The position numbers were made by a program, and so were the translations under genes. This document shows positions 1 through 64,000 of a DNA stretch of 64,000 nucleotides, piece after piece. A model generated the notes under the pieces. That model saw only the letters and a list, made by a program, of their open reading frames with translations. It was not told the DNA's origin and searched no databases. Origin of the DNA: an uncultured virus (IMG/VR IMGVR_UViG_2695420507_000016) (taxonomy: Duplodnaviria > Heunggongvirae > Uroviricota > Caudoviricetes). The stretch lies in the IMG/VR virus record IMGVR_UViG_2695420507_000016. The stretch is one strand, 5' to 3'. Each line of letters opens with the position of its first letter. Positions within the stretch are counted from its first letter, which is position 1.

Positions 1-1443
1 CTAATTGGGAACTAACCAAGCATTTAAAGGGCCCACATGTTTTTGCACCCCTTGAGCATAAGAAGATTGTTTATAGGGGGGGCCCAAATAAAGTATATAG
101 TCACATGTTTTCTCAAGTTCTTTATAGATTTTATTGCATGTATCACAACAATACAAAAGGGCAATTTTAATATTTCTTCCATTTTTAAATGCCTGTATTG
201 TTATAAACTCTCCCTCTTTCTCCGGCTCAGAAAATGAATGGCATTGCCATCCTGTATTACGCAATCTTTTGACAATATCATCATTCATTTGAGAGGACAG
301 CAAAGCAGACTTTCGTAACCAGCCATCATCAGATACAATGACATTAAAAGGTAGATTATTATTTATTTGTATCTGCTGAAGAAAAATATTTTTTGTATGC
401 TGACTATTTAAACAGGCCAAAACTTCAATATGAAATGATTTAGACCTTTGATCTGGAAGCGGTGCAAATATAGAAAGTTTTGATTGCTTCATTGCAAAAC
501 ATTCGACAAAGGCTAAGGCCTGAATTAAACCCATTGCTCTAAAAAAATTAGATGGGTTTTGCCAAATTTCAGATTTTGCATGTGCAAAAAAATGCCTATT
601 AAAACCCGATGAATTTTGATACTTATTTGTTTTTTCATAAAAGCTGTTGATTAGCCAATCACCTATTAATTCAATTATCCTAATACGCTCATTCATTACC
701 TTTAAAACATCAATTTCAATATATTCATCAGGTATCCAGTCAGCGCCTAATATATGATCGGAAGTTATATTTTCTCTTGCACGTGCAATACATCTCTGAA
801 CTTTATCTTTTAACTTTAGATCTTCATCGGCATCCTCAATGATCGAGTTTAAAATATCTTCAACAATTGGAATTAATGATGCTACTGATGTTACTCGCAT
901 TCCACTGTAGAAGGCTAAAATAGACTCTCTGATTACAGGAACATGCTTTGAAATAGAAATTGACTTGGGCAATGTTTGAATTGTTATAGGAATGATATTT
1001 GAAAGATTATACACAGTCGGGAAGAACTCACTAAAACGCTCCTGAAGCTGAGTTTTGTTAAAATAATCTTGATAACCAATTTTTAAATTAGTTACTTTAA
1101 AGCCTTCATTTATCATTTCCATATTCATAAATACTGGTGGGAACCAGTCTACTTTATGCCAAAATTCTTCTTCTTTTTTAAAAGGTAGAATATTATTTTT
1201 ATATATCTGAATATCAAATAGTTTCTGGCGAGGTAATAATGCAGTCAGATTATTTGCAACTGTAATTTTAATTGCTGGAATACTTTGGTTAAAACCAAAA
1301 GTACATTCTTCAATCTCAATAATCTCTACCCCCCTTTTTATACAACATATACGCATCTCATCGAGGGTAACAGTTGACATTCTATTTTGATTGTTAAATT
1401 TACACCAAATTCCCTTAACTTTTCTTAATTGCTGTTCTGACAT
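1..1443 (-). CDS. Satellite cargo protein with HEPN-like motif, candidate anti-phage protein
   Basis: 480-aa AT-rich ORF with NRHFFAH (Rx4H), located just past a decayed ssb. Confidence 0.55.
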   Translation of the reverse strand: MSEQQLRKVKGIWCKFNNQNRMSTVTLDEMRICCIKRGVEIIEIEECTFGFNQSIPAIKITVANNLTALLPRQKLFDIQIYKNNILPFKKEEEFWHKVDWFPPVFMNMEMINEGFKVTNLKIGYQDYFNKTQLQERFSEFFPTVYNLSNIIPITIQTLPKSISISKHVPVIRESILAFYSGMRVTSVASLIPIVEDILNSIIEDADEDLKLKDKVQRCIARARENITSDHILGADWIPDEYIEIDVLKVMNERIRIIELIGDWLINSFYEKTNKYQNSSGFNRHFFAHAKSEIWQNPSNFFRAMGLIQALAFVECFAMKQSKLSIFAPLPDQRSKSFHIEVLACLNSQHTKNIFLQQIQINNNLPFNVIVSDDGWLRKSALLSSQMNDDIVKRLRNTGWQCHSFSEPEKEGEFITIQAFKNGRNIKIALLYCCDTCNKIYKELEKTCDYILYLGPPYKQSSYAQGVQKHVGPLNAWLVPN

Positions 1444-1559
1444 AACTAACCTTGATATAAAAGTTGAGTTTATTAATTTAAGCTAAACCTACTAATTGAA
1501 TTTAAGAATAGCACTTCAACTTTACCCCCTTAACTTTCATTTGTAAGAAATTAGCCTCC

Positions 1560-1782
1560 CCTTCCCTTAATATAAACCTTATGGCCTTTGGCAACACTCT
1601 TTAAACGATTGTTGATACAGATTTATGCTATTAGCCTCTTTACGCTCACCTGTGGTCTTGTCTTTCTAAAACTCAGTAGTTGCAACGCTGAATATCGTAA
1701 CGCTGCCACCGTTGGAAAATTGTTTAGTTTCAGGGTTAAGACCTAACACACCCATGACAGTAACTTTATTTACGTTTGGCAT
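1560..1782 (-). pseudogene. ssb: Single-stranded DNA-binding protein remnant
   Basis: ATG at 1782 reads MPNVNKVTVMGVLGLNPETKQFSNGGSVTIFSVATTEF*KDKTTGERKE, with TAG at the conserved Trp; a KGHKVYIKG remnant follows. Confidence 0.85.
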
Positions 1783-1828
1783 TGTTCAATCTCTTAATAT
1801 GCTTGTACTTGTATATGTGTAATTTTAG

Positions 1829-2100
1829 GTGGACATGGTGGACAAAGTGGACATTCACTTCTATATGCATGATTTTAAATAATTAAATCTGTCCACCCAT
1901 AGGAAAAACAACATATAAAAAAAGTGGACATTAAAATCATAGTAGGTGGACAAGATATATTTACCTTGAATCATGTCCACCTTATGTCCACCTATTAAAA
2001 TTATGTATATTTATATAAAGTGGACATAATAATATCTATATATAGCAATACATTAACTATAAATATTTTCTTTATGTCCACTATGTCCACATCGTCCACC
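1829..2100. repeat. Iteron cluster (GTGGAC/GTCCAC, about 12 copies, both orientations), probable satellite replication origin
   Basis: Repeats separated by AT-rich spacers directly downstream of the helicase gene. Confidence 0.8.
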
Positions 2101-2115
2101 CTATAAAATCTATTT

Positions 2116-4581
2116 TCAGATTTCACTATCTGAGTTCTGCATGGCCTCAGTGCTAAAGTGCATCATTCTCGGCCGTGTGCCGTCGGGTAGATTGACGCTA
2201 GACTTTTTCACATATAGTTTCTTGCCTCCCTCGATAAACTCTTTAATCCAGCCATGTTTGATTAAGGCTTTTTTAACATTCGCCTCGTTCATGCCTATGC
2301 ACATTTCCTTTTTAAACATGGTCGGCGATACAAGATAGACTTTATCATCAGGATCGTAATACCCAACGCGGTTATGAGTGCGCGGACGGATTACTTCGCC
2401 GTCTGCCTGTCTGATTACAGTTAAGTCTTCAAAACGGCTCGTTCCGTTGGATTCAAAAAAGGCTTTGATATGTTCAAGAATCTTTGTTTCTTCCATATTC
2501 TCGCCACCGCCTAGACTATTTAGCCAAGTATTAAAGCATTGCGCTACGGCTTCAAATGCGCGTCCTTGCTGCCACTCTGTAATGCCTGCCAGCGTTGCCA
2601 GCTCTCCAGCCACCGCCACCAATGCAAAACGGCGTAAAACGCGGTTAGCTTGTCCGTTCTTTGCTTGGGTGTGCTGCTCAATAAAGCTGTCTAGTAATTT
2701 CTGGGCCTGCTGCATTACTACATCTTTATCACTGGTCAGATACTCAAGCCATTTGATGCCAGCATGTCCGTAATGCTTCGCAGCAAGCTCATTAATGCGG
2801 TTGCCCAAGTCGCTTGAATTGCTGCCATAGTTGACACATTCAAATACGCCGTATCCTTTGCCTGCATCACTAGGGATATGGGCGAACCTAAGCAATAAAC
2901 CTGCATCTAGCTCGATACCGCCACGCCGTAAATGTTCCTCGAGGGTGACTTCGCCAGTGGACGTATACATCAAGTTGAATTGCTTAGAATCCCTATTTTT
3001 GCCTGTCTTGCTGCTTCGTGATTTACCTTGCCCACCAGTAAGCATATAAACAATATCCGACACGGCCTTAGGGGGCGCCTGTCGCAATTCATCAAGATTT
3101 AGAAAGCTATCGTTTCTTAATTCGGCTTCGTTCTCTAGGGCATTGTCTGTGGTGCGCCATTGTTTCGATACTTCTCTAGGATTGCCCCACACGCTACACG
3201 CTGCTTTTGTAATGGTACTTTTTCCATCGGTAGATGAGCCATAGATATGAAAGCCACCACTCTCTAAGTTTAATGGCGCAACCAATTGTCCCGAAAATGC
3301 ACAAGAAAACGCCAGTACACCCAGTGCATGGGGCTCTATCAAGCGGCTTAGTTCTTGCCATCCTGCAAGGCTGCCATGCACGGCGTAGGGGTTTTTCATT
3401 TCACTATTAAATAAAAGTTCTTCTCCGCTAGAATCGCCATATGTTTTGCTTGGCGTAACGTATGAATGACCATGCCATCCGGTACGGTCAACACATCGAA
3501 AACGCTTTTCTATTGGATAGTCCTGAATGTAGTTAATAAATACATTCTTCTTATTTGGTTGTCGTGGTGGCATTAATCCATGATTGGCAATGATCTTTAA
3601 TGCTTCTTGTGCTTCACCCATGAAATGCTCATAGGGAATGAGTAACGTATGCTGAACATTGTCTTTATCATTAAACTGGATTACACGCTTCCAGTTATTA
3701 TTATTCAAGCTTCTGGCTTCACCTAATATAATTGCTGAATCAGATATTCTGGTTCTAGTACGTTTAATACCGCCTTCTCCATCATCATGTTCCTTCACTA
3801 GATATAAGCCATCCATAAGGATATTTAAATATTCGCCTTCCTTGATCTTAAATGGTTTAGCTAAGTGTCCTTTTGCCAGGCTCTTGGCTTGATCTATCGC
3901 CACCTTAATCATGCTGTCTAGCTCATCTTGAAGCATAGCAATGTTTGGAGGTTCAGGAATAAATGCCATTTTGACATCCATACCACTGTAACGCCGTTGT
4001 ATGGCATCTTGCTGATGGACTGGGGCTATCACACATAGATCAGCATGTGCTTGCATCAATGTCTTGAGGGTATAAGCATTAATCTTATCTGATTGATACG
4101 GTGCATAGATTGGATACGCTGTTTTAAATGCAAGATGAATGTCATCCGTCACAATCAAAGGTAATTCATTCAACTTTGACCGGTTGAAATACAAACCGCC
4201 ATGGCCGAAAACAATATCCTTAAAACCTTTAATAGTTGGGTTAGTGAATACTGCACCTGTAGGCTGTAAATGCTCGTTGTATAGATCAAATACGGCTAAA
4301 CCATATAGGGCATTATCATCAGCTTCTCCATATTGGGTGGCTTTCTCAATCACTGAACGGCGGATTTCTACAGGACAACCACCCACCATTTCAGCCATTG
4401 CACCGTGTAGTGGATTATTGTTAAATAATGGGACTGTATGTTCTTCAAGTGCTTCAATTATTGAATGACTTGCACCATTGCCCACTTCCTCCAGTGGGCT
4501 TTGTTGTGTTTGCGGGGTAACATTTGAAATGCTGCCCTCAAACATATCAGGCTTAGTATCCCAAGCGGGTTTAATGTTCAT
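2116..4581 (-). CDS. DUF927-family replication helicase of phage satellites
   Basis: GWHG motif, P-loop GSSTDGKST, Walker B LDEL, C-terminal RF..AGELA helical region; typical position. Confidence 0.85.
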   Translation of the reverse strand: MNIKPAWDTKPDMFEGSISNVTPQTQQSPLEEVGNGASHSIIEALEEHTVPLFNNNPLHGAMAEMVGGCPVEIRRSVIEKATQYGEADDNALYGLAVFDLYNEHLQPTGAVFTNPTIKGFKDIVFGHGGLYFNRSKLNELPLIVTDDIHLAFKTAYPIYAPYQSDKINAYTLKTLMQAHADLCVIAPVHQQDAIQRRYSGMDVKMAFIPEPPNIAMLQDELDSMIKVAIDQAKSLAKGHLAKPFKIKEGEYLNILMDGLYLVKEHDDGEGGIKRTRTRISDSAIILGEARSLNNNNWKRVIQFNDKDNVQHTLLIPYEHFMGEAQEALKIIANHGLMPPRQPNKKNVFINYIQDYPIEKRFRCVDRTGWHGHSYVTPSKTYGDSSGEELLFNSEMKNPYAVHGSLAGWQELSRLIEPHALGVLAFSCAFSGQLVAPLNLESGGFHIYGSSTDGKSTITKAACSVWGNPREVSKQWRTTDNALENEAELRNDSFLNLDELRQAPPKAVSDIVYMLTGGQGKSRSSKTGKNRDSKQFNLMYTSTGEVTLEEHLRRGGIELDAGLLLRFAHIPSDAGKGYGVFECVNYGSNSSDLGNRINELAAKHYGHAGIKWLEYLTSDKDVVMQQAQKLLDSFIEQHTQAKNGQANRVLRRFALVAVAGELATLAGITEWQQGRAFEAVAQCFNTWLNSLGGGENMEETKILEHIKAFFESNGTSRFEDLTVIRQADGEVIRPRTHNRVGYYDPDDKVYLVSPTMFKKEMCIGMNEANVKKALIKHGWIKEFIEGGKKLYVKKSSVNLPDGTRPRMMHFSTEAMQNSDSEI

Positions 4582-4593
4582 TGTCCCCCCTCC

Positions 4594-4887
4594 TTACCCA
4601 TGCCATTCTTTTTTATATTTCTCTGCCTGCTCTGCATGATAGCTGTGACGTTTTTCGGCAATATACTGGTACATATCAATGACATTTTCCAAAGCATAAA
4701 AGCCCAAAACATCCTTACCACCAAGTTCGGCTTTTATTTCTTTTAAACGATTTTTAATATCTGAAATTGCTACTTCCATCCAGTTCATATCAAATTCAGC
4801 TAATGATTGAATGTCCCATAAATCGCCTGCATCATAAGTTTTAGGCGTGTTTTTAGCGTTTTGGTTATTCATAGCTACACTCCCCAT
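4594..4887 (-). CDS. Hypothetical satellite protein
   Basis: 97-aa ORF (probable start 4872) in the operon upstream of the helicase. Confidence 0.65.
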   Translation of the reverse strand: MGSVAMNNQNAKNTPKTYDAGDLWDIQSLAEFDMNWMEVAISDIKNRLKEIKAELGGKDVLGFYALENVIDMYQYIAEKRHSYHAEQAEKYKKEWHG

Positions 4888-4993
4888 ACTTTTTTAAGCA
4901 TTAAAGAAATGCGTTTAACCAATCCCTGCTTTTGTGCGAATTCTGCTGACTGGATACGCTGGCGTGTAATTTGATGGATATTTTTAGGCATGA

Positions 4994-5299
4994 TTAATGC
5001 GCTCCTTCGTTTTTTAAAAGAGCTTTGCCATTCACGACCAAATGAGGGTGGCAAAGCTGAAAAGGGTTGGTCGACAGGGAACAAAGGAAACCTGCACACC
5101 CGAAGGTGTCCCTCTCCAGCTTCGCCATAGAGATATGCGAACGCATAGAGATATTACGCACAAAAAAAGCCCGATAAGCGGACTGTGCGCCTTTGTTACA
5201 TTTATAGCCGACCAAAGCTAACTTTGAGATTTTGCTCAAAGCCCGATTAATATAACCATACTTGGGCATGTTGGCAATATCGAATAATTCATTTTTCAT
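4994..5299 (-). CDS. Ash/Icd-like ORF overlapping the immunity RNA
   Basis: AFFV...SMAKLERDTFGCAGF..STNP pattern as in Ash-family ORFs that span P4 CI / P1 C4 RNA regions. Confidence 0.55.
   Translation of the reverse strand: MKNELFDIANMPKYGYINRALSKISKLALVGYKCNKGAQSAYRAFFVRNISMRSHISMAKLERDTFGCAGFLCSLSTNPFQLCHPHLVVNGKALLKNEGAH
5049..5127 (-). ncRNA. C4/CI-like antisense immunity RNA
   Basis: 18-bp closing stem TGGCGAAGCTGGAGAGGG/CCCTTTTCAGCTTTGCCA with internal hairpins; segments CCTTTGTT and GTCGACCAA are complementary to upstream AACAAAGG (5190-5197) and TTGGTCGGC (5207-5215). Confidence 0.75.
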
Positions 5300-5308
5300 T
5301 ATTGGCCC

Positions 5309-5698
5309 TTACTGCACACGGTTGATATGAATATTTGAATCAATCAAAACGCCGTCATTTGATAATCCGACTTGCTGGCGGTTATCCATCATCTGCAATA
5401 AACACTGTTCTGCTTCTTCAAAGCTAATGCCGAAATGCTTTGCAATGTCCTCTAACTGGTACATGGGTTCGCCGTCATCCGTATAACCGCTTGGGGGTGG
5501 CAATAGATTTAATTCCTTTGCCTTTTGGTGCATTTCCGCTTTGATATGCTCAGGCGTGTAGTGCATTGTCAAAATGAGGGCCTGCTCAGTGATGGGGTGA
5601 TGTTCCCCATACTGGGCCAGCATTGCTTTGTAATGGTCAAAGGCTTTGAAAAATTCAGGGTTTACATACTTATTCATGGTGTAACCCATCAAAAGCAA
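5309..5698 (-). CDS. Hypothetical satellite protein
   Basis: ORF (probable start 5677) coupled to the BRO gene stop. Confidence 0.65.
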   Translation of the reverse strand: MLLMGYTMNKYVNPEFFKAFDHYKAMLAQYGEHHPITEQALILTMHYTPEHIKAEMHQKAKELNLLPPPSGYTDDGEPMYQLEDIAKHFGISFEEAEQCLLQMMDNRQQVGLSNDGVLIDSNIHINRVQ

Positions 5699-6225
5699 TC
5701 TGTAAATTTGCTTTGCATGTTTGGATACGCTTGGCGTTTAAATGCTTTTCATATTTACGGCGGTGCATACCTAAACTATGAAATGTACCTTTATCCTTAG
5801 ATACTTTCTCTTGCATACATAAACGGTTCAATTCTTCATAAGCTGACTGTCTAGCAGAATATGAACCGGTTTTTCTAATTGACGGCAATACCTCAGCAAA
5901 TACCCAGTTTTGGAAATTCAACGCTTCGGTTTTATTAGATCGAAAGATGATGCGATATAAATTCGGCTCATTAATAAATTTGAGTTTTTGAATACCGCCA
6001 TTGGTAGGGGTGTGGTAATCCGCCACACCCTTTGAATCTAATGCACCATTTCGCTTAGGGGTTTCGTTTTTAACATCCCCCCCTTTGAATCTGTAATAAA
6101 TCAGATGATCTTGAAATGTCCAAAGCCTTACATACATCGGTTAAACAAAACCACGGTTCTTGATTATCATCTAGGACAATACGAACGGATCTGGATTTAA
6201 AATCGAAATGGGTTACGGCGTTCAT
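5670..6225 (-). pseudogene. BRO-N antirepressor-like gene interrupted by a frameshift in a G7 tract
   Basis: ATG 6225 gives MNAVTHFDFKSRSVRIVLDDNQEPWFCLTDVCKALDI, then a stop after G7 (6077-6083); G6 would join it to ...FINEPNLYRIIFRSNK...FQNWVFAEVLPSIRKTGSY. Confidence 0.85.
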
Positions 6226-6431
6226 GCTGTCACCTCTTTTAATTCGTATCGGGCATGAGTGCCTTTGCTGTTTAGGTTTGGCTCTTGGTGGGTCACAATG
6301 TTATGACCTAATAGGCGTAAACGCTGAATAACAGCACTTAGGCGGTAACAATCGCATAACTCTATGGCTTCAGCTTGGCTTAGGGTCTTGCCTTGTTTGA
6401 GATAATCTAGGATGACAGTTTGATGGTTCAT
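6222..6431 (-). CDS. Small winged-HTH protein
   Basis: ILDYLKQGKTLSQAEA...RLSAVIQRLR..GHNI pattern. Confidence 0.75.
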   Translation of the reverse strand: MNHQTVILDYLKQGKTLSQAEAIELCDCYRLSAVIQRLRLLGHNIVTHQEPNLNSKGTHARYELKEVTA

Positions 6432-6433
6432 GG

Positions 6434-6667
6434 TTATGCCTCCATAGCTGCAAGGCTTTGTTTTTGGTTGTTATGCCACTCTACAAGCTCGGCATAGTCG
6501 AAATAGACTGGAGCCTGTTTGGTAGTACCTATTTTTATTGCTTTCGGGAAAGTTTCATCTGTACGCTGAATGTGACGCAATGATTCACGGCTTATGTCCA
6601 ATAGTTCACAAGCGGTTTTGAATTGAACGCGGATAGGTTTAATAGTCATAAAAAAGCCCATATACAA
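6434..6667 (-). CDS. alpA: AlpA-family regulator/excisionase
   Basis: ACELLDISRESL...DETFPKAIKIG...ELVEW; probable start 6649. Confidence 0.8.
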   Translation of the reverse strand: MYMGFFMTIKPIRVQFKTACELLDISRESLRHIQRTDETFPKAIKIGTTKQAPVYFDYAELVEWHNNQKQSLAAMEA

Positions 6668-6858
6668 AAGAATATGGGTTTAGTATGGGTTTTATTTTGT
6701 TATTAAAAAATATAAATTAATCACCTAAATATATGAATTTAAAAAACTAAAATATTAATTAGTCGGACAAAAAAATTATTTTTCTTCGCAAATTATCACT
6801 ATAGCTAAAAAAGTATTATTTTAATAAGATGTAATTATTACTTTGATAAAAGAAAATA

Positions 6859-7650
6859 TTATTTTTGTTCTTGAGAAAGTATTTTTTTCATAGCTGTGCT
6901 GGCCTCATCTTTGGCCGTAGTTCTAACTTTTATCAGATTTGAAAAGTGTATAGCGTTGGTCGGTGTATTTTGTACACCGTAGTGCTGTCCATATTCCTCA
7001 AGGCAATCGGCAACTCTTTTCTGTTTTGTACCCTCAAATCTGCCAACTGTATTTAAATCATGATGTATTCTTAGAAGCAAGGCGTATGCTGGGATATAGT
7101 TCGGATTACTTGGATTTAAGAGATAGGTATTATTAATATCCTTTTCTTGCTGGATAGGTAGCTCTAGTGCAGGACTTTGACCAATCATACTTATTAAATA
7201 GGCGCATTGCTTTTTATAAAAATTATCATCATATTCATGGCAGTTTTTGGCAATATAAGCACGACTATTATTAATCAAGGCATCGCCAATATCTAAGCCA
7301 AGCTCCTTCAAGCTCATTAATATTACATACCTAGAAAAGCCTACGTAATCACTATAAGGGTCGCAATCTTCGCCACTAGCAATAAGCGACAACGCTTCAA
7401 TTGGGCAGTTATAAAAATCATTATCGCTATGTTCGTATTCGACAAGTGTATATTCATTTTTAAGGACTAGCTTTTTGGCTGCATTCAAAATTTGTTTATT
7501 GTTTATAAGCCATTGCGCGGACTTTTCTAAGGTAGTTTTTTCAAGGTCGGCAAAAATCTCTAGCAACTCATTAACTGAAATAAATTGCTTTGGAATATTA
7601 TCCAAATCTTCATTAGCACCAATCAAAACCGCCTCCCAAGCATCCCCCAA
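6859..7650 (-). CDS. Hypothetical protein between integrase and alpA
   Basis: Long ORF; GGGAGG SD favours a TTG start at 7626. Confidence 0.7.
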   Translation of the reverse strand: MGDAWEAVLIGANEDLDNIPKQFISVNELLEIFADLEKTTLEKSAQWLINNKQILNAAKKLVLKNEYTLVEYEHSDNDFYNCPIEALSLIASGEDCDPYSDYVGFSRYVILMSLKELGLDIGDALINNSRAYIAKNCHEYDDNFYKKQCAYLISMIGQSPALELPIQQEKDINNTYLLNPSNPNYIPAYALLLRIHHDLNTVGRFEGTKQKRVADCLEEYGQHYGVQNTPTNAIHFSNLIKVRTTAKDEASTAMKKILSQEQK

Positions 7651-7773
7651 AGTAGCTAGGTAAACAAGTTGGGGACTTGCTTGTCGGCTGGCCTGCCTAT
7701 ACCTAGTAATCTAAATATAAACGATATTTACCTATATTTGTGCATTTATTGGCTAATAGTTCGCCATATATTG

Positions 7774-9057
7774 TCATTTAGCCTTTTTAAACTGAATAAT
7801 CCTTTGATCTGCAATTTCTTCTAAATGATTCGCATACCATTGCAGCATGATTTTTCTATCATCTAAATATTGAGCCTTGTTATATACGCCTGCCACGCCA
7901 TCCTTTACGTGTGCCAGTGCTGCTTCAATATGACGTTCATCAAAACCACGATTGTTTAACAAGGTGCTGGCAATGTGCCTAAATCCGTGCGGTGTTTGTC
8001 TACCTTCATACCCCATACGGCGCAAGGCCATAATGAAAACTGTGTCCGACTTTGGCTTGCTCTTGTCTGATCTGCTCGGAAATAAATACTCAGAATTGGT
8101 TTCGTAAGTTTTTAACTCATTTAGTATGGTAATAGCTTGCCTAGGTAAAGGCACTACATGCTCACGGCGTTTCTTCATGCGCTCGGCTGGTATATTCCAT
8201 ATCCCTTGATTCAAGTCGAACTCCTGCCACTTGGCTTCCCTTAGCTCGGTAGGTCGACAGAACAACATGGCCAAAAGCTGCAAGCCCATCCGAACGTCCA
8301 TAGTTGGGTAGCTATTAATGGCCCTCAATAGTGCTGGTAACTCCTGTTCACTCACATGTGACATATTTTGTTTTACGCCCTGCTGTAGGAACTTTTGCAG
8401 CCCCTCTAATGGGTTGTAATCAATACGGCCTGTCACCTTTGCAAAATCGTATATATCACGACACATGGCCCGAACTCGGTTTACCTGTTCATATATTCCT
8501 TGATGTTGCTGAATACCTTTTAAATGATTCATCCATTCAATCGGCTTAATGCTGGTGTACAAGCGTTTACCAAAAATGGCAAATATATGTTTTTCCAATG
8601 CACCCTTGTTTCGGGTCATGGTGTCCTTTACCCAAGTATTTGCTTTGGTATCCAGCCATTCACGGGCCAATACTTCAAAGGTGGCATTATTTTGCTCAAG
8701 CTCTTGGCGTTTACGTTCTTGCTTGGTAATGATTGGATTATCACCTTGTGATATATCCTTGATTATCTCTCTAGCCTTCTTCCTTGCGCCTGCTCCTGAT
8801 AATTCAGGATAAGTACCGATACCCAGCCATGACCATTTACCATCTGCTTTTTTATATCTGAATAGCCATGCTTTTTTACCATCAGGCTTTACACGGAAAT
8901 ATAAGCCTTCGCCGTCCAGCTCCCGATATTCTTTTGATTCCGGTTCAAGGTTAGCTAGTACGGTATCTGATAACGGTCTACGTTTGATTTCTGTTCTTTT
9001 CATGGCTTGTACACCAGCGAGTTCAACAAAATGTGCAATGTACAAGGCAGTGTACAC
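7774..9057 (-). CDS. P4-type tyrosine integrase with N-terminal arm-binding domain
   Basis: DGEGLYFRV arm domain; catalytic R (CRPTE), HGFR, LAH, Y (GVYN); probable start 9003. Confidence 0.95.
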   Translation of the reverse strand: MYTALYIAHFVELAGVQAMKRTEIKRRPLSDTVLANLEPESKEYRELDGEGLYFRVKPDGKKAWLFRYKKADGKWSWLGIGTYPELSGAGARKKAREIIKDISQGDNPIITKQERKRQELEQNNATFEVLAREWLDTKANTWVKDTMTRNKGALEKHIFAIFGKRLYTSIKPIEWMNHLKGIQQHQGIYEQVNRVRAMCRDIYDFAKVTGRIDYNPLEGLQKFLQQGVKQNMSHVSEQELPALLRAINSYPTMDVRMGLQLLAMLFCRPTELREAKWQEFDLNQGIWNIPAERMKKRREHVVPLPRQAITILNELKTYETNSEYLFPSRSDKSKPKSDTVFIMALRRMGYEGRQTPHGFRHIASTLLNNRGFDERHIEAALAHVKDGVAGVYNKAQYLDDRKIMLQWYANHLEEIADQRIIQFKKAK

Positions 9058-9182
9058 GGTGCATGTACACTATGGCTAGTTATATTTAGTTATGTTCAGG
9101 CAAGAAAAAAGGCCCAATCCCTTTAGAATCAAGCCTTTTCGTTTTAAAACTTGGCATATTTTGCCATGTTTTGTTAGGTATT

Positions 9183-9206
9183 TGGTGGAGATGGCGGGAG
9201 TTGAAC
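9183..9206 (-). other. ssrA: att core: copy of the tmRNA 3' end (GTTCAACTCCCGCCATCTCCACCA)
   Basis: T-arm plus acceptor end with CCA but no upstream RNA body; flanked by TGTACA repeats (9039-9070) and TATAAC repeats (9248-9278) resembling arm sites. Confidence 0.85.
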
Positions 9207-9378
9207 AAAAATCCTAAATAATTGATTTTATAATTGCTTTTTCGGCATATAACATGCTGGTATAACTCATGTATAACATTTAATTTTGATTAAGTATGAT
9301 TAACAACAGTTTCTTTTTTGTTCAAGTCCGACTATAGGAGTTGAACTCATTTTGAAAAATTCTAGGCTCTTCCCACTT

Positions 9379-10062
9379 TTATTTTAGCTTACTATAAAGG
9401 TCAATATAAAAATTATGATAGAAACGCGTTCTCTTTCTCTTAATTTTAGGGCTTACAACTGAGCTGTATGTAACCGAAGTTTCCTCTATTTCTTCCTCAA
9501 TTAATCCTACAACTTCTAAATCTTTGAAGTCACTAACTAAAAGATTTTCAAATTCCCAATATTTGTTGTAATCAGTGGCATCTTTTGGCAATCCTTCACA
9601 AGGTATGGATTGTCCGCGGAGCCTTTCAGGATACTGCAAGTCATTATTAATTACTTCAAAAATATGTGCATCAATTTTTTTTATTAAATTTATATACTTA
9701 TTAAATTGGCTTTTATCATACTTACCCTGTAAATAGTTTTGAAAGTTAATGGCTAACAAATTTGCTTGCTTTTCTATGTATGTACTTTCTAAAATTTTAA
9801 ATAATTCAATTCCTAGTCGATTGTTATCTGGATTTTTGCTAAAAAAATCTTTCACTTCCCCTTCATCTAAATCGATTGTCTCAATAAATGTTTTAATTTG
9901 CATTAGATACAGTGCATCATTACATTGACTTACATGATCTTTAATTTCATAAAAGGAATTCTTTACAGCTGAACCTAGCCCTAAAGTTACGGAGTCCACC
10001 ACTGCCAATCCACAATTTTTAGCTATAACTTCCAATAAATTCATTTTAACATTTCTTCCCAA
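9379..10062 (-). CDS. Hypothetical att-proximal accessory protein
   Basis: 227-aa AT-rich ORF (probable start 10044). Confidence 0.7.
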   Translation of the reverse strand: MGRNVKMNLLEVIAKNCGLAVVDSVTLGLGSAVKNSFYEIKDHVSQCNDALYLMQIKTFIETIDLDEGEVKDFFSKNPDNNRLGIELFKILESTYIEKQANLLAINFQNYLQGKYDKSQFNKYINLIKKIDAHIFEVINNDLQYPERLRGQSIPCEGLPKDATDYNKYWEFENLLVSDFKDLEVVGLIEEEIEETSVTYSSVVSPKIKRKRTRFYHNFYIDLYSKLK

Positions 10063-10192
10063 AAGGCAAATTATATTAATATCTTATTCAAAAAATATTC
10101 AGTGTAATTTTCTATTGAAAACTCGATACATAATTATATAAAACCTTTTCTCTAAAATTGTCATTCTAAAACTAAATAATAAGGAAATAATC

Positions 10193-10327
10193 ATGTGCGC
10201 TAATTATGAGCCAATTTCAAAAGACCGGGTACATCTATTAGATCTCTTAGAACCTACCTTCGACTATAAGAATGATGTTTATCCGGTGCGAAAGTTACCG
10301 AACTTATTGACCTACAAGAAGCAATAG
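10193..10327 (+). pseudogene. SRAP/YedK-family N-terminal fragment
   Basis: SD then MCANYEPISKDRVHLLDLLEPTFDYKNDVYP (catalytic Cys2 start), truncated near 10286. Confidence 0.75.
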
Positions 10328-10797
10328 CTATGCATGCACAAGAAGCATGTAAGAGATTGAGAGATGATGAATCATTATGCGGCTGTCTTATTGTTTTTGT
10401 TCAATCAAGTCCTTTTGATGAAAATGTACCGTTTTATAACAAGTCAATAACCGGCTCATTTTCACAGCCAACAGATTGTGCATTAGATTTCGTAAAAGCT
10501 GCAACAAAAATGGTATCTCACATTTTTAAAGAAGGTATTAAGTATAAAAAATGTGAGGTCATACTGACTGGGCTAGAACCTAAATCTGGTCACACTTATG
10601 ACCTTCTCACAGATTTTGAAGCTATAGAAAAGAAAGAACAATTGATGAAAACACTAGATAACGTACACACAAAATTCGGGAAGAGAAAACTTGGTATAAG
10701 TACATGTTATGTACCAGGTCGCAATTGGTCAATGAGTAGAGATAAATTGAGTAGAAATCCTTTTCAGTGGGATGAGTTATTGACTATAAATGATTGA
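10284..10797 (+). pseudogene. umuC: UmuC (Pol V) C-terminal fragment
   Basis: GAKVTELIDLQEAIAMHAQ...GIKYKKC.V.L...LM..LD.V..KFG...WSMSRDKLS; catalytic N-terminus missing. Confidence 0.85.
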
Positions 10798-11850
10798 TTG
10801 TTTTTAATACTAAAAATTTTTTTGGCGAACTCGATGATTGATAGAATATTTTTATTAGCATTCTTTTCTTTAACCCTATTTTCAATAATATACTTTACAA
10901 GTATTGAGCCAATTTATTATATAAATTTAAAAGATTTTTTAAAACTAACTCCAGAATATTTTCTTCCTACACTATTAATTTCCTTACTAGCTTTATATGT
11001 AACTGCTAGAAATTATTTAAGAAAGTCTGGAAATAGTATTGCAGCAACTTTTACACTTCGTAGTGATTTCTCATCCACTGAAAGATACATTTCTTCAATC
11101 ATTTTAGTTAATAAAAAAGATAAGCCTGTCATAATTAATAAAATATTTATTAGAGTTGGTCATAATATTTATATTCAATTAATCGATGGTTATGATGAAA
11201 CTTTTGTACTTAAGCCCTATGAAACCTTAAACCAAAAACTTGAACCACATTTCGTGTATATGGCGGGCGTAAAAAGAATTGTTAATCTTCCAGATATTAT
11301 TAATAATAAAAAAATAAAGAAAAAAATAGTCTTAGATACTACAGAAGGAATCGTTGTATGTAGCAATTTAAGATACAAAAAAATTATAAATAAAGTTTTG
11401 AGTCATTATTCCACAGGATTAATTATTAGACATAAAGGGCAATTTATAAATGGGATTCCAGTTGGAAATAATGTTTTATACTTTATTGAAATAATAACAA
11501 AGAATGGTGAAAATTCCTTTATTACTATTAGTAAAAATCCAGAAAGTTCACTATTAGAAGGTAAATTAAAGTTTGATACTGAACAATTAAAAATGGAAAA
11601 TGGTACTTTACATATTAAAAATGTTATTGAAAAGGCTTTGGAAGATGGAGTGATTGATTGGCAAAATTTCAAAATACATTCTCAATTAGAAACTTTTGAG
11701 CATTATGAAGAATATGAAGAAATTGACCTAACCGATCAAAAAATGATTAGTTGGTTTGATTATCATATCAAGGCAAGAATATATACATATTTAAAAAACC
11801 GTGAAACTAGGAAAATTAACAATGACTATATTAAAAAATCAAAAAAATAG
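10798..11850 (+). CDS. Accessory membrane-anchored protein
   Basis: Two N-terminal hydrophobic segments; very AT-rich. Confidence 0.7.
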   Translation: MFLILKIFLANSMIDRIFLLAFFSLTLFSIIYFTSIEPIYYINLKDFLKLTPEYFLPTLLISLLALYVTARNYLRKSGNSIAATFTLRSDFSSTERYISSIILVNKKDKPVIINKIFIRVGHNIYIQLIDGYDETFVLKPYETLNQKLEPHFVYMAGVKRIVNLPDIINNKKIKKKIVLDTTEGIVVCSNLRYKKIINKVLSHYSTGLIIRHKGQFINGIPVGNNVLYFIEIITKNGENSFITISKNPESSLLEGKLKFDTEQLKMENGTLHIKNVIEKALEDGVIDWQNFKIHSQLETFEHYEEYEEIDLTDQKMISWFDYHIKARIYTYLKNRETRKINNDYIKKSKK

Positions 11851-11994
11851 CCCTGCTTAGTCGACTTTCATATCAATATCAACACTCCGGCAAGTATTTA
11901 ACTCGTGATCAGTACCGTATAATAAAACTATACAGCACTGTCTATTTCACTTTGTTAACATTCCTCGACTTCAATAAAATAAGATGGAATTGAT

Positions 11995-12837
11995 TTGGCA
12001 ACCCCATATATAACAATCGGCTGCCCCACCACAGGAGGCGGCCAAGTAATTTCAGGGAACAGTTTGTTTCTAATTGATGGCATTGCCGTTGCTTGTGTCG
12101 GTGATAAAGCAACCTGCCCAACACATAAAATTGTCGCAACGATTGTATCTGGCGATCCGAATATGCAGATTTTCGGTAAAGCTGCAGCTCGTGTTAATGA
12201 CTCTCTTTCATGTGGTTGTAAGCTTCTACCTAAACAACATTTGGTCGTTCAAGACAACGGCGGTGGATCCGCATCTTCTGCTGCTAATTCATCACCAGCC
12301 CCAATGTCTCAAAAACAACCAACAACAGACAGCTTTGTAAAAGATGAGTACGAGAATTACTACATAGAACAAAATAAAACAACAATGGTCCCATTCAAAA
12401 CGATGTTAATGCCATACGATCAAGATAGAACAAACTTATTTGGTGTAATGTCACAAATAGTATCGGGCGCTTGTAACTTTGAAGTAACCCACCGAGTCAA
12501 AAAAGATCAACTCTTTGTAACTGCAACCCTATTACCACCTACTGTTAGAGCTGATGCAACAATCATCCCGCGTGCTGTGCTTCGCTTATTTAAGAAAGAT
12601 AAACAGATAAGTGACACGATCACTTTAAAAGTCGGTAAAGGGTACTGGAATACTGCAAATGATAAACAACCTGTAGGTAGTTGCGAGATTAAGCTACCCG
12701 CACCAGACTTAGAAGTAATTAAGGCAAAGCTTACAATGAAATATGATGCGAAATTTGATGGCGGTGTAGTCGTAACTTCTCCCCCAGACGTAACTTATGA
12801 GTTTACAATAACTTCGGCGGCAAGACGTAAAGCATGA
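11995..12837 (+). CDS. PAAR-domain protein with C-terminal extension
   Basis: TTGGGQVISG...VACVGDKATCPTH...KAAARVNDSLSCGCKL, then a linker and about 170 further residues. Confidence 0.9.
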   Translation: MATPYITIGCPTTGGGQVISGNSLFLIDGIAVACVGDKATCPTHKIVATIVSGDPNMQIFGKAAARVNDSLSCGCKLLPKQHLVVQDNGGGSASSAANSSPAPMSQKQPTTDSFVKDEYENYYIEQNKTTMVPFKTMLMPYDQDRTNLFGVMSQIVSGACNFEVTHRVKKDQLFVTATLLPPTVRADATIIPRAVLRLFKKDKQISDTITLKVGKGYWNTANDKQPVGSCEIKLPAPDLEVIKAKLTMKYDAKFDGGVVVTSPPDVTYEFTITSAARRKA

Positions 12838-13475
12838 AAAAGTATTTAACCCTATTTATCATTGGCTCAGCACTTCTAAGTGGATGCAGCAATGCATCTG
12901 ATAACACTAAAAATTCTGAAGTAAAAACTGAGACCCCTGCGCCTAAAGCCTTATCTACTGAAGATCAGAAAATTATTAATAAACATAATGAGTACGTTCA
13001 AAAATACTCTATGGAAGATAAAGAAGTCTTTCAAAAGCATATGCGAGAGATACTTCCTGAGGTCGATAAAATCACAGATAAGCGAAAACGTGAGCTTCTT
13101 CAGATGAATATATATATGATTTTGAATGACTATGATAAAGCTCACGCCTTAAATGATAAGCAGCTAGTAGAGAAACCAAATGACACAGCACGACTTACAT
13201 TTAGATGTCAGTTACTTGCATTACAAGGGAAAGATGTCACTTCGATTAATAGGTGCTATGACTATGTGGCAGAGGTTCTAAAAGTAGAGCTGAACAAACC
13301 AGAAAATAAGAAGGACCCAAATTATAAGCAAGCTGAATTTTCATACTTACTTGTAAAATATAAAGCTGGACACCTTGAATACAAAGAGAAAATGAGGAAA
13401 TTCATTGATAGTACAAATGATGAAGCTCTAAAAGCCTCTTTAAAAACAGTCTACGATGCAGAAATAAATAATTAA
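12834..13475 (+). CDS. Lipoprotein, candidate immunity protein for the PAAR effector
   Basis: Lipobox LSGC; ATGA overlap with the PAAR gene. Confidence 0.75.
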   Translation: MKKYLTLFIIGSALLSGCSNASDNTKNSEVKTETPAPKALSTEDQKIINKHNEYVQKYSMEDKEVFQKHMREILPEVDKITDKRKRELLQMNIYMILNDYDKAHALNDKQLVEKPNDTARLTFRCQLLALQGKDVTSINRCYDYVAEVLKVELNKPENKKDPNYKQAEFSYLLVKYKAGHLEYKEKMRKFIDSTNDEALKASLKTVYDAEINN

Positions 13476-13476
13476 T

Positions 13477-13507
13477 AAAAAAGCCCTGAATATTCAGGGC
13501 TTTTTTT
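13477..13507. terminator. Bidirectional intrinsic terminator
   Basis: AAAAAAGCCCTGAA t ATTCAGGGCTTTTTTT-type inverted repeat with A and T tails between convergent genes. Confidence 0.85.
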
Positions 13508-13601
13508 AAAGTGCTTTAACGCAAATAGATACGTTTACGTTGCTATTTATTGTATGGGCCGTACAGCCACATAAAAGAAAGCTCAGTAACAGTAACTTCA
13601 T
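13506..13601 (-). CDS. 31-aa micro-lipoprotein in the lysis cassette (not in ORF track)
   Basis: MKLLLLSFLLCGCTAHTINSNVNVSICVKAL; lipobox LCGC; TAATG coupling to the endolysin stop. Confidence 0.75.
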   Translation of the reverse strand: MKLLLLSFLLCGCTAHTINSNVNVSICVKAL

Positions 13602-14371
13602 TAGGCTTCCAAAACCCTAGTAGCTGTTACGCCTTTTAATTGTGGCAATGTATAACGCTTACTTGCTGGTTGAGTTGTACGACCATACCATCTGAATTCT
13701 TGAAAGTCAGAGTCATTATAAAGTGCATAACAAACTTTATTTGACTGATTGCCTCCAAGGCATACTAACTTTCCAGACTTTTTGTCACGGCCAACTACAA
13801 AACAAACATGCCCACCACCCTTTCGAGTTTTAATAGCTACACAACCGTAAGCGGGTTTAGCTAATTTTGTACCATAATTCACATAATCCAATGCACGGTA
13901 CCAATGCTTAGGATAAGCAATTCCAGCTGATTTCAAGCAATGTGCAACGAAGGTCCCACACCAAGCCGTTTCATCGTCAGCCCACCAAGCCTTTAGCTCC
14001 GAGAGCCATTTTAAAATAGTTGGGTTATGCTGTTTACCAGGTATTTCTTGAAGGCCAAGATGCTTTTTTGCTTCTGCAATCCAAGCTAATTCATCAGGCT
14101 TTGTTGGTGTTGGGATATTCAATAAAGAATTGATCCCTACTAACTGGCCTGTTAATTGCGGGCCATTAAGTCGTGGTTGAGAAATTTTCTTTCCAATCCA
14201 TGACAGAACAAGCATCAAAGTACCAGTAACAAATGCATGATATTTTTCAGGAATAACTTCATAATCAACACCCCATTGTAGTGCTGGCAATAAAATTAGC
14301 ATGATGAATGCACCTACGGCGGGTAACTTAACAGATAGATACTGCCAAGCATTGTTTTCAATTAACTTCAT
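13601..14371 (-). CDS. Endolysin, TIGR02594/NlpC-P60-like peptidase with N-terminal two-TM domain
   Basis: DETAWCGTFV (Cys) and GGGHVCFV (His), LGGNQSN; hydrophobic N-terminal 65 aa. Confidence 0.85.
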   Translation of the reverse strand: MKLIENNAWQYLSVKLPAVGAFIMLILLPALQWGVDYEVIPEKYHAFVTGTLMLVLSWIGKKISQPRLNGPQLTGQLVGINSLLNIPTPTKPDELAWIAEAKKHLGLQEIPGKQHNPTILKWLSELKAWWADDETAWCGTFVAHCLKSAGIAYPKHWYRALDYVNYGTKLAKPAYGCVAIKTRKGGGHVCFVVGRDKKSGKLVCLGGNQSNKVCYALYNDSDFQEFRWYGRTTQPASKRYTLPQLKGVTATRVLEA

Positions 14372-14655
14372 TCATCTTTCCTCTTTCGTAAATTATCTTG
14401 CTCTAGAGCTTCTAAAGCTTTGATTCGTAATTCGCTTTCTTTTTCACGTAATTCACTTTCTTTACGTTCTCTGCGGTCACGTCTCCACTGAAAAATGAAA
14501 CTTATGAATAGGCCAACAACAGCCACTATTGCACCTGTATAGCTCAACCAATTAATTGAAGTTAAAGAACCAAATGCGCTTGCTAAACCACTCCAGAAGG
14601 TAGTTTTATTAGCAAAAGTTGTGACTGTGACTTCAATTGCCTGATGATCAGACAT
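14368..14655 (-). CDS. Holin-like membrane protein
   Basis: Hydrophobic segments plus charged C-terminus, immediately upstream of the endolysin. Confidence 0.7.
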   Translation of the reverse strand: MSDHQAIEVTVTTFANKTTFWSGLASAFGSLTSINWLSYTGAIVAVVGLFISFIFQWRRDRRERKESELREKESELRIKALEALEQDNLRKRKDE

Positions 14656-14684
14656 GACCTATTCCCCACGTTTCATTTGGAGCT

Positions 14685-14725
14685 ATTTTTGCAAGTGTTA
14701 TTGTTCTAAATAGAGTATGGTTCCA
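14685..14725 (-). promoter_or_regulatory. Late promoter motif (lysis operon)
   Basis: TGGAAC-N29-AAAAAT. Confidence 0.7.
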
Positions 14726-14776
14726 AATACAAAGCACGAAAAAAGTCTGAATTAATCAGACTTTTCTACATGAAAA

Positions 14777-15070
14777 CTATCGGCCTCTACTTGCTAGGGC
14801 ATTTAATCCCTTAATGACTTCTTGACCTAATTTTAAGAATACGTTGTGACGTTCAATTTCATTTTCTAAATACTTCTTGCGGTTTTCCCATGCTGATGAA
14901 TTGAAGTAAGTACTTTCAAAACTCAAAGGCATTTTTAATGCATCCGATAAAGGCATTGGGCAGTTTTCAGAAATACTACTTGCTGTCTCAAGCAAAAGAT
15001 CGGTCCAACTCTTTGATGATTCCTGTAAAGATGGAAGCGGTGCGAAATCGTGCAGGCGCGTCATCTGCAC
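14777..15070 (-). CDS. Small tail/baseplate assembly protein
   Basis: Overlaps the end of the upstream gene; true start uncertain. Confidence 0.5.
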   Translation of the reverse strand: MQMTRLHDFAPLPSLQESSKSWTDLLLETASSISENCPMPLSDALKMPLSFESTYFNSSAWENRKKYLENEIERHNVFLKLGQEVIKGLNALASRGR

Positions 15071-15725
15071 CTCTTTCCACTAAAATACCGTGGTTATCAA
15101 CGCTTAACCGTAAATGTGTAAATAACTCATTGTTTAAATTATTAAAGTCTTGATAGCACAAATCAAAATCACTAGCTGGCATTTTCTTAATGAAATCTAG
15201 CCGCTGCTTAAATTGTTCTTCAAATAATTGAGGGTTTGTTCTATCCGGCAATAAAGCCAAGTGTTCATGATTAGAATAACTCAACTGAAATGCCATCATA
15301 CAGGCAATCCATTCAGCGACATTCTTACAATTTGCCTCTAAGAATTCCGCTTCCATTCCAATAAGCTGTCTAACCGTAATTCCATTTTGCGTAGTTTCAG
15401 TTTTCCAATTATTTTCTGATTGAAGGAAAACTTTAGACCAGTCAGTGTTCACCTCCAACATAGTATTACTTTGTTTCTCAAGATACTTAAGTAGCAATAA
15501 ATACCGCTCTTGAATTGTTAAAAGTAAAGGATCCACATTATCTAAAACTGACTTCACGAAAGCTGAAAGTCTTTTTTCATTTAAATTCGGGGCAATGATT
15601 GAAATTTTAAGACATTGCTCAAAACTCAATTCATGCATTTGAAAAGTACTTTCGCCTATTGGCACCGGATCAAATGTAATCATTATTTGACTCCATACAA
15701 TGAATAAATATCTTTTGAATCCCAT
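14988..15725 (-). CDS. Putative baseplate hub/tail assembly chaperone
   Basis: Late-operon position; LTIQERYLLLL segment; probable start 15683. Confidence 0.45.
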   Translation of the reverse strand: MGFKRYLFIVWSQIMITFDPVPIGESTFQMHELSFEQCLKISIIAPNLNEKRLSAFVKSVLDNVDPLLLTIQERYLLLLKYLEKQSNTMLEVNTDWSKVFLQSENNWKTETTQNGITVRQLIGMEAEFLEANCKNVAEWIACMMAFQLSYSNHEHLALLPDRTNPQLFEEQFKQRLDFIKKMPASDFDLCYQDFNNLNNELFTHLRLSVDNHGILVERGADDAPARFRTASIFTGIIKELDRSFA

Positions 15726-16495
15726 GCAGTTCGACTCAACAAACTAATATTGACGGCCAAACTTAACCGGTTCCCCTTTTCATCAATGGGCGCGACAATT
15801 GGCGCGGAAACGCTTTCAATAATGAAAGGCTTATAAGTTTTGCCGTGAGTAGTAAGAGATACAAACGGTGGAATGACACCTGAAAACAAGCCTTCTAAAG
15901 TAGTATTTGAATCATTGACAACATTCTGCAGTGTAGACTCAGAAGATAATGAAACTGGTACGCTCCAAGCCTCCAATTGCATGATCTTGTCTTCAACTTC
16001 TGTTCTCGCATCACTAAAAGCCAAGAAAAAAATTGATAAATTAAGGCGTACTGATGATGTAGATAGGAATACTTGAGTTGTATTTACTTTGGTTAAATTT
16101 GTTCGCCCTTCCACACTCTTAAGCGCATTTTCAGCTGTTGCTAAAGGTCCTGATGCCATATCACTTAATGCTGAAATGAATGGTGAATTCTCACCTAACG
16201 TTGCTGCAGCTTGAAGCATTTGCCCAGTTTGCAAGTTAGCCATCAACATTGGCATCTTTAGTTCTGGATTGCTATTTTCAAATGGAGTTTGCCATTGGCT
16301 CTCAATACTTTTATCACCGTCAGTCAACAAAGCACGAATTACTGGTGAGGCTACTGGGTTACCATCTTTATCACAAAGTGAAAATTCAGCATATTTATGC
16401 TTTGAAATTGAGCCATAGAAAGGATCTGATTCAGTACTGGGCAACTTTGTTTTAGCTGTATTAACAGCTGGTGCATAAGCTAAAGCTTTGGACAT
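15683..16495 (-). CDS. Putative baseplate/tail-tube cap protein
   Basis: First gene of a late operon; beta-rich tube-like C-terminus. Confidence 0.45.
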   Translation of the reverse strand: MSKALAYAPAVNTAKTKLPSTESDPFYGSISKHKYAEFSLCDKDGNPVASPVIRALLTDGDKSIESQWQTPFENSNPELKMPMLMANLQTGQMLQAAATLGENSPFISALSDMASGPLATAENALKSVEGRTNLTKVNTTQVFLSTSSVRLNLSIFFLAFSDARTEVEDKIMQLEAWSVPVSLSSESTLQNVVNDSNTTLEGLFSGVIPPFVSLTTHGKTYKPFIIESVSAPIVAPIDEKGNRLSLAVNISLLSRTAWDSKDIYSLYGVK

Positions 16496-16525
16496 GTTTA
16501 AGTACTAATTTATAAAAATTAAGCT

Positions 16526-16567
16526 ATTATTAATTAAAAAATAAGGACACTTATTAGCTTTGTTCCA
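16526..16567 (-). promoter_or_regulatory. Late promoter motif (variant spacing)
   Basis: TGGAAC-N30-AATAAT. Confidence 0.55.
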
Positions 16568-16699
16568 GCATTAAAAACTGATAAAAAAGTTTTGAAAATA
16601 CGCTAATTACAGTTTTTCATATAGATTTGATTTTTAATAATTTTTTAGTATTATGAAATTTAAAATTTTTATTTAAAAATATTCTTTGAGAAATAAAAA

Positions 16700-17761
16700 A
16701 TGTTAGATTTATTTACACCTATTGTTGAAAGCGAAAAACAGCATAAAATTTTTAAATTGTTATTAAATGAAGCAATGTATGCTGAAAGGAATGTTCTATT
16801 AGATTGGGCAAATGGATTTGTTGATAGAGATAATAAATTTGTAAAAGAATTCCAAACTACTTTTGAGTCTTCTTTTTGGGAATTATATCTAAATAAAATT
16901 CTGAAATCTGAAAATATTGATATAGACTATAAACATCATGCGCCTGACTTTGTATGTAACAAAAATAATTCAGCTTTTTGTATTGAAGCGACAATTGCCA
17001 ATCCAGAACAAGATGGGTTGCCAGCATATGGTTTTGGCGGTGAATATTTAGATTTTGAAATTGACTTTAAAGAGTTCAATCGAAAATCAATTATTAGAAT
17101 AGCTAATTCGATTGTATCTAAGGCTCAAAAATTTAAAAAATCATATAAAAATTTATCTCATGTTAATGGCAAACCATTTATTTTAGGTCTTAATTCTTTT
17201 GATCGTCCTCATTCCCACTTTATAGGTCATCGTGGTTTAATTGCTGTTCTCTATGGAATTTATCTTAATGAGGAAAAGGCCATTTCCGATAAACTCAACT
17301 ATTTACCAAGAGAAAGAATGGATTTTATTGAGAAAGATAATGGAGCAGAAATTCCTCTAGGTTTCTTTACTACTTCAGAGTATGAAGATATTAGTGCTGT
17401 AATTTATAACCCTTATGCAACTTGGGGGAAAGTTCGAGCATTAGCTGAAGTAACTGAAGCAAATAAAACTACTTTCTTTAACGCACTTTACACTAGGGAT
17501 GACGTAAGTGAGAGTACATTAATTCCTGATATCCACAAAGGAATTCCTAAAGAAGAATATACAGAATCAATCTTTGATGGTTTATATATTTTTCATAATC
17601 CTCATGCTAAATATCCATTCCCTGATTTTTTATTTAATGATCCTCATATTGCTCATTTTAGTGTAGATGATCATGGTAATCTTCTTGAAAGTGTTGGAGA
17701 AAAATTTTTACTCTCACGAAGTTTAATTAGTTCATATGCAAGTTCAATGATTCCCGAATAA
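16700..17761 (+). CDS. Accessory PD-(D/E)XK nuclease-like protein
   Basis: APDFV...FCIEAT motif; antisense to the late genes; very AT-rich upstream region. Confidence 0.65.
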   Translation: MLDLFTPIVESEKQHKIFKLLLNEAMYAERNVLLDWANGFVDRDNKFVKEFQTTFESSFWELYLNKILKSENIDIDYKHHAPDFVCNKNNSAFCIEATIANPEQDGLPAYGFGGEYLDFEIDFKEFNRKSIIRIANSIVSKAQKFKKSYKNLSHVNGKPFILGLNSFDRPHSHFIGHRGLIAVLYGIYLNEEKAISDKLNYLPRERMDFIEKDNGAEIPLGFFTTSEYEDISAVIYNPYATWGKVRALAEVTEANKTTFFNALYTRDDVSESTLIPDIHKGIPKEEYTESIFDGLYIFHNPHAKYPFPDFLFNDPHIAHFSVDDHGNLLESVGEKFLLSRSLISSYASSMIPE

Positions 17762-17820
17762 AGTGAAATTCAAAGACATAATATTTATAAATTTAATTTT
17801 GCTGTATCCAACAATCCATA

Positions 17821-17849
17821 AAAAATACGCTCATCAAGAGCGTATTTTT
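17821..17849. terminator. Bidirectional intrinsic terminator
   Basis: AAAAATACGCTC atcaa GAGCGTATTTTT. Confidence 0.85.
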
Positions 17850-17859
17850 ATTACTTATA

Positions 17860-20800
17860 TTAAGCAGCTAGATTAATACTATTCTCTTGCTCAAATTCAT
17901 CAATCTTCTTAATGATTTCAGCAGACTTGTTATATGGCATAACAATTTCATCAAACTCATTAACTTCTGAGCCCCAGAATTTGAGCATGATATTCTTGAT
18001 CTGAGGTTTATCAACGCCGTCGCCATTGAATACATACTTGCTACGTTCAGTTCTGACATAAAGATCGTACTTAGCAAGCTGCTCATCAATACGTAGTTTT
18101 CTAGGAGGCATTGCGATATCACGAATTTCTGAAAAGAGGTCTTCAACACTTGTAAGGTGCGTAAAGTCTAATTCTCGTGTTACTGGAACATCATTAGAGC
18201 CTGCATGTTTTTCAATAATGATGATGCGAGTAGAAACTGCGGTACCAGCATTTTTAAAGGTTGATTGAGGTAACCAGATTTCAGCTGTCAAAATTGCACC
18301 AGGTGTGCTTTCAATAAATTCGTCTACTTTAGAATCCATCGTACCACGTGGTACCAAGGCCACAATCCGACCACCATCATAAAGATGACCAAAAGCCTTC
18401 TTGATATGTTGAATTGCCAAAGTGCCAGCATGACCAAATGGCGGATTCATCACAATCGCATGGTACTTATTCAATGATTCTAAAGATTCGAATGTATCAA
18501 CAATTACTTTAGCACCTGTATTTGCCATTTGAGCACGACTAGCTAAAGACTCAGTCGGTTCAATCATTGTCAACTCTACATCCTGAGGAACAAAACGACC
18601 AATAGCACCATCACCAGCACTAGGTTCAAGCACAGAATCGCCAGTGTGTACCCCTGCCCATTCAATCATTTTGAATCCTAGAGGTTCAGGCGTTGCATAC
18701 CATTCCTTACCTTCGCGGTTATCACGACTTTCAGAACGTTTGCCTTTGGTATAGTAGAATGTGAGTGCTTGATCAAATGGTGTTAACTTAGCAATGCGGG
18801 CATTTTCTTCATCATATGCTTTACCGCCAATACCATCATTTAGACTTGGCTCTTCATATTTAGCTTCTTCATAAGCCTGAATTAACGCTTCTTTGATACT
18901 TACTACAGCATCAGCACCTTTTGCAAAGTTATCTACTGTTTCTGCGCGTCCAGCAATCGTGTCTGCAAATGCAGCCCGTTCCCATGCAGTACCAGTAGTC
19001 AAGTATCTCTGAATAGCATTTGATGCTTGTCCAGTTCGATAGATACGCCCTTCCGTCTGTCTCAACTTGGCTGGCTTTGTTGGTTGACCAATATTAATGA
19101 GTACTCGCTGGTGTTTACCAGTTGTATCATGCAAGCTAATCCCAGTAGAACCAGCATCTGACTGCAGAATGAGAATATCGTGCCCGCTATCATCAGTATT
19201 AAATAACGCTACATTAGTTTCACGTTGTTGCTTTGAAAGACGGCCATTAAATAAAAGAGCATTAGGAAATGCATTCTTTAAAGTTTCAACAGGTGAATCA
19301 TAATCAAGATTGAGATTTACTAGATCCGGTCTATTTTCTTTGAATGCATTATATTCAAGCTCAATATCTTCTCTAAGTGGGCTTTCATATTTTTCGATAT
19401 CAAGCTTACTAATCAAGAAAGGTGCAAAACCACCGCCCTCGTTATAGTCATGAAAAATTACTACTTTACGACCTAATGCTAAGTGCTTTTTCACCATATC
19501 AACACAAGCTTCAGCTTTAATAGCTTCTAACAAACGGCGTCTTGCTAAGTAATCAAAGCGTTTTGCAATAATTTCGTATATGTTTTTAAATCGGTTGCCA
19601 GTAAATAGCCGATCATATTCTTGCATAGATGCATGACGTCCCCAGCCTGTTGTTGGTTTACCAGTCTGAGCAGCCCATTCTTCAAAAGTTCGTGTTTTGT
19701 GCCCTTCTATTTCTTTATAACCATTGCGAAGATAAGTTAAACCTTCATCAATAAGTTCACCAACACGAGAGCCAATTAGAATGAATTTACGATCATAGTC
19801 AAAATTTACTTCTAAATCCCGCCCAGACATAGCACCAGTGTTTTTAAGATTTTCGGCGAACTGTCTTTCAAGTACACCTGTATCCACCTTAGCTTCTGGT
19901 CGCGTCAACTTACCATATCGCTTTCGATATCCAAGATTTCCCATATAGAAGTGCTCTCGAGCCTTACTAAAGCCTTCAGCTAAATTACCTTGGTCATCAA
20001 CAGATACTGAAGGAGACATATAATCAAATAAATAGCCTTCCGCCCAATCAAGTGAAAAGTGATAGCTAAATGGCGTAGCAGATAAGAAAACAACTTTGAC
20101 CTTACTTTTCTGGTGTTTCCAATTCAAATTCCAGATCTTTCGTTGTTCATTTCGAAGGACCTGCATTTTGTTATAAGCGCTTAGATATTGTTCTGTTTCT
20201 TTACCATTTTCATCAAATTCTTCAATTGGCATCTGCTCAGCAAACTTATCTTCAAACCACTCACTAAAACCATGCAAATGCCCGGTTAATGCTCGTAGTT
20301 TGTTTAATGCTGCAGTTGCTTTACCATCGGATGATTGCGATAGAGTATGGGCCTCATCAATTAAAATCAGATCCCAATGTTTGTGAACCAAACTTTTATT
20401 TTGACCAAAATTAGCAAAGGTTGTGACCACGACTGAGTGATCCTCACCGCCATTTTCTTTAATACTTTTTAATTTGTAAGCCTTGATATTTAAAGGGCTT
20501 GAGCTTTTGACAAAGTCATTAGCGATTTTATCGTTTAGAGTAACAATTAAAATATTCTTAAGGCCAGCATTGATAAACCGTTTTGCTACACCCAGACCAG
20601 TAAAGGTTTTACCTGTACCAGTGCCGTTTGTAAAAAGAATACCCTTCTTATTTTCCTCAATTAACCGCTTTTCAGTTTTTAAAACATCACCACGTTGTGC
20701 CGGTTGCAGATATGGCAAAGCTGCGTCAATATTTGAAGCATCGCTCCAAATTGTTTCTACATTATCTGCTTTTAATTGAGCTTCTAGCTTTTCATCTATG

Positions 20801-21690
20801 GCAGCTCTAACTGATTTAGCAGATTGTACAATTGATCGATCTCTTGCTCGTTTAAGAGATGATCTCTTACCAGATAGTTCACCGCCTCCGCTGCTGTTAA
20901 TCCGGTTAGTATTGGCTCTACTATTTCCATCTGAAGATTCATTTCTTGGATTTCGGACGCTAGATAAACTTGCATCATCACTTTTTGATAAGCCAGAATT
21001 ACTGTCTCGGAGTACCCCAATTTCTCCATCATTTCTGATTGCTTCTGAAGCCTCAAATTCATCATTTCCTGATCCAGTTGTAGAAACAATTGGTCCTCTG
21101 GATCTGAGACGAAATTCGCCAACTGATTCCACATCTGAATTGGTATTTGATACATGTAAGAATAATCCTTTTACAAGTTGCTGATCTTCTGAAAGAAGAG
21201 AGTCTGGAATAGCTTTAAGATGTTTTGAGCGTACAAGAATTTCACCCTGATAATAAAAGGCATAGGGGTCAAACTCTTTAGCTTTGGTTAATTTGATGCC
21301 TTTAAGACCAATAACCTGTAGTGTTTTATTCTTTTTAGTGGTGTATGGCTTCAGCTCTTTATCGCAAGCAAAAAGACTGACAATAGTCTCTAGCTGTTCA
21401 ATAACATTTCTGGAACTGTTATTAAGGTGTTGGATAACTGATTCATCAATGTTTTTGATAGCCTCGTTATATAAGACTTCAATAACTTCATCCAATTTTG
21501 GAAAGTCACTTTCTTGACGGGCAAAAGCTAAAGCTTGCTTTGCTACAGACAAGTTAAGTTCTATTTGCTTATGGATTATAAGAAGGAAAAATCGAGCAAT
21601 ATTGCTCTGATAATGCATGAAATCAATCATGTAATAAATCGCAACCAATACTGTGTCTTTAGTGATTGGTTTGAGCTTTAAGATGGACAT
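17860..21690 (-). CDS. DarB-like SF2 helicase / DNA methyltransferase fusion
   Basis: GTGTGKT, IDEAH, LSATP, QTEGRIYR; C-terminal EPSAGDG and MNPPF. Confidence 0.85.
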   Translation of the reverse strand: MSILKLKPITKDTVLVAIYYMIDFMHYQSNIARFFLLIIHKQIELNLSVAKQALAFARQESDFPKLDEVIEVLYNEAIKNIDESVIQHLNNSSRNVIEQLETIVSLFACDKELKPYTTKKNKTLQVIGLKGIKLTKAKEFDPYAFYYQGEILVRSKHLKAIPDSLLSEDQQLVKGLFLHVSNTNSDVESVGEFRLRSRGPIVSTTGSGNDEFEASEAIRNDGEIGVLRDSNSGLSKSDDASLSSVRNPRNESSDGNSRANTNRINSSGGGELSGKRSSLKRARDRSIVQSAKSVRAAIDEKLEAQLKADNVETIWSDASNIDAALPYLQPAQRGDVLKTEKRLIEENKKGILFTNGTGTGKTFTGLGVAKRFINAGLKNILIVTLNDKIANDFVKSSSPLNIKAYKLKSIKENGGEDHSVVVTTFANFGQNKSLVHKHWDLILIDEAHTLSQSSDGKATAALNKLRALTGHLHGFSEWFEDKFAEQMPIEEFDENGKETEQYLSAYNKMQVLRNEQRKIWNLNWKHQKSKVKVVFLSATPFSYHFSLDWAEGYLFDYMSPSVSVDDQGNLAEGFSKAREHFYMGNLGYRKRYGKLTRPEAKVDTGVLERQFAENLKNTGAMSGRDLEVNFDYDRKFILIGSRVGELIDEGLTYLRNGYKEIEGHKTRTFEEWAAQTGKPTTGWGRHASMQEYDRLFTGNRFKNIYEIIAKRFDYLARRRLLEAIKAEACVDMVKKHLALGRKVVIFHDYNEGGGFAPFLISKLDIEKYESPLREDIELEYNAFKENRPDLVNLNLDYDSPVETLKNAFPNALLFNGRLSKQQRETNVALFNTDDSGHDILILQSDAGSTGISLHDTTGKHQRVLINIGQPTKPAKLRQTEGRIYRTGQASNAIQRYLTTGTAWERAAFADTIAGRAETVDNFAKGADAVVSIKEALIQAYEEAKYEEPSLNDGIGGKAYDEENARIAKLTPFDQALTFYYTKGKRSESRDNREGKEWYATPEPLGFKMIEWAGVHTGDSVLEPSAGDGAIGRFVPQDVELTMIEPTESLASRAQMANTGAKVIVDTFESLESLNKYHAIVMNPPFGHAGTLAIQHIKKAFGHLYDGGRIVALVPRGTMDSKVDEFIESTPGAILTAEIWLPQSTFKNAGTAVSTRIIIIEKHAGSNDVPVTRELDFTHLTSVEDLFSEIRDIAMPPRKLRIDEQLAKYDLYVRTERSKYVFNGDGVDKPQIKNIMLKFWGSEVNEFDEIVMPYNKSAEIIKKIDEFEQENSINLAA

Positions 21691-21721
21691 ATATCCCTCA
21701 ACATAGGAACTTTACATTCCT

Positions 21722-21762
21722 ATGTTGAATGATCGTAAGTATCTAATTTTTAGTAGGTTCCA
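21722..21762 (-). promoter_or_regulatory. Late promoter motif with RBS-occluding hairpin
   Basis: TGGAAC-N29-CAACAT; 12-bp stem TCAACATAGGAA/TTCCTATGTTGA. Confidence 0.75.
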
Positions 21763-21765
21763 GAT

Positions 21766-23277
21766 CTAAACTTCTAATTCTTCAAAAAGAATGTCATTAA
21801 TTTTGTTCCCTTCTTGATTTTCCTTGTCATTACTTTGATCAATTTTAACTTTCAAAGCACTGTGGAAACGTTCAGCCCCCTCTTTCGTTAATCGAATTAT
21901 TTTAGGACTACTTGAACTGCTGGAATCTACCAAGGAATCGTACATTTGCACACTAATGAAATCATCACCAAGCACTTGTTGTGCATATTGGATAGCATCT
22001 TTTACACTTACTGGTTCAGGTTCACCAAACAAGCCTACATTACTACTATCTAAAGCCTGTTTCTCTGCAAATTCAGCTAATGCTTTAAATAACATACTCA
22101 TTTTTTTTGAACTGCGGCTATTCTTGGCGAGAAATACGGCGAGCTCAGCAACACCTTCTCCTAGATCCTCAAAAAGCCCTTGCTGCTTTACAAACTCAAC
22201 AATATCTTGATCATTTTGCTTTGCAGATAAAATTGTATTTGCTGCATCAATAATTGCATTAGCAACACGTTGATCAATGGCTTGCTCCATTCCATCAACG
22301 ATTTGATCTGATATATCTTGAACATTTCCACGACTTATAGCTTGCGCTTCAATAAATTTAGGCGCAGCAACACCAAGCGCATTAAGCATATTTTGAAGAT
22401 CTGGTTTTGTATGATCAGCCATCATTTCTAGCAAACGATCATCATTGTACGCTTTACTAAAAATTGCGGCCTTGATTCTGTTTATCAGTGCTTGTGTTGG
22501 TTTTTTATCTTTCGTTGTGTACTGGGCAGCTTCTGTATCACCTAATTTACTTAAAAAACCTTGAATAAACTTTTGATTACTTACTGCTAATAAATCGCCA
22601 TCTTCACTCGGATTAAAAAGTGCCAGTAAATTCTCATCTAAACGTTTAGCATCAGCTTTAGCACGTTCAGTTGCTGTAAAAGACAACTTATCATCTTGGT
22701 TAGCATCTATTGCAAATTGAGCTCTATCAATCTCGGTTGTACGAATACGTATCAAAATCGGTTGAGCTATTGCTTGGACCTGCTCACTACTAAAGCCAAA
22801 GTAATCGGCTTCATCAATCAACCATTGTTTATACTCATCTGCGGTACCGCGCTCATAGGCAAGCTTGATAGCCATTGTTCGACCATTTCCTGATTCTACA
22901 ACTAAATCATCACCAGTTATCGGTGCTCCCGTGTCTGCCCGACCTGAGCGGCCTAGGCTTTCGGGGTCTAAATCATTAGCAGTTTTCTGTACCCATGCTT
23001 GTGAGGATTCACGACTACGATCTCGTGGCTGCAATTCTTGCGGATAATTAGGGTTTTCCGCACCAGTTGCTGTATGAGATGCAATTACTTGATCAATATC
23101 AACTAAAGCGAATACAGTAGAAATCTTTTGTCCTTTGGCTGTTTTCACATTATTAGTTCTACCCTTCAAAAGCCCAGTAAAGGGCTGTTTAGGTTTAAAG
23201 AAACTAATCATTTGATCAATTACAACTAATGGATTCTTAGCAATATCTTGAGTAGAAATTAGATTTAAAGTTGTCAT
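21766..23277 (-). CDS. DdrB-like ParB-superfamily protein
   Basis: YPQELQPRDRSR...GAPI...VESGNGRTMAI signature. Confidence 0.8.
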   Translation of the reverse strand: MTTLNLISTQDIAKNPLVVIDQMISFFKPKQPFTGLLKGRTNNVKTAKGQKISTVFALVDIDQVIASHTATGAENPNYPQELQPRDRSRESSQAWVQKTANDLDPESLGRSGRADTGAPITGDDLVVESGNGRTMAIKLAYERGTADEYKQWLIDEADYFGFSSEQVQAIAQPILIRIRTTEIDRAQFAIDANQDDKLSFTATERAKADAKRLDENLLALFNPSEDGDLLAVSNQKFIQGFLSKLGDTEAAQYTTKDKKPTQALINRIKAAIFSKAYNDDRLLEMMADHTKPDLQNMLNALGVAAPKFIEAQAISRGNVQDISDQIVDGMEQAIDQRVANAIIDAANTILSAKQNDQDIVEFVKQQGLFEDLGEGVAELAVFLAKNSRSSKKMSMLFKALAEFAEKQALDSSNVGLFGEPEPVSVKDAIQYAQQVLGDDFISVQMYDSLVDSSSSSSPKIIRLTKEGAERFHSALKVKIDQSNDKENQEGNKINDILFEELEV

Positions 23278-25229
23278 TAGATATTCTCCGCTTCCATTTT
23301 TTGCACTTGATTCAAGAGTTCTGTCACCGCTGGAATAAGAAGTGGATCATTTAAGTCTTTTTCTGCTTCATCTCGAATTTGCTCTAATAACTCAAGATTA
23401 ACTTTAACCTGCCCTTCAATTACTGAACGGTAAAGTTGATTACCTTCATCATTTGTCGTACTAGGCTGAAGACCTTCAACTTCTGTCGGAGCATTGAGTT
23501 CTTTAGATTCATCATTATCTGAATTTTGGGCTGGCTCTTTATTACTGAGGCGATCCGCTAAATGTTCATCTGCCCATGCTCTTGAATATTCATAAAATGC
23601 TGTTAAATATTCTGGTGAACCTTCGGCCCCATTCCAGTTTTTTAAGAATTCACCACGGCGATCTGAAACCCAAGCCATAAAGTCTATGTTGTTAGAATCT
23701 TCAGGATTTTCCAAAGTGTCTAACCATGCTTGCATCATTTTGTTTTCAGCTATACCAGCTGTACGTGCTGCTAATACTTCTTCATCTCTTTTTTGTTTAG
23801 CTTCATTTTCGGCATCAATAAGTTTTTTTGCTTCTAATCCTGCTTGCTGTTGAGCCAAAGCCTGGTCATCTAGATCAGAAATCCATTCACGTGCCCAAAC
23901 TACTGCATCAGAATCCCCCTCTAGAGCCTTATTGATACGTTCAAAGAATGCTTGGTAACGTAAACCATCTTCACCTGCCCATTCAGGATCAGCATTTAAA
24001 CGCTTTAAGTCGGCTTTTAAACGTTCGGCTTCTTCATCAGAAATACTATCTGGTAACTCATTATCGAGACTATTCTCTTTAATGATTACTTCATTTTCTT
24101 CAGATTGCTTGGTTAACAATGTATTTTGCAACTGATCCAATTCATTTAATAAATTGGAAATTTCTGCACTTAAAGAATTTAATTGACTTTGTTTTTGCTC
24201 GAGGCGTAGTTCAGCATCTGCTAAAGCCTTGGCCTTTTCTGCTTTTTTAGATTGTAACCGCTTAAAACGATTACTATTTTGGTTAATCAACTTCATAATT
24301 CGACCAGCGAGAACTGGAATTGATATTCCTTCTCCCTGATTAGGCTGAATTGCAGCCGTAATATCCCGATTGTTCATTAAAATCTTCCATGAAATTAATG
24401 AATCTGCTGGACTAATTTTTTTTGATAATCGATCTGGCTTATGAAAAAGGATTGTGAAGTTTTGGCCGTCATCAAAATCATAAGTAAGAGCAATTTGAAG
24501 GACTTTTTTATGCTTAAAGGGCTTACTTTCCGTAACGTTTACGATTTTGACGCCAGTTTTTGAAAACTGATCCATAGAGTGATGCAAAATTGCAGACAGC
24601 TGCTCTAAATGCTGGTAATCAACGATAATAGAGTCATAATGAGCTTCTTCTACGCCTAGACTAGATAAAAGCGTAGGTAACCCATCAAATTTACTTAATA
24701 ATTGGCTGTGATCATCATTTCGTTGCATATCTAATAACAACTTAGAAGTATCACCCTCATGAGAAATTAAATTGATTCCATCCCATTCAGGTTTTTCAGC
24801 TGCTACAACATTTTGTAATTGTTCTAGTTGCCATCTTTGAATCGGTTTTGAACCCGTCAAATTAAATTGTTGTGATGATAAATGGCGCTTAAGTCCAAAT
24901 TGATTTGTTTCAATAACATCTGTAACACTAGCATCAAACATTCGGCCAAATTGCAGTATAGCTAAATCAGCTGCATGCTGGTCATCGATAGCGCCTAATA
25001 CCGCAACAGAATCAAACGCATCTATCCCACCCTTTTTACCTTTTAAATTTACAACACGCCAGAAATCATTTTCCGTGTAATCTTCAGTGACTAAAGCATT
25101 AATTTGACGGTAATCACCCTTAATAAACCCAATTGAACAAGCACCACTATTCACCATGGAGTCAAAACCATGTACTAATCGGCTTTGATGTGGTGCGTGT
25201 GTTTGAATGAAAATTGATTTAACACTCAC
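23277..25229 (-). CDS. DarA-like internal head/antirestriction protein
   Basis: FDDGQNFTILFH...WKILMNNRDIT...N..RF DarA_N-type domain, coiled coil, helical C-terminus; upstream of DdrB-like gene. Confidence 0.7.
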   Translation of the reverse strand: MSVKSIFIQTHAPHQSRLVHGFDSMVNSGACSIGFIKGDYRQINALVTEDYTENDFWRVVNLKGKKGGIDAFDSVAVLGAIDDQHAADLAILQFGRMFDASVTDVIETNQFGLKRHLSSQQFNLTGSKPIQRWQLEQLQNVVAAEKPEWDGINLISHEGDTSKLLLDMQRNDDHSQLLSKFDGLPTLLSSLGVEEAHYDSIIVDYQHLEQLSAILHHSMDQFSKTGVKIVNVTESKPFKHKKVLQIALTYDFDDGQNFTILFHKPDRLSKKISPADSLISWKILMNNRDITAAIQPNQGEGISIPVLAGRIMKLINQNSNRFKRLQSKKAEKAKALADAELRLEQKQSQLNSLSAEISNLLNELDQLQNTLLTKQSEENEVIIKENSLDNELPDSISDEEAERLKADLKRLNADPEWAGEDGLRYQAFFERINKALEGDSDAVVWAREWISDLDDQALAQQQAGLEAKKLIDAENEAKQKRDEEVLAARTAGIAENKMMQAWLDTLENPEDSNNIDFMAWVSDRRGEFLKNWNGAEGSPEYLTAFYEYSRAWADEHLADRLSNKEPAQNSDNDESKELNAPTEVEGLQPSTTNDEGNQLYRSVIEGQVKVNLELLEQIRDEAEKDLNDPLLIPAVTELLNQVQKMEAENI

Positions 25230-25257
25230 GGAGTTATCCTCATTTTAGTTTGAGGAT

Positions 25258-25298
25258 ATTTTCTCAAGTAGGTGAATCTATAAAGGCAATGAGTTCCA
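25258..25298 (-). promoter_or_regulatory. Late promoter motif with RBS-occluding hairpin
   Basis: TGGAAC-N29-GAAAAT; TATCCTCA/TGAGGATA stem covers the SD. Confidence 0.75.
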
Positions 25299-25302
25299 TA
25301 GC

Positions 25303-25956
25303 TTATTTTAAGTTGGGAAACATTTTGATGAAATTTAAAGTAACAATGGCATGCGCTTTATTAGCTGCATCTAGGGGTAAATTTCCGGCTTGAAGTGCTA
25401 CTAAATGCTCAATTGCAAATTGGTTCTGATTTCTTGCAGCCTTATCAAAAGCGTATATTTTTAATCTCATTAAGTACTCTATAGGAGGCGGCTGAGTACC
25501 ATCCTTATTAAACATTATATTTTTTATAGCTTTAGCACTATTCGCAATTGCAGCCTCTTTAGTCTCAATAAATGAAATGCTCAACTCATTTGACGCATTG
25601 CCTGTTACATGGTTGAGTTGAAAGTGCCCCACATGCACTGCATCGGTTTGAGCATCAAGTAGTGATACATCGACATTATTGGCTAACCAAGCAACTTTAT
25701 TTGAAGGATCAAAAATTGGAATATTTGCTTGAGCAATTTTACTGTTTGCATGATAAGGACGAATTTCAATTCCAAAATGGGCAGCTGAAAGTGTCCCTAA
25801 TGCGTAAAGTTCCTGATAATGGGAAACAGCTCGATCCACTGTTAGACCAGACCATAAGACAGGATTCTTAGCAAAACGTTCTTTAAACGGATTTAAAACG
25901 TTTCCCAAACTGTTATTTATAGTTTTATTCTGCGTTTCGTATTCAAAGAAAGCCAT
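25303..25956 (-). CDS. Putative tail-tube-like/tube initiator protein
   Basis: Beta-rich pattern (ELSISFIET), coupled to the portal gene. Confidence 0.45.
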   Translation of the reverse strand: MAFFEYETQNKTINNSLGNVLNPFKERFAKNPVLWSGLTVDRAVSHYQELYALGTLSAAHFGIEIRPYHANSKIAQANIPIFDPSNKVAWLANNVDVSLLDAQTDAVHVGHFQLNHVTGNASNELSISFIETKEAAIANSAKAIKNIMFNKDGTQPPPIEYLMRLKIYAFDKAARNQNQFAIEHLVALQAGNLPLDAANKAHAIVTLNFIKMFPNLK

Positions 25957-27509
25957 TATTCTTCATCCTCTGGAAATTTACGGCTCTTAGCAATACTTTC
26001 AGCTAATGTTAATGCTTCCTCATATTTCATACCTGTATCGCGCTCAAGAATGTACGCCATAATATCTACATCTAAATTTGATTCTTTCAATGATGCGATT
26101 ACTTGTGTTTTAAGTAATGTTGTATTCATTCTTGATTGAGCATTATTGATTTCTTCTGTAGCTGCTGCAGTTTGGTTTGAATAGTATTCAACTTGCCAAG
26201 GGTAATCTTCAGGCTCAAATTGTTCGTTGTAAGCAAACCCCCAATCCAAATGAAGAATTTGATTAATCCCTTCGGAAGCTGCTGTTCGAATATCTTGTGA
26301 CCTACGCATGATTTGTGCAGAAGTATGGAATGCTCCACCTTCTCCTATACCACCAGTTAACATATCAGCCCAACCGACCATGCTTGGATCTAGACCAATT
26401 CCGCCCATCAGCAAACGGACATTAATCATGAACTGTTCAATATTAATAGGTGAGCTTCGTTGATTCTTGATATCACCCACTGGATTTAGAACTTGTTTTT
26501 CATCAAATACCGGAAGCATGTGAAAAGCAGTATTCCAAACTGCTTCACCACCTGATAAAGCATCACGGACATAAGCCTCATGATTTTTAAGTAAACCTTC
26601 TAAACCACGGATATAAGCTTGACGTTGTGCTGGTGGCATTCCCGACATATTTACTGTCAAGAACATCTGATTTACGGTATCTGCAATTTGCTGGCTGTTC
26701 ATAGATGCCAAAGCAAGGATTACATCATCATAAATGTCTTCAATTTCGTAAAGGAATGAGCCGCCCAAATGCGCTGGTAAGATAGGTAGCTCATCTGGAT
26801 CATCCCCCTCTAACATTTTCGTGACTAGACCAGTTTCTACAAGCTCATATTGAGCAATATTGCTCATACGGGGCATTTTGAAACGTACCATTTGAATAGT
26901 ATTCAGTTTGGTAATAGTTTTTTGCCAATTACGAGGATCTAAACAAAAAAAGGCGACAGTCTTACTGCCTTGTTCGAACGGTTGTATTAATGGCGGATAT
27001 GTATACTCATTACAAACGAGGTCAATTACACCTTTATCTTTTTTCCCATAAATACGTGCATAGGAATCACCGAAAGAAATAGCATCTCGGGCAAGTTTGC
27101 TTAAATACTTATTGATAAGCTTTTCCATCTTTACACGGCGCTCATCTAGTTGTTTTTTTAGTTTTTCAGCTGCTGGTCCACTGGCCTTTTTCAAGCGTTC
27201 GGCAGGTGTAATAAAGACTTGTTGGCCGCTATAAGAATCTCCGCCTAATGCGGCAGAAACATGAATCCCCATACCCTCTGCGATAGGTGCAAAGCGTAAC
27301 ATTCTCTCCCATTTTGTAAGAATTTCTTTTCTAGTACGTTTTTTATTGGCTTTGGTTTGATTAGTCCCAAGTGAAAACGGAGCCATAGTTTCATATAGCT
27401 GCGCTGTTGCATCCTGATTAGACGTATCGAATTGCTGATCATATGAATTAATATTTTCACCGAGTAACAACGATAAGAACCGAGAAGACATAACTAAGCC
27501 AAAATACAT
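25956..27509 (-). CDS. Portal protein (P1-like)
   Basis: 517 aa; ARDAISFGDSYARI, GGSFLY, GIGLDPSMVG motifs; probable start 27491. Confidence 0.7.
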   Translation of the reverse strand: MYFGLVMSSRFLSLLLGENINSYDQQFDTSNQDATAQLYETMAPFSLGTNQTKANKKRTRKEILTKWERMLRFAPIAEGMGIHVSAALGGDSYSGQQVFITPAERLKKASGPAAEKLKKQLDERRVKMEKLINKYLSKLARDAISFGDSYARIYGKKDKGVIDLVCNEYTYPPLIQPFEQGSKTVAFFCLDPRNWQKTITKLNTIQMVRFKMPRMSNIAQYELVETGLVTKMLEGDDPDELPILPAHLGGSFLYEIEDIYDDVILALASMNSQQIADTVNQMFLTVNMSGMPPAQRQAYIRGLEGLLKNHEAYVRDALSGGEAVWNTAFHMLPVFDEKQVLNPVGDIKNQRSSPINIEQFMINVRLLMGGIGLDPSMVGWADMLTGGIGEGGAFHTSAQIMRRSQDIRTAASEGINQILHLDWGFAYNEQFEPEDYPWQVEYYSNQTAAATEEINNAQSRMNTTLLKTQVIASLKESNLDVDIMAYILERDTGMKYEEALTLAESIAKSRKFPEDEE

Positions 27510-27521
27510 AAATAATTAAGT

Positions 27522-27611
27522 ATTTTGATGGCTGCAAGTTTTCTACTTTTAGATGGGTTCCAAAGTGAATTGGAACCCTACAGATTTCATTAATTAACTG
27601 CATGCAATTCT
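27522..27611. promoter_or_regulatory. Divergent pair of late promoter motifs
   Basis: GGGTTCCA-N8-TGGAACCC; minus strand TGGAAC-N29-CAAAAT, plus strand TGGAAC-N29-AATTCT. Confidence 0.75.
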
Positions 27612-27650
27612 ATCTGAACTTATTTTTTAATCTGTTCAAAGGAAAAGCTC

Positions 27651-27845
27651 ATGGCTGAAGTTAAAGTATTTAACGATTTAGATATCGAATTAGCTCAAAG
27701 AACCAAAGACATTGTAAATGCCCAACGTTTTAACAACCGACCTGCTTTCAAAACATTAAACCTAGGCTGGGACCTTGAAACTGGTTCCATTGCAGTTAAC
27801 TACACTTTTGTAGAAGAACCACAAAGTAATGATCAGCCTGCATAA
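27651..27845 (+). CDS. Small late protein
   Basis: SD AAGGA, own late promoter motif, terminator at about 27864-27890. Confidence 0.7.
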   Translation: MAEVKVFNDLDIELAQRTKDIVNAQRFNNRPAFKTLNLGWDLETGSIAVNYTFVEEPQSNDQPA

Positions 27846-27897
27846 AATGCATTTAAATGGAGAAAGCCCCAATTAAGGGGCTTTCTTTTTATTAAAA

Positions 27898-28662
27898 TTA
27901 ATTAAGAATAGTCGTATCAATTAACAAAGGATAAGGAGCTGTTAATTGATACCAACTATGTGTGTTAACTTCAAAATGATCAAACCATGCATATAATTCA
28001 GGCATCATATGTCCATTAGGGTCAGAGGTGTTTCTACCAATTTGATAAATTTTATTATCTTGATATCCATAGAAAGTTGATACATAAAATTCATCAACAT
28101 CCATAGAAAAACTCCATATAACATCCATACCCTGAAATAATAAAGCCTTATTAGCTATATTTCCTGAATATAAATAATCAACCCCACTAATCTCTTGTAA
28201 ACTAGTTACAATAGTTAAAGGCTTAGCTTGAGATGAAAAAGCTACAGTACCGTCTTCTCTGTAGATTTCTAAACCTACACCAGATGATAAGGGCTGAACC
28301 CTAGTAGAAAATATATATACCTTAGCTGCTGGGGGTTCTTCTATAGTCCATACACCGCCTGTTACTCGCTTACCGTAGTAAACAACAATATCCCAATTAT
28401 CGCCATTAGATTGAATTCCACCAAAAGCACAACTACAGTCATTAATAACTTCTAAAGCAATAACAGGAAGAGGTAAATCAGCTTTTGGAACACTAAGCTT
28501 ACGCATCTTCCCATCAAAACGCCATCTAGGATTAAAACCGGGTAAACTATCAATTAGTACCCCTGATTTAATATCTAAAACAGAATGTAAGTGTAGATTG
28601 CTATAATTACTATCAATTTGAATAGTATTTCTATCATTAACTACTTGAAAACCTGCAGCCAT
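27898..28662 (-). CDS. Tail-tip accessory protein
   Basis: GFQVVND..IQIDSNY and GLEIYREDG repeats typical of genes following J-like fibres. Confidence 0.65.
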   Translation of the reverse strand: MAAGFQVVNDRNTIQIDSNYSNLHLHSVLDIKSGVLIDSLPGFNPRWRFDGKMRKLSVPKADLPLPVIALEVINDCSCAFGGIQSNGDNWDIVVYYGKRVTGGVWTIEEPPAAKVYIFSTRVQPLSSGVGLEIYREDGTVAFSSQAKPLTIVTSLQEISGVDYLYSGNIANKALLFQGMDVIWSFSMDVDEFYVSTFYGYQDNKIYQIGRNTSDPNGHMMPELYAWFDHFEVNTHSWYQLTAPYPLLIDTTILN

Positions 28663-28965
28663 TTAATAAACCCCATAATAGAATCCAGTAACTAGACCTG
28701 CATAGTTAATTGTATTACCTGAAATAGTTAATTTATTGTAGGTCATCTCTGCAAGATTACTTCCATAGCCGGGTAATAAATCGATAATAAAAAATATATT
28801 ACCATTACCAATACTGTCAGTAGGTATTGTTACTGAACCTGAGATACCGGGAGGACTACCACCTTCCACCCTACCAATAAGTCTAGTAATTCGAGTAGTA
28901 GCATCTAATAATATATTCTTAGACTCATCAAATACTTGTAAGCCTTGTGGCATATTGTCCTCCAA
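28663..28965 (-). CDS. Tail-tip accessory protein
   Basis: MPQGLQVFDE...LDATTR...GVY pattern; probable start 28953. Confidence 0.65.
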   Translation of the reverse strand: MEDNMPQGLQVFDESKNILLDATTRITRLIGRVEGGSPPGISGSVTIPTDSIGNGNIFFIIDLLPGYGSNLAEMTYNKLTISGNTINYAGLVTGFYYGVY

Positions 28966-28997
28966 AAATAAAGGGCTAGATAACTAGCCCCTCTTCA

Positions 28998-31900
28998 CTA
29001 CCACAGCCCTAATTTAACCCTGACAACATTATTATCATCGTATACCGTAATTAAACTTCCGCTTAACACCATTCTCGCGCCATTAGGCTTAGTAGGATCC
29101 TTATAGGTCGTTAAAGTTCCCAACTCACCAGCAATCGCGCTCAATTTATCGACTTTAAACAGTTCAGCTGTTAAAGACTTCGCTTTGAAGTTTGCTGCGG
29201 TCAAATTTTTAATAAATACATCACTATTCATAATGACCTGATTGTCTTGAATTATGAACGGCATATATTTAGTAGAAGAAGTACCTGTTGTGAAAAAAAT
29301 TCTATCAGCTTGGAAACCTATAGAAGTTCGGACAGTTCCATTATTTTGTTCACTTACCATGGATAAACCAGAGAAAACACCGTTGTTATCCATTCCCATT
29401 ACGTACTTACCTTTCACACCATCGATCAAATCAGCTTGTGATTTAAGCTTGATAGCATTTTGGCCGTAAACAGAAACCAAAGTTTGTAATGCACCAGCAT
29501 ATGCTCCCACATCAGTTGTATATGTGGTTTTGAAATTTTCAAAATCAGCAATGTTGTCAGCATCTTCAATATCGATAAAGTCTAGATCCACTTCACCAGC
29601 TTTACCGGAATAGTTACCAATGAATACTGGTGTAAAGAAAGCAGCTTTATTAGCAAATGTTTTAGGGCTTAGTAGAGTGCCAGCACCTGCACTTGCACCA
29701 GCAGATCGCCCCTTAAAATAAGCAGTACCGGTTATCCAAGTTCCCAACGCTGGTGCGGTACCTGCGACTAAATAGTGACTTGAACCGATATCATTGATTT
29801 CAGAGTTATCTTGAGCAATATATTTTGTTTTATTGGCGTTTTGACAGGTCGCACCAACATAAACAACTCCGGTACCACTTACACGGCGGAATCTATACTT
29901 AACTCGGTAATATTTATTGTCATCGATAGGCAAAGATGTGAACCAATTTAACCAGGCTTCATCATTACCTACGTTATTACCAATTCTTAGTGCATATCCC
30001 CCACGACAAGTTGCATCTGCAACTAAACTAAGTTCAGGCCTATTCCCACTTGGAGTTTTTACTAACCAATCTTTTTGCCATGTTTCGAGTACTGAAGCCA
30101 TGATCTTTTGACCATTTGCAGAATACAGTGCAGACATTCTTTCTGTTGAAGATGCGATTGCTTCATTCGTCTTGGTAGACGTCATGTAATCACGCTCTAA
30201 TGTTGCTTTTGTAGTAGAAGCTATGTCCTTGGCAGTATCAGCTATTTCTTTAGCCTTCTCCGAGATTGCACGTACTAATGCTTGTCGTGCGTTGTGCACG
30301 TTCGCAAAGTTAGTAATGAACTGGTTTCGGTCAATCGTACTAGTTACATTCATATTTGCGAATAAAGCTGCTAAATATGTATTTAAAGTACTGAATGCCG
30401 TTGCATAGGCAGTAGAAGATATACCATAAGTGACTGCCTCAGCTCGCAAGCTTGCATCAGTTTGATAAAGTGTATCCCAAACCAACTTCGCCTGTTTTTT
30501 CTCAACTGGTGTGAGTTTATTATCAGCTGCAATATCACTTAATTGAGACATTGGAACATCTACTTTGGCTTGTGAACCTGCAGTGGTTTCCATCATTGAA
30601 GTCACTGTAAACGGCGTAACTGACTTATAAACTGATAAATCCGTTTCAATGGCCGCCGTCCAGCCATCTTTAAAGTAATCTGGCGGATTTGTATGAGTAA
30701 TAGTGGCCGACTCAACTGTAATTGCTGGGTAAGACCAAGCATCTTTTTTGGTAATTAAGATACACACCTTATTATTGCTATCTAAAGCTAGAGCCAGGCC
30801 TTTAGTCGTAGCATTATTTTCATCTAAGGTAATACCAAAAGAACGTGACGTCATATTTGGATAAAATGGCACTGTTGACGTATAAGCATAAAATGCCAAA
30901 TCCAGATCGAAAATATTATCTTCTTTGTTATTGTAGTTATAACCAGAAATTTTAACCTTGGTCATGTACGCACCAACTGTAATTGGTGTCTTAATAACCA
31001 ATGTACCCGAAGTAGTGATTGCTTGACGCCAAGTTAAAGGCTTAACGAAAATTTTCCCTGCACCTGAACTCAATGGCTGCACACTCATAGCATTGGTATA
31101 TTCAGAAGTAATTTTCTGTGAAGATGCTGCAATTGCACGCTCAACATTAGTATTTGTTATATCCGCATTCAAAATATAAGCGCCGTTTTTACTGTCTAAT
31201 TTTGAAGACATTTCAGTAAGTTTGGCAGCCCAAGTTTCTTTGAAGTTCGTTAATGTTGATATAGAGTCTGTGGCTGAAGAAACAAAGTCCTGTAAAGTCG
31301 GGTCAGCTGAAGCGTAATCAGTAACGTCATATTGCTCGATTTGGGCTAAGGTCCAAACTAAAGGCGCAGTAGCTGTTGGTGTAGATCCTCCCGCCACATA
31401 AACATGTCCTGAGTTAGAGAAAGAACCTACAGCACCACATTTAATCATTCGAATATATGTTTCGAATTTGCCTGTACCCTCAGTATTGCCAATGAATCGA
31501 TCAATTGCCCCTGTCCCCATTGCGTTACCAGCATTCACCAATTTATATCCAACTGGTAGCTTGATTAAATACTTGATAACAAAAACAGCATTTGCACGGC
31601 CATAAACGAGTTGAACAAATCCACCCCATGTTGGGCTGGCAGCACCAATGGTTTTAATTTCAATTTCATGGGTTGAGGTAGTAGGGTTATCAGAACTTTT
31701 CGCGACTCGAGTAACTGTCACATTCCCATTGCCGGCATTGTTATAGACAGATACACCATTGTTACCTTTTTTGAAATTTACGTCTCCCTGCAACAATTTT
31801 CCATTAGTAATCATCATCGCCAGCATTGTTGTGTTTTCTAATGCGGAACCAAGATTATTTGTACTTGTTTGAAGCTGAGAAATTTCAGTATTTCTAAGTG

Positions 31901-34900
31901 TAGCTAGATCCTTTGATGTTTGGTCAGCTGTAGCTTTTGTTGTTTTTACTACAGAAGATAAACCACCAGGTACAGTTGCATCATATTGTTGGATTTGCTG
32001 AGCTATAACTCCCTTATTAACATCAGCCTTGATAAAAGTATCTTCAACAAATTGAGCATTTTGTTTTAGAGATGATCTAAATCCGCCTTTAAAATTTGGC
32101 GCTGAATTACCTCGGCTGATAAACATATTAGTTACAGTAAATGTTCCACCAGATGGAGCATTATCAAACCGTAAACCTAGTGGAATAGCTTCATAAGCAG
32201 AGGCTTTTAAATCATTTGGGAAAATACCAGTAAGTTCTATTTCACCACTTGCAGCTACAACAAACGAAGGTAACCCAACACTATAAGTTGCACCATGAAA
32301 TTGAATACTACATGTAGCGCCAACTAATCCTGCAGTTGCTGTGTATTTGATTCTCGCAACTATTGGATCACCTTTATCAATTGGAATTTCCTTGTGTTTA
32401 TATTGCAGTTCCCAAACAGCTACAGTTCGGTTTGTACCAGTAGAAATACTTAAATTTTTAGTATCATCACCAAGTAAAATCCAGTTCTCTTCTGAGTAAC
32501 GTAAAGTATCAAGTTGTGCTTTAAAAACTTTGATTTCCTCAGCAAATACTTCTTTCGCATCAGATCTTGTAATTTTTTCTTGAAGAATTTGTGCGTGGTT
32601 TTCTAAAACCTTTTGTAAGTTTCCACTATTGTTTGCCAGACCAATCGGGATACCACTAACTACTTGGATTGCAAGCATGATTTGCTTAGCCCCATTTGGT
32701 CCAGTATCTGGTGTTGCATGCAATTCTATACCACGACCTGAACCAATCCCCTTCTGACCAACTAAAATGTATGCATCCCGACCCGTTATTTGATCAAGTG
32801 TGAATGGATTGGCACCTAATGAAATTAATGCATTCTTAACTGGTGCTAGGTTTACACCAATACTGTCGTAGTTTGTAACGATAACAAAGGTGTCATTTGG
32901 AATCGCAGAAATAGCGTTACTCATTGCCGTAGCATTTGCTACAGCTGCATAAGTATCATATCTAGTTGAAGAAGCTATAGAACCATCAGCTGCTAAAACA
33001 TGGACTGAAAAACCACGTGCTGAAGCTACTGATTTGATTTCACCTTTTAAGTTTTTAATCCCTGTGAAAAAGCCATTCCAGCCACATGAATAAACACGGT
33101 AATTGAAAACTTGACCAAGGTCCTGATTTAATTGTTTATAACTTGATTCCAAGTTATTAATAGACTGTGTAGTGTTCTGTTGATTATCACTAATAGTTGA
33201 ATTAATTTCCTGAAACTTACCATCTACAGCAGTTTTATTATTGTCTACAGTAGATTTTAAAGTCGCATAATTCTCTGCAAGTGAAGTAATCTTTTCACCG
33301 TTTTTTTGAACATCAGCTTTAGTACCTTCAATTGCAGAAGCATTAGCTTCAAGATCCTTAATTAGTTCACGAGGATTTTTTCTAAAACCAGTGGCTAACT
33401 CACCTTTTTCAAGTTGCACTTCTCTAATTAAAAAGTCAGGAGCAAAACCTACTTGCGAATATAAAATTAAGTTAATATGCTGTAAATTAATAATATTTGT
33501 ATCAAAGGTATAAGTACATAATGTTTCTTTATCAGTCGAAATGTTATTCCATGTAGTACCAATTTGGTTATTACGACCTGATGAATCTCGACGGTGTATA
33601 ATTAATAAAATTTGAGTCTGTGCAGCTGTCAACGACATTGCTTTAAATGACAATGTGTACTTCTGATTCATCTCTAAACCATCTGCCAATGTCAGAGTTT
33701 CAATAAACCCTTTAAAGTATGTAGTTGTATCAGTAGATTTAAAGTGCCCCCAAGTAGCACCTTTTGAATCTTTATAAACTTCAAGTAGATTACCTGCCAC
33801 AGCAGAATTTTGACGCCAATTTAAGGTGCCTAAAGGGCTTGAGAAATCACCATTTTTAATTATGTTGTCACCACCACTTGAAGAAATAGCAGCTTTGATA
33901 ATTTTGCTCTCTTCAGCAATAGCTTGGTTAGTTTCTGTTTTGGTGTAGCGAGTACTATCTAGTGTTGCTGAACTATTAGTCCACAAATCGCCAAATTTTT
34001 GACGAAATTTAGCTTCAAGGGTTTCAGTTGCAGAAGTTATTGCTTGAGCAGTATCTGCTTTAGAAGAGTAATCCTTAATTAGAGTTGAAGTACTTACCTT
34101 ATCATTTAACGCTTTATTATTACCTTCATAAACTTCTACCCAATGCACTGTAGTAGTGGCATTAGCATTTGCTGAAGAATTTGGAAAACAATAAAAATTA
34201 ACAACAGTTGCGTCTGTTCTAGAAATTGTAGTTAAGGTAAATTCGTAGATATCTTTACTAGCTGAAAAAATAGGTGCATCTGCATTAAATACATTACCTC
34301 CGCCAATATATACACGCAAATTGGCTGCATTGTTCCCTCCATTATCAAAGGTAACTTTTGCTCTGACGGTAACAGTAATACCAGGTGCATTTAAACTTTT
34401 TGCTAAGGGATATGATACTTGTAAATAACCACCCGTTTTACTTTTTTCGACATTACCCCCGATAACGATGTTGTCAAAAGACTTACCACCGATACTTGTT
34501 TTCAATGCTTCGGTCGCAGTTGATATTGCGCTATCAACATCAGATTTAGTCATCCGGTCGGAAATTTGTTTAGCCTGTGCAGCCAAACCATTTACAGGAT
34601 CATTAATTGTTGATTCTAAGTTTTGAGTTTTTTTAGCTAAAGCAGTACTTTCAGTAACATACGTTTGTTTAAATTCATTTAAATTTGCTGATACTTGATC
34701 GAATGCTGCATTGAAGTCGTAAGGACTTGCAATCCAATTATCTGTAGTTATGAAATCCCCTTTAACTAACACAGCCCAATACACAGTACCAACACTTTGC
34801 TTGTCTGCAGTTGGTCTGCTAAGCATATAAAAGTTAACTTCTTTGGCGGTACCAGCTGAAGTCTTCGTAAAAGTAATTTTGCTTATTACCTTACCTGAAG

Positions 34901-37900
34901 TGTTAATAACCTGCTGTAAAAACTGACTTCCTCCACCAGCATATACAGCTAAATTTGAGTTTGTGTCACCAGCACCACGTGTATGCTCTGCACACCAAAG
35001 AAGAGTGTACTTTGCTCCTACTTCCCAGTCTTCACCAAGCTTATAGCGTAAATGAGGATATGAAACGCCATCGTAGTTTCCAACTACGTTAGAGTTAATC
35101 AACAAGTTCGTACCAGCCGGTGCGGACTTGTTAAGATTTGCAGATAAAGTATTAGCCTGTTCAGTAACAGCTTTAATCTGACCAGCTTGTTCAGTAACTT
35201 GTGAATTTGTAGTTTGTAATGCTTCAGTTGACGCTTTTTTACTTACTTCGGTATTGGTTATAGTTAGATCATTTCTAAGTTTTGAAATATCTAAACTTTG
35301 AGAAGATAAACTATCACCATGCTTCTTCACTTCAGCTTGAGTAAGCTTAATCGCTTCCGCATTTGCATTTAATGAACTTTGAGTATCTCGAGGGCTTGGG
35401 CTCCACGCTGTAGCTTTATTACCTGCTTCGATCTGCAATTTTTGAATTGTTGGAATTCGACCAGTGCCATATGTACCGTAAAACTCAATAGTCGATTCGG
35501 TTGTGCTGCCAGTGTGTAATTTAGGAAACACGGTAACTTCAAATTTTTGAAATTCATTTGCTTTAGTGACTGTAACAGAAGTTGTGAAGAAGTGAGCTGA
35601 TCCATTAGATGAATATACTTGTACAGTTCCAGCAACCGGTACACTCACTTCAAATGAAATCGTAACCGGCTTATCTAAATTTTCATCATAAAAAGCTTTC
35701 AACTCTTTGCTACGTTCATACATTAAGTATTCACGGCTTGTTGCTGCTGTGGATGTTCGAGGTGCTTCTGAATTGGCTACGGCGTTAACACCACCAATCT
35801 TAATGTTATTCACTGCAGCTGTAATATCAGTCGCCACACGCCCCATGGCACTTTCAAGATCACTCTTTGTAGCTGTTTTCGATAAAGCTTGGGCATTGCT
35901 CAGAATACCTGTTTCTGCGTTCTGCATTCTTGATTCAAGCTTAGTGGTTCTTTCAGCTTCAGCTTCTGTTCTGTTAGTTGCTGTTTTGAATAAATCATTT
36001 GCAGTTGCTGTTGCATCATTAGCAGAAGCTAAAGAGTTGTTATCTTCAACAATAATGTAATTAAGCTGACAAATTCCTGTCTGAAAGTTGTAGTTAGCAA
36101 TAAACATTGGGGCATAAAATTCAGCCTGTGCTGGGAATGTGCGTGGATTTTCAATTGTCCCTAAACCAGTTGCTGCCCCAGTAGACTTACCTTTCATGTA
36201 TAGAACTACTTCTTGCCACTCACCTAAATTAGGTTTAATGGCTGACAATAAGTAGTTAGACGAACCCATATCTCCTGCAAGGGAGTTTGTAGTAGTTACA
36301 TATTTACTTTGGTCTGCATTTTTACATGCAACACCAAGATAAATAGATCCAGTTTCCCCAAGCACACGGCGGAAGCGTGCACGCACTCGATACAACTTAT
36401 TTGGATCAATTTTTTGGAACTCGTTCCAGTGAACCCATGCTTCATCATTACCGGCATTATTCCCAAGCTCAAGAATATAACCACCTAATGCATCAGCATC
36501 TTGAATTACTTTCGCTTCACCTGTGGTACGCCACTGTGTCCAGTCGTCAATACCTTTTGACGTTACGACTGCACGAACCCCTGACGTTACTTGAGTTTGA
36601 GACTTTAGGCTTAATAAATTTTGAGAAAGTGCTTCTGTAGCTTTTACCGCCGTTGTACCTGTTTGCTGCGCTTCTGCTGCATTATCGAAAGCAAGTTTAG
36701 CAATATCATCAGTAGTTTTAAGTGATGATGAAAGGCCATTTATTCTTGTATTTGTATTACTTTCTAAGGTCGAAACACTTTTTTGAACATCAGTAATTTG
36801 ACCTTGTACCTTTAAGTTTTCTTTAGAGATACTTGTATCAAGTTCACTAAATTTTGAAGTAGTAGACTGTTCAAATTCGGCGAGCGACTCAGTAACTTCT
36901 AGAATATTTGCATTAGATTTCCGATCAGCCTCTTCTAGAGCTGCTTTCGTTTGGTCGATGCGTAAAGATAAGGCTTTATCACCATCAGAAACTGATTGAG
37001 CAATTGTTGCTAAATCTGACGTTGTTTTAGTTTTATTCGAATTATAGTCGGTTTTTAGTTCTTCAAGTTTTTTTGCTTCTGAAACAAGCTTTTCATCAAC
37101 AAGTTTTACAGATGATTCAACCTTTTCGATATATGAAGCATTTCCAGTAATTTGATCACGCCATGCTTTTGGAATGGTGTCATTAAGTGCAGTAATGTCC
37201 CAGACTTCATAATCGGCAAGGATTACATCCACTGGGTTTGCTGTGCTTGGTAAAGGTGGATTAGTGCCAGCAATAACACGGAAATGCCCATGGATAGCTG
37301 CAGGCGCATCATAGCCACACTGAACAACAGAGTAATAAACCTCAAACTTACCTGTTCCTTCCTTATTCCCAAGTACACGTAAATAACCACCTGTACCTGT
37401 AGCATTGCCAACTGGTAATAAATAAGTGCCCATAGGCATTTTAATAATTTGTTTTATTAAAAACGTTTTATTAGGAGCAGCAACAAGAGTTGGAACAGTC
37501 GGATACCAGCCACCACCTAGAGAAACAGTGGATCTTAATAGCATCTCATGGGTACTATTTACTGGGTTATCAGTAGATTTAGCTTGTCTAGTAAACGTTG
37601 AACCTGAAGGTACAACATATGCGCTTAACCCCCCATTCCCAGATAGAAATGTAGGATCGTCACGTAAAGGCTTACCAAGTGATTGCATTCGCGCTAACTC
37701 AGTAGCATTTAACAAGCTTGCATTAGTGGTATCTAAACTTGCTTGAATTTGATCAGTCTTTTCAGCAACAGATTTACCAAGATCAACTACTGTACGTTCA
37801 ACATTATTAATTGCCGCTTTGTTATCACCAATTTGAGACTGGGCAGTACTAATTTGTTCAGTAAAAGCTCTATCTTGAGCAGCAAGGGTTTTTATTTCTT

Positions 37901-39356
37901 CTGAAATTAGGGCATTTGATTTACCCAATTCAGTTTGCATTTCAGCAAACTTAAGCTCAAAACTTTTTGTTAATGCCTCTTTATCATTTGCACGTGCTTC
38001 AGCTTCAGCTAGAAAACCCGAATCGACTTTCTTATCAAGGTCAACATACTGGGCTGCAACTTGATCAACTTTTTTAACTGCAGCTTCAGTTTGGGTTACA
38101 ACCGGTTCAATTTTTTGATTAATGAGTGTATTAGTTTCTTCACCTAATGCTAATTTAGCGTCATCAATCATTTGACCAGCTTTAACTAAGTTTTGATCAA
38201 TGTCTTGTTTTAAGGCGGCCTTAGTTTGATCAATAACATTTAGTGTGTCAGCTGCTTGTTTTTTACGGTCCAGAACTTCTTGATCCGCAATTTTTTTTGC
38301 GTTTTCTGCGACTAACCGAATTTCATTTGAATCACTTCTTACATCAGCAATGATTGAATCTGTTTCACTTTTAATAAAACCGATTTTATCATCGAGTTCT
38401 TTCTCAGCACGAATTGCACGTTGTTGAGCATCAGCAACCAATGCTTCATTAGCTTGAATAGACTGATCGATACGTTGATTGGCTTCATCCAATCGTAGAT
38501 TAGCCTCATTATTATGTTGATCTACAATTAATTTAGTATTATTTATTTCTTGATCTATATAAGCACGAACTTCATCGACTTTATTTTGAGCGATCTGATT
38601 AACTTCTTTAACTTGTTCATGAATCTTTTGAACTTCCTCATCAAAATGTTTCATTCCTTCTTCAAGCAATTTAAAAGCATCAGAATCTTTAATATTTTCT
38701 ATTAATTCTTCTACTTCCTTTATTTTTTCATCAATCTCTTGGCTTACTTGATCTTTAGTTTCATCAATTTTTTCGCCTTGTTCTTTTAACTCTTCCTTTA
38801 AACTTTCTAATTTATTAAGAGCATCTTTAAATGCACCCTCAATAGCTTTAGGGTCAATAGGCACACCTGCAACCGTAAGCGTTGTGCCAACTGCCATACT
38901 ACCCGCTACAGCACTATTGCCCGCAACTGAAGTATTACCCACTACAGTGCTATTTCCCGTTAATGTGCTATTACCAGTTTGTTGAGTATTAGCTTGTACA
39001 TTCATTAACGGCGTTTTGATCGAAACGGTTGTGCCAGAATCTACTTTTAAATTTTCTTTAGAGATAAATTCAATATTGTCTTGTCGAATACGGCGCACAC
39101 CTACAATCGCGCCGTCTCCGTGACTGACATAACTATGGATTACTGGACGTTCTTCATTACCATTTTCAAAGAAGACATAGACGTCTTCCCCATCCACAAT
39201 TTGAATTTCTGTATCTAAATCACTATCGCCGACTGGATAAGCAAAAGTTGCTGTAATTCCTTCACTCGCGCCATCAGTTAAACCATGAATGTGTACTTGT
39301 GCAGTACGACCTTTTGCGTTGTAACTTAAAATCTTTGCACGTTTTAAACCATTCAT
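28998..39356 (-). CDS. Giant central spike/tail-fibre fusion (3452 aa)
   Basis: N-terminal gp5/gpV-like OB fold (VYVFFENGNEERPVI) and beta-helix repeats, coiled coils, carbohydrate-binding-like modules, DUF1983-like C-terminus. Confidence 0.85.
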   Translation of the reverse strand: MNGLKRAKILSYNAKGRTAQVHIHGLTDGASEGITATFAYPVGDSDLDTEIQIVDGEDVYVFFENGNEERPVIHSYVSHGDGAIVGVRRIRQDNIEFISKENLKVDSGTTVSIKTPLMNVQANTQQTGNSTLTGNSTVVGNTSVAGNSAVAGSMAVGTTLTVAGVPIDPKAIEGAFKDALNKLESLKEELKEQGEKIDETKDQVSQEIDEKIKEVEELIENIKDSDAFKLLEEGMKHFDEEVQKIHEQVKEVNQIAQNKVDEVRAYIDQEINNTKLIVDQHNNEANLRLDEANQRIDQSIQANEALVADAQQRAIRAEKELDDKIGFIKSETDSIIADVRSDSNEIRLVAENAKKIADQEVLDRKKQAADTLNVIDQTKAALKQDIDQNLVKAGQMIDDAKLALGEETNTLINQKIEPVVTQTEAAVKKVDQVAAQYVDLDKKVDSGFLAEAEARANDKEALTKSFELKFAEMQTELGKSNALISEEIKTLAAQDRAFTEQISTAQSQIGDNKAAINNVERTVVDLGKSVAEKTDQIQASLDTTNASLLNATELARMQSLGKPLRDDPTFLSGNGGLSAYVVPSGSTFTRQAKSTDNPVNSTHEMLLRSTVSLGGGWYPTVPTLVAAPNKTFLIKQIIKMPMGTYLLPVGNATGTGGYLRVLGNKEGTGKFEVYYSVVQCGYDAPAAIHGHFRVIAGTNPPLPSTANPVDVILADYEVWDITALNDTIPKAWRDQITGNASYIEKVESSVKLVDEKLVSEAKKLEELKTDYNSNKTKTTSDLATIAQSVSDGDKALSLRIDQTKAALEEADRKSNANILEVTESLAEFEQSTTSKFSELDTSISKENLKVQGQITDVQKSVSTLESNTNTRINGLSSSLKTTDDIAKLAFDNAAEAQQTGTTAVKATEALSQNLLSLKSQTQVTSGVRAVVTSKGIDDWTQWRTTGEAKVIQDADALGGYILELGNNAGNDEAWVHWNEFQKIDPNKLYRVRARFRRVLGETGSIYLGVACKNADQSKYVTTTNSLAGDMGSSNYLLSAIKPNLGEWQEVVLYMKGKSTGAATGLGTIENPRTFPAQAEFYAPMFIANYNFQTGICQLNYIIVEDNNSLASANDATATANDLFKTATNRTEAEAERTTKLESRMQNAETGILSNAQALSKTATKSDLESAMGRVATDITAAVNNIKIGGVNAVANSEAPRTSTAATSREYLMYERSKELKAFYDENLDKPVTISFEVSVPVAGTVQVYSSNGSAHFFTTSVTVTKANEFQKFEVTVFPKLHTGSTTESTIEFYGTYGTGRIPTIQKLQIEAGNKATAWSPSPRDTQSSLNANAEAIKLTQAEVKKHGDSLSSQSLDISKLRNDLTITNTEVSKKASTEALQTTNSQVTEQAGQIKAVTEQANTLSANLNKSAPAGTNLLINSNVVGNYDGVSYPHLRYKLGEDWEVGAKYTLLWCAEHTRGAGDTNSNLAVYAGGGSQFLQQVINTSGKVISKITFTKTSAGTAKEVNFYMLSRPTADKQSVGTVYWAVLVKGDFITTDNWIASPYDFNAAFDQVSANLNEFKQTYVTESTALAKKTQNLESTINDPVNGLAAQAKQISDRMTKSDVDSAISTATEALKTSIGGKSFDNIVIGGNVEKSKTGGYLQVSYPLAKSLNAPGITVTVRAKVTFDNGGNNAANLRVYIGGGNVFNADAPIFSASKDIYEFTLTTISRTDATVVNFYCFPNSSANANATTTVHWVEVYEGNNKALNDKVSTSTLIKDYSSKADTAQAITSATETLEAKFRQKFGDLWTNSSATLDSTRYTKTETNQAIAEESKIIKAAISSSGGDNIIKNGDFSSPLGTLNWRQNSAVAGNLLEVYKDSKGATWGHFKSTDTTTYFKGFIETLTLADGLEMNQKYTLSFKAMSLTAAQTQILLIIHRRDSSGRNNQIGTTWNNISTDKETLCTYTFDTNIINLQHINLILYSQVGFAPDFLIREVQLEKGELATGFRKNPRELIKDLEANASAIEGTKADVQKNGEKITSLAENYATLKSTVDNNKTAVDGKFQEINSTISDNQQNTTQSINNLESSYKQLNQDLGQVFNYRVYSCGWNGFFTGIKNLKGEIKSVASARGFSVHVLAADGSIASSTRYDTYAAVANATAMSNAISAIPNDTFVIVTNYDSIGVNLAPVKNALISLGANPFTLDQITGRDAYILVGQKGIGSGRGIELHATPDTGPNGAKQIMLAIQVVSGIPIGLANNSGNLQKVLENHAQILQEKITRSDAKEVFAEEIKVFKAQLDTLRYSEENWILLGDDTKNLSISTGTNRTVAVWELQYKHKEIPIDKGDPIVARIKYTATAGLVGATCSIQFHGATYSVGLPSFVVAASGEIELTGIFPNDLKASAYEAIPLGLRFDNAPSGGTFTVTNMFISRGNSAPNFKGGFRSSLKQNAQFVEDTFIKADVNKGVIAQQIQQYDATVPGGLSSVVKTTKATADQTSKDLATLRNTEISQLQTSTNNLGSALENTTMLAMMITNGKLLQGDVNFKKGNNGVSVYNNAGNGNVTVTRVAKSSDNPTTSTHEIEIKTIGAASPTWGGFVQLVYGRANAVFVIKYLIKLPVGYKLVNAGNAMGTGAIDRFIGNTEGTGKFETYIRMIKCGAVGSFSNSGHVYVAGGSTPTATAPLVWTLAQIEQYDVTDYASADPTLQDFVSSATDSISTLTNFKETWAAKLTEMSSKLDSKNGAYILNADITNTNVERAIAASSQKITSEYTNAMSVQPLSSGAGKIFVKPLTWRQAITTSGTLVIKTPITVGAYMTKVKISGYNYNNKEDNIFDLDLAFYAYTSTVPFYPNMTSRSFGITLDENNATTKGLALALDSNNKVCILITKKDAWSYPAITVESATITHTNPPDYFKDGWTAAIETDLSVYKSVTPFTVTSMMETTAGSQAKVDVPMSQLSDIAADNKLTPVEKKQAKLVWDTLYQTDASLRAEAVTYGISSTAYATAFSTLNTYLAALFANMNVTSTIDRNQFITNFANVHNARQALVRAISEKAKEIADTAKDIASTTKATLERDYMTSTKTNEAIASSTERMSALYSANGQKIMASVLETWQKDWLVKTPSGNRPELSLVADATCRGGYALRIGNNVGNDEAWLNWFTSLPIDDNKYYRVKYRFRRVSGTGVVYVGATCQNANKTKYIAQDNSEINDIGSSHYLVAGTAPALGTWITGTAYFKGRSAGASAGAGTLLSPKTFANKAAFFTPVFIGNYSGKAGEVDLDFIDIEDADNIADFENFKTTYTTDVGAYAGALQTLVSVYGQNAIKLKSQADLIDGVKGKYVMGMDNNGVFSGLSMVSEQNNGTVRTSIGFQADRIFFTTGTSSTKYMPFIIQDNQVIMNSDVFIKNLTAANFKAKSLTAELFKVDKLSAIAGELGTLTTYKDPTKPNGARMVLSGSLITVYDDNNVVRVKLGLW

Positions 39357-39365
39357 ATATTTGAC

Positions 39366-40259
39366 CTACAAATTAGCAATCCAGAACTTTGATGAAGTCC
39401 CCATTGATCCCCCGATTGCGCCTGTATCTATATGATGTGCAGCAGTTAAAACGACATACTTCTTACTATCTATTTCAAATATATCGCCTGCATTCCAGTT
39501 CAAATTTAGTGGTCTAATAATGGTCCCACGCATAATCAAAACTTTTTCCAAGTTTTTGACTTGTCGGGCATCTAAACCAGCTCTTTGCGTCACAGTGTGG
39601 CCTGGGGTTATTGAGTCATCACCAACAACCGTTGAACCGTTATTCTCAACTGTGACAAAAGATGATTTTTGCATCAGTTCCAAAGGTTTACTTGATATCC
39701 AAACGACACTGCTAGGATCTAGTTTTGTGATAGGTTCCTTTTTGAAGAAAGAATCAATTTTTTGAGCAGACACTTTATTATTTTGAAAGCAAATTACAGC
39801 TGCTTCTTGTTGCAGATAATGAGCCAAGCGCTGTGTAGGCATACTACCCTTTAAACAAACAAATTTAGGCAAAGGTAAATCACTGCCCAGACTGATCGTT
39901 GCACCACAAGCTCGAATTACTGAATTAAAAGAAGTTTCATTACTAATAATTGCTTGCTTTGAATATTCGATAAGTCTTTTACAACCAGCCAAAATACCAA
40001 TACATGAGATGCCACCTACTCGCCGATCTTGTTTAATAGTCTGAGTTTTTAGAGGGGTAACTTTGATAAGTTCGAAAGGATGAGATATGTCATTTACAGT
40101 AAGTAGCTCCCCTTCTTTTAAAAGGGAGTCTAATTCAGTAGTAGATTGAACTGTGAACTCAATAGATGCGGGAATAGGTACGAGATCAGTTCTTAAAGTT
40201 GCACTAATCAGCTCAGACGCTGGAATAATTTTACCCGCAGATACAATGGTGATTTGCAT
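39366..40259 (-). CDS. Putative baseplate hub protein
   Basis: Immediately upstream of the spike gene; hub-like size and C-terminus. Confidence 0.5.
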   Translation of the reverse strand: MQITIVSAGKIIPASELISATLRTDLVPIPASIEFTVQSTTELDSLLKEGELLTVNDISHPFELIKVTPLKTQTIKQDRRVGGISCIGILAGCKRLIEYSKQAIISNETSFNSVIRACGATISLGSDLPLPKFVCLKGSMPTQRLAHYLQQEAAVICFQNNKVSAQKIDSFFKKEPITKLDPSSVVWISSKPLELMQKSSFVTVENNGSTVVGDDSITPGHTVTQRAGLDARQVKNLEKVLIMRGTIIRPLNLNWNAGDIFEIDSKKYVVLTAAHHIDTGAIGGSMGTSSKFWIANL

Positions 40260-40708
40260 TAACGGTTCCCCAAGTTAAAATTAAAACTCATTGGGGCCAT
40301 ACAAAACGCAAGTTTAGGCAAAGCGTCTTTCTTTTCATTATAGTTCTGTTGAGCTTCTGATACAGATAGCCCATAACTTTCGACTCCGAGCCCACGAGTA
40401 GCTTCAACCAATCTAGCTTGCAAAAGATCACAGTGAGCTTTTACTAAAGGTTGGATGATTACGTACTCATCACCGCTAAGTTCGATAGTTTCATTCAGTT
40501 CAATACTCGTGGTAGCTTTAGTTTGACAATCTAAAACAGCCCATCCGGCATAATATTTTGCCTCATCTAAAAATGCTTTCACGATATCATCAAGCAAAAT
40601 TGAATAGCCCGATAATTGATATTCTTTATAGAGTTCTTCTGAAAGTTGCTGGATAGAACCAGCAACTACAGCATACCCTTCAGATTCAGGTAATAACTTC
40701 ATAGCCAT
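40259..40708 (-). CDS. Hypothetical virion protein
   Basis: Coupled ORF in a late operon. Confidence 0.6.
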   Translation of the reverse strand: MAMKLLPESEGYAVVAGSIQQLSEELYKEYQLSGYSILLDDIVKAFLDEAKYYAGWAVLDCQTKATTSIELNETIELSGDEYVIIQPLVKAHCDLLQARLVEATRGLGVESYGLSVSEAQQNYNEKKDALPKLAFCMAPMSFNFNLGNR

Positions 40709-41367
40709 TACCCGAAAAGATTGCCTAATGTACGTGATGTCGCATTAATCGTTGAGTTGCGTACAGCTTGTTGAGCAGTATTGATTACCTGCTGAACGCG
40801 ATTCACAAGTTCAGCTGTACCATCAATTTCTTTTTTACCCGGCTGAATACTGCCGTTGGTACCAATGTTTGCGAAGCTACCAAAGTAGTTATAGTCGATT
40901 GGGCAAGAAACTGTCATAACTTGAGATCGGCTATCTGAATCATACTCAGCTGACTCAAAGCGTATAGCACAGTTTTCAAGTGCATAAGAACGGGTAAAAC
41001 TACCTAAACGGCCATCGTAATAATCACCATGGATGATTCCACCACTAGCTACGACATATTCAGCTAATAGTTGATCATGCCCTGCTTCAGTTACTAGGAT
41101 TTGAAGGTTGCCTGTGTAATGGGTTTTCGGGGGACCAGCAACAATTCCAGTAAATCCACCCGCATATTGAACTTCTGCTGGATCTTCATTACTCACAATT
41201 GGCCGTGGGCAACTTTTAAATAAGAAGCGAAGGTCTTCCATGCCACGAGGAACAAACATCCCCTGACACGCTAATAATGGTGAACCAAGTTGCTGTAGAG
41301 CAATGTAATCTTGTTTAAGCTGATTTAGTAAAATCGGATTAGATTGTTGCATAATTTTGATGCTCAA
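40708..41367 (-). CDS. Putative tail tube protein
   Basis: About 215 aa, T4 gp19-like beta pattern; probable start 41352. Confidence 0.5.
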   Translation of the reverse strand: MSIKIMQQSNPILLNQLKQDYIALQQLGSPLLACQGMFVPRGMEDLRFLFKSCPRPIVSNEDPAEVQYAGGFTGIVAGPPKTHYTGNLQILVTEAGHDQLLAEYVVASGGIIHGDYYDGRLGSFTRSYALENCAIRFESAEYDSDSRSQVMTVSCPIDYNYFGSFANIGTNGSIQPGKKEIDGTAELVNRVQQVINTAQQAVRNSTINATSRTLGNLFG

Positions 41368-41386
41368 AATGCAGATTTATGCAACA

Positions 41387-41427
41387 AGATTAAGGATGTT
41401 TTTGCTATTGGTTTTTAATCAGTTCCA
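41387..41427 (-). promoter_or_regulatory. Late promoter motif with start-codon-occluding hairpin
   Basis: TGGAAC-N29-TAATCT; TTGTTGCATAA/TTATGCAACAA stem covers the ATG. Confidence 0.75.
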
Positions 41428-41478
41428 TTTTAGAAAACTGACTTTATATTAATAAAAAACCCGCAAAAGCGGGCTATA

Positions 41479-41745
41479 TCACATCTGTTTATAGATAACA
41501 TCTCGCCTATCTACATCAAGAACAAGAACTACGACTACATCATCCTTGACTTGATATAAAAGGCGGTATCCTGCTGATTTCAGTTTAATCTTATATAGAT
41601 CAACTGATCCTCTCAGCTTATTCTTCGGTATCTTAGGGTTATCTAGGATTGCTTCCAGCTTACGAATAAACTGCTCAGCGATTTGTGGGTTAAGTTTGTC
41701 AAACTTTTTAAGAGCTGTTTTTGAGAACTCTAGCTCGTAACTCAT
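41479..41745 (-). CDS. relE: RelE/StbE-family toxin
   Basis: YELEFSKTALKKFDKL...LYKIKLKSAGYRLLYQV. Confidence 0.9.
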   Translation of the reverse strand: MSYELEFSKTALKKFDKLNPQIAEQFIRKLEAILDNPKIPKNKLRGSVDLYKIKLKSAGYRLLYQVKDDVVVVLVLDVDRRDVIYKQM

Positions 41746-41995
41746 TAATAGATACCTTCACAGTTTCGTCAGTATCAACTTGCTCGGCTAGTTTAATTAG
41801 TTCCTGATCTTCAATTAGATCCATCATGCGTTCATACATTGCTGCCGGAACACAGTAGAATTCTGGATTATTTCTATTCAGAATAGCTACTGCTTCGCCA
41901 AAAGCATTTTGTACAACTGCTGTAGGATTCTTTTTTAATTCAGAAACACTAGCCACAAATCGACTATGGATTATGTGGTTCATGACGTTTCTCAT
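41708..41995 (-). CDS. Phd/YefM (StbD-like) antitoxin
   Basis: ASVSELKKNP...VAILNRNNPEFYCVPA; overlaps the toxin gene; operator-like inverted repeat at 42101-42132. Confidence 0.9.
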   Translation of the reverse strand: MRNVMNHIIHSRFVASVSELKKNPTAVVQNAFGEAVAILNRNNPEFYCVPAAMYERMMDLIEDQELIKLAEQVDTDETVKVSINELRARVLKNSS

Positions 41996-42175
41996 TTGAT
42001 GTGTCCTACATCAATTTGTAGCCAATTGATTAGAACCGTCCTCAGAAAGTTAAGTTTGCTACAGGGTTAACTCAATATAAACAATTTGAAGATCTGTTTC
42101 AAGACCTGTTTAACAACCACTTAATAGGTCTTAATAAAAAAGCCACCCTAAAAGGTAGCTTTTTAAATCAGCTTT

Positions 42176-42439
42176 TTATCCAATATTTGGTGGTACTCGC
42201 AGAACCTGTACTGAAGGTACACCCCGATACACACCCATGAAGCATATCGTTGATGGCATTGGCTTAGATTGGGCTTCTCAGTTTGTTAAGTTAAAACAAA
42301 TAGTTAATCAAGTTGTTATGATTTTCATAATAACTGATTTTCTTGTAATGTGCCTAAAATAGAAAGGATCTGATTCAGTACTGGGCAACTTTGTTCTAGC
42401 TGTATTTACTGCCGGTGCATAAGCTAAAGCTTTGGACAT
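42176..42439. repeat. Mosaic of three gene fragments duplicated elsewhere in the window
   Basis: 42176-42228 matches 43969-44021; 42228-42300 is a diverged antirepressor N-terminus; 42360-42439 matches 16416-16495. Confidence 0.85.
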
Positions 42440-42468
42440 AATAATGACCCTATTCATTGAATAAAGCC

Positions 42469-42509
42469 ATTATTTACAATGAGGAAAGCTTAGAAGTTAG
42501 TTAGTTCCA
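42469..42509 (-). promoter_or_regulatory. Orphan late promoter motif with hairpin
   Basis: TGGAAC-N29-AATAAT upstream of the truncated gene copy. Confidence 0.7.
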
Positions 42510-42528
42510 ACTCCACAAGAAAAATATT

Positions 42529-42783
42529 TTAGTTTTCGATATCTTTATCATCACATTCAAGCCAAAAGACATCTTCAAACTTCTCGCATACACCAGCTTT
42601 TTTTAGTTCGGTGTAAATGAGTAAGGCACGATAAACACTGATGTGTTTTCCTGCTTCTGCATCTTTTATATACCTATTAAGCACATGATTATTTGATATA
42701 AATCCGCATTGTTTAGCTAATTGATAAACTGTCATACCAGCTTGCTCTCGCAAAGTTGCGACATTGTTTTTTTCAACCATCAC
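42529..42783 (-). CDS. XRE/Cro-like HTH regulator
   Basis: LREQAGMTVYQLAKQCG; divergent from the antirepressor, AATTGCTATTA repeated in the intergenic region. Confidence 0.7.
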   Translation of the reverse strand: MMVEKNNVATLREQAGMTVYQLAKQCGFISNNHVLNRYIKDAEAGKHISVYRALLIYTELKKAGVCEKFEDVFWLECDDKDIEN

Positions 42784-42986
42784 GATATACCAAAAAATAT
42801 TTAGTTCAGTGTATCACAAGAACAATTGCTATTAAATATAATTTTATTAATACTCGTAATTGCTATTATATTTAATAGTTGTTATATTTAACTCATCAGG
42901 ACAGGATATGGTCTTGATAAAAAGAACCCCTTGTACCGATCAAAGTAAACAAGGGGTTATATCCAATCTCTAAGAGGAAATTAGAC

Positions 42987-43883
42987 ATGACTACTTTAAC
43001 TCAAATCACCGTACCTTTCCACAATGCTGAGTTGTACTTGGTGGAACATGATGGTCAGCCATATACACCCATGAAGCCTATTGTTGAGGGTATGGGGTTA
43101 GCTTGGCAGTCTCAATTAGCAAAACTGAATGCCAATCCTCAACGATGGGGTATAACGAAAATCGTTATACCTACTCTTGGCGACTTACAGGAAATGGTTT
43201 GTCTACCACTAAGAAAACTTCTTGCTTGGCTCACCACCATCAGTCCTAACAAAGTAAAACCTGAACTTCGTGACACTGTCATCATGTACCAAAACGAATG
43301 TGATGATGTCTTATGGAATTACTGGACAAAAGGCCAAGTAATCAATCATAGAAAAGCTATCTCACCTGAACAACAGCATGCTTTACATGCAATCGTCGAT
43401 CGTCGTGCAGGAAAAGATCGAAGTTTAAGAGCCTCTATGTGGATACGTCATAATCGCCACTTTGGAATTGCTAAATATAGCCAATTGCTTTCAATCCATT
43501 TTGATGATGCGAAGCAGTATCTTGAGACAATACCACTTCATGAGCTAGGCCCAACCGAAACAGATACACTTAAACGTTTAGAAAAATTTGTAGATAATCT
43601 CGCTGCACGGTATCCAGCATTAGAAAATCCGCTAGCTTATGAAATAGCACAGCATGTAGGTGAGAAGCTAAAGTATCAATCTCCCAAAGGTCCGAAAAAC
43701 TTCTGGATTTCGATTCAGGAAAACGGCGCTCTTTCAGTACAGCAATATTCTCTACACCACACGCCCATTAATGTCGTGCAACTACGCGAAAAGTTTAATG
43801 GGCTATGGGAGTTTCTTCATAAGGATGAAGTACTTGAGCTTGGCAAAGTATTAAAACGCTTTCCTTTTGAACCTGTGAACTGA
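42987..43883 (+). CDS. Phage antirepressor (P22 Ant N-terminal domain)
   Basis: VPFH...PYTPMKPIVEGMGLAWQSQ...CLPLRKL..WL.TI.P.KV...YQ.EC..VLW.YW. Confidence 0.9.
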   Translation: MTTLTQITVPFHNAELYLVEHDGQPYTPMKPIVEGMGLAWQSQLAKLNANPQRWGITKIVIPTLGDLQEMVCLPLRKLLAWLTTISPNKVKPELRDTVIMYQNECDDVLWNYWTKGQVINHRKAISPEQQHALHAIVDRRAGKDRSLRASMWIRHNRHFGIAKYSQLLSIHFDDAKQYLETIPLHELGPTETDTLKRLEKFVDNLAARYPALENPLAYEIAQHVGEKLKYQSPKGPKNFWISIQENGALSVQQYSLHHTPINVVQLREKFNGLWEFLHKDEVLELGKVLKRFPFEPVN

Positions 43884-43968
43884 AAGGGCATATCATTAAA
43901 TTAAGACGTTCCTACTGGAACTCCCCTTATATTAAAGCCAGCTATACAGCTGGCTTTCTTTTTAGAAC

Positions 43969-44286
43969 TTATCCAATATTTGGTGGTACTCGCAGAACCT
44001 GTAATGAAGGTACACCCCGATCTAGCGCATCTTGGACACAACGATAATCAGGATTATTTGGTTCATAACCAAGTTCACCACGGATATTACCCTTATGTAT
44101 TGTCATCGGTGCATCAAAACGCCCACGCATAAAACGACCAATAATAATTGTGTCAGTTAATGATTGATTGGTCTTTATTTCTGTTTTATCAGTTTTTTTC
44201 TGATATTGAATACCAGGCGCTTCACCTATGATTTGAGTTGTATTCATGAGTATTTCCTTAATTAAATGGATTATAGGTAAAGCCAA
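43969..44286 (-). CDS. Small protein resembling a tail sheath N-terminal domain
   Basis: APGIQYQ...IIGRFMRGRFDAP...LG...LQVLRV; probable start 44247. Confidence 0.5.
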   Translation of the reverse strand: MALPIIHLIKEILMNTTQIIGEAPGIQYQKKTDKTEIKTNQSLTDTIIIGRFMRGRFDAPMTIHKGNIRGELGYEPNNPDYRCVQDALDRGVPSLQVLRVPPNIG

Positions 44287-44308
44287 AAATGACCTTACCT
44301 ATGAGTAA

Positions 44309-45076
44309 TTAGTAAATACCTAAGCGTTTACCTTTTTTGAATGAACGTAAACGCTTGTTGATTGCATTTGCAGTAAAAGCATGAAGTCGAGCTTTTTTCA
44401 TACCAGCTTTTTGTGCTGCAGTTAAACGGACCTTTTGACCAGGTAATCGTTTATTCACAACGGTTTTGACACCTTGACGAATAGCCAGCACACCACGGTA
44501 GTGAATTTTTCGCCCATTTACTTTCCGTTGGCTAAATGCTCCATTTCGAGCTTTAATTTTTTTAGCCATTGAATCGAAACCTTCTTCAGTTTCATCTGCT
44601 TCACCGAAAATAAACTCACGAACCAGTTCTTCAAGTTCAGGGCCTTCGTCTGGCATATTAGCAAGAACTGTATTGGCTGCTGCTTCTAACGCCGCATCAG
44701 CAACTTCTGTATCATCACTAAAGATCTCTTCAATATCAGTAGCGTCAACGCCAAATGTTAAGAAAGCATCGGAAAGAGACGCCATCAAAGCGTTTTCATA
44801 GATACCGTCTTCATCATCTGCACCATCTAATGCATCGACAATTAATGCGTCTAAATGATCAACGCCCAGTTCACCTTCTTCAAGCTTACCTTCACTGATT
44901 GTATCTACCGTATCAGATAGAATGTTCAGAGCAATTTGTCGTACTTGTTCAATCACAGATTGCTGTTCTCGATCAGTACTTGAAACCTTACTTACAACGG
45001 TAGAAATATTCTCCGCTGCTGAATCAAAAGCACGTAAAGCTAAAGGTTTTTCTGTAGTTGGGCCAAATGGATTCAT
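44309..45076 (-). CDS. Acidic/basic internal head (scaffold/core-like) protein
   Basis: Acidic body, Lys/Arg-rich C-terminus, two FDS motifs. Confidence 0.5.
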   Translation of the reverse strand: MNPFGPTTEKPLALRAFDSAAENISTVVSKVSSTDREQQSVIEQVRQIALNILSDTVDTISEGKLEEGELGVDHLDALIVDALDGADDEDGIYENALMASLSDAFLTFGVDATDIEEIFSDDTEVADAALEAAANTVLANMPDEGPELEELVREFIFGEADETEEGFDSMAKKIKARNGAFSQRKVNGRKIHYRGVLAIRQGVKTVVNKRLPGQKVRLTAAQKAGMKKARLHAFTANAINKRLRSFKKGKRLGIY

Positions 45077-45094
45077 CTTGATAGATCCTTAAAA

Positions 45095-46390
45095 TTATTT
45101 AACTAAAACGTCGTCATCAAAAATTGCGGCACGAGTTGTACCAACAACTCCATGGGCTAAATAGAGTCGTACACGCTCATATGGATAGTCTTTGTCAGGT
45201 ATTAAACTGAACTCAAAAGGTTTACCACCTAGATCTTCAGCCGGTTGTAACCAACCGGTTGTTTCACTAGAAGCACCCTCTAAAAACTCTTGAATTTCAT
45301 CACCAGCTTTTTTGATATAGTCCGGTGTAGCTTGGAACATGTAAGTTCTAAGGATTTCGATACATTTATTCGTAACTCGTGCCGCAATCTCAGCTGCAGG
45401 AACTAAACGCAATGCACTATTTTTACTTTGATACTGGGTTAATACATCACTTAAAACGAATAATGTAGTTTCAAACTTAACTGGGCGAACTACATTTACT
45501 TTAGCCTTTGCCAACATTTCTTGAGTCTGTTCATCTTCAAGATCAATATTCGGCATCTGGCTTAAGTTTTTTGCTGTAAATGGATAATCTTTCCAAGCTA
45601 CTGCATTTTTTAACGGCGCAAAGCCTTGTTTATTTAACTTTGCGTTACGTAATAATTTATCGCCGATGTAATGGCCCAAATAATAAGCTGGGACCTTACG
45701 CCCTCTTAGTGTGACAGCACCAGATGGACGGCATAGGTTCGGACTCCAAATGAATTGAACAAACTGTGATTGTGCATCTACACTTGTCGCAAATTGAGCT
45801 GCTTGCTCAGCTGTAAAAGTTGGGTTGATTTCAGCATCCAAAGGAATACGTAACTTTGTAGCTGCACGTTGTGCCGCAACATAAATTGGTAAATCATGAG
45901 GATTTGGTAAAGTCAGATATGCTGGTGTACTTAATTGACTCGTCAGAATCTTATATAGTTCATCTGGATTAAATGATGGTAACGATTCATCTTCCAATGC
46001 CAATGTTTTTGAAGCACGACCTAAGCTATTTGATTCGTTATAAGCATTTGATTTGAGTATTGCTTGTAACGCATCAATACCTAACGATAAATCAAAACGC
46101 TCAAAATATTCTTTCGCATCAGCTACAGCGACAATAGAAGCAGAATTTTCAATGTCTCCATCTACTAATCCCTGAACAGTAACAATTTGATCACCTGTTA
46201 CCGCATCACGGATTTCCAAACGCATAGAAATATCTGCAGGACCGCGTGGGCTAGTTACTTTCGCAAAAAAGGCCACATTGATTTCTGTATTTGCAAGATA
46301 ACTGTGAGTATCAAATTCCAGTTTTAGTGATGGGCTGGCCCCTGCTACAAGGGATAGCTCACCTGTACTTGATAGAGCAAGTATATTCAT
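45095..46390 (-). CDS. Tail sheath protein
   Basis: C-terminal sheath pattern (LAKAKVNVVR...LT...SALR). Confidence 0.7.
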   Translation of the reverse strand: MNILALSSTGELSLVAGASPSLKLEFDTHSYLANTEINVAFFAKVTSPRGPADISMRLEIRDAVTGDQIVTVQGLVDGDIENSASIVAVADAKEYFERFDLSLGIDALQAILKSNAYNESNSLGRASKTLALEDESLPSFNPDELYKILTSQLSTPAYLTLPNPHDLPIYVAAQRAATKLRIPLDAEINPTFTAEQAAQFATSVDAQSQFVQFIWSPNLCRPSGAVTLRGRKVPAYYLGHYIGDKLLRNAKLNKQGFAPLKNAVAWKDYPFTAKNLSQMPNIDLEDEQTQEMLAKAKVNVVRPVKFETTLFVLSDVLTQYQSKNSALRLVPAAEIAARVTNKCIEILRTYMFQATPDYIKKAGDEIQEFLEGASSETTGWLQPAEDLGGKPFEFSLIPDKDYPYERVRLYLAHGVVGTTRAAIFDDDVLVK

Positions 46391-46423
46391 TACATTACAC
46401 GCCCAAGGCTATTTGTTTTAAGT

Positions 46424-46464
46424 ATTTTGAGCCGTTGGCTTTTTTGATTTTCTGGCTAGTTCCA
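46424..46464 (-). promoter_or_regulatory. Late promoter motif
   Basis: TGGAAC-N29-CAAAAT just after a terminator at about 46469-46495. Confidence 0.75.
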
Positions 46465-46508
46465 ATGTAAAAAAAACCACTCGAAAGTGGTTTTTCATTT
46501 CCTAAATT

Positions 46509-46808
46509 TTATAATCCGCTAGCAGGTTCTGTAGGCTCTTCTGCCTCAGTAGGTACAATTTGAAGTACATTACCTTTCAAGCCATTAATTTGATCTAGGT
46601 TATCTAGCAATTGTTTATGAGCTTCGTCACCGATCAAAGTGAATGTGACCTTTTGACCAGCTTGTACCAAAACTTGCGTAAATGGTTCGGTAATGTCACT
46701 TAAACCGTTATTTTGAAGTGTAATACTTCGTTCAGTAGGATGATCACCAACAGCATCCATAATTGGGTTCGTGCCATCAATAATGAAAATAGTCATCTTG
46801 TTACTCAA
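46509..46808 (-). CDS. Small virion-associated protein (paralog of the next gene's C-terminus)
   Basis: NNG...EP...V.AG....QLLDNL.Q..GL shared with 46801-47427. Confidence 0.65.
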   Translation of the reverse strand: MSNKMTIFIIDGTNPIMDAVGDHPTERSITLQNNGLSDITEPFTQVLVQAGQKVTFTLIGDEAHKQLLDNLDQINGLKGNVLQIVPTEAEEPTEPASGL

Positions 46809-47427
46809 CAGTTAGATTCTTACCAAGCCCCTTCAACTGACGTAAGTTTTCCAGTACTTGATGTTTAAATGTTTGGTTATGACACGTAATACTTGCTGTT
46901 TTACCTGCCTCAATAGCAACACGTGATAACGGTTCTAAAACTGTTGAAAATCCGTTATTAGTAACTTTAATAACTAGCGGATCCACGCTACTCCCACCTG
47001 ATACTGTTAACAAATCCGTAATGGGAGTATTAACTTTAGAAGTATCAGTTTCTTTAAGGACATGATCCGATTCCGTCCCCACATCATCACCAGACTTACC
47101 ACCATTTGAATCTAGATCATTTGAAGGTTTGACAGAATCATTCGATGTTTCAGTTGGATTTCCATTTTCTTGAGTATTGGACTCTTCATTATCTGAATCG
47201 CCATTTTTCAAATCAGTAGGTTTATTACCTTCATCTTGAGATGCGCCGTCTTCAGGACCTTGGCTATTTAACAAATCACCTTGGTCTGAAGCTTTTTCAT
47301 CACCAGCTTGGGTATTCTGTGTTTCTGTAGTTTTATTGGTTTTATTACGTGTGTTTTTTTGTTTAGTAGTCGCTTGTTCGTCAGTTGAAGCTAAAGTTTC
47401 GTCAGTGTTTTGTGTTGCAGCAGCCAT
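46801..47427 (-). CDS. Protein with low-complexity N-terminus and paralogous C-terminal domain
   Basis: Directly downstream of the capsid gene. Confidence 0.65.
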   Translation of the reverse strand: MAAATQNTDETLASTDEQATTKQKNTRNKTNKTTETQNTQAGDEKASDQGDLLNSQGPEDGASQDEGNKPTDLKNGDSDNEESNTQENGNPTETSNDSVKPSNDLDSNGGKSGDDVGTESDHVLKETDTSKVNTPITDLLTVSGGSSVDPLVIKVTNNGFSTVLEPLSRVAIEAGKTASITCHNQTFKHQVLENLRQLKGLGKNLTVE

Positions 47428-47490
47428 GAGATTTTCCTTTCAATAAATAGGGTAAAAAGGCGCATCGAAATGCGCCCTTATCTGTTTTAC

Positions 47491-49269
47491 TTACGAATTT
47501 TTGAGAGATGGCATATTGATACAGTGGATGACATAGCTTTGATCAGCATAACGTTCTAACGGGTTCATTTCGGCTGCTTGAGCACCGATTAAAGTAAGTA
47601 CTGATTCACGCGCATCTGGTCGAGTTTCAATAACTGAAAGAGGCGTTTGAATAAAGCCAACGAACGGCGCACGAATTGGCTCATTACCACGACCAACTAA
47701 AAGCATATCAAACGCTGTATCTGCTTCAGCTACAAGCTCTTGTGCTGTCGGTGCGTGGTAAACGTTTGTACCATCTGCAAGAGTACCAATACGGACAATT
47801 TGACCATAACCAGCAGTGTATCCGGTTTTAACTGGCATCTTGTCGCTTGACAGTTGATTAAAGAATACTGACCCAGTATCGCCAACATATAAGTCAAATG
47901 CTACGGTAGAGCCACCAGTACGTTGGTTAATATCCAATTTGGCAGCTGCAATAAATTTATTTACTTCCGCAAACAAGTCACCTGAAGTATTAAATGCAGC
48001 TGCTAATTTTCCAGTCACACCACGAGAAGCATCAAAAGTAACTTCACGAGCGGAGTATTCAGCTAAATCTTTTGCTTCACCTAATAAACGTACAGTTTGT
48101 TCTAAGAAGATTTTACCTTGAACAATTGCTAAAGCCTGACCCAGAAAACCAAGCTTAAGTTCGTTAGTTAACTGAGATTGTAATAGTGTTGAAGCTGTTA
48201 CCCGTGCCATGATAGGTGACGCAATCAATGTTTCATATTCAGGTTCGAAATCAACACCAACTGGGGTTAATAGATAGTTATCATTACCATCACGCGCATC
48301 AAAATCCGCCACAAGATGAACTTCAATTTTCGCACCAGCTGGTAATGCTTCATTTAATGTCACGCTAATTTTGCTAGCTGAAATGTCAATTTCGCTACCA
48401 ACTACACGATATTCAACGCCGTTTACTACTACGTCTTTCTCAGCAATAGCAGAAATCTTGCCTGAAAATTTTGATTTACTGCGATTTCGAGTATGCGCAA
48501 CTTCTTTACCATTGATCTTAATAGATACATTACCCGCAATAAATGGCAATAAACTCGCTTTGGCGTCAGGTGTTTTAGCCTTGAAGTCTTCATAACCAGT
48601 TCGTGCAGTCACAGTATAAGTTGCACCTGCGCCACCATTAGACAATGCAAAACGGAATCGTCCTTCAACATAAGGCTTAGAAGCATTTGCACCATCTAAG
48701 TATTCTGATTTCTTCATTGCACCAAAATCACGGTTGGTGATAAAGCGAATAGATACAATCGGTACTTCATTTGAGCCATTTGAGTTGGGAATCATAGCAA
48801 CGATAGGTGTTGCATAAGCGATAACGTTGGCGATAGTAGCAACTGTAATTGCTGGAACGATGCTTACAGATTCATGATGCTGGTGATTTACATCATCAAA
48901 ACCAGATTCATTAATACTATCGTAATAGCTAAGGGTCTCGGCAGGCAAAGCAGCTGCTTGTTTCGCACCACTTAAACCAGCAGTTAATGCAGCTGCAATG
49001 ATTGAAGGATGTGGTAATTCACCTCCATGACGTGATTGATATTGTGATACCCCAAACATCACAGCTTTATCAACTTCTGGCGCATATTCGATACCAATTG
49101 AATCAAAAATTGCTTTTAATACTTCTGGGTACTCATCTGCCGCTGTTTGAGCACTGTCAAACCCATTTTCAAGCTCTTCAGGACTTTTGAAATAGTAATT
49201 TCGGCACTGAACAGTAGCTAGTTGTTGAGCATCATACTTTTTACGAATTTCTTCTGTTAACACAGTCAT
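47491..49269 (-). CDS. Major capsid protein (P1 gp23-like)
   Basis: 592 aa, own late promoter and terminator, probable propeptide with FDS motifs. Confidence 0.75.
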   Translation of the reverse strand: MTVLTEEIRKKYDAQQLATVQCRNYYFKSPEELENGFDSAQTAADEYPEVLKAIFDSIGIEYAPEVDKAVMFGVSQYQSRHGGELPHPSIIAAALTAGLSGAKQAAALPAETLSYYDSINESGFDDVNHQHHESVSIVPAITVATIANVIAYATPIVAMIPNSNGSNEVPIVSIRFITNRDFGAMKKSEYLDGANASKPYVEGRFRFALSNGGAGATYTVTARTGYEDFKAKTPDAKASLLPFIAGNVSIKINGKEVAHTRNRSKSKFSGKISAIAEKDVVVNGVEYRVVGSEIDISASKISVTLNEALPAGAKIEVHLVADFDARDGNDNYLLTPVGVDFEPEYETLIASPIMARVTASTLLQSQLTNELKLGFLGQALAIVQGKIFLEQTVRLLGEAKDLAEYSAREVTFDASRGVTGKLAAAFNTSGDLFAEVNKFIAAAKLDINQRTGGSTVAFDLYVGDTGSVFFNQLSSDKMPVKTGYTAGYGQIVRIGTLADGTNVYHAPTAQELVAEADTAFDMLLVGRGNEPIRAPFVGFIQTPLSVIETRPDARESVLTLIGAQAAEMNPLERYADQSYVIHCINMPSLKNS

Positions 49270-49307
49270 TTTAAACCAGCCTTTGGCTTTCTATGTAAGA
49301 TGCAGAA

Positions 49308-49348
49308 AGTCTGACATGGCGTATTTTTACTAAAACTGGTCGGTTCCA
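49308..49348 (-). promoter_or_regulatory. Late promoter motif (capsid operon)
   Basis: TGGAAC-N29-CAGACT. Confidence 0.75.
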
Positions 49349-49423
49349 AACATAAAAAAGTCCCCAAAATTGAGGACAAAGAAAATGTAGCTAAAGGACC
49401 ATCTCAGCCCTTTATTTATATAG

Positions 49424-49726
49424 CTATCCGCTTACACCACTTGAAACATAAATCTCCACATTATCACCTGCTTTCACTTTATAACGGAGCTTATCCCAGC
49501 AATGCTGTCTAAACGGTTCAGTATCGGGCGCAGCAGCTGTTAATGTAAGAATAGACACCCAGTGAGAATCGTTTTGCGGATCTGCATATGGAATATTGCT
49601 TCCGAAAAACTCTACTTCTGCCCCGTTCCCGATTACCTGGTAATTGAATATTGCAGAAGTACATTGTTCAGCCATTTCAATGTCGCCTGTCTTTTTACCT
49701 TTTTCATTGAAAATTAAATAGCTCAT
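49424..49726 (-). CDS. Hypothetical virion protein
   Basis: Coupled 100-aa ORF. Confidence 0.6.
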   Translation of the reverse strand: MSYLIFNEKGKKTGDIEMAEQCTSAIFNYQVIGNGAEVEFFGSNIPYADPQNDSHWVSILTLTAAAPDTEPFRQHCWDKLRYKVKAGDNVEIYVSSGVSG

Positions 49727-50271
49727 TTAGTTTCTCCATCACCTATAGGTGAAATAAACAAATCATCTCTACGGTTTAAAACATACTTACTGCCAAAATC
49801 TGCCATGAGGCTAAAACCAGTAATATTTACAATCTCAAACCACAACATTAGGTTTTCATAAATCATTAAACCTAAAAGATCACCTTCTTTAAGAATCAAG
49901 TCAGGGATGTTGATTATCCTTTCCAAAACATCATCCAATTCTTCATTGAATGTCTCTACTTGAGCGGTTAGCACCAAGTCAGATGGGTTATTCATTGAGA
50001 AGTTCTTTTGAATATAACCACCATTAAATTTATCGAAATGAACATAAGCAGCGCCCTTATATTCATACTTGTAGTTGGGTTCGTCTTGAATCGATAAAGT
50101 GTTCGCTTCAAAAGAAAGAGGATCTAAAGGTTTTGAATCTTCAGCCGGATTATTGAAAACTACTTCTTTTCGCCAAATTTGCGCGGGAATACTTGCTAGA
50201 GCATTCATCACAACACGTCTAGCTGCTAAACGGCGTCCATTTGCAACTTGATTTACTGATCTATTTAGCAT
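49723..50271 (-). CDS. Putative head-tail joining protein
   Basis: Late operon; LKEGDL beta-barrel-like end. Confidence 0.45.
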   Translation of the reverse strand: MLNRSVNQVANGRRLAARRVVMNALASIPAQIWRKEVVFNNPAEDSKPLDPLSFEANTLSIQDEPNYKYEYKGAAYVHFDKFNGGYIQKNFSMNNPSDLVLTAQVETFNEELDDVLERIINIPDLILKEGDLLGLMIYENLMLWFEIVNITGFSLMADFGSKYVLNRRDDLFISPIGDGETK

Positions 50272-51391
50272 TTCGACTTAAACCCTTCATAAAGACATTT
50301 AACATGTCATTGTCGATTGCGCCTGATTTATGTAAGGCTTGAATTCTTTCAATTTGACTTGCTCTAACAGTTTCCACTTCAAAACGTTTGAGGGTTTTTA
50401 ATTCGCGTTCTAAGAGCTTTTTGGCAACTTTATCAGCTCTACGCATCATTTCTTTTTCTGCTTTTTGGATATTGGCTTTGATTGGCTTAACAGAACCATT
50501 CATCAAATCCATTACTTGCTCGTTAATTGAATTCTGTATTTGCTTATCTGTTTGCTTATACCGTGCACCTACTTGTTTCTTACGGTCTTTCTCTACTTCC
50601 TTTTTAAGGTAGGCAATCCCTGCTGGTGAACTAATCCACTTAACAACCCGCAATACATGCTTACAAGCCACACCGGATAAATGCGGGTTACGTATTTTCG
50701 GAAAGCCGCCCTCATCACGTCCCAAATTGTAGCCGCCAATAGTTGCCATATAGCGGTACCAGAACGTATGACGTTCGCAGTCACACTGAAATTTGATTTT
50801 GCCTTTAGCTAAGCGGTTTTTAACAGTGGTTAATGCCTGCTTGTCGATATCAAATACGACAGATTTAAAGTTTGAAAACTCAATCTCAACGTGATGATTT
50901 AAGACTTTACTATTTGGACCGGCATTCGTAAGTAAGTGCACTAATCCAGCTTTTCTGCTTACTGGAACCGCCAAATAGATTTGCTCATTTGCCCGGTCAA
51001 TATCGTCTTGTCGGCTTAAATTAATGATGTTTTGAGGGGTAATACCCTTACTATACTGATCTTTTAATAGTTGAATGTTTTCCTGAAATGCCAAGATATC
51101 ATCACGGGTAATACGCCGTGGTACTTCTCCATTTCGCTGACCTAATGTTGTAAAAAGTACCCTTTCGACATCATATTTTTCCCCTTGGGCAATATCTTGT
51201 GGTCGCAAGAACATAGGTTTAGGGATCTTTCGTCCCCAATCATCATATTCAATTTCTTTTTCTGCAAATGCCCGCTGTTCTCTATCTGCACGCTGGCGGC
51301 TCTGTTGATCTCTACGAACTCCACCATTTTGCAAAGACTGGTTTAATTGCAGCTGGGCACGGCGTAAATCATCTGGCTTGAATGCTGACAT
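50261..51391 (-). CDS. Phage protein with SWIM-like zinc finger
   Basis: FQCDC..H.FWYRY...ACKH. Confidence 0.6.
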   Translation of the reverse strand: MSAFKPDDLRRAQLQLNQSLQNGGVRRDQQSRQRADREQRAFAEKEIEYDDWGRKIPKPMFLRPQDIAQGEKYDVERVLFTTLGQRNGEVPRRITRDDILAFQENIQLLKDQYSKGITPQNIINLSRQDDIDRANEQIYLAVPVSRKAGLVHLLTNAGPNSKVLNHHVEIEFSNFKSVVFDIDKQALTTVKNRLAKGKIKFQCDCERHTFWYRYMATIGGYNLGRDEGGFPKIRNPHLSGVACKHVLRVVKWISSPAGIAYLKKEVEKDRKKQVGARYKQTDKQIQNSINEQVMDLMNGSVKPIKANIQKAEKEMMRRADKVAKKLLERELKTLKRFEVETVRASQIERIQALHKSGAIDNDMLNVFMKGLSRNAK

Positions 51392-51392
51392 T

Positions 51393-51671
51393 TTAATTAT
51401 CCTGCAAGTATTCTTTTTGAAGTCTTAAAAGATCAACAAGCCTTGGAAAAGCCACCTTATTAAGAGGTAACTTTTCCCAAACGCCGTTCACACCACACGC
51501 CACAAGTACTGCATCAATATGGTTTCTTGAACCATATATTTTCAAACTCAACAGTGATGGATCTTGAGATTCATCGTCTTTGATTTCCCAAACAATCAGA
51601 TTCTGAATATTATTTTGTTGAAGATTCCGGTGAATTAAGTCTCTAATAGCATTTCGATAATCATTTCTCAT
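51393..51671 (-). CDS. LysM-like baseplate protein
   Basis: DPSLLSLKIYGS......VLVACG pattern. Confidence 0.5.
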   Translation of the reverse strand: MRNDYRNAIRDLIHRNLQQNNIQNLIVWEIKDDESQDPSLLSLKIYGSRNHIDAVLVACGVNGVWEKLPLNKVAFPRLVDLLRLQKEYLQDN

Positions 51672-51685
51672 ACTGTTTTACCTAT

Positions 51686-53224
51686 TTAAGCTTTAACAGT
51701 ACTTACACGAGCAAAGCCACCAGTACCTGCTTTACCAGTGTTACCATTACTTTCGGTTGCAACACCAGGTTCACCAACAACTAAAGTCATATACTGAGTT
51801 TTTTCGGTTGAATTCACATATCGGCAAATGAGTAAACCACCACTTGCACCACCACCACCAAGTGCCCAGCCATCATCACCTACACCATTAGCACCATCAC
51901 CACCAGCACCCCAGTTTGATACTGGACTTACTGATGCGCCGCCTTTGTGGTTTGTTTGGTTTGCAGCTGTACCAGCGTTACCAAGCTTGCGTGAAATTTC
52001 GGTTATGTTTGATGTCACAGTGATTACACCTGCTAAACCACCAGCACCATTTGAGAAAGCACTACCATTCGACCACTGACCACTGGTACCGCCTTTACCG
52101 CCGCCAACAACCGCCAAATCAAGTTCATTTAAACGTAAGCGTGTATCTGTTCCACTGGTCCCATGTGCCAATGCTCCTAACTCCCAGACACTGCCACCAC
52201 CAGCACCACCAGCACCAACCAAAATGAATTCTTTTTGTTCTTTCGGTTGAATTGGAATGATATAAACACCTGGGACTGTGTAATCGCCGTTTCCATCGTT
52301 TAGTGTTTCTGCAGCTACCTGAACAACGGACCAATTCACAGTACCTGAATACCCTATCCGGTTTTGACCTGAGCGGTCCCAAACTTCATATGAAAAACCC
52401 TTTTCAGCACGGGTAAGCTTCCATGCTTCATGTGGGCTTTCTGGTGTTAAATAGATTGCATACTTTGAATCACGTAAATCAGTAACTTTGCCACCTAGTT
52501 CAACTGTGGCTGAGCTACCAATATTTACACCTGCTCCAATTAATTTTGGATATTGAGCATCTAAGTTTTTCTTGAAATCGATTAACTGCTGTAACAAATT
52601 TTTGGAACTAAGATCTAGATCATCAATCTGTTGTTGTAAATCATCGTCTTTGGCTTTTACATCTTTTTCAAATGCATATTGGGGGTGCGGATCCTCATGC
52701 TGATTATGTTCAGTCATGAGCTTACGAATTAACGCGCCGTATTGTGGGTGTGGATCTTCATCTGCACTATGCTGGTTCATCAACATCACTGCAATTGGAG
52801 TATTTGGATCAATTTTTATAGTTACATTTTTTAAATTAACGTCAGTTAAAACAAATCCAAAAGTAACGATAGCAACCACGTTTGCATGCAGTGACATGAT
52901 TGATTGAACTTCTGTAGTTGACGCCACTGCAAGTAAAGTGCCATCTGATAGATATATACCTAACTCAAACACTTCCATTGTTAAAGTTGGCTCAATACTC
53001 ATCACAAAACGCAAAGTTCCAGTTTCTGTGTCTACACCACCACCATTAAGCGAAAATCTGGCTAATTCATTTTTAAGAGAAGTTAGGTTTTTCGCTTCAA
53101 CTGATGCATCAAATTTGCCGGTACCAACAGCAAGATGAGTAAGCTCCCCACCAAAGCTAGCAACATCGCCTGCTTTATTTAATGCATTCCGACCTGCGTC
53201 AGTTAAAAAGAAATTAATAGCCAT
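51686..53224 (-). CDS. Tail-collar/fibre protein with Gly-rich domain
   Basis: LTDAGRNAL...ELGIY..DGTLLAV, two DPHPQY repeats, GAGGAGGG domain. Confidence 0.8.
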   Translation of the reverse strand: MAINFFLTDAGRNALNKAGDVASFGGELTHLAVGTGKFDASVEAKNLTSLKNELARFSLNGGGVDTETGTLRFVMSIEPTLTMEVFELGIYLSDGTLLAVASTTEVQSIMSLHANVVAIVTFGFVLTDVNLKNVTIKIDPNTPIAVMLMNQHSADEDPHPQYGALIRKLMTEHNQHEDPHPQYAFEKDVKAKDDDLQQQIDDLDLSSKNLLQQLIDFKKNLDAQYPKLIGAGVNIGSSATVELGGKVTDLRDSKYAIYLTPESPHEAWKLTRAEKGFSYEVWDRSGQNRIGYSGTVNWSVVQVAAETLNDGNGDYTVPGVYIIPIQPKEQKEFILVGAGGAGGGSVWELGALAHGTSGTDTRLRLNELDLAVVGGGKGGTSGQWSNGSAFSNGAGGLAGVITVTSNITEISRKLGNAGTAANQTNHKGGASVSPVSNWGAGGDGANGVGDDGWALGGGGASGGLLICRYVNSTEKTQYMTLVVGEPGVATESNGNTGKAGTGGFARVSTVKA

Positions 53225-53250
53225 AACCCACCCATATGATTTATTGATCT

Positions 53251-53291
53251 ATGGTAGTTACGGCAAAAAGGTTCGGTGGGGGGCAGTTCCA
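53251..53291 (-). promoter_or_regulatory. Late promoter motif
   Basis: TGGAAC-N29-TACCAT. Confidence 0.75.
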
Positions 53292-53296
53292 CAAAA

Positions 53297-55288
53297 CTAA
53301 TCATTTTCTTTTTCGGCAGCTTCTCTTAAAGCACTGAATCTTGACTTACGTTCAGCTTGTTCACGGCCTTCTGGTGTATCGTCAGTGACATTTACAGTTT
53401 CGTAAGCTTCAGTGTAATGAACGTTTTCTAAGAATAAGAAGGCAAAAGCATCACCAATATCCGGTGATTTAATTCCCATCCGTTTCATTTCGTCTTTGCT
53501 TAAGATTTTATAACGAGCAAAGTCATCAAAACGGTATGGAACGTGGATTAACTGATCTTTAATTTTCACATTGTGTTTCTTCGTTTTTATTTTAAAACGG
53601 CCACTTGCGATTGCTCGAGCTAAGCCAACATAAGCTAATGACCTTTTATTTGTAAACTCTTTTCTATTGTCATTACTAAAACATTGTGAGCCCCAATAAA
53701 CAGGAACGTAGAAAATACCTTGCTTTTTAAGGTATTGGCCTAAACCTTTACCCGCCCCGTTATCATCTACAACTAAGTTAGCATTTGGGTACTGTAAAAG
53801 TAGCTCATTAATCTTTGCAAATAGTTCTAAGATATCATCTCTGTTTTTGCATAATGGAATATCTACAACTTCTACACGGCGTGCGCGCTCTCCCCATTGC
53901 GATTCACCCCAAACTTTAGAAACAACAATTACTGAATCGTCACGGCCGACACCACCACCAACGTCAACCGTAATGACATAGCCGAATTGATGGTCATCAA
54001 AAATACTGGCGCCAACATACATTTCTTCAGTTTGACGCTTGGTAATTAAGAACTCGTCTGATAAGTCTGGGAATTCACCTAGAACACGAATCTTATACTG
54101 GGCATCTTCTCTGCTTCCGTATTTTTGCCGTTGTTCTTCTAAGGACTGCTTACTAACTAGTGGTGACTCTTCACCATTAAATGTGAGAGCAATCCATACC
54201 CCACCTGCTCGATGACTTAACTTATGATGAGTTTCATAGAACATCCCCGCGTTACGGGTAGGCTGAGAGGTCATTACTGCACGGTTGTCTTCGTGCGTTA
54301 AGGCACCAAATGCTACATCAAGTACGGCATCATCTACACCACTGGCCTCATCGACCCAGACCATGTAGTTATCGCCGTGGTTACCTGCTAAGTTTGTAGG
54401 TTGATGTTTTGGTGCTGTCTTCGCAAAGACATACCATTTTTCTTTGTAGCCTTTGATGTATACAAGTTCAGATTGGTACCCAACATAATCAGCAAGCCAA
54501 GCCAAAGGCCCTTGCTTCAATCGTGCTAGATTGATACTGATTTCTTTCCACACTTGTTTCTTTAACTGCCCAATCTGCGGAGCAGTAAACATCATGATGG
54601 ATTCATCAAAAAACAAGAGATGCCATAAGGCAACAATACCGGCACTGGCCGTTTTACCAGTGTTATGAAGTACTAAGTCATCTTCACCCAAGAAAAATGG
54701 ATCTGGATCGAGTACAAAACCGTAATATTTACCTTCACCTAGCTCAGTAACCGATGTAATTTTTAAAGGCTTATGTTCCCCATCTATAAGCCTATAAGAT
54801 GCAAACTGTTCCCTACTTTCAGGTTTAAGGTTCATATATTGAGAAACAAGCAATTCAATCTTGTCGCCCTTTGACCACCCGTTACCATCGTATAAAGAAA
54901 TTAAGCAAAGAATATGTGATTTATTGAATGTATGAGCTTTACCATTCTCATATTCAAACCGGAACATTTCCTGATAACCGGTTACTGTTTTAATTACATC
55001 TAGTTCTGTCTTACCATCTGCAGCAAGAATTTTATGATTTAGATTAATACGCTCAACTGGGATAAATTCCCCATTGGCTAATTTGATTAAAGTCCCTTTA
55101 CCAAAGCAACCATGCCCCGATGCTACTGAAGTACGGCTACCATCAAATGCAATAGATTCAAAAAGTAATTCTTGTTGCCATGTGGGTTCGACACCTAATG
55201 CTTCTACGGCGAAAGCATAGATGTCGTATCGATAACGCTCACAAAGTTCCCACCATTCGGGAATTTCTTTTAATGGTGCCAAAGCCAT
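53297..55288 (-). CDS. Terminase large subunit (P1 PacB-like) with intein
   Basis: Walker A SGHG|TGKT split by an intein, VDEASG Walker B, DVGGG.GRD and SPD..DA nuclease motifs. Confidence 0.9.
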   Translation of the reverse strand: MALAPLKEIPEWWELCERYRYDIYAFAVEALGVEPTWQQELLFESIAFDGSRTSVASGHGCFGKGTLIKLANGEFIPVERINLNHKILAADGKTELDVIKTVTGYQEMFRFEYENGKAHTFNKSHILCLISLYDGNGWSKGDKIELLVSQYMNLKPESREQFASYRLIDGEHKPLKITSVTELGEGKYYGFVLDPDPFFLGEDDLVLHNTGKTASAGIVALWHLLFFDESIMMFTAPQIGQLKKQVWKEISINLARLKQGPLAWLADYVGYQSELVYIKGYKEKWYVFAKTAPKHQPTNLAGNHGDNYMVWVDEASGVDDAVLDVAFGALTHEDNRAVMTSQPTRNAGMFYETHHKLSHRAGGVWIALTFNGEESPLVSKQSLEEQRQKYGSREDAQYKIRVLGEFPDLSDEFLITKRQTEEMYVGASIFDDHQFGYVITVDVGGGVGRDDSVIVVSKVWGESQWGERARRVEVVDIPLCKNRDDILELFAKINELLLQYPNANLVVDDNGAGKGLGQYLKKQGIFYVPVYWGSQCFSNDNRKEFTNKRSLAYVGLARAIASGRFKIKTKKHNVKIKDQLIHVPYRFDDFARYKILSKDEMKRMGIKSPDIGDAFAFLFLENVHYTEAYETVNVTDDTPEGREQAERKSRFSALREAAEKEND
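54662..55108 (-). mobile_element. 149-aa mini-intein in the terminase P-loop
   Basis: Starts CFGKGT, block B TFNKSH, ends VLHN followed by Thr+1; too short for a homing endonuclease. Confidence 0.92.
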
Positions 55289-55307
55289 ACCGTAAAAACA
55301 CCATTAC

Positions 55308-55865
55308 TTAAAAGATTGAAAAAGGAAGCATTGTTGGATCTACAGCATCTTCTTCAAACTGATTCCCTTCAGTAATTGAAAAGCCTTTGGCAATTTTCGT
55401 ACTAGCCCAAACAGCTAATAGAATTGCAATGTGTCCATTGTTTAAGCTGCTGCTATCAAATTCTTGCTGAAGGCCGTTTTTATCGACCTTACGGATTTCA
55501 AGTACGTTTTTAGGGTTGTACTGGTTTAGCTTCGGCTCAATTTCAATTAACTTTGCTCTGAAACGAGCTTGGTAAATTGAAATCACTTCTTCTAAGTGCT
55601 CTTTAGCATTGAAACTTAATTGCCAATTCTGTACTTGATCCGGTGAGTCAGTTACTACAACTGTTTGATCTCTTAAATCGCTTGGTACGGGCAAATTTGA
55701 ATAAACAGCTGTTTTTTGAATAACAAGCTCACCTGTATCAGCAAATGCCGCTCCAATAAGTCGAATTGGTTGATCCGAAAACCCAGCAACACGGCTGTCT
55801 ATACGAATAATTCCAGACATTACATTTATCCTTAGCGCCGTTTGCGTTCTAACTTGGTTTGGCAT
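55308..55865 (-). CDS. Hypothetical phage protein upstream of terminase
   Basis: Probable start 55820. Confidence 0.65.
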   Translation of the reverse strand: MPNQVRTQTALRINVMSGIIRIDSRVAGFSDQPIRLIGAAFADTGELVIQKTAVYSNLPVPSDLRDQTVVVTDSPDQVQNWQLSFNAKEHLEEVISIYQARFRAKLIEIEPKLNQYNPKNVLEIRKVDKNGLQQEFDSSSLNNGHIAILLAVWASTKIAKGFSITEGNQFEEDAVDPTMLPFSIF

Positions 55866-56032
55866 TCAATGCAGAATTTCACGCCACCTAAAGCACGGCG
55901 GCGCTCTGGTATTTCTTCACCACATTCAACACATTCTTTTTCAGATTCGCCTTCAAAACGGCATCGGTTTGCAATTTCTTGCTGCAATAAATAATCAGCA
56001 CTTTCTTGTGCCTTATCGATTAAGTCAGTCAT
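55832..56032 (-). CDS. TraR/DksA C4 zinc-finger protein
   Basis: D.ID.A...CVECGEEIPERRR......FCIECQ. Confidence 0.9.
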   Translation of the reverse strand: MTDLIDKAQESADYLLQQEIANRCRFEGESEKECVECGEEIPERRRALGGVKFCIECQTKLERKRR

Positions 56033-56840
56033 CTATACGCTCAACTGTAATTTCACCTGTTTCTCTATCACCCTTCACACGCTGGTGATCGAGTGATGTG
56101 TACTGATCAGCTTGCACTACAACTTTGTCGTTGATTGCGGGCTGTTCCGTTGCTGAGCCGTCAGGTTCATAGCCATTACCTGTGTTGTTGTCGAATGGAC
56201 CACCGAAACCGATAACGTTAGGTGTATAACCCACAAGCTGAATATCTACAGTTGAGATAGAAAGATTGATTGCTTCGCTTGGGACTGGTGATGGAAAAAG
56301 TTCATTTTCAAAAACAGTGAATGTTGAATTAACAACATGATCATTCCATTGCTGAAATGGCACATTAAAACGGCGGTTATCGCTGCTAGACATGTATGCG
56401 CAAAACTGCCCAATGACTGAACGCAGATCATTGGGATTGGTGGCAAAGAAAGCGATTTGAGCACGTACAGTTGTCGGCACCAGACGAACCTTCACCCGTT
56501 TCTCATCAATGACCGTTTCAATAAAATCAGGCACTGGTAGTAATTGATTTACATCAGGGGGTTGGTCAGTTAACGCTGTTGCAGTAAGCATTACAGGTAA
56601 AATCACTTTGGATTCTTCCTCATGCTTCTGGCTTTTTCTATATTCAGAAAGCATTGCTTCTGAATCGTCCATCATCCGTGACGGACATGCTTTTATAGCG
56701 TTACCAATGGCTCTCAACTTCCAGTCAGCCGTTAATTGGGTCTCAGGCATATACCAAGCACGAAAATTGACAAGCTGCTTATACCAAGCGTTTTGGATGC
56801 ATTTAAGCGAATCGTTGGGGTAATTCATTATTACCCCCAT
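56025..56840 (-). CDS. Putative tail completion/neck protein
   Basis: Late operon, 271 aa; function inferred from context only. Confidence 0.45.
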   Translation of the reverse strand: MGVIMNYPNDSLKCIQNAWYKQLVNFRAWYMPETQLTADWKLRAIGNAIKACPSRMMDDSEAMLSEYRKSQKHEEESKVILPVMLTATALTDQPPDVNQLLPVPDFIETVIDEKRVKVRLVPTTVRAQIAFFATNPNDLRSVIGQFCAYMSSSDNRRFNVPFQQWNDHVVNSTFTVFENELFPSPVPSEAINLSISTVDIQLVGYTPNVIGFGGPFDNNTGNGYEPDGSATEQPAINDKVVVQADQYTSLDHQRVKGDRETGEITVERIDD

Positions 56841-57736
56841 ACACTAAAGATACTGCCAAAAGACTTTTTCGGCTTTTTAGGTTTCTCTTTTACGTTTGGA
56901 TTGTCCAAACTTTGAATGATTTGTTCAGCTTGTTGTTGTACTGAATCAAAACTCTTCACAGGATTTACCATACCCGTATAGAGTTCTTTTTTTCGTTCTT
57001 CTCTAAGTTGTTGCAAGCGTTTCTGTTTATCAACTTTTTCTGATAATTCACCCACTAATCCTTGAGCATTTCCTAACTCGGTTAATAGATGCAGCTGACT
57101 ATTGATATTGTCGTATGTCTGTAAAATTTGATCTTCAAGTAATTGGGCAATAATAATTTCGGGCTGTGATAACTGTGAAATATCTGTTGCGCTATCAAAG
57201 CAAGAAACAACACCTTCTGGCTCTTCAGGAACAAATAATCCATCAAATAACTGACCATCACCTACATTACTTGCATAATTTGGTTGTGCAACGAAATCAA
57301 AACCAAAAAAACCCGTTGGAATTAAACGGCCACCGACATTCTTGTAATTGACTGATGTGCTAAAACCACCCGCTTGGGCTTTATAATCTTGTAATGCGAT
57401 CTCACCAGGCTCGTTATCATAAAACTCTTCTCGGTGTTCAACTGTTCCATCCTTTGACGCACGTAATTCAATTGTTTTAAATGCCCGTGAAAGATATACA
57501 ACTTTACCTTTAATGATCACCGTTTCAGGCGGCACCATACCATAGCGCTGTCGAATTTGATGACCGTAAAAACCTTGTAATGAATTAGTAGCAACCATTT
57601 CTTGTACATGGTCACTGTTGATCAAGTTGACCATTGCATCTACATCGACATTACTTCGATCAACACCGGTAAATTTACGGCATCGGTCATGTAAGTTGTA
57701 AGATAGAACTTTTGTCTTTCTATTTTTGCTAGCCAT
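56831..57736 (-). CDS. Putative prohead protease
   Basis: GFYGH..R, GGFS, GFDFV.QPNY motifs consistent with a His/Ser/Asp prohead protease. Confidence 0.7.
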   Translation of the reverse strand: MASKNRKTKVLSYNLHDRCRKFTGVDRSNVDVDAMVNLINSDHVQEMVATNSLQGFYGHQIRQRYGMVPPETVIIKGKVVYLSRAFKTIELRASKDGTVEHREEFYDNEPGEIALQDYKAQAGGFSTSVNYKNVGGRLIPTGFFGFDFVAQPNYASNVGDGQLFDGLFVPEEPEGVVSCFDSATDISQLSQPEIIIAQLLEDQILQTYDNINSQLHLLTELGNAQGLVGELSEKVDKQKRLQQLREERKKELYTGMVNPVKSFDSVQQQAEQIIQSLDNPNVKEKPKKPKKSFGSIFSVWG

Positions 57737-57765
57737 AAAAAAGCCCCAATGCTGTGATTGAGGCT

Positions 57766-57806
57766 ATTGTTTCAGTTGTTCTATAGTTGAAATTTAATCA
57801 GTTCCA
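57766..57806 (-). promoter_or_regulatory. Late promoter motif with RBS hairpin
   Basis: TGGAAC-N29-AACAAT; AGCCTCAAT/ATTGGGGCT stem. Confidence 0.75.
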
Positions 57807-57808
57807 AA

Positions 57809-58036
57809 TCAAATCTTTTGATCAAACTCAATTAATTCCAATAGCTTGTCATGCTGTTTATCTTCAATGGTTGCATCAAAGATGTACCCACTTTTAAGAG
57901 AAATAAAAACATCATAAAAGCGCTCATGGACCATGCCTCCTCGATGTTCACTTTCGGAGACTTGCAAACAATCCATTTGAGATAAGTCAATTAATTGAGA
58001 ACAAGCACGTTTTCTACAAAAGATTTTTAATCGCAT
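57809..58036 (-). CDS. Hypothetical protein
   Basis: 75-aa ORF following the Tad1-like gene. Confidence 0.6.
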   Translation of the reverse strand: MRLKIFCRKRACSQLIDLSQMDCLQVSESEHRGGMVHERFYDVFISLKSGYIFDATIEDKQHDKLLELIEFDQKI

Positions 58037-58047
58037 ACTTCACCCAA

Positions 58048-58506
58048 TTACTTAACAAGAGTGCCTTCAACACCACGAGCACGGCGCTCAGCTGTACGTT
58101 TATTAAATTCTTCTAGCGCACTTTCCATATAAATAATGGCTTGTTTGTTGAACTCACTCGGAAATTTTTCATCCAAGGTTTTAGTACGGTGAATAAGTAC
58201 TTTTAACAATGCTTCACTAGTAACCCCATTCACCCCATGTTCTGGAATTGGGCCATCTTGAAAATGAATACTGATTTCAAAATCTTTTGCATTTTGGTTT
58301 TCAGGATTTGCTGAAATCTTATAGTAATGGCCCTGAGCATATTCCGTAATGCCTTCAACCACTTCCCCTTTAATAACTTTATCAATTTCTTGTGGTTCTA
58401 ATTCATGGCTAGCATATCCTAAGAAATGATCAATTAATAAGTTTTCTCCCTGACCATTGATAGGTTCTGCGATTCCTACTAAAACATTGTCTTGAGCTTG
58501 TTGCAT
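58048..58506 (-). CDS. tad1: Tad1-like immune-signal sponge
   Basis: H.Y.I...I.FQ.GP....GVNGV..E.LL.VL..R......F.S..N..A....E.AL....R..ER..RGVEGT matches the Tad1 family pattern. Confidence 0.75.
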   Translation of the reverse strand: MQQAQDNVLVGIAEPINGQGENLLIDHFLGYASHELEPQEIDKVIKGEVVEGITEYAQGHYYKISANPENQNAKDFEISIHFQDGPIPEHGVNGVTSEALLKVLIHRTKTLDEKFPSEFNKQAIIYMESALEEFNKRTAERRARGVEGTLVK

Positions 58507-58534
58507 ATAAAAAAGTCCTGAACTAATGAACAGG

Positions 58535-58578
58535 ACTATGAAATCATTTTGTATTTGAGCGCTAACTCAACAGTTCCA
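58535..58578 (-). promoter_or_regulatory. Late promoter motif (variant spacing) with RBS hairpin
   Basis: TGGAAC-N32-CATAGT; AGTCCTG/CAGGACT stem covers AGGA. Confidence 0.5.
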
Positions 58579-58584
58579 ATTGAA

Positions 58585-59199
58585 TTAAAGGAAGTTATAG
58601 ACTGCATAAGGCTTAGCTGCTATTGCCGCTGCAAAGCTTGTGGTGCCTAAATCTCTATCAAATGCCATTGAGTGAACTTTAACGACAATATTGGCTGGTA
58701 CTAAACGGCGTAATATCGGTGACAGCTCTACCACTTCATTTGCATCAACAGTTTTATCTAAAACAATTCTAATCCGACTTGTTAAGAAGTAATTTGGCTT
58801 TTCAAAATCAGACAAATAGGCTGGATATTCTTTTAGCTTTTCCAAGCTATGCCATAGCCGGATAATCTGAAAATGATCTTTCCCCCACAACATTCGTAAA
58901 ACAAACTCTAAAAACGCTAATCCTCTTTTATTACCCATGCTGCTCCAATTGGCATAGATAATTCGCATTAACGTGTCAGAGGTGTTATTTCGGCGTAATA
59001 CAACAAGTCCGTTTTGTTTAGAGAACCGTTCTACAACTGTTTTACTACCGATATGAGGACAACCGTAATCCAATAAATCTTGTATGGACTGTTCAAAGTT
59101 TTGTGCAAATACTTGTTTAAATGCTTTAGCAAGTGCGGTTTGCAAGCCCGTACTCACATATTGTTCATCGATAGGCCGAGTAAAGCTTATAGGGTCCAT
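58585..59199 (-). CDS. Baseplate wedge protein
   Basis: KRGL.FLEF.L...L..LVPA motifs; follows the large wedge gene. Confidence 0.6.
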   Translation of the reverse strand: MDPISFTRPIDEQYVSTGLQTALAKAFKQVFAQNFEQSIQDLLDYGCPHIGSKTVVERFSKQNGLVVLRRNNTSDTLMRIIYANWSSMGNKRGLAFLEFVLRMLWGKDHFQIIRLWHSLEKLKEYPAYLSDFEKPNYFLTSRIRIVLDKTVDANEVVELSPILRRLVPANIVVKVHSMAFDRDLGTTSFAAAIAAKPYAVYNFL

Positions 59200-60641
59200 G
59201 TAGCCCCCGAAATATCAGCGGTGCGTTCCAACTCAACAGTAATGCTGTCTTTTGTCACATACACCCACTCATTAGGCTTATTCAACTCATTTGAAAGCAT
59301 AATGGTAAAGTCACTCATCCGGTCTTGGAAAGCCACAATATTGTCATTAATCAGCTTCCCCATTTCTTGCGTATTAAAGCCATTAACCAGCCAACGACTT
59401 GAGCTCAATGATTCACGCCCGTATCGTTCTACAAGTAATTCTTTGATCTGTGTCTTAACCATATCTGTGTTATGTACAGAAGCCAAAGAGCCTTTAATTT
59501 TTACTTCAATTGGCTTTTCTACAACTTCATGTACATTCACTTTACCTTCATACAAGTTATCGCAATAACCAATATACCGACAGATATCTTGTTCTAACGT
59601 TGCTTGTTCAGCTGGGTTCTTGGCAACCACCACAAGATTTAAATGATTTATGTCGCGGTATGTAATGGCAAAGTGTTGCTCTTGCAACGTTTCATTCCAG
59701 ACAGAAATAAACTGTGCCCGTTTCATAAATTTTTTACGGACTGCATAGTCAAAGTTGCCGAGAAATACCGCATCTTCATCGTAAAGTGATGGATAGCTTG
59801 ATAATAAACGTAATTCTGATACAGCTAACGGATCTACGCCCTCTCTAATCAGTCCACCAGCTTTAAAACGCACTGATACCCGCTGTTCATCATTAGTAAG
59901 TACATCAAGTAAGGCCGCATCTTTTAAACGATTAACATCAACTTCCCCGTATGTCTCAAGAATTCCAATTATTACCGTTTCATTGGCTTGCAGAGTACGA
60001 CCAGCTCTCTCAGAATCGCCAAACTCAATAAACAATCTTCTTAGATTATCTGTAGTAATAGTTACAGCATATTCACCTGGTTCAACATTCATCCAGCGCG
60101 GCTTAATTACATAGTTATTATTGCCCTGCTTAACCGAAATATTTGCAAGTGAAAGGTCCTCTAAAAGGTCAATTCGATATTTATGGAACCCTTCAGTAAC
60201 TGGTACAACATATTTAATTTCACGGTATTCACTTTGTTCTGCTATTACTTCCGCCGTCTCACCAGCTTTAACAGTAATTGATTGAAGCAACCGCCATACT
60301 CTACCGCCGCTATGGTCCTCAATCATTCGCCCTTGACTTAAGCTCACAGCATTTGTTGACCGGTTGATAATTTCTATTAAGTGCTGACACGGTGTACCTA
60401 TAGGCAAAATGCCTTTATTTGTAGCATCCGCAATAATTGAGCGGTCACGTGTTTTGGTAAATGGTTCAATTGAAGCAATATCGATTTCTGGACCAAATGC
60501 AGTCAAAAAACTAGCCATAGAACGCAGCTGGTGAACGACAAGTGGATCTTGAGCTTTATAGCGTTCCTGAATCTCATAATCATCTATCGCTGCTTGGAGC
60601 TGGGCTTCAAAATCAGCTTGCGTTAATGTCATATGTCTCAC
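59187..60641 (-). CDS. Baseplate wedge protein (BplA/gp6-like)
   Basis: IEFGD...G, G.DP....ELR, AVFLGNF motifs; probable start 60632. Confidence 0.7.
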   Translation of the reverse strand: MRHMTLTQADFEAQLQAAIDDYEIQERYKAQDPLVVHQLRSMASFLTAFGPEIDIASIEPFTKTRDRSIIADATNKGILPIGTPCQHLIEIINRSTNAVSLSQGRMIEDHSGGRVWRLLQSITVKAGETAEVIAEQSEYREIKYVVPVTEGFHKYRIDLLEDLSLANISVKQGNNNYVIKPRWMNVEPGEYAVTITTDNLRRLFIEFGDSERAGRTLQANETVIIGILETYGEVDVNRLKDAALLDVLTNDEQRVSVRFKAGGLIREGVDPLAVSELRLLSSYPSLYDEDAVFLGNFDYAVRKKFMKRAQFISVWNETLQEQHFAITYRDINHLNLVVVAKNPAEQATLEQDICRYIGYCDNLYEGKVNVHEVVEKPIEVKIKGSLASVHNTDMVKTQIKELLVERYGRESLSSSRWLVNGFNTQEMGKLINDNIVAFQDRMSDFTIMLSNELNKPNEWVYVTKDSITVELERTADISGATWTL

Positions 60642-60951
60642 CTGTTACTGATTTACCCAATCGGTCTGCTACTTGGTTAAGATCTATATTCACATTCATG
60701 ATGCTTAAATGAATATGAACCGTCTCAAATCCTTCGGTTTGTGAATACAGGGCTAATTGGTCAGAGTTAAGCTCAGATAATATTGGTAGATCCTTTTTCA
60801 TCTTAATAAGAAAACTATCTGCCACCCTCGAGTCTAAAGGTGCCATTAGCAAATCATAAAGAGGTGCACCAAAGTCAGAACCATACTTCCCATTAACCGG
60901 ATGATTAAGCCAGTACTCAACCATGTCTAAAATTGTTTTAGATGTGATCAT
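60613..60951 (-). CDS. gp25/GPW-like baseplate protein
   Basis: WL..P...YGSDFG..L.DLL..P. Confidence 0.6.
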   Translation of the reverse strand: MITSKTILDMVEYWLNHPVNGKYGSDFGAPLYDLLMAPLDSRVADSFLIKMKKDLPILSELNSDQLALYSQTEGFETVHIHLSIMNVNIDLNQVADRLGKSVTGETYDINAS

Positions 60952-61307
60952 TAGGAAGTTGCTCTATTACTGAAAATCATCAAAAGCTTTACTAGTATTG
61001 CAGTGCCGATCTGGTAAGTTGAAAAAATGGTGAAATAGATTATGAATATCCATAATGAAACGCTTAATGCATCAAAATATGAAGCAACGTTATAGATTCG
61101 CCAATCAACAAGAATAATAGTGATCAATACACATGCCATACTTATGAAATACATATATCTGATTTCTTTAAATAAGAGGCTTATAGGCACATGACGGAAT
61201 TGTTTAATATACGCAGCTTTATTCTTGCTATTCCATCCTGTAACAACGGAAAGATAAGCTAAAAATGCAAGAATTAAGACAATATCAATACCGATTTGAA
61301 TTTGCAT
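60951..61307 (-). CDS. Three-TM membrane protein (start revised to 61307)
   Basis: Late promoter and SD precede ATG 61307; three hydrophobic segments. Confidence 0.7.
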   Translation of the reverse strand: MQIQIGIDIVLILAFLAYLSVVTGWNSKNKAAYIKQFRHVPISLLFKEIRYMYFISMACVLITIILVDWRIYNVASYFDALSVSLWIFIIYFTIFSTYQIGTAILVKLLMIFSNRATS

Positions 61308-61336
61308 AAAAAACACCCTTAATAAGAACTGTATTA

Positions 61337-61377
61337 AGGGTATTGCTTTTGTATATATGTAAGCGTGAATGGTTCCA
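61337..61377 (-). promoter_or_regulatory. Late promoter motif with RBS hairpin
   Basis: TGGAAC-N29-TACCCT; ACCCTTAATA/TATTAAGGGT stem. Confidence 0.75.
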
Positions 61378-61415
61378 TATTTGAAAATAAGAAATGCATG
61401 GATTATTATATATAC

Positions 61416-61508
61416 AAAGCCCGCTCCACTTATGACACGAGAACGTATAGGGTCATAAGTGTAGGTTAGAAGATGTCGCAACCCATCTCTAACTACCGGG
61501 CTTTTTTT
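61416..61508 (+). ncRNA. Predicted ~93-nt three-way-junction small RNA
   Basis: TTGAAA-N17-TATTAT at 61381-61409; closing stem AAAGCCCG/CGGGCTTT, two internal hairpins, T7 tail. Confidence 0.7.
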
Positions 61509-62448
61509 AATGCACTTCAAAAGCTGTAAGCAGCCATGCATTACTACCTTCTCGCTTAATCAATGACGCTTCATGCGAATTAAATACAATATTTATTCTT
61601 GTAGATAATCCACGTTCTGTACGCCGTTGTGTACTACCTTGAGCGATTGTTTGCACAATAGTATCCACAAGCATATGCACAACTTCATCATATGTCATGC
61701 CATCACTTTCCATACGGCGCTTGATAATATGCTTAATACCCTGTTTATCACTGCCATACTCAAAATCCACCCAGCCTAAATCATTACGATACATAGCTCT
61801 ATGCACTGTGGTTTTTTCCATAATGGCTTTGTTCATTGCAGCTTTACCACGTGTGATATTTGCTGTAACTGATTTGATTGGACTCGCACTATCAAATTCA
61901 GGCTTTCCCAGTTCGGATTGACCAGCCTCCGAACTTATACCAAGTTGTTGCTTAGCATGTTCAATTTGTTCTTTCAGCTGGTCACGGTGAGCTATTTGCT
62001 TAGCTAAATCCTCATCAAGCTTTTGCTCTTGTTCTTCGACTTCTTTAATTTTCTGATCTACAGAAGTACGGCGCGGCGGTAAGCTAACTTTTTCACGCTT
62101 ATTTTGTTCTTGGATTTTAGATTGTGCTTCACGGATAAGTTTAGCAACACAACTTACGGCGTTTTCAAATGTTGGCTTATAGTCATCACTAAAATCGCCA
62201 GATAGAACAATTACTTTATCATTCAGTTCGGCCTTCACTACATCCGCTAATGCACGAATATAAAGTGTAAGCGTAGCGCCACCTGAAAAGAAAAATGCAA
62301 CTGGTAAAACGCTAACACCAGCAACGCGCTTAATTTTGCGAAATTCTGGTGTAACAATCGTTTGGCCTGTTGCTTTTTCTAATGCCGATTGGATCTTTTT
62401 AATGTATGGAGAAGTAGCTGTTATAGCTGCAAGATTAAGACTGCCCAT
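61507..62448 (-). CDS. DarA_N/Hdf-like domain fused to a PBECR-type RNase domain (start revised to 62448)
   Basis: N-terminal KRVAGVSV....FSGGATLTL...DV....LN.K; coiled coil; C-terminal LGWVDFEYG...GIKHIIKRR...WLLTAFE. Confidence 0.7.
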   Translation of the reverse strand: MGSLNLAAITATSPYIKKIQSALEKATGQTIVTPEFRKIKRVAGVSVLPVAFFFSGGATLTLYIRALADVVKAELNDKVIVLSGDFSDDYKPTFENAVSCVAKLIREAQSKIQEQNKREKVSLPPRRTSVDQKIKEVEEQEQKLDEDLAKQIAHRDQLKEQIEHAKQQLGISSEAGQSELGKPEFDSASPIKSVTANITRGKAAMNKAIMEKTTVHRAMYRNDLGWVDFEYGSDKQGIKHIIKRRMESDGMTYDEVVHMLVDTIVQTIAQGSTQRRTERGLSTRINIVFNSHEASLIKREGSNAWLLTAFEVH

Positions 62449-62475
62449 GAAAAATAACCTCATATCAATGAGGTT

Positions 62476-62516
62476 ATTTTGAAATCTATTGGATGTACAA
62501 TTTGTGCAAGGTTCCA
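62476..62516 (-). promoter_or_regulatory. Late promoter motif with RBS hairpin
   Basis: TGGAAC-N29-CAAAAT; 13-bp stem AAAATAACCTCAT/ATGAGGTTATTTT covers GAGG. Confidence 0.8.
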
Positions 62517-62529
62517 ATTTTTAGAACCC

Positions 62530-62630
62530 TAAAACGAGGAAAACACCCCGCAGGGTGCTTTCAAATAAGACTTATTGGATTATCAGCGAGAAATTTATTA
62601 CTGATATCTTATTCAATAAGATTAGCTATG
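62530..62630 (-). ncRNA. Predicted ~100-nt small RNA downstream of the AbiF-like gene (candidate RNA antitoxin)
   Basis: TTGACA-N17-TATTAT at 62664-62636; no ORF; stems ATCTTAT/ATAAGAT and TATCAG/CTGATA; terminator GAAAGCACCC tgcg GGGTGTTTTC. Confidence 0.75.
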
Positions 62631-62685
62631 TACCTATAATATTAATTACTGCACCACTTGTCAAATTTGTGCAACAGTGAAATTA

Positions 62686-63630
62686 CTAAAAACCTCTAGA
62701 AATAACTATTCCACCATGTTGGTGCTTAATTTCTATTAAGCATGAAATTTTCAAAAGACGACGGAACTCTCTCTTAGCCCTTGATAATGGCAGTTCTCTC
62801 ATATAGGAATAATTTTTATATATTTCGATAGTTGATTCTTGGCAGAACCAATCAAAATGTCTTTTATAACTTGATGATAAATAGTCATCCCTTCTATCTT
62901 TTGATATCCAACCTATTAACCGGCATAAACGATGATTCAAGGTCAACATTCTTGAAATGCTTTCACTTGGGGTAGTAGCAGATTCATAGATCACTACTTT
63001 TGATTTTTCATGAAGAATCTCAGTAAATTTCCATAATGGCTCGTGGTGAGCAATACGATTTCTTAAAGATAGAACCTGTCTTAACCGAATAATCAAATCG
63101 TCTATAGCATTTGTATCCCAATAACTTTTATTTACAGCAAAATGATCTTTAAAACCCTTAAAGAAAACTTCAGGCCAATCAATAGAAGGATGTAATTCAA
63201 TAAGTTTAATCCAAAAACCAAATGTCTGATTTGCTATAACTTTACCTGGAGTTGGAATGTTTTGTGTTTTAGGAACTAAAGTCGTAATTCCATTAACCTT
63301 CTTTTTCCTATGAGTCATTTTTTTTAATATTTTTTGAGTTTCCAAGTTTAGTATATTTTGGTCCATAAGGTACATGTACCAATCATTATCATGTATGTGT
63401 CCTTGATTTTTATGCGAAAAATAAAGATACGATAATTCTTTATGTACCATATTACGAAATGCAACTTCAAAAATACTTAACAACTTAAAAAAAGCAGTTG
63501 AGAGCGCATCATTCCAAAGGTATACACCTATGCACTCCTCATTATTTTTTAAATTAAAATATAATTTATAACTCTTTAATCGATCAGAAGATAACAAGTC
63601 TACGGTATTAGAAATATTGCTAGACTTCAT
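62686..63630 (-). CDS. Abi_2 (AbiD/AbiF-like) HEPN protein
   Basis: LS.DRL..Y, YLWN..LS, FEVAFRN, TFGFW, LRNRIAHHEP (Rx4H). Confidence 0.85.
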   Translation of the reverse strand: MKSSNISNTVDLLSSDRLKSYKLYFNLKNNEECIGVYLWNDALSTAFFKLLSIFEVAFRNMVHKELSYLYFSHKNQGHIHDNDWYMYLMDQNILNLETQKILKKMTHRKKKVNGITTLVPKTQNIPTPGKVIANQTFGFWIKLIELHPSIDWPEVFFKGFKDHFAVNKSYWDTNAIDDLIIRLRQVLSLRNRIAHHEPLWKFTEILHEKSKVVIYESATTPSESISRMLTLNHRLCRLIGWISKDRRDDYLSSSYKRHFDWFCQESTIEIYKNYSYMRELPLSRAKREFRRLLKISCLIEIKHQHGGIVISRGF

Positions 63631-63720
63631 TTTCTCCGAAATCCTATGAATAAATTATTAAATTAACCTACTAATTGTATATTAATTAAAGGAATAACTC
63701 TATTAACTTGTTCAGTTCTA

Positions 63721-63999
63721 TTATTTTCGCTTTCTCTTTTCAAACGTCCTTCTCAACCATTCCTCTCGATCTTCAACATTCTCAATATTTTTAAGTTTGC
63801 GCCAAAATTCACTAATAGCTTTTGAAAATTTAACAACGTCATCATCCGTAATATTAAATGTAGGTTCATATATAAAGTAAGGCAACGGATTATTTTCCAT
63901 ACCATGATAATTTTCTTTTAAATAAAATGGGTACTTGTTACACAGCTCTCTATATGAGCTTCCATTTCCATGCTTAAAAACATTAACAATTACTCTACA
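63721..63999 (-). CDS. C-terminal part of an accessory protein running off the window (HEPN-like)
   Basis: Open frame of 92 codons: CRVIVNVFKHGNGSSYRELCNKYP...FSKAISEFW. Confidence 0.6.
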   Translation of the reverse strand, partial: CRVIVNVFKHGNGSSYRELCNKYPFYLKENYHGMENNPLPYFIYEPTFNITDDDVVKFSKAISEFWRKLKNIENVEDREEWLRRTFEKRKRK

Positions 64000-64000
64000 A

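What the first reader, a model, noticed from the sequence alone, without database searches (positions are those of the whole stretch)
61381..62516. Candidate new system: capsid-targeted BECR RNase paired with a convergent structured small RNA
Seen: a late gene (62448-61507) joins a DarA_N-like domain, a coiled coil, an FDS motif and a C-terminal domain with G..HI..R...WLLT.F. A plus-strand unit runs into its stop codon. That unit has a sigma70-type promoter (TTGAAA-N17-TATTAT) and its predicted start falls at the first base of an 8-bp closing stem. It then has a 9-bp hairpin with a 15-nt loop, a bulged ~13-bp hairpin with an 8-nt loop, and a U7 tail overlapping the stop codon. Established: PBECR domains are predicted RNases of phage polyvalent proteins, and P1 DarA/Hdf are processed head-associated proteins. 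Inference: the RNase is packaged, freed by the prohead protease and injected, while a housekeeping-promoter RNA acts as antitoxin, decoy or guide in lysogens. That would be an RNA-controlled virion toxin that I do not know as a described system.
Basis: partly seen in the sequence, partly recalled or inferred. Interest (0 to 1): 0.9.

Follow-up and report, generated by a model that had tools for sequence, protein, structure and literature searches.

The report
Antisense RNA partner of phage RNase
Next to a phage gene for a probably injected RNA-cutting enzyme lies a small folded RNA gene on the opposite strand, and the same uncatalogued RNA sits beside this enzyme domain in very different phages, so it is probably the enzyme's antidote or partner.

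Summary
Gene 62448-61510 (-) of this Acinetobacter prophage (about 97% identical to phage vB_AbaM_ABMM1) fuses an Hdf/DarA_N-like N-terminus to a PBECR1 RNase domain. The + strand unit 61416-61508 is a three-way-junction RNA.

It belongs to a family with no Rfam match. A model built only from the window found it in 24 of 46 distant PBECR1 loci (30-53% protein identity, GC 0.42-0.71). A second-round model found it in all 46, always antisense and abutting the 3' end of the domain.

In 40 of the 46 it lies inside the reading frame of a large polyvalent protein gene. Stems covary: 29 of 32 pairs show compensatory changes, with 87.5% of cells paired against 35-45% in slid controls.

G-U against A-C counts (98 vs 18), also with a mirrored model, place the RNA on the strand opposite the RNase gene. 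A sigma70-type promoter precedes it in 20 of 42 copies against 1.2% of random positions.

Its function is not tested. I judge an RNA antidote or immunity factor for the RNase most likely. I obtained no strand-specific expression data.

The parts
61510..62448 (-). Gene for a 313-aa Hdf/DarA_N-like - coiled coil - PBECR1 protein (stop codon 61507-61509)
   Evidence: ORF table; Pfam PBECR1 E 9e-12; PHROG phrog_6398 over the full length, phrog_1620 Hdf-like E 3e-29
61912..62436 (-). N-terminal Hdf/DarA_N-like region (residues 5-179), shared with the alternative allele
   Evidence: PHROG phrog_1620 E 3e-29; Pfam DarA_N only E 0.029, below its cut-off; 73-85% identical in L068/L069/L071, whose C-termini differ
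61510..61890 (-). PBECR1 RNase module (residues 187-313; Pfam match 218-311)
   Evidence: 359 representative proteins at E<=1e-3, mostly with the domain inside proteins of 1000-5000 aa. His invariant in GxxH of the first long helix in 24 aligned sequences. AF2 pLDDT 92.4. Best full-domain structural matches are CdiA-CT and colicin D tRNases.
61416..61508 (+). Predicted structured small RNA of about 93 nt (three-way junction), member of an uncatalogued family tied to PBECR1
   Evidence: Fold z -5.05; covariance models R1 and R2; covariation; strand from G-U against A-C; no Rfam match
61381..61409 (+). Sigma70-type promoter of the RNA: -35 TTGAAA (61381-61386), 17-nt spacer, -10 TATTAT (61404-61409)
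   Evidence: 10 of 12. Both hexamers are unchanged in all 20 sequence variants of 67 copies, while the spacer and upstream flank vary. A promoter in the same position stands before 20 of 42 family members.
61416..61423 (+). P1 5' strand (pairs with 61497-61504); the predicted transcript start is at or near 61416
   Evidence: 7 of 8 P1 pairs show compensatory changes across the family.
61427..61461 (+). P2 hairpin (61427-61436 with 61452-61461) with a 15-nt loop holding the conserved ACG...GUAGG
   Evidence: The loop is identical in L079, whose element has GC 0.67.
61464..61494 (+). P3 hairpin (61464-61475 with 61484-61494, one bulge) with an 8-nt loop
   Evidence: 10 of 11 pairs show compensatory changes.
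61497..61508 (+). P1 3' strand and the U7 run (61502-61508), which overlaps the stop codon of the RNase gene
   Evidence: The run is T6 in 11 and T8 in 1 of 67 near-identical copies.
62510..62516 (-). TGGAACC motif 62 nt before the ATG of the RNase gene (putative phage late-promoter or leader motif)
   Evidence: 25 matches in the window against 12.9 expected. 13 of the 18 on the - strand lie in short gaps upstream of structural-gene start codons.
62453..62478 (-). Hairpin holding the likely ribosome-binding site directly before the ATG at 62448
   Evidence: Sequence. Only these last 30-37 nt before the ATG are shared by loci whose upstream DNA differs.
61371..61377 (-). TGGAACC motif of the next gene. 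It marks the downstream edge of the exchangeable cassette (C-terminal domain plus RNA gene).
   Evidence: In the other allele (L071) a plain terminator hairpin sits 5 nt before this motif.
60954..61307 (-). Next gene, a 118-aa hydrophobic protein. It starts at ATG 61307, not at 61541.
   Evidence: PHROG phrog_13717 matches 1-118 of 118. Homology between the alleles begins at MQIQIGIDIV.

Best explanation
Shown by computation. The + strand unit 61416-61508 belongs to a conserved family of structured RNAs of about 100 nt. Each is a three-way junction with P1, P2 and P3, and carries conserved unpaired GCUCC, ACG...GUAGG, GCGUAG and CA.C. The RNA is encoded antisense, directly at the 3' boundary of PBECR1 RNase domains in phage virion-effector (polyvalent) genes. 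About half of the copies have their own sigma70-type promoter.

Inferred for this window. Host RNA polymerase makes the RNA from TTGAAA-N17-TATTAT. Transcription starts at about 61416 and stops at the P1-U7 terminator that overlaps the stop codon of the RNase gene. The RNase gene is a late, Hdf-like (P1 head-protein-like) fusion. Its product is probably built into the head and delivered with the DNA.

Inferred function, the weakest step. The RNA is the antidote or immunity factor of the RNase. Its conserved loops and junction are recognised by the PBECR1 domain, as in type III toxin-antitoxin pairs. The RNase is thereby held inactive in the lysogen, in the producing cell, or in a lysogen superinfected by a relative that injects the same RNase. 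Nesting the RNA gene against the domain keeps the two together when domains are shuffled.
For: 1. Real structure. Fold z -5.05. On 42 family members 87.5% of cells are paired, against 35-45% with partners slid by 1-3 columns. 29 of 32 pairs have changes on both sides. The covariation score is 0.787 against 0.08-0.15, and 0 of 500 shuffles reach it (for 23 sequences).

2. Coupling, starting from the protein. Model R1, built only from the window's near-identical copies, hit 24 of 46 distant PBECR1 loci at E<0.01. R2 hit all 46, though 20 of them had supplied its training rows. R2 hit none of 3 loci with the other C-terminal allele, and hit the 64-kb window once. Every hit is antisense and abuts the end of the domain.

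3. Coupling, starting from the RNA. A core-pattern scan of IMG/VR gave 17 distinct loci. 16 are full R2 elements. 15 abut an antisense PBECR1 and 1 lies 110 nt beyond a PBECR3 ORF. None is an orphan. In 151 genomes of the phylum R2 hit 2, both beside PBECR1.

4. Strand. G-U/U-G 98 against A-C/C-A 18. A mirrored, sense-strand model gave fewer hits (18 against 23) and lower scores for 15 of 17 shared hits. In its own alignment the sense strand has 8 G-U against 33 A-C. Among the window's own relatives, 3 of 4 stem substitutions keep pairing on the + strand only.

5. Promoter. A match of 9 of 12 or better, correctly placed, stands before 20 of 42 copies against 1.2% of random positions. An extended TG -10 occurs in 7 of 42 against 0.9%. 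The window's hexamers are invariant in 20 variants.

6. Not protein-level conservation. The element keeps its conserved bases where it lies outside the frame (6 of 46 loci, and the window, where it carries in-frame stops).

7. Inherited as a cassette. The alleles L068, L069 and L071 swap the domain and lose the RNA. L070 keeps a lone domain plus the RNA. L121 has 3 PBECR1 stretches and 4 RNA copies.

8. RNase and virion delivery.
Against: - There is no strand-resolved expression evidence. Four raw-read RNA runs gave 0 reads on the stretch, so they are no test. 14 RNA runs from 8 studies hold the stretch only as contigs, which show neither strand nor ends.
- Nothing here shows toxicity, binding or inhibition.
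- Thermodynamics are neutral. The antisense strand is the more stable in only 23 of 42. The median z against mononucleotide shuffles is -1.5. Free folding recovers a median 68% of the consensus pairs.
- 22 of 42 copies lack a promoter match of 9 of 12 or better. These include a GC-rich group and the second copies of tandems.
- Only 9 of 42 have a T-run of 4 or more after P1, so a discrete 100-nt RNA is not evident for most nested copies.
- One PBECR1 locus of a more distant subfamily (L127) has no R2 match.
- The alignments were fitted to the models and the sequences are related, so the counts overstate independent events.
- Iyer et al. 2017 (section 19 read in full, other parts as passages) mention no antidote for PBECR domains. 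Whether an injected effector needs one is an assumption.
Confidence: 0.45

Rival explanations
1. Cis-antisense regulator (type I-like, or like lambda OOP). The RNA acts only by pairing with the complementary late mRNA. This would trigger cleavage or block read-through, keeping leaky RNase or polyvalent-protein expression low in lysogens. The protein is not bound.
For: The geometry fits. The RNA is convergent and fully complementary to the mRNA at the domain boundary. It has its own sigma70-type promoter while the RNase gene carries the phage's late motif.
Against: An antisense RNA is complementary to its target whatever its sequence. Yet unpaired bases are kept across GC 0.42-0.71; for example, a 17-nt stretch of the P2 loop region is identical in the window and in L079 (conserved columns). 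A three-way junction with covarying stems is also kept. Both point to recognition by a constant partner. This does not exclude the rival, and both modes could coexist.
Confidence: 0.2
2. Cofactor, guide, decoy or cargo. The PBECR1 domain binds this RNA as a working partner. The RNA could be packaged with the protein, aim the RNase, or mimic its substrate, for example a tRNA. It would not be an inhibitor.
For: The tight two-way coupling and conserved loops fit this as well as they fit the antidote reading. The closest structural matches are tRNase toxins. Tandem RNA copies occur in 4 loci (L097, L099, L121, L123). RNA partners encoded over the 3' end of their protein's gene are known for TnpB/IscB (recalled, not checked here).
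Against: Nothing tested here speaks for packaging of RNA or for guiding. The catalytic histidine is invariant in 24 aligned sequences, so the domain looks like an active nuclease that would need restraint in the producing cell.
Confidence: 0.15
3. Trans-acting phage small RNA aimed at host or rival-phage messages. Its link to PBECR1 would be one of descent and position only.
For: It has a housekeeping-type promoter. Prophage small RNAs that regulate host genes are common (recalled).
Against: There are no orphan copies in either direction of search. One copy follows each PBECR1 domain in the multi-domain gene of L121. The RNA is lost together with the domain in the other allele. A free-standing regulator would not need to sit at the boundary of one protein domain in hosts this different.
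Confidence: 0.1
4. Not an RNA gene of its own. It would be a terminator of the RNase gene, a sense-strand signal in the mRNA (pause, recoding or self-cleavage site), a repeat element, or plain protein-level conservation of a linker peptide.
For: - In the window it sits where other late genes of this phage, and the other allele, have a plain terminator.
- Both strands fold equally well.
- The sense strand encodes a semi-conserved linker (G..G..ATxSS..T..P..R..GAG) in the large proteins.
Against: - The element lies inside the reading frame in 40 of 46 loci, so it cannot be a terminator there.
- G-U against A-C asymmetry and model scores favour the antisense strand, also with a mirrored model.
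- In the window the sense-strand T-tract after the stem is only TTTG....
- The nearest genome holds a single copy, and 1 of 151 genomes of the genus has it.
- Compensatory changes in 29 of 32 pairs are not explained by a peptide.
- The bases are kept where the element is untranslated.
Confidence: 0.05

Closest known systems
Type III toxin-antitoxin systems (ToxIN, CptIN, TenpIN; recalled, not checked in a paper here)
   Same: An endoribonuclease is tightly linked to a structured RNA that is thought to neutralise it by direct binding. RNA units stand in tandem in some loci (4 here). Both are found on phages and mobile DNA.
   Different: In type III systems the RNA precedes the toxin on the same strand, as short repeats that the toxin itself cuts. 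Here it is one three-way junction of about 100 nt on the opposite strand, downstream of the domain and mostly nested inside the open reading frame. The RNase has a BECR fold. Neither processing nor inhibition is shown.
Type I pairs with 3'-convergent antisense RNAs (Bacillus txpA/RatA, bsrG/SR4) and lambda OOP RNA against cII (recalled)
   Same: A short RNA with its own promoter runs into the 3' end of the gene that it controls.
   Different: Those toxins are small membrane peptides, and those RNAs have no sequence-conserved loops across distant hosts. Here the partner is an RNase domain, and the unpaired bases are conserved across GC 0.42-0.71.
Polymorphic toxin plus immunity cassettes with BECR tRNase tips (CdiA-CT/CdiI, colicin D/ImmD)
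   Same: This is the closest fold (7m5f_C, 6cp9_A, 7vmc_B, 5i4q_A, 5znm_B). A C-terminal toxic tip is exchanged together with what follows it (PBECR1 allele against the other allele).
   Different: The antidote there is a protein gene downstream on the same strand. No such gene follows here. The next gene is shared by both alleles, and the cassette holds an RNA gene instead.
Polyvalent proteins with PBECR1 and DarA-N domains (Iyer, Burroughs, Anand, de Souza, Aravind 2017, PMC5512222; section 19 read, other parts as passages)
   Same: The protein side is as described there. PBECR domains lie in phage multi-domain proteins encoded among virion genes. [quoted passage not shown] A PRTase domain is another module of such proteins.
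   Different: No RNA partner is mentioned in what I read. I could not see the figures or the authors' supplementary files on their FTP site.
Phage P1 Hdf and DarA head proteins
   Same: The N-terminus matches the Hdf-like PHROG at E 3e-29. The same phage has a DarA_N protein (E 1.2e-21), a DdrB-ParB protein and a helicase/methylase (DarB-like, my label) beside the portal gene.
   Different: P1 Hdf is a single-domain protein (passage of Iyer 2017). Here it carries an RNase. Pfam DarA_N is below its cut-off for this protein. Incorporation into the head is not tested.

Membership tests
PBECR1 (Pfam PF18809) | Profile match above the curated cut-off | tested here: met
   45.9 bits against 27.6, E 9e-12, residues 218-311
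PBECR1 (Pfam PF18809) | [quoted passage not shown] | tested here: met
   His (GIKHII) is invariant in 24 aligned sequences. Thr of WLLT is T, S or N in the homologues.
PBECR1 (Pfam PF18809) | BECR fold | tested here: inconclusive
   The AF2 model has pLDDT 92.4. The top Foldseek hit is CdiA-CT 7m5f_C (E 2e-3, probability 0.99). With VIA-align, the listed matches that align 76 or more residues and span most of the domain are CdiA-CT and colicin D tRNases, but Z is only 5.0-6.2.
PBECR1 (Pfam PF18809) | RNase activity | not testable with these tools
   Needs an enzyme assay
DarA_N / P1 Hdf family | Profile match | tested here: inconclusive
   Pfam DarA_N is below its cut-off (14.6 bits against 27). 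PHROG phrog_1620 'Hdf-like antirestriction' matches at E 3e-29 over 175 residues.
DarA_N / P1 Hdf family | Incorporated into the phage head and processed | not testable with these tools
   Context only: Dar-like genes beside the portal gene and the late motif before the gene
Type III toxin-antitoxin | The RNA antitoxin is encoded upstream of the toxin on the same strand, as tandem repeats | tested here: not met
   The RNA is antisense and at the 3' side of the domain in every locus. Tandem copies occur in only 4 loci.
Type III toxin-antitoxin | The RNA binds and inhibits the endoribonuclease | not testable with these tools
   No RNA-protein test is on hand
Type I toxin-antitoxin | An antisense RNA overlaps the toxin mRNA | tested here: met
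   By geometry; transcription is not shown
Type I toxin-antitoxin | The toxin is a small hydrophobic peptide | tested here: not met
   The partner is an RNase module of about 125 residues
Intrinsic terminator of the RNase gene | Hairpin plus U-tract on the gene's own strand, after its stop codon | tested here: not met
   The sense strand has only TTTG after the stem. The element lies inside the reading frame in 40 of 46 loci.
Any Rfam 15 family | Covariance-model match | tested here: not met
   No match at the element with E up to 10 in window 60500-63000. No match with E up to 1 in 7 other loci. No tRNA or tmRNA in the window.

The most novel reading that the evidence does not exclude
The RNA is an immunity RNA. 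It binds and silences the PBECR1 RNase directly, and its gene is nested backwards in the linker that follows the domain. Poison and antidote therefore stay together whenever phages shuffle the modules of their injected polyvalent proteins. Prophages would express it from a host-type promoter and so shield their lysogen from the RNase injected by superinfecting relatives. That would be a new class of toxin-antidote arrangement, with an RNA antidote encoded inside the effector's own reading frame. It would also give the first handle on how phages live with their own virion-borne nucleases.
Probability: 0.4. Interest if true: 0.95.

Novelty: new variant of a known kind. Interest (0 to 1): 0.87.

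Why it matters
PBECR domains occur in up to 26% of phage and plasmid polyvalent proteins (Iyer 2017, section 19). Their targets are unknown, and so is how the producing cell or a lysogen tolerates them.

A conserved, strand-specific, promoter-bearing RNA that accompanied this PBECR1 type in every locus examined gives a concrete and testable partner. Its absence from Rfam suggests a new structured RNA family.

It is also an unusual case of an RNA gene nested antisense in a protein-coding linker, which constrains the linker's sequence. It would explain how a toxic module can be shuffled safely.

If the RNA proves to be an inhibitor, it is a ready tool for expressing and studying these RNases. 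It would also be a marker for finding them in genomes.

Tried and rejected
- Rfam and tRNA scans of the element found nothing.
- A search of the window's own assembly was impossible because it is not held. The nearest genome holds one copy.
- Near relatives gave almost no variation. Of 69 IMG/VR loci, 63 hold the element, and these copies are 94-100% identical to the window's (two of them truncated). Covariation could not be tested there.
- The window-only model R1 over 151 genomes of the genus found only the known copy plus four weak hits (E 0.03-0.5) that I read as probable plain hairpins.
- Raw reads of four RNA runs of the same species label held no read of the stretch. Those strains apparently lack the prophage, so this is no test.
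- A single-sequence structure model of the whole protein was poor (pLDDT 48).
- A word-index protein search with the C-terminal module gave only 2 plus 4 hits. The exhaustive search was needed.
- GenBank phages: the module is found only in ABMM1. E. coli genomes and plasmids gave no match to a distant member. In PLSDB the module occurs in 5 Acinetobacter records only.
- The 19-nt core string occurs in no full text. It is also absent from the held supplements of the ATCC 17978 transcriptome paper and the AB5075 interactome paper. Those tables may not hold sequences.
- Frameshift idea: the A-run at the stop codon and the frame that stays open through the element into the next gene. I rejected it. 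The shift needed is +1 at CAU UAA, with no fitting slippery site. The run length varies (T6, T7, T8). The next gene has its own start.
- Free-energy comparison of the two strands did not decide the strand.
- A second RNA type beside a distant PBECR1 subfamily (L127, L146) shows the same layout (extended -10, P1, two hairpins, U-run). With 6 distinct sequences, 4 of them nearly alike, I could not test it.
- Earlier notes of this scan held nothing on this RNA.
Full report
**What the window is**

Positions 60900-62485 are 96.7% identical to Acinetobacter phage vB_AbaM_ABMM1, OQ471969.1. An Acinetobacter nosocomialis chromosome holds a close copy.

From about 17.8 kb to 62.5 kb nearly all genes lie on the - strand. 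They include portal, terminase, sheath, tube and baseplate genes.

Beside the portal gene are three Dar-type genes:
- a DarA_N protein (E 1.2e-21),
- a DdrB-type ParB protein (E 1.6e-35),
- a 1276-aa helicase/methylase, which I label DarB-like.

**The protein**

The ATG at 62448 opens a 313-aa frame that ends at 61510, with its stop codon at 61507-61509.

- Residues 218-311 match Pfam PBECR1 (E 9e-12, above the cut-off).
- Residues 5-179 match the PHROG 'Hdf-like antirestriction' at E 3e-29. Pfam DarA_N stays below its cut-off.
- With an alignment of 24 sequences the C-terminal 127 residues fold with pLDDT 92.4.
- The matches that cover most of that domain are BECR-fold tRNase toxins: CdiA-CT 7m5f_C (Z 6.2, 95 residues aligned), 6cp9_A (5.5), 7vmc_B (5.3), 5i4q_A (5.0) and colicin D 5znm_B (5.0). 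These Z values are modest.
- The histidine that Iyer et al. 2017 name as catalytic is invariant in the alignment.

The gene also carries the motif TGGAACC 62 nt before its ATG. That motif occurs 25 times in the window against 12.9 expected (0 of 100 shuffles reach 25). 13 of its 18 copies on the - strand lie in short gaps upstream of start codons of the phage's - strand genes, most of them structural genes by PHROG. I therefore accept 'late gene' as an inference.

**The RNA in the window**

The single sequence folds equally well on both strands. The promoter match is not above chance on its own.

The element occurs in 63 of 69 IMG/VR loci found with the protein, where it is 94-100% identical to the window's copy (truncated in two of them). 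These copies carry little information, but what they carry points one way.
- Three stem substitutions turn a Watson-Crick pair into G-U on the + strand, which would be A-C on the - strand: 61417 A>G, 61421 C>T and 61496 C>T.
- One substitution (61432 A>T, five loci) breaks a pair on both strands.
- Both promoter hexamers are unchanged in all 20 variants, while the spacer and flank vary.

**The cassette**

Three loci (L068, L069, L071) keep the N-terminal 180-225 residues at 73-85% identity. Their C-terminus is a different domain of about 260 residues. It has no Pfam match. I call it PRTase-like only from a recalled motif.

There the RNA unit is absent. A plain terminator hairpin sits 5 nt before the TGGAACC motif of the next gene, as in other late gaps of this phage. 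L070 holds the PBECR1 module alone together with the RNA unit.

So the RNase module and the RNA unit are exchanged together.

The 196-aa frame 60951-61541, annotated as a gene in ABMM1, is over-extended. The next gene starts at 61307.

**The decisive result**

An exhaustive search found the module in 359 representative proteins. In most it lies inside proteins of 1000-5000 residues. I fetched 46 viral loci with 30-53% identical modules.

- Model R1, built only from the window's own copies, hit 24 of these 46 loci at E<0.01 (best 8.5e-14). Every hit was at the 3' end of the module and in the same relative orientation as in the window.
- Model R2, rebuilt from 23 hits (22 of them from 20 of these loci), then hit all 46, with extra tandem copies in L097, L099, L121 and L123. 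It hit none of the three other-allele loci and hit the window once.
- Other domains in these large genes are LPD3, LPD5, LPD23, ART-PolyVal and MuF_C. L121 has three PBECR1 stretches and four RNA copies.
- In 40 of the 46 loci the module's reading frame runs on through the element. In 6, and in the window, it stops at the module's end.

**Is it a structure, and on which strand?**

On 42 members 87.5% of cells pair, against 35-45% when partners are slid. 29 of 32 pairs show changes on both sides, and no shuffle reaches the observed values (for 23 members). These alignments are fitted to the model and the sequences are related, so the numbers are generous. The gap to the slid controls is still very large.

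G-U/U-G pairs number 98 against 18 A-C/C-A in the orientation antisense to the RNase gene. To rule out aligner bias I built the mirror model on the sense strand. It gave 18 instead of 23 hits on the same 39 sources. It scored lower for 15 of 17 shared hits. Its own alignment shows 8 G-U against 33 A-C on the sense strand.

Free energies do not separate the strands: the antisense strand is the more stable in 23 of 42.

A sigma70-type promoter matching 9 of 12 or better, with its -10 box ending 3-11 nt before P1, precedes 20 of 42 copies, against 1.2% of random positions in the same DNA. The copies without one are mainly second copies of tandems and a GC-rich group. That group has a further conserved stretch upstream.

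A T-run of 4 or more after P1 is present in only 9 of 42.

**Specificity**

Starting from the RNA, a core pattern found 17 distinct viral loci.
- 16 are full elements.
- 15 of these abut an antisense PBECR1.
- One lies 110 nt beyond a PBECR3 gene.
- None stands alone.

In 151 genomes sampled across the phylum, R2 hit two, both beside PBECR1. One further PBECR1 of a distant subfamily (L127) has no R2 match, but shows the same layout with other sequence.

**Reading**

The conserved unpaired bases are kept from GC 0.42 to 0.71. They are also kept where the element is untranslated. This argues for recognition by a constant partner, and the only constant neighbour is the RNase domain.

I therefore favour an RNA antidote that binds the domain (0.45) over:
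- a purely antisense regulator (0.2),
- a cofactor or cargo (0.15),
- an unrelated trans-acting RNA (0.1),
- a non-RNA artefact (0.05).

**Novelty in print**

PBECR1 occurs in one paper of the library. Searches for 'polyvalent protein' with 'antisense RNA' or with 'small RNA', and for 'BECR' with 'RNA antitoxin', returned 4, 10 and 1 papers. By the titles and abstract openings listed, none concerns such an RNA. I did not see the figures or external supplements of Iyer et al. 2017.

Noticed in passing
window, - strand motif starts 14725, 21762, 25298, 27562, 41427, 42509, 46464, 49348, 53291, 57806, 58578, 61377, 62516: TGGAACY stands in the gaps upstream of these - strand start codons, about 55-75 nt before them. 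About 35-45 nt after the motif comes a hairpin whose 3' arm holds the likely ribosome-binding site. A T-run then often lies directly before the ATG. This looks like a phage-wide late promoter or leader design, with start sites masked or with attenuators. A 66-aa DksA-like zinc-finger gene lies at 55835-56032.
   Followed up: partly
window 61322-61334, inside hairpin 61312-61344: The loop of the hairpin before the next gene is inverted (reverse complement) in ABMM1 and in L040, L041, L043, L046 and L066, relative to the window. This is a flip of the loop between perfect arms.
   Followed up: partly
L068, L069, L071 (about 3100-3890 of each locus): An alternative C-terminal domain of about 260 residues sits on the same Hdf-like N-terminus. 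It follows a WDENEHPRDANGKF linker motif that also precedes PBECR1 modules in other proteins. It has no Pfam match. Its VIIVDDTQTQGG stretch recalls phosphoribosyltransferases.
   Followed up: partly
window 62530-62664 and 62686-63630: An Abi_2 gene (E 2e-10) is followed by a near-consensus - strand promoter (TTGACA-N17-TATTAT, 62664-62636) and a terminator-like hairpin (62562-62539). Together they could make a leader or RNA of about 100 nt. This upstream block is present in only 14 of 70 related loci. The region before the RNase gene is a hot spot for varied cargo.
   Followed up: partly
window 60951-61541: The 196-aa frame annotated as a gene in ABMM1 runs through the RNA element and overlaps the RNase gene. 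The real gene probably starts at 61307 (118 aa).
   Followed up: yes
L127 about 1405-1510; L146: A distant PBECR1 subfamily has no match to the RNA model. It shows the same layout on the antisense strand: TGnTATACT, a closing stem, two hairpins and a U-run over the last codons of the domain. This may be a second, cognate RNA type.
   Followed up: partly
L144 890-990 and 1101-1733: A full copy of the RNA lies 110 nt beyond a PBECR3 (not PBECR1) gene. That gene's N-terminal stretch (SAMKSVKA) resembles the start of PBECR1 modules.
   Followed up: partly
window 41479-41995: A RelE-like toxin and its antitoxin gene lie between tail genes (PHROG E 4.6e-27 and 1.5e-35).
   Followed up: no
PLSDB record NZ_CP096897.1 (62,124 bases): An identical RNase module lies on a 62-kb Acinetobacter record filed as a plasmid. 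This phage type may also exist as an episome, or the record may be a circularised phage genome.
   Followed up: no
window 28998-39356: A 3452-aa protein with tail-tip, carbohydrate-binding and ILEI-like domains, probably a giant fibre.
   Followed up: no
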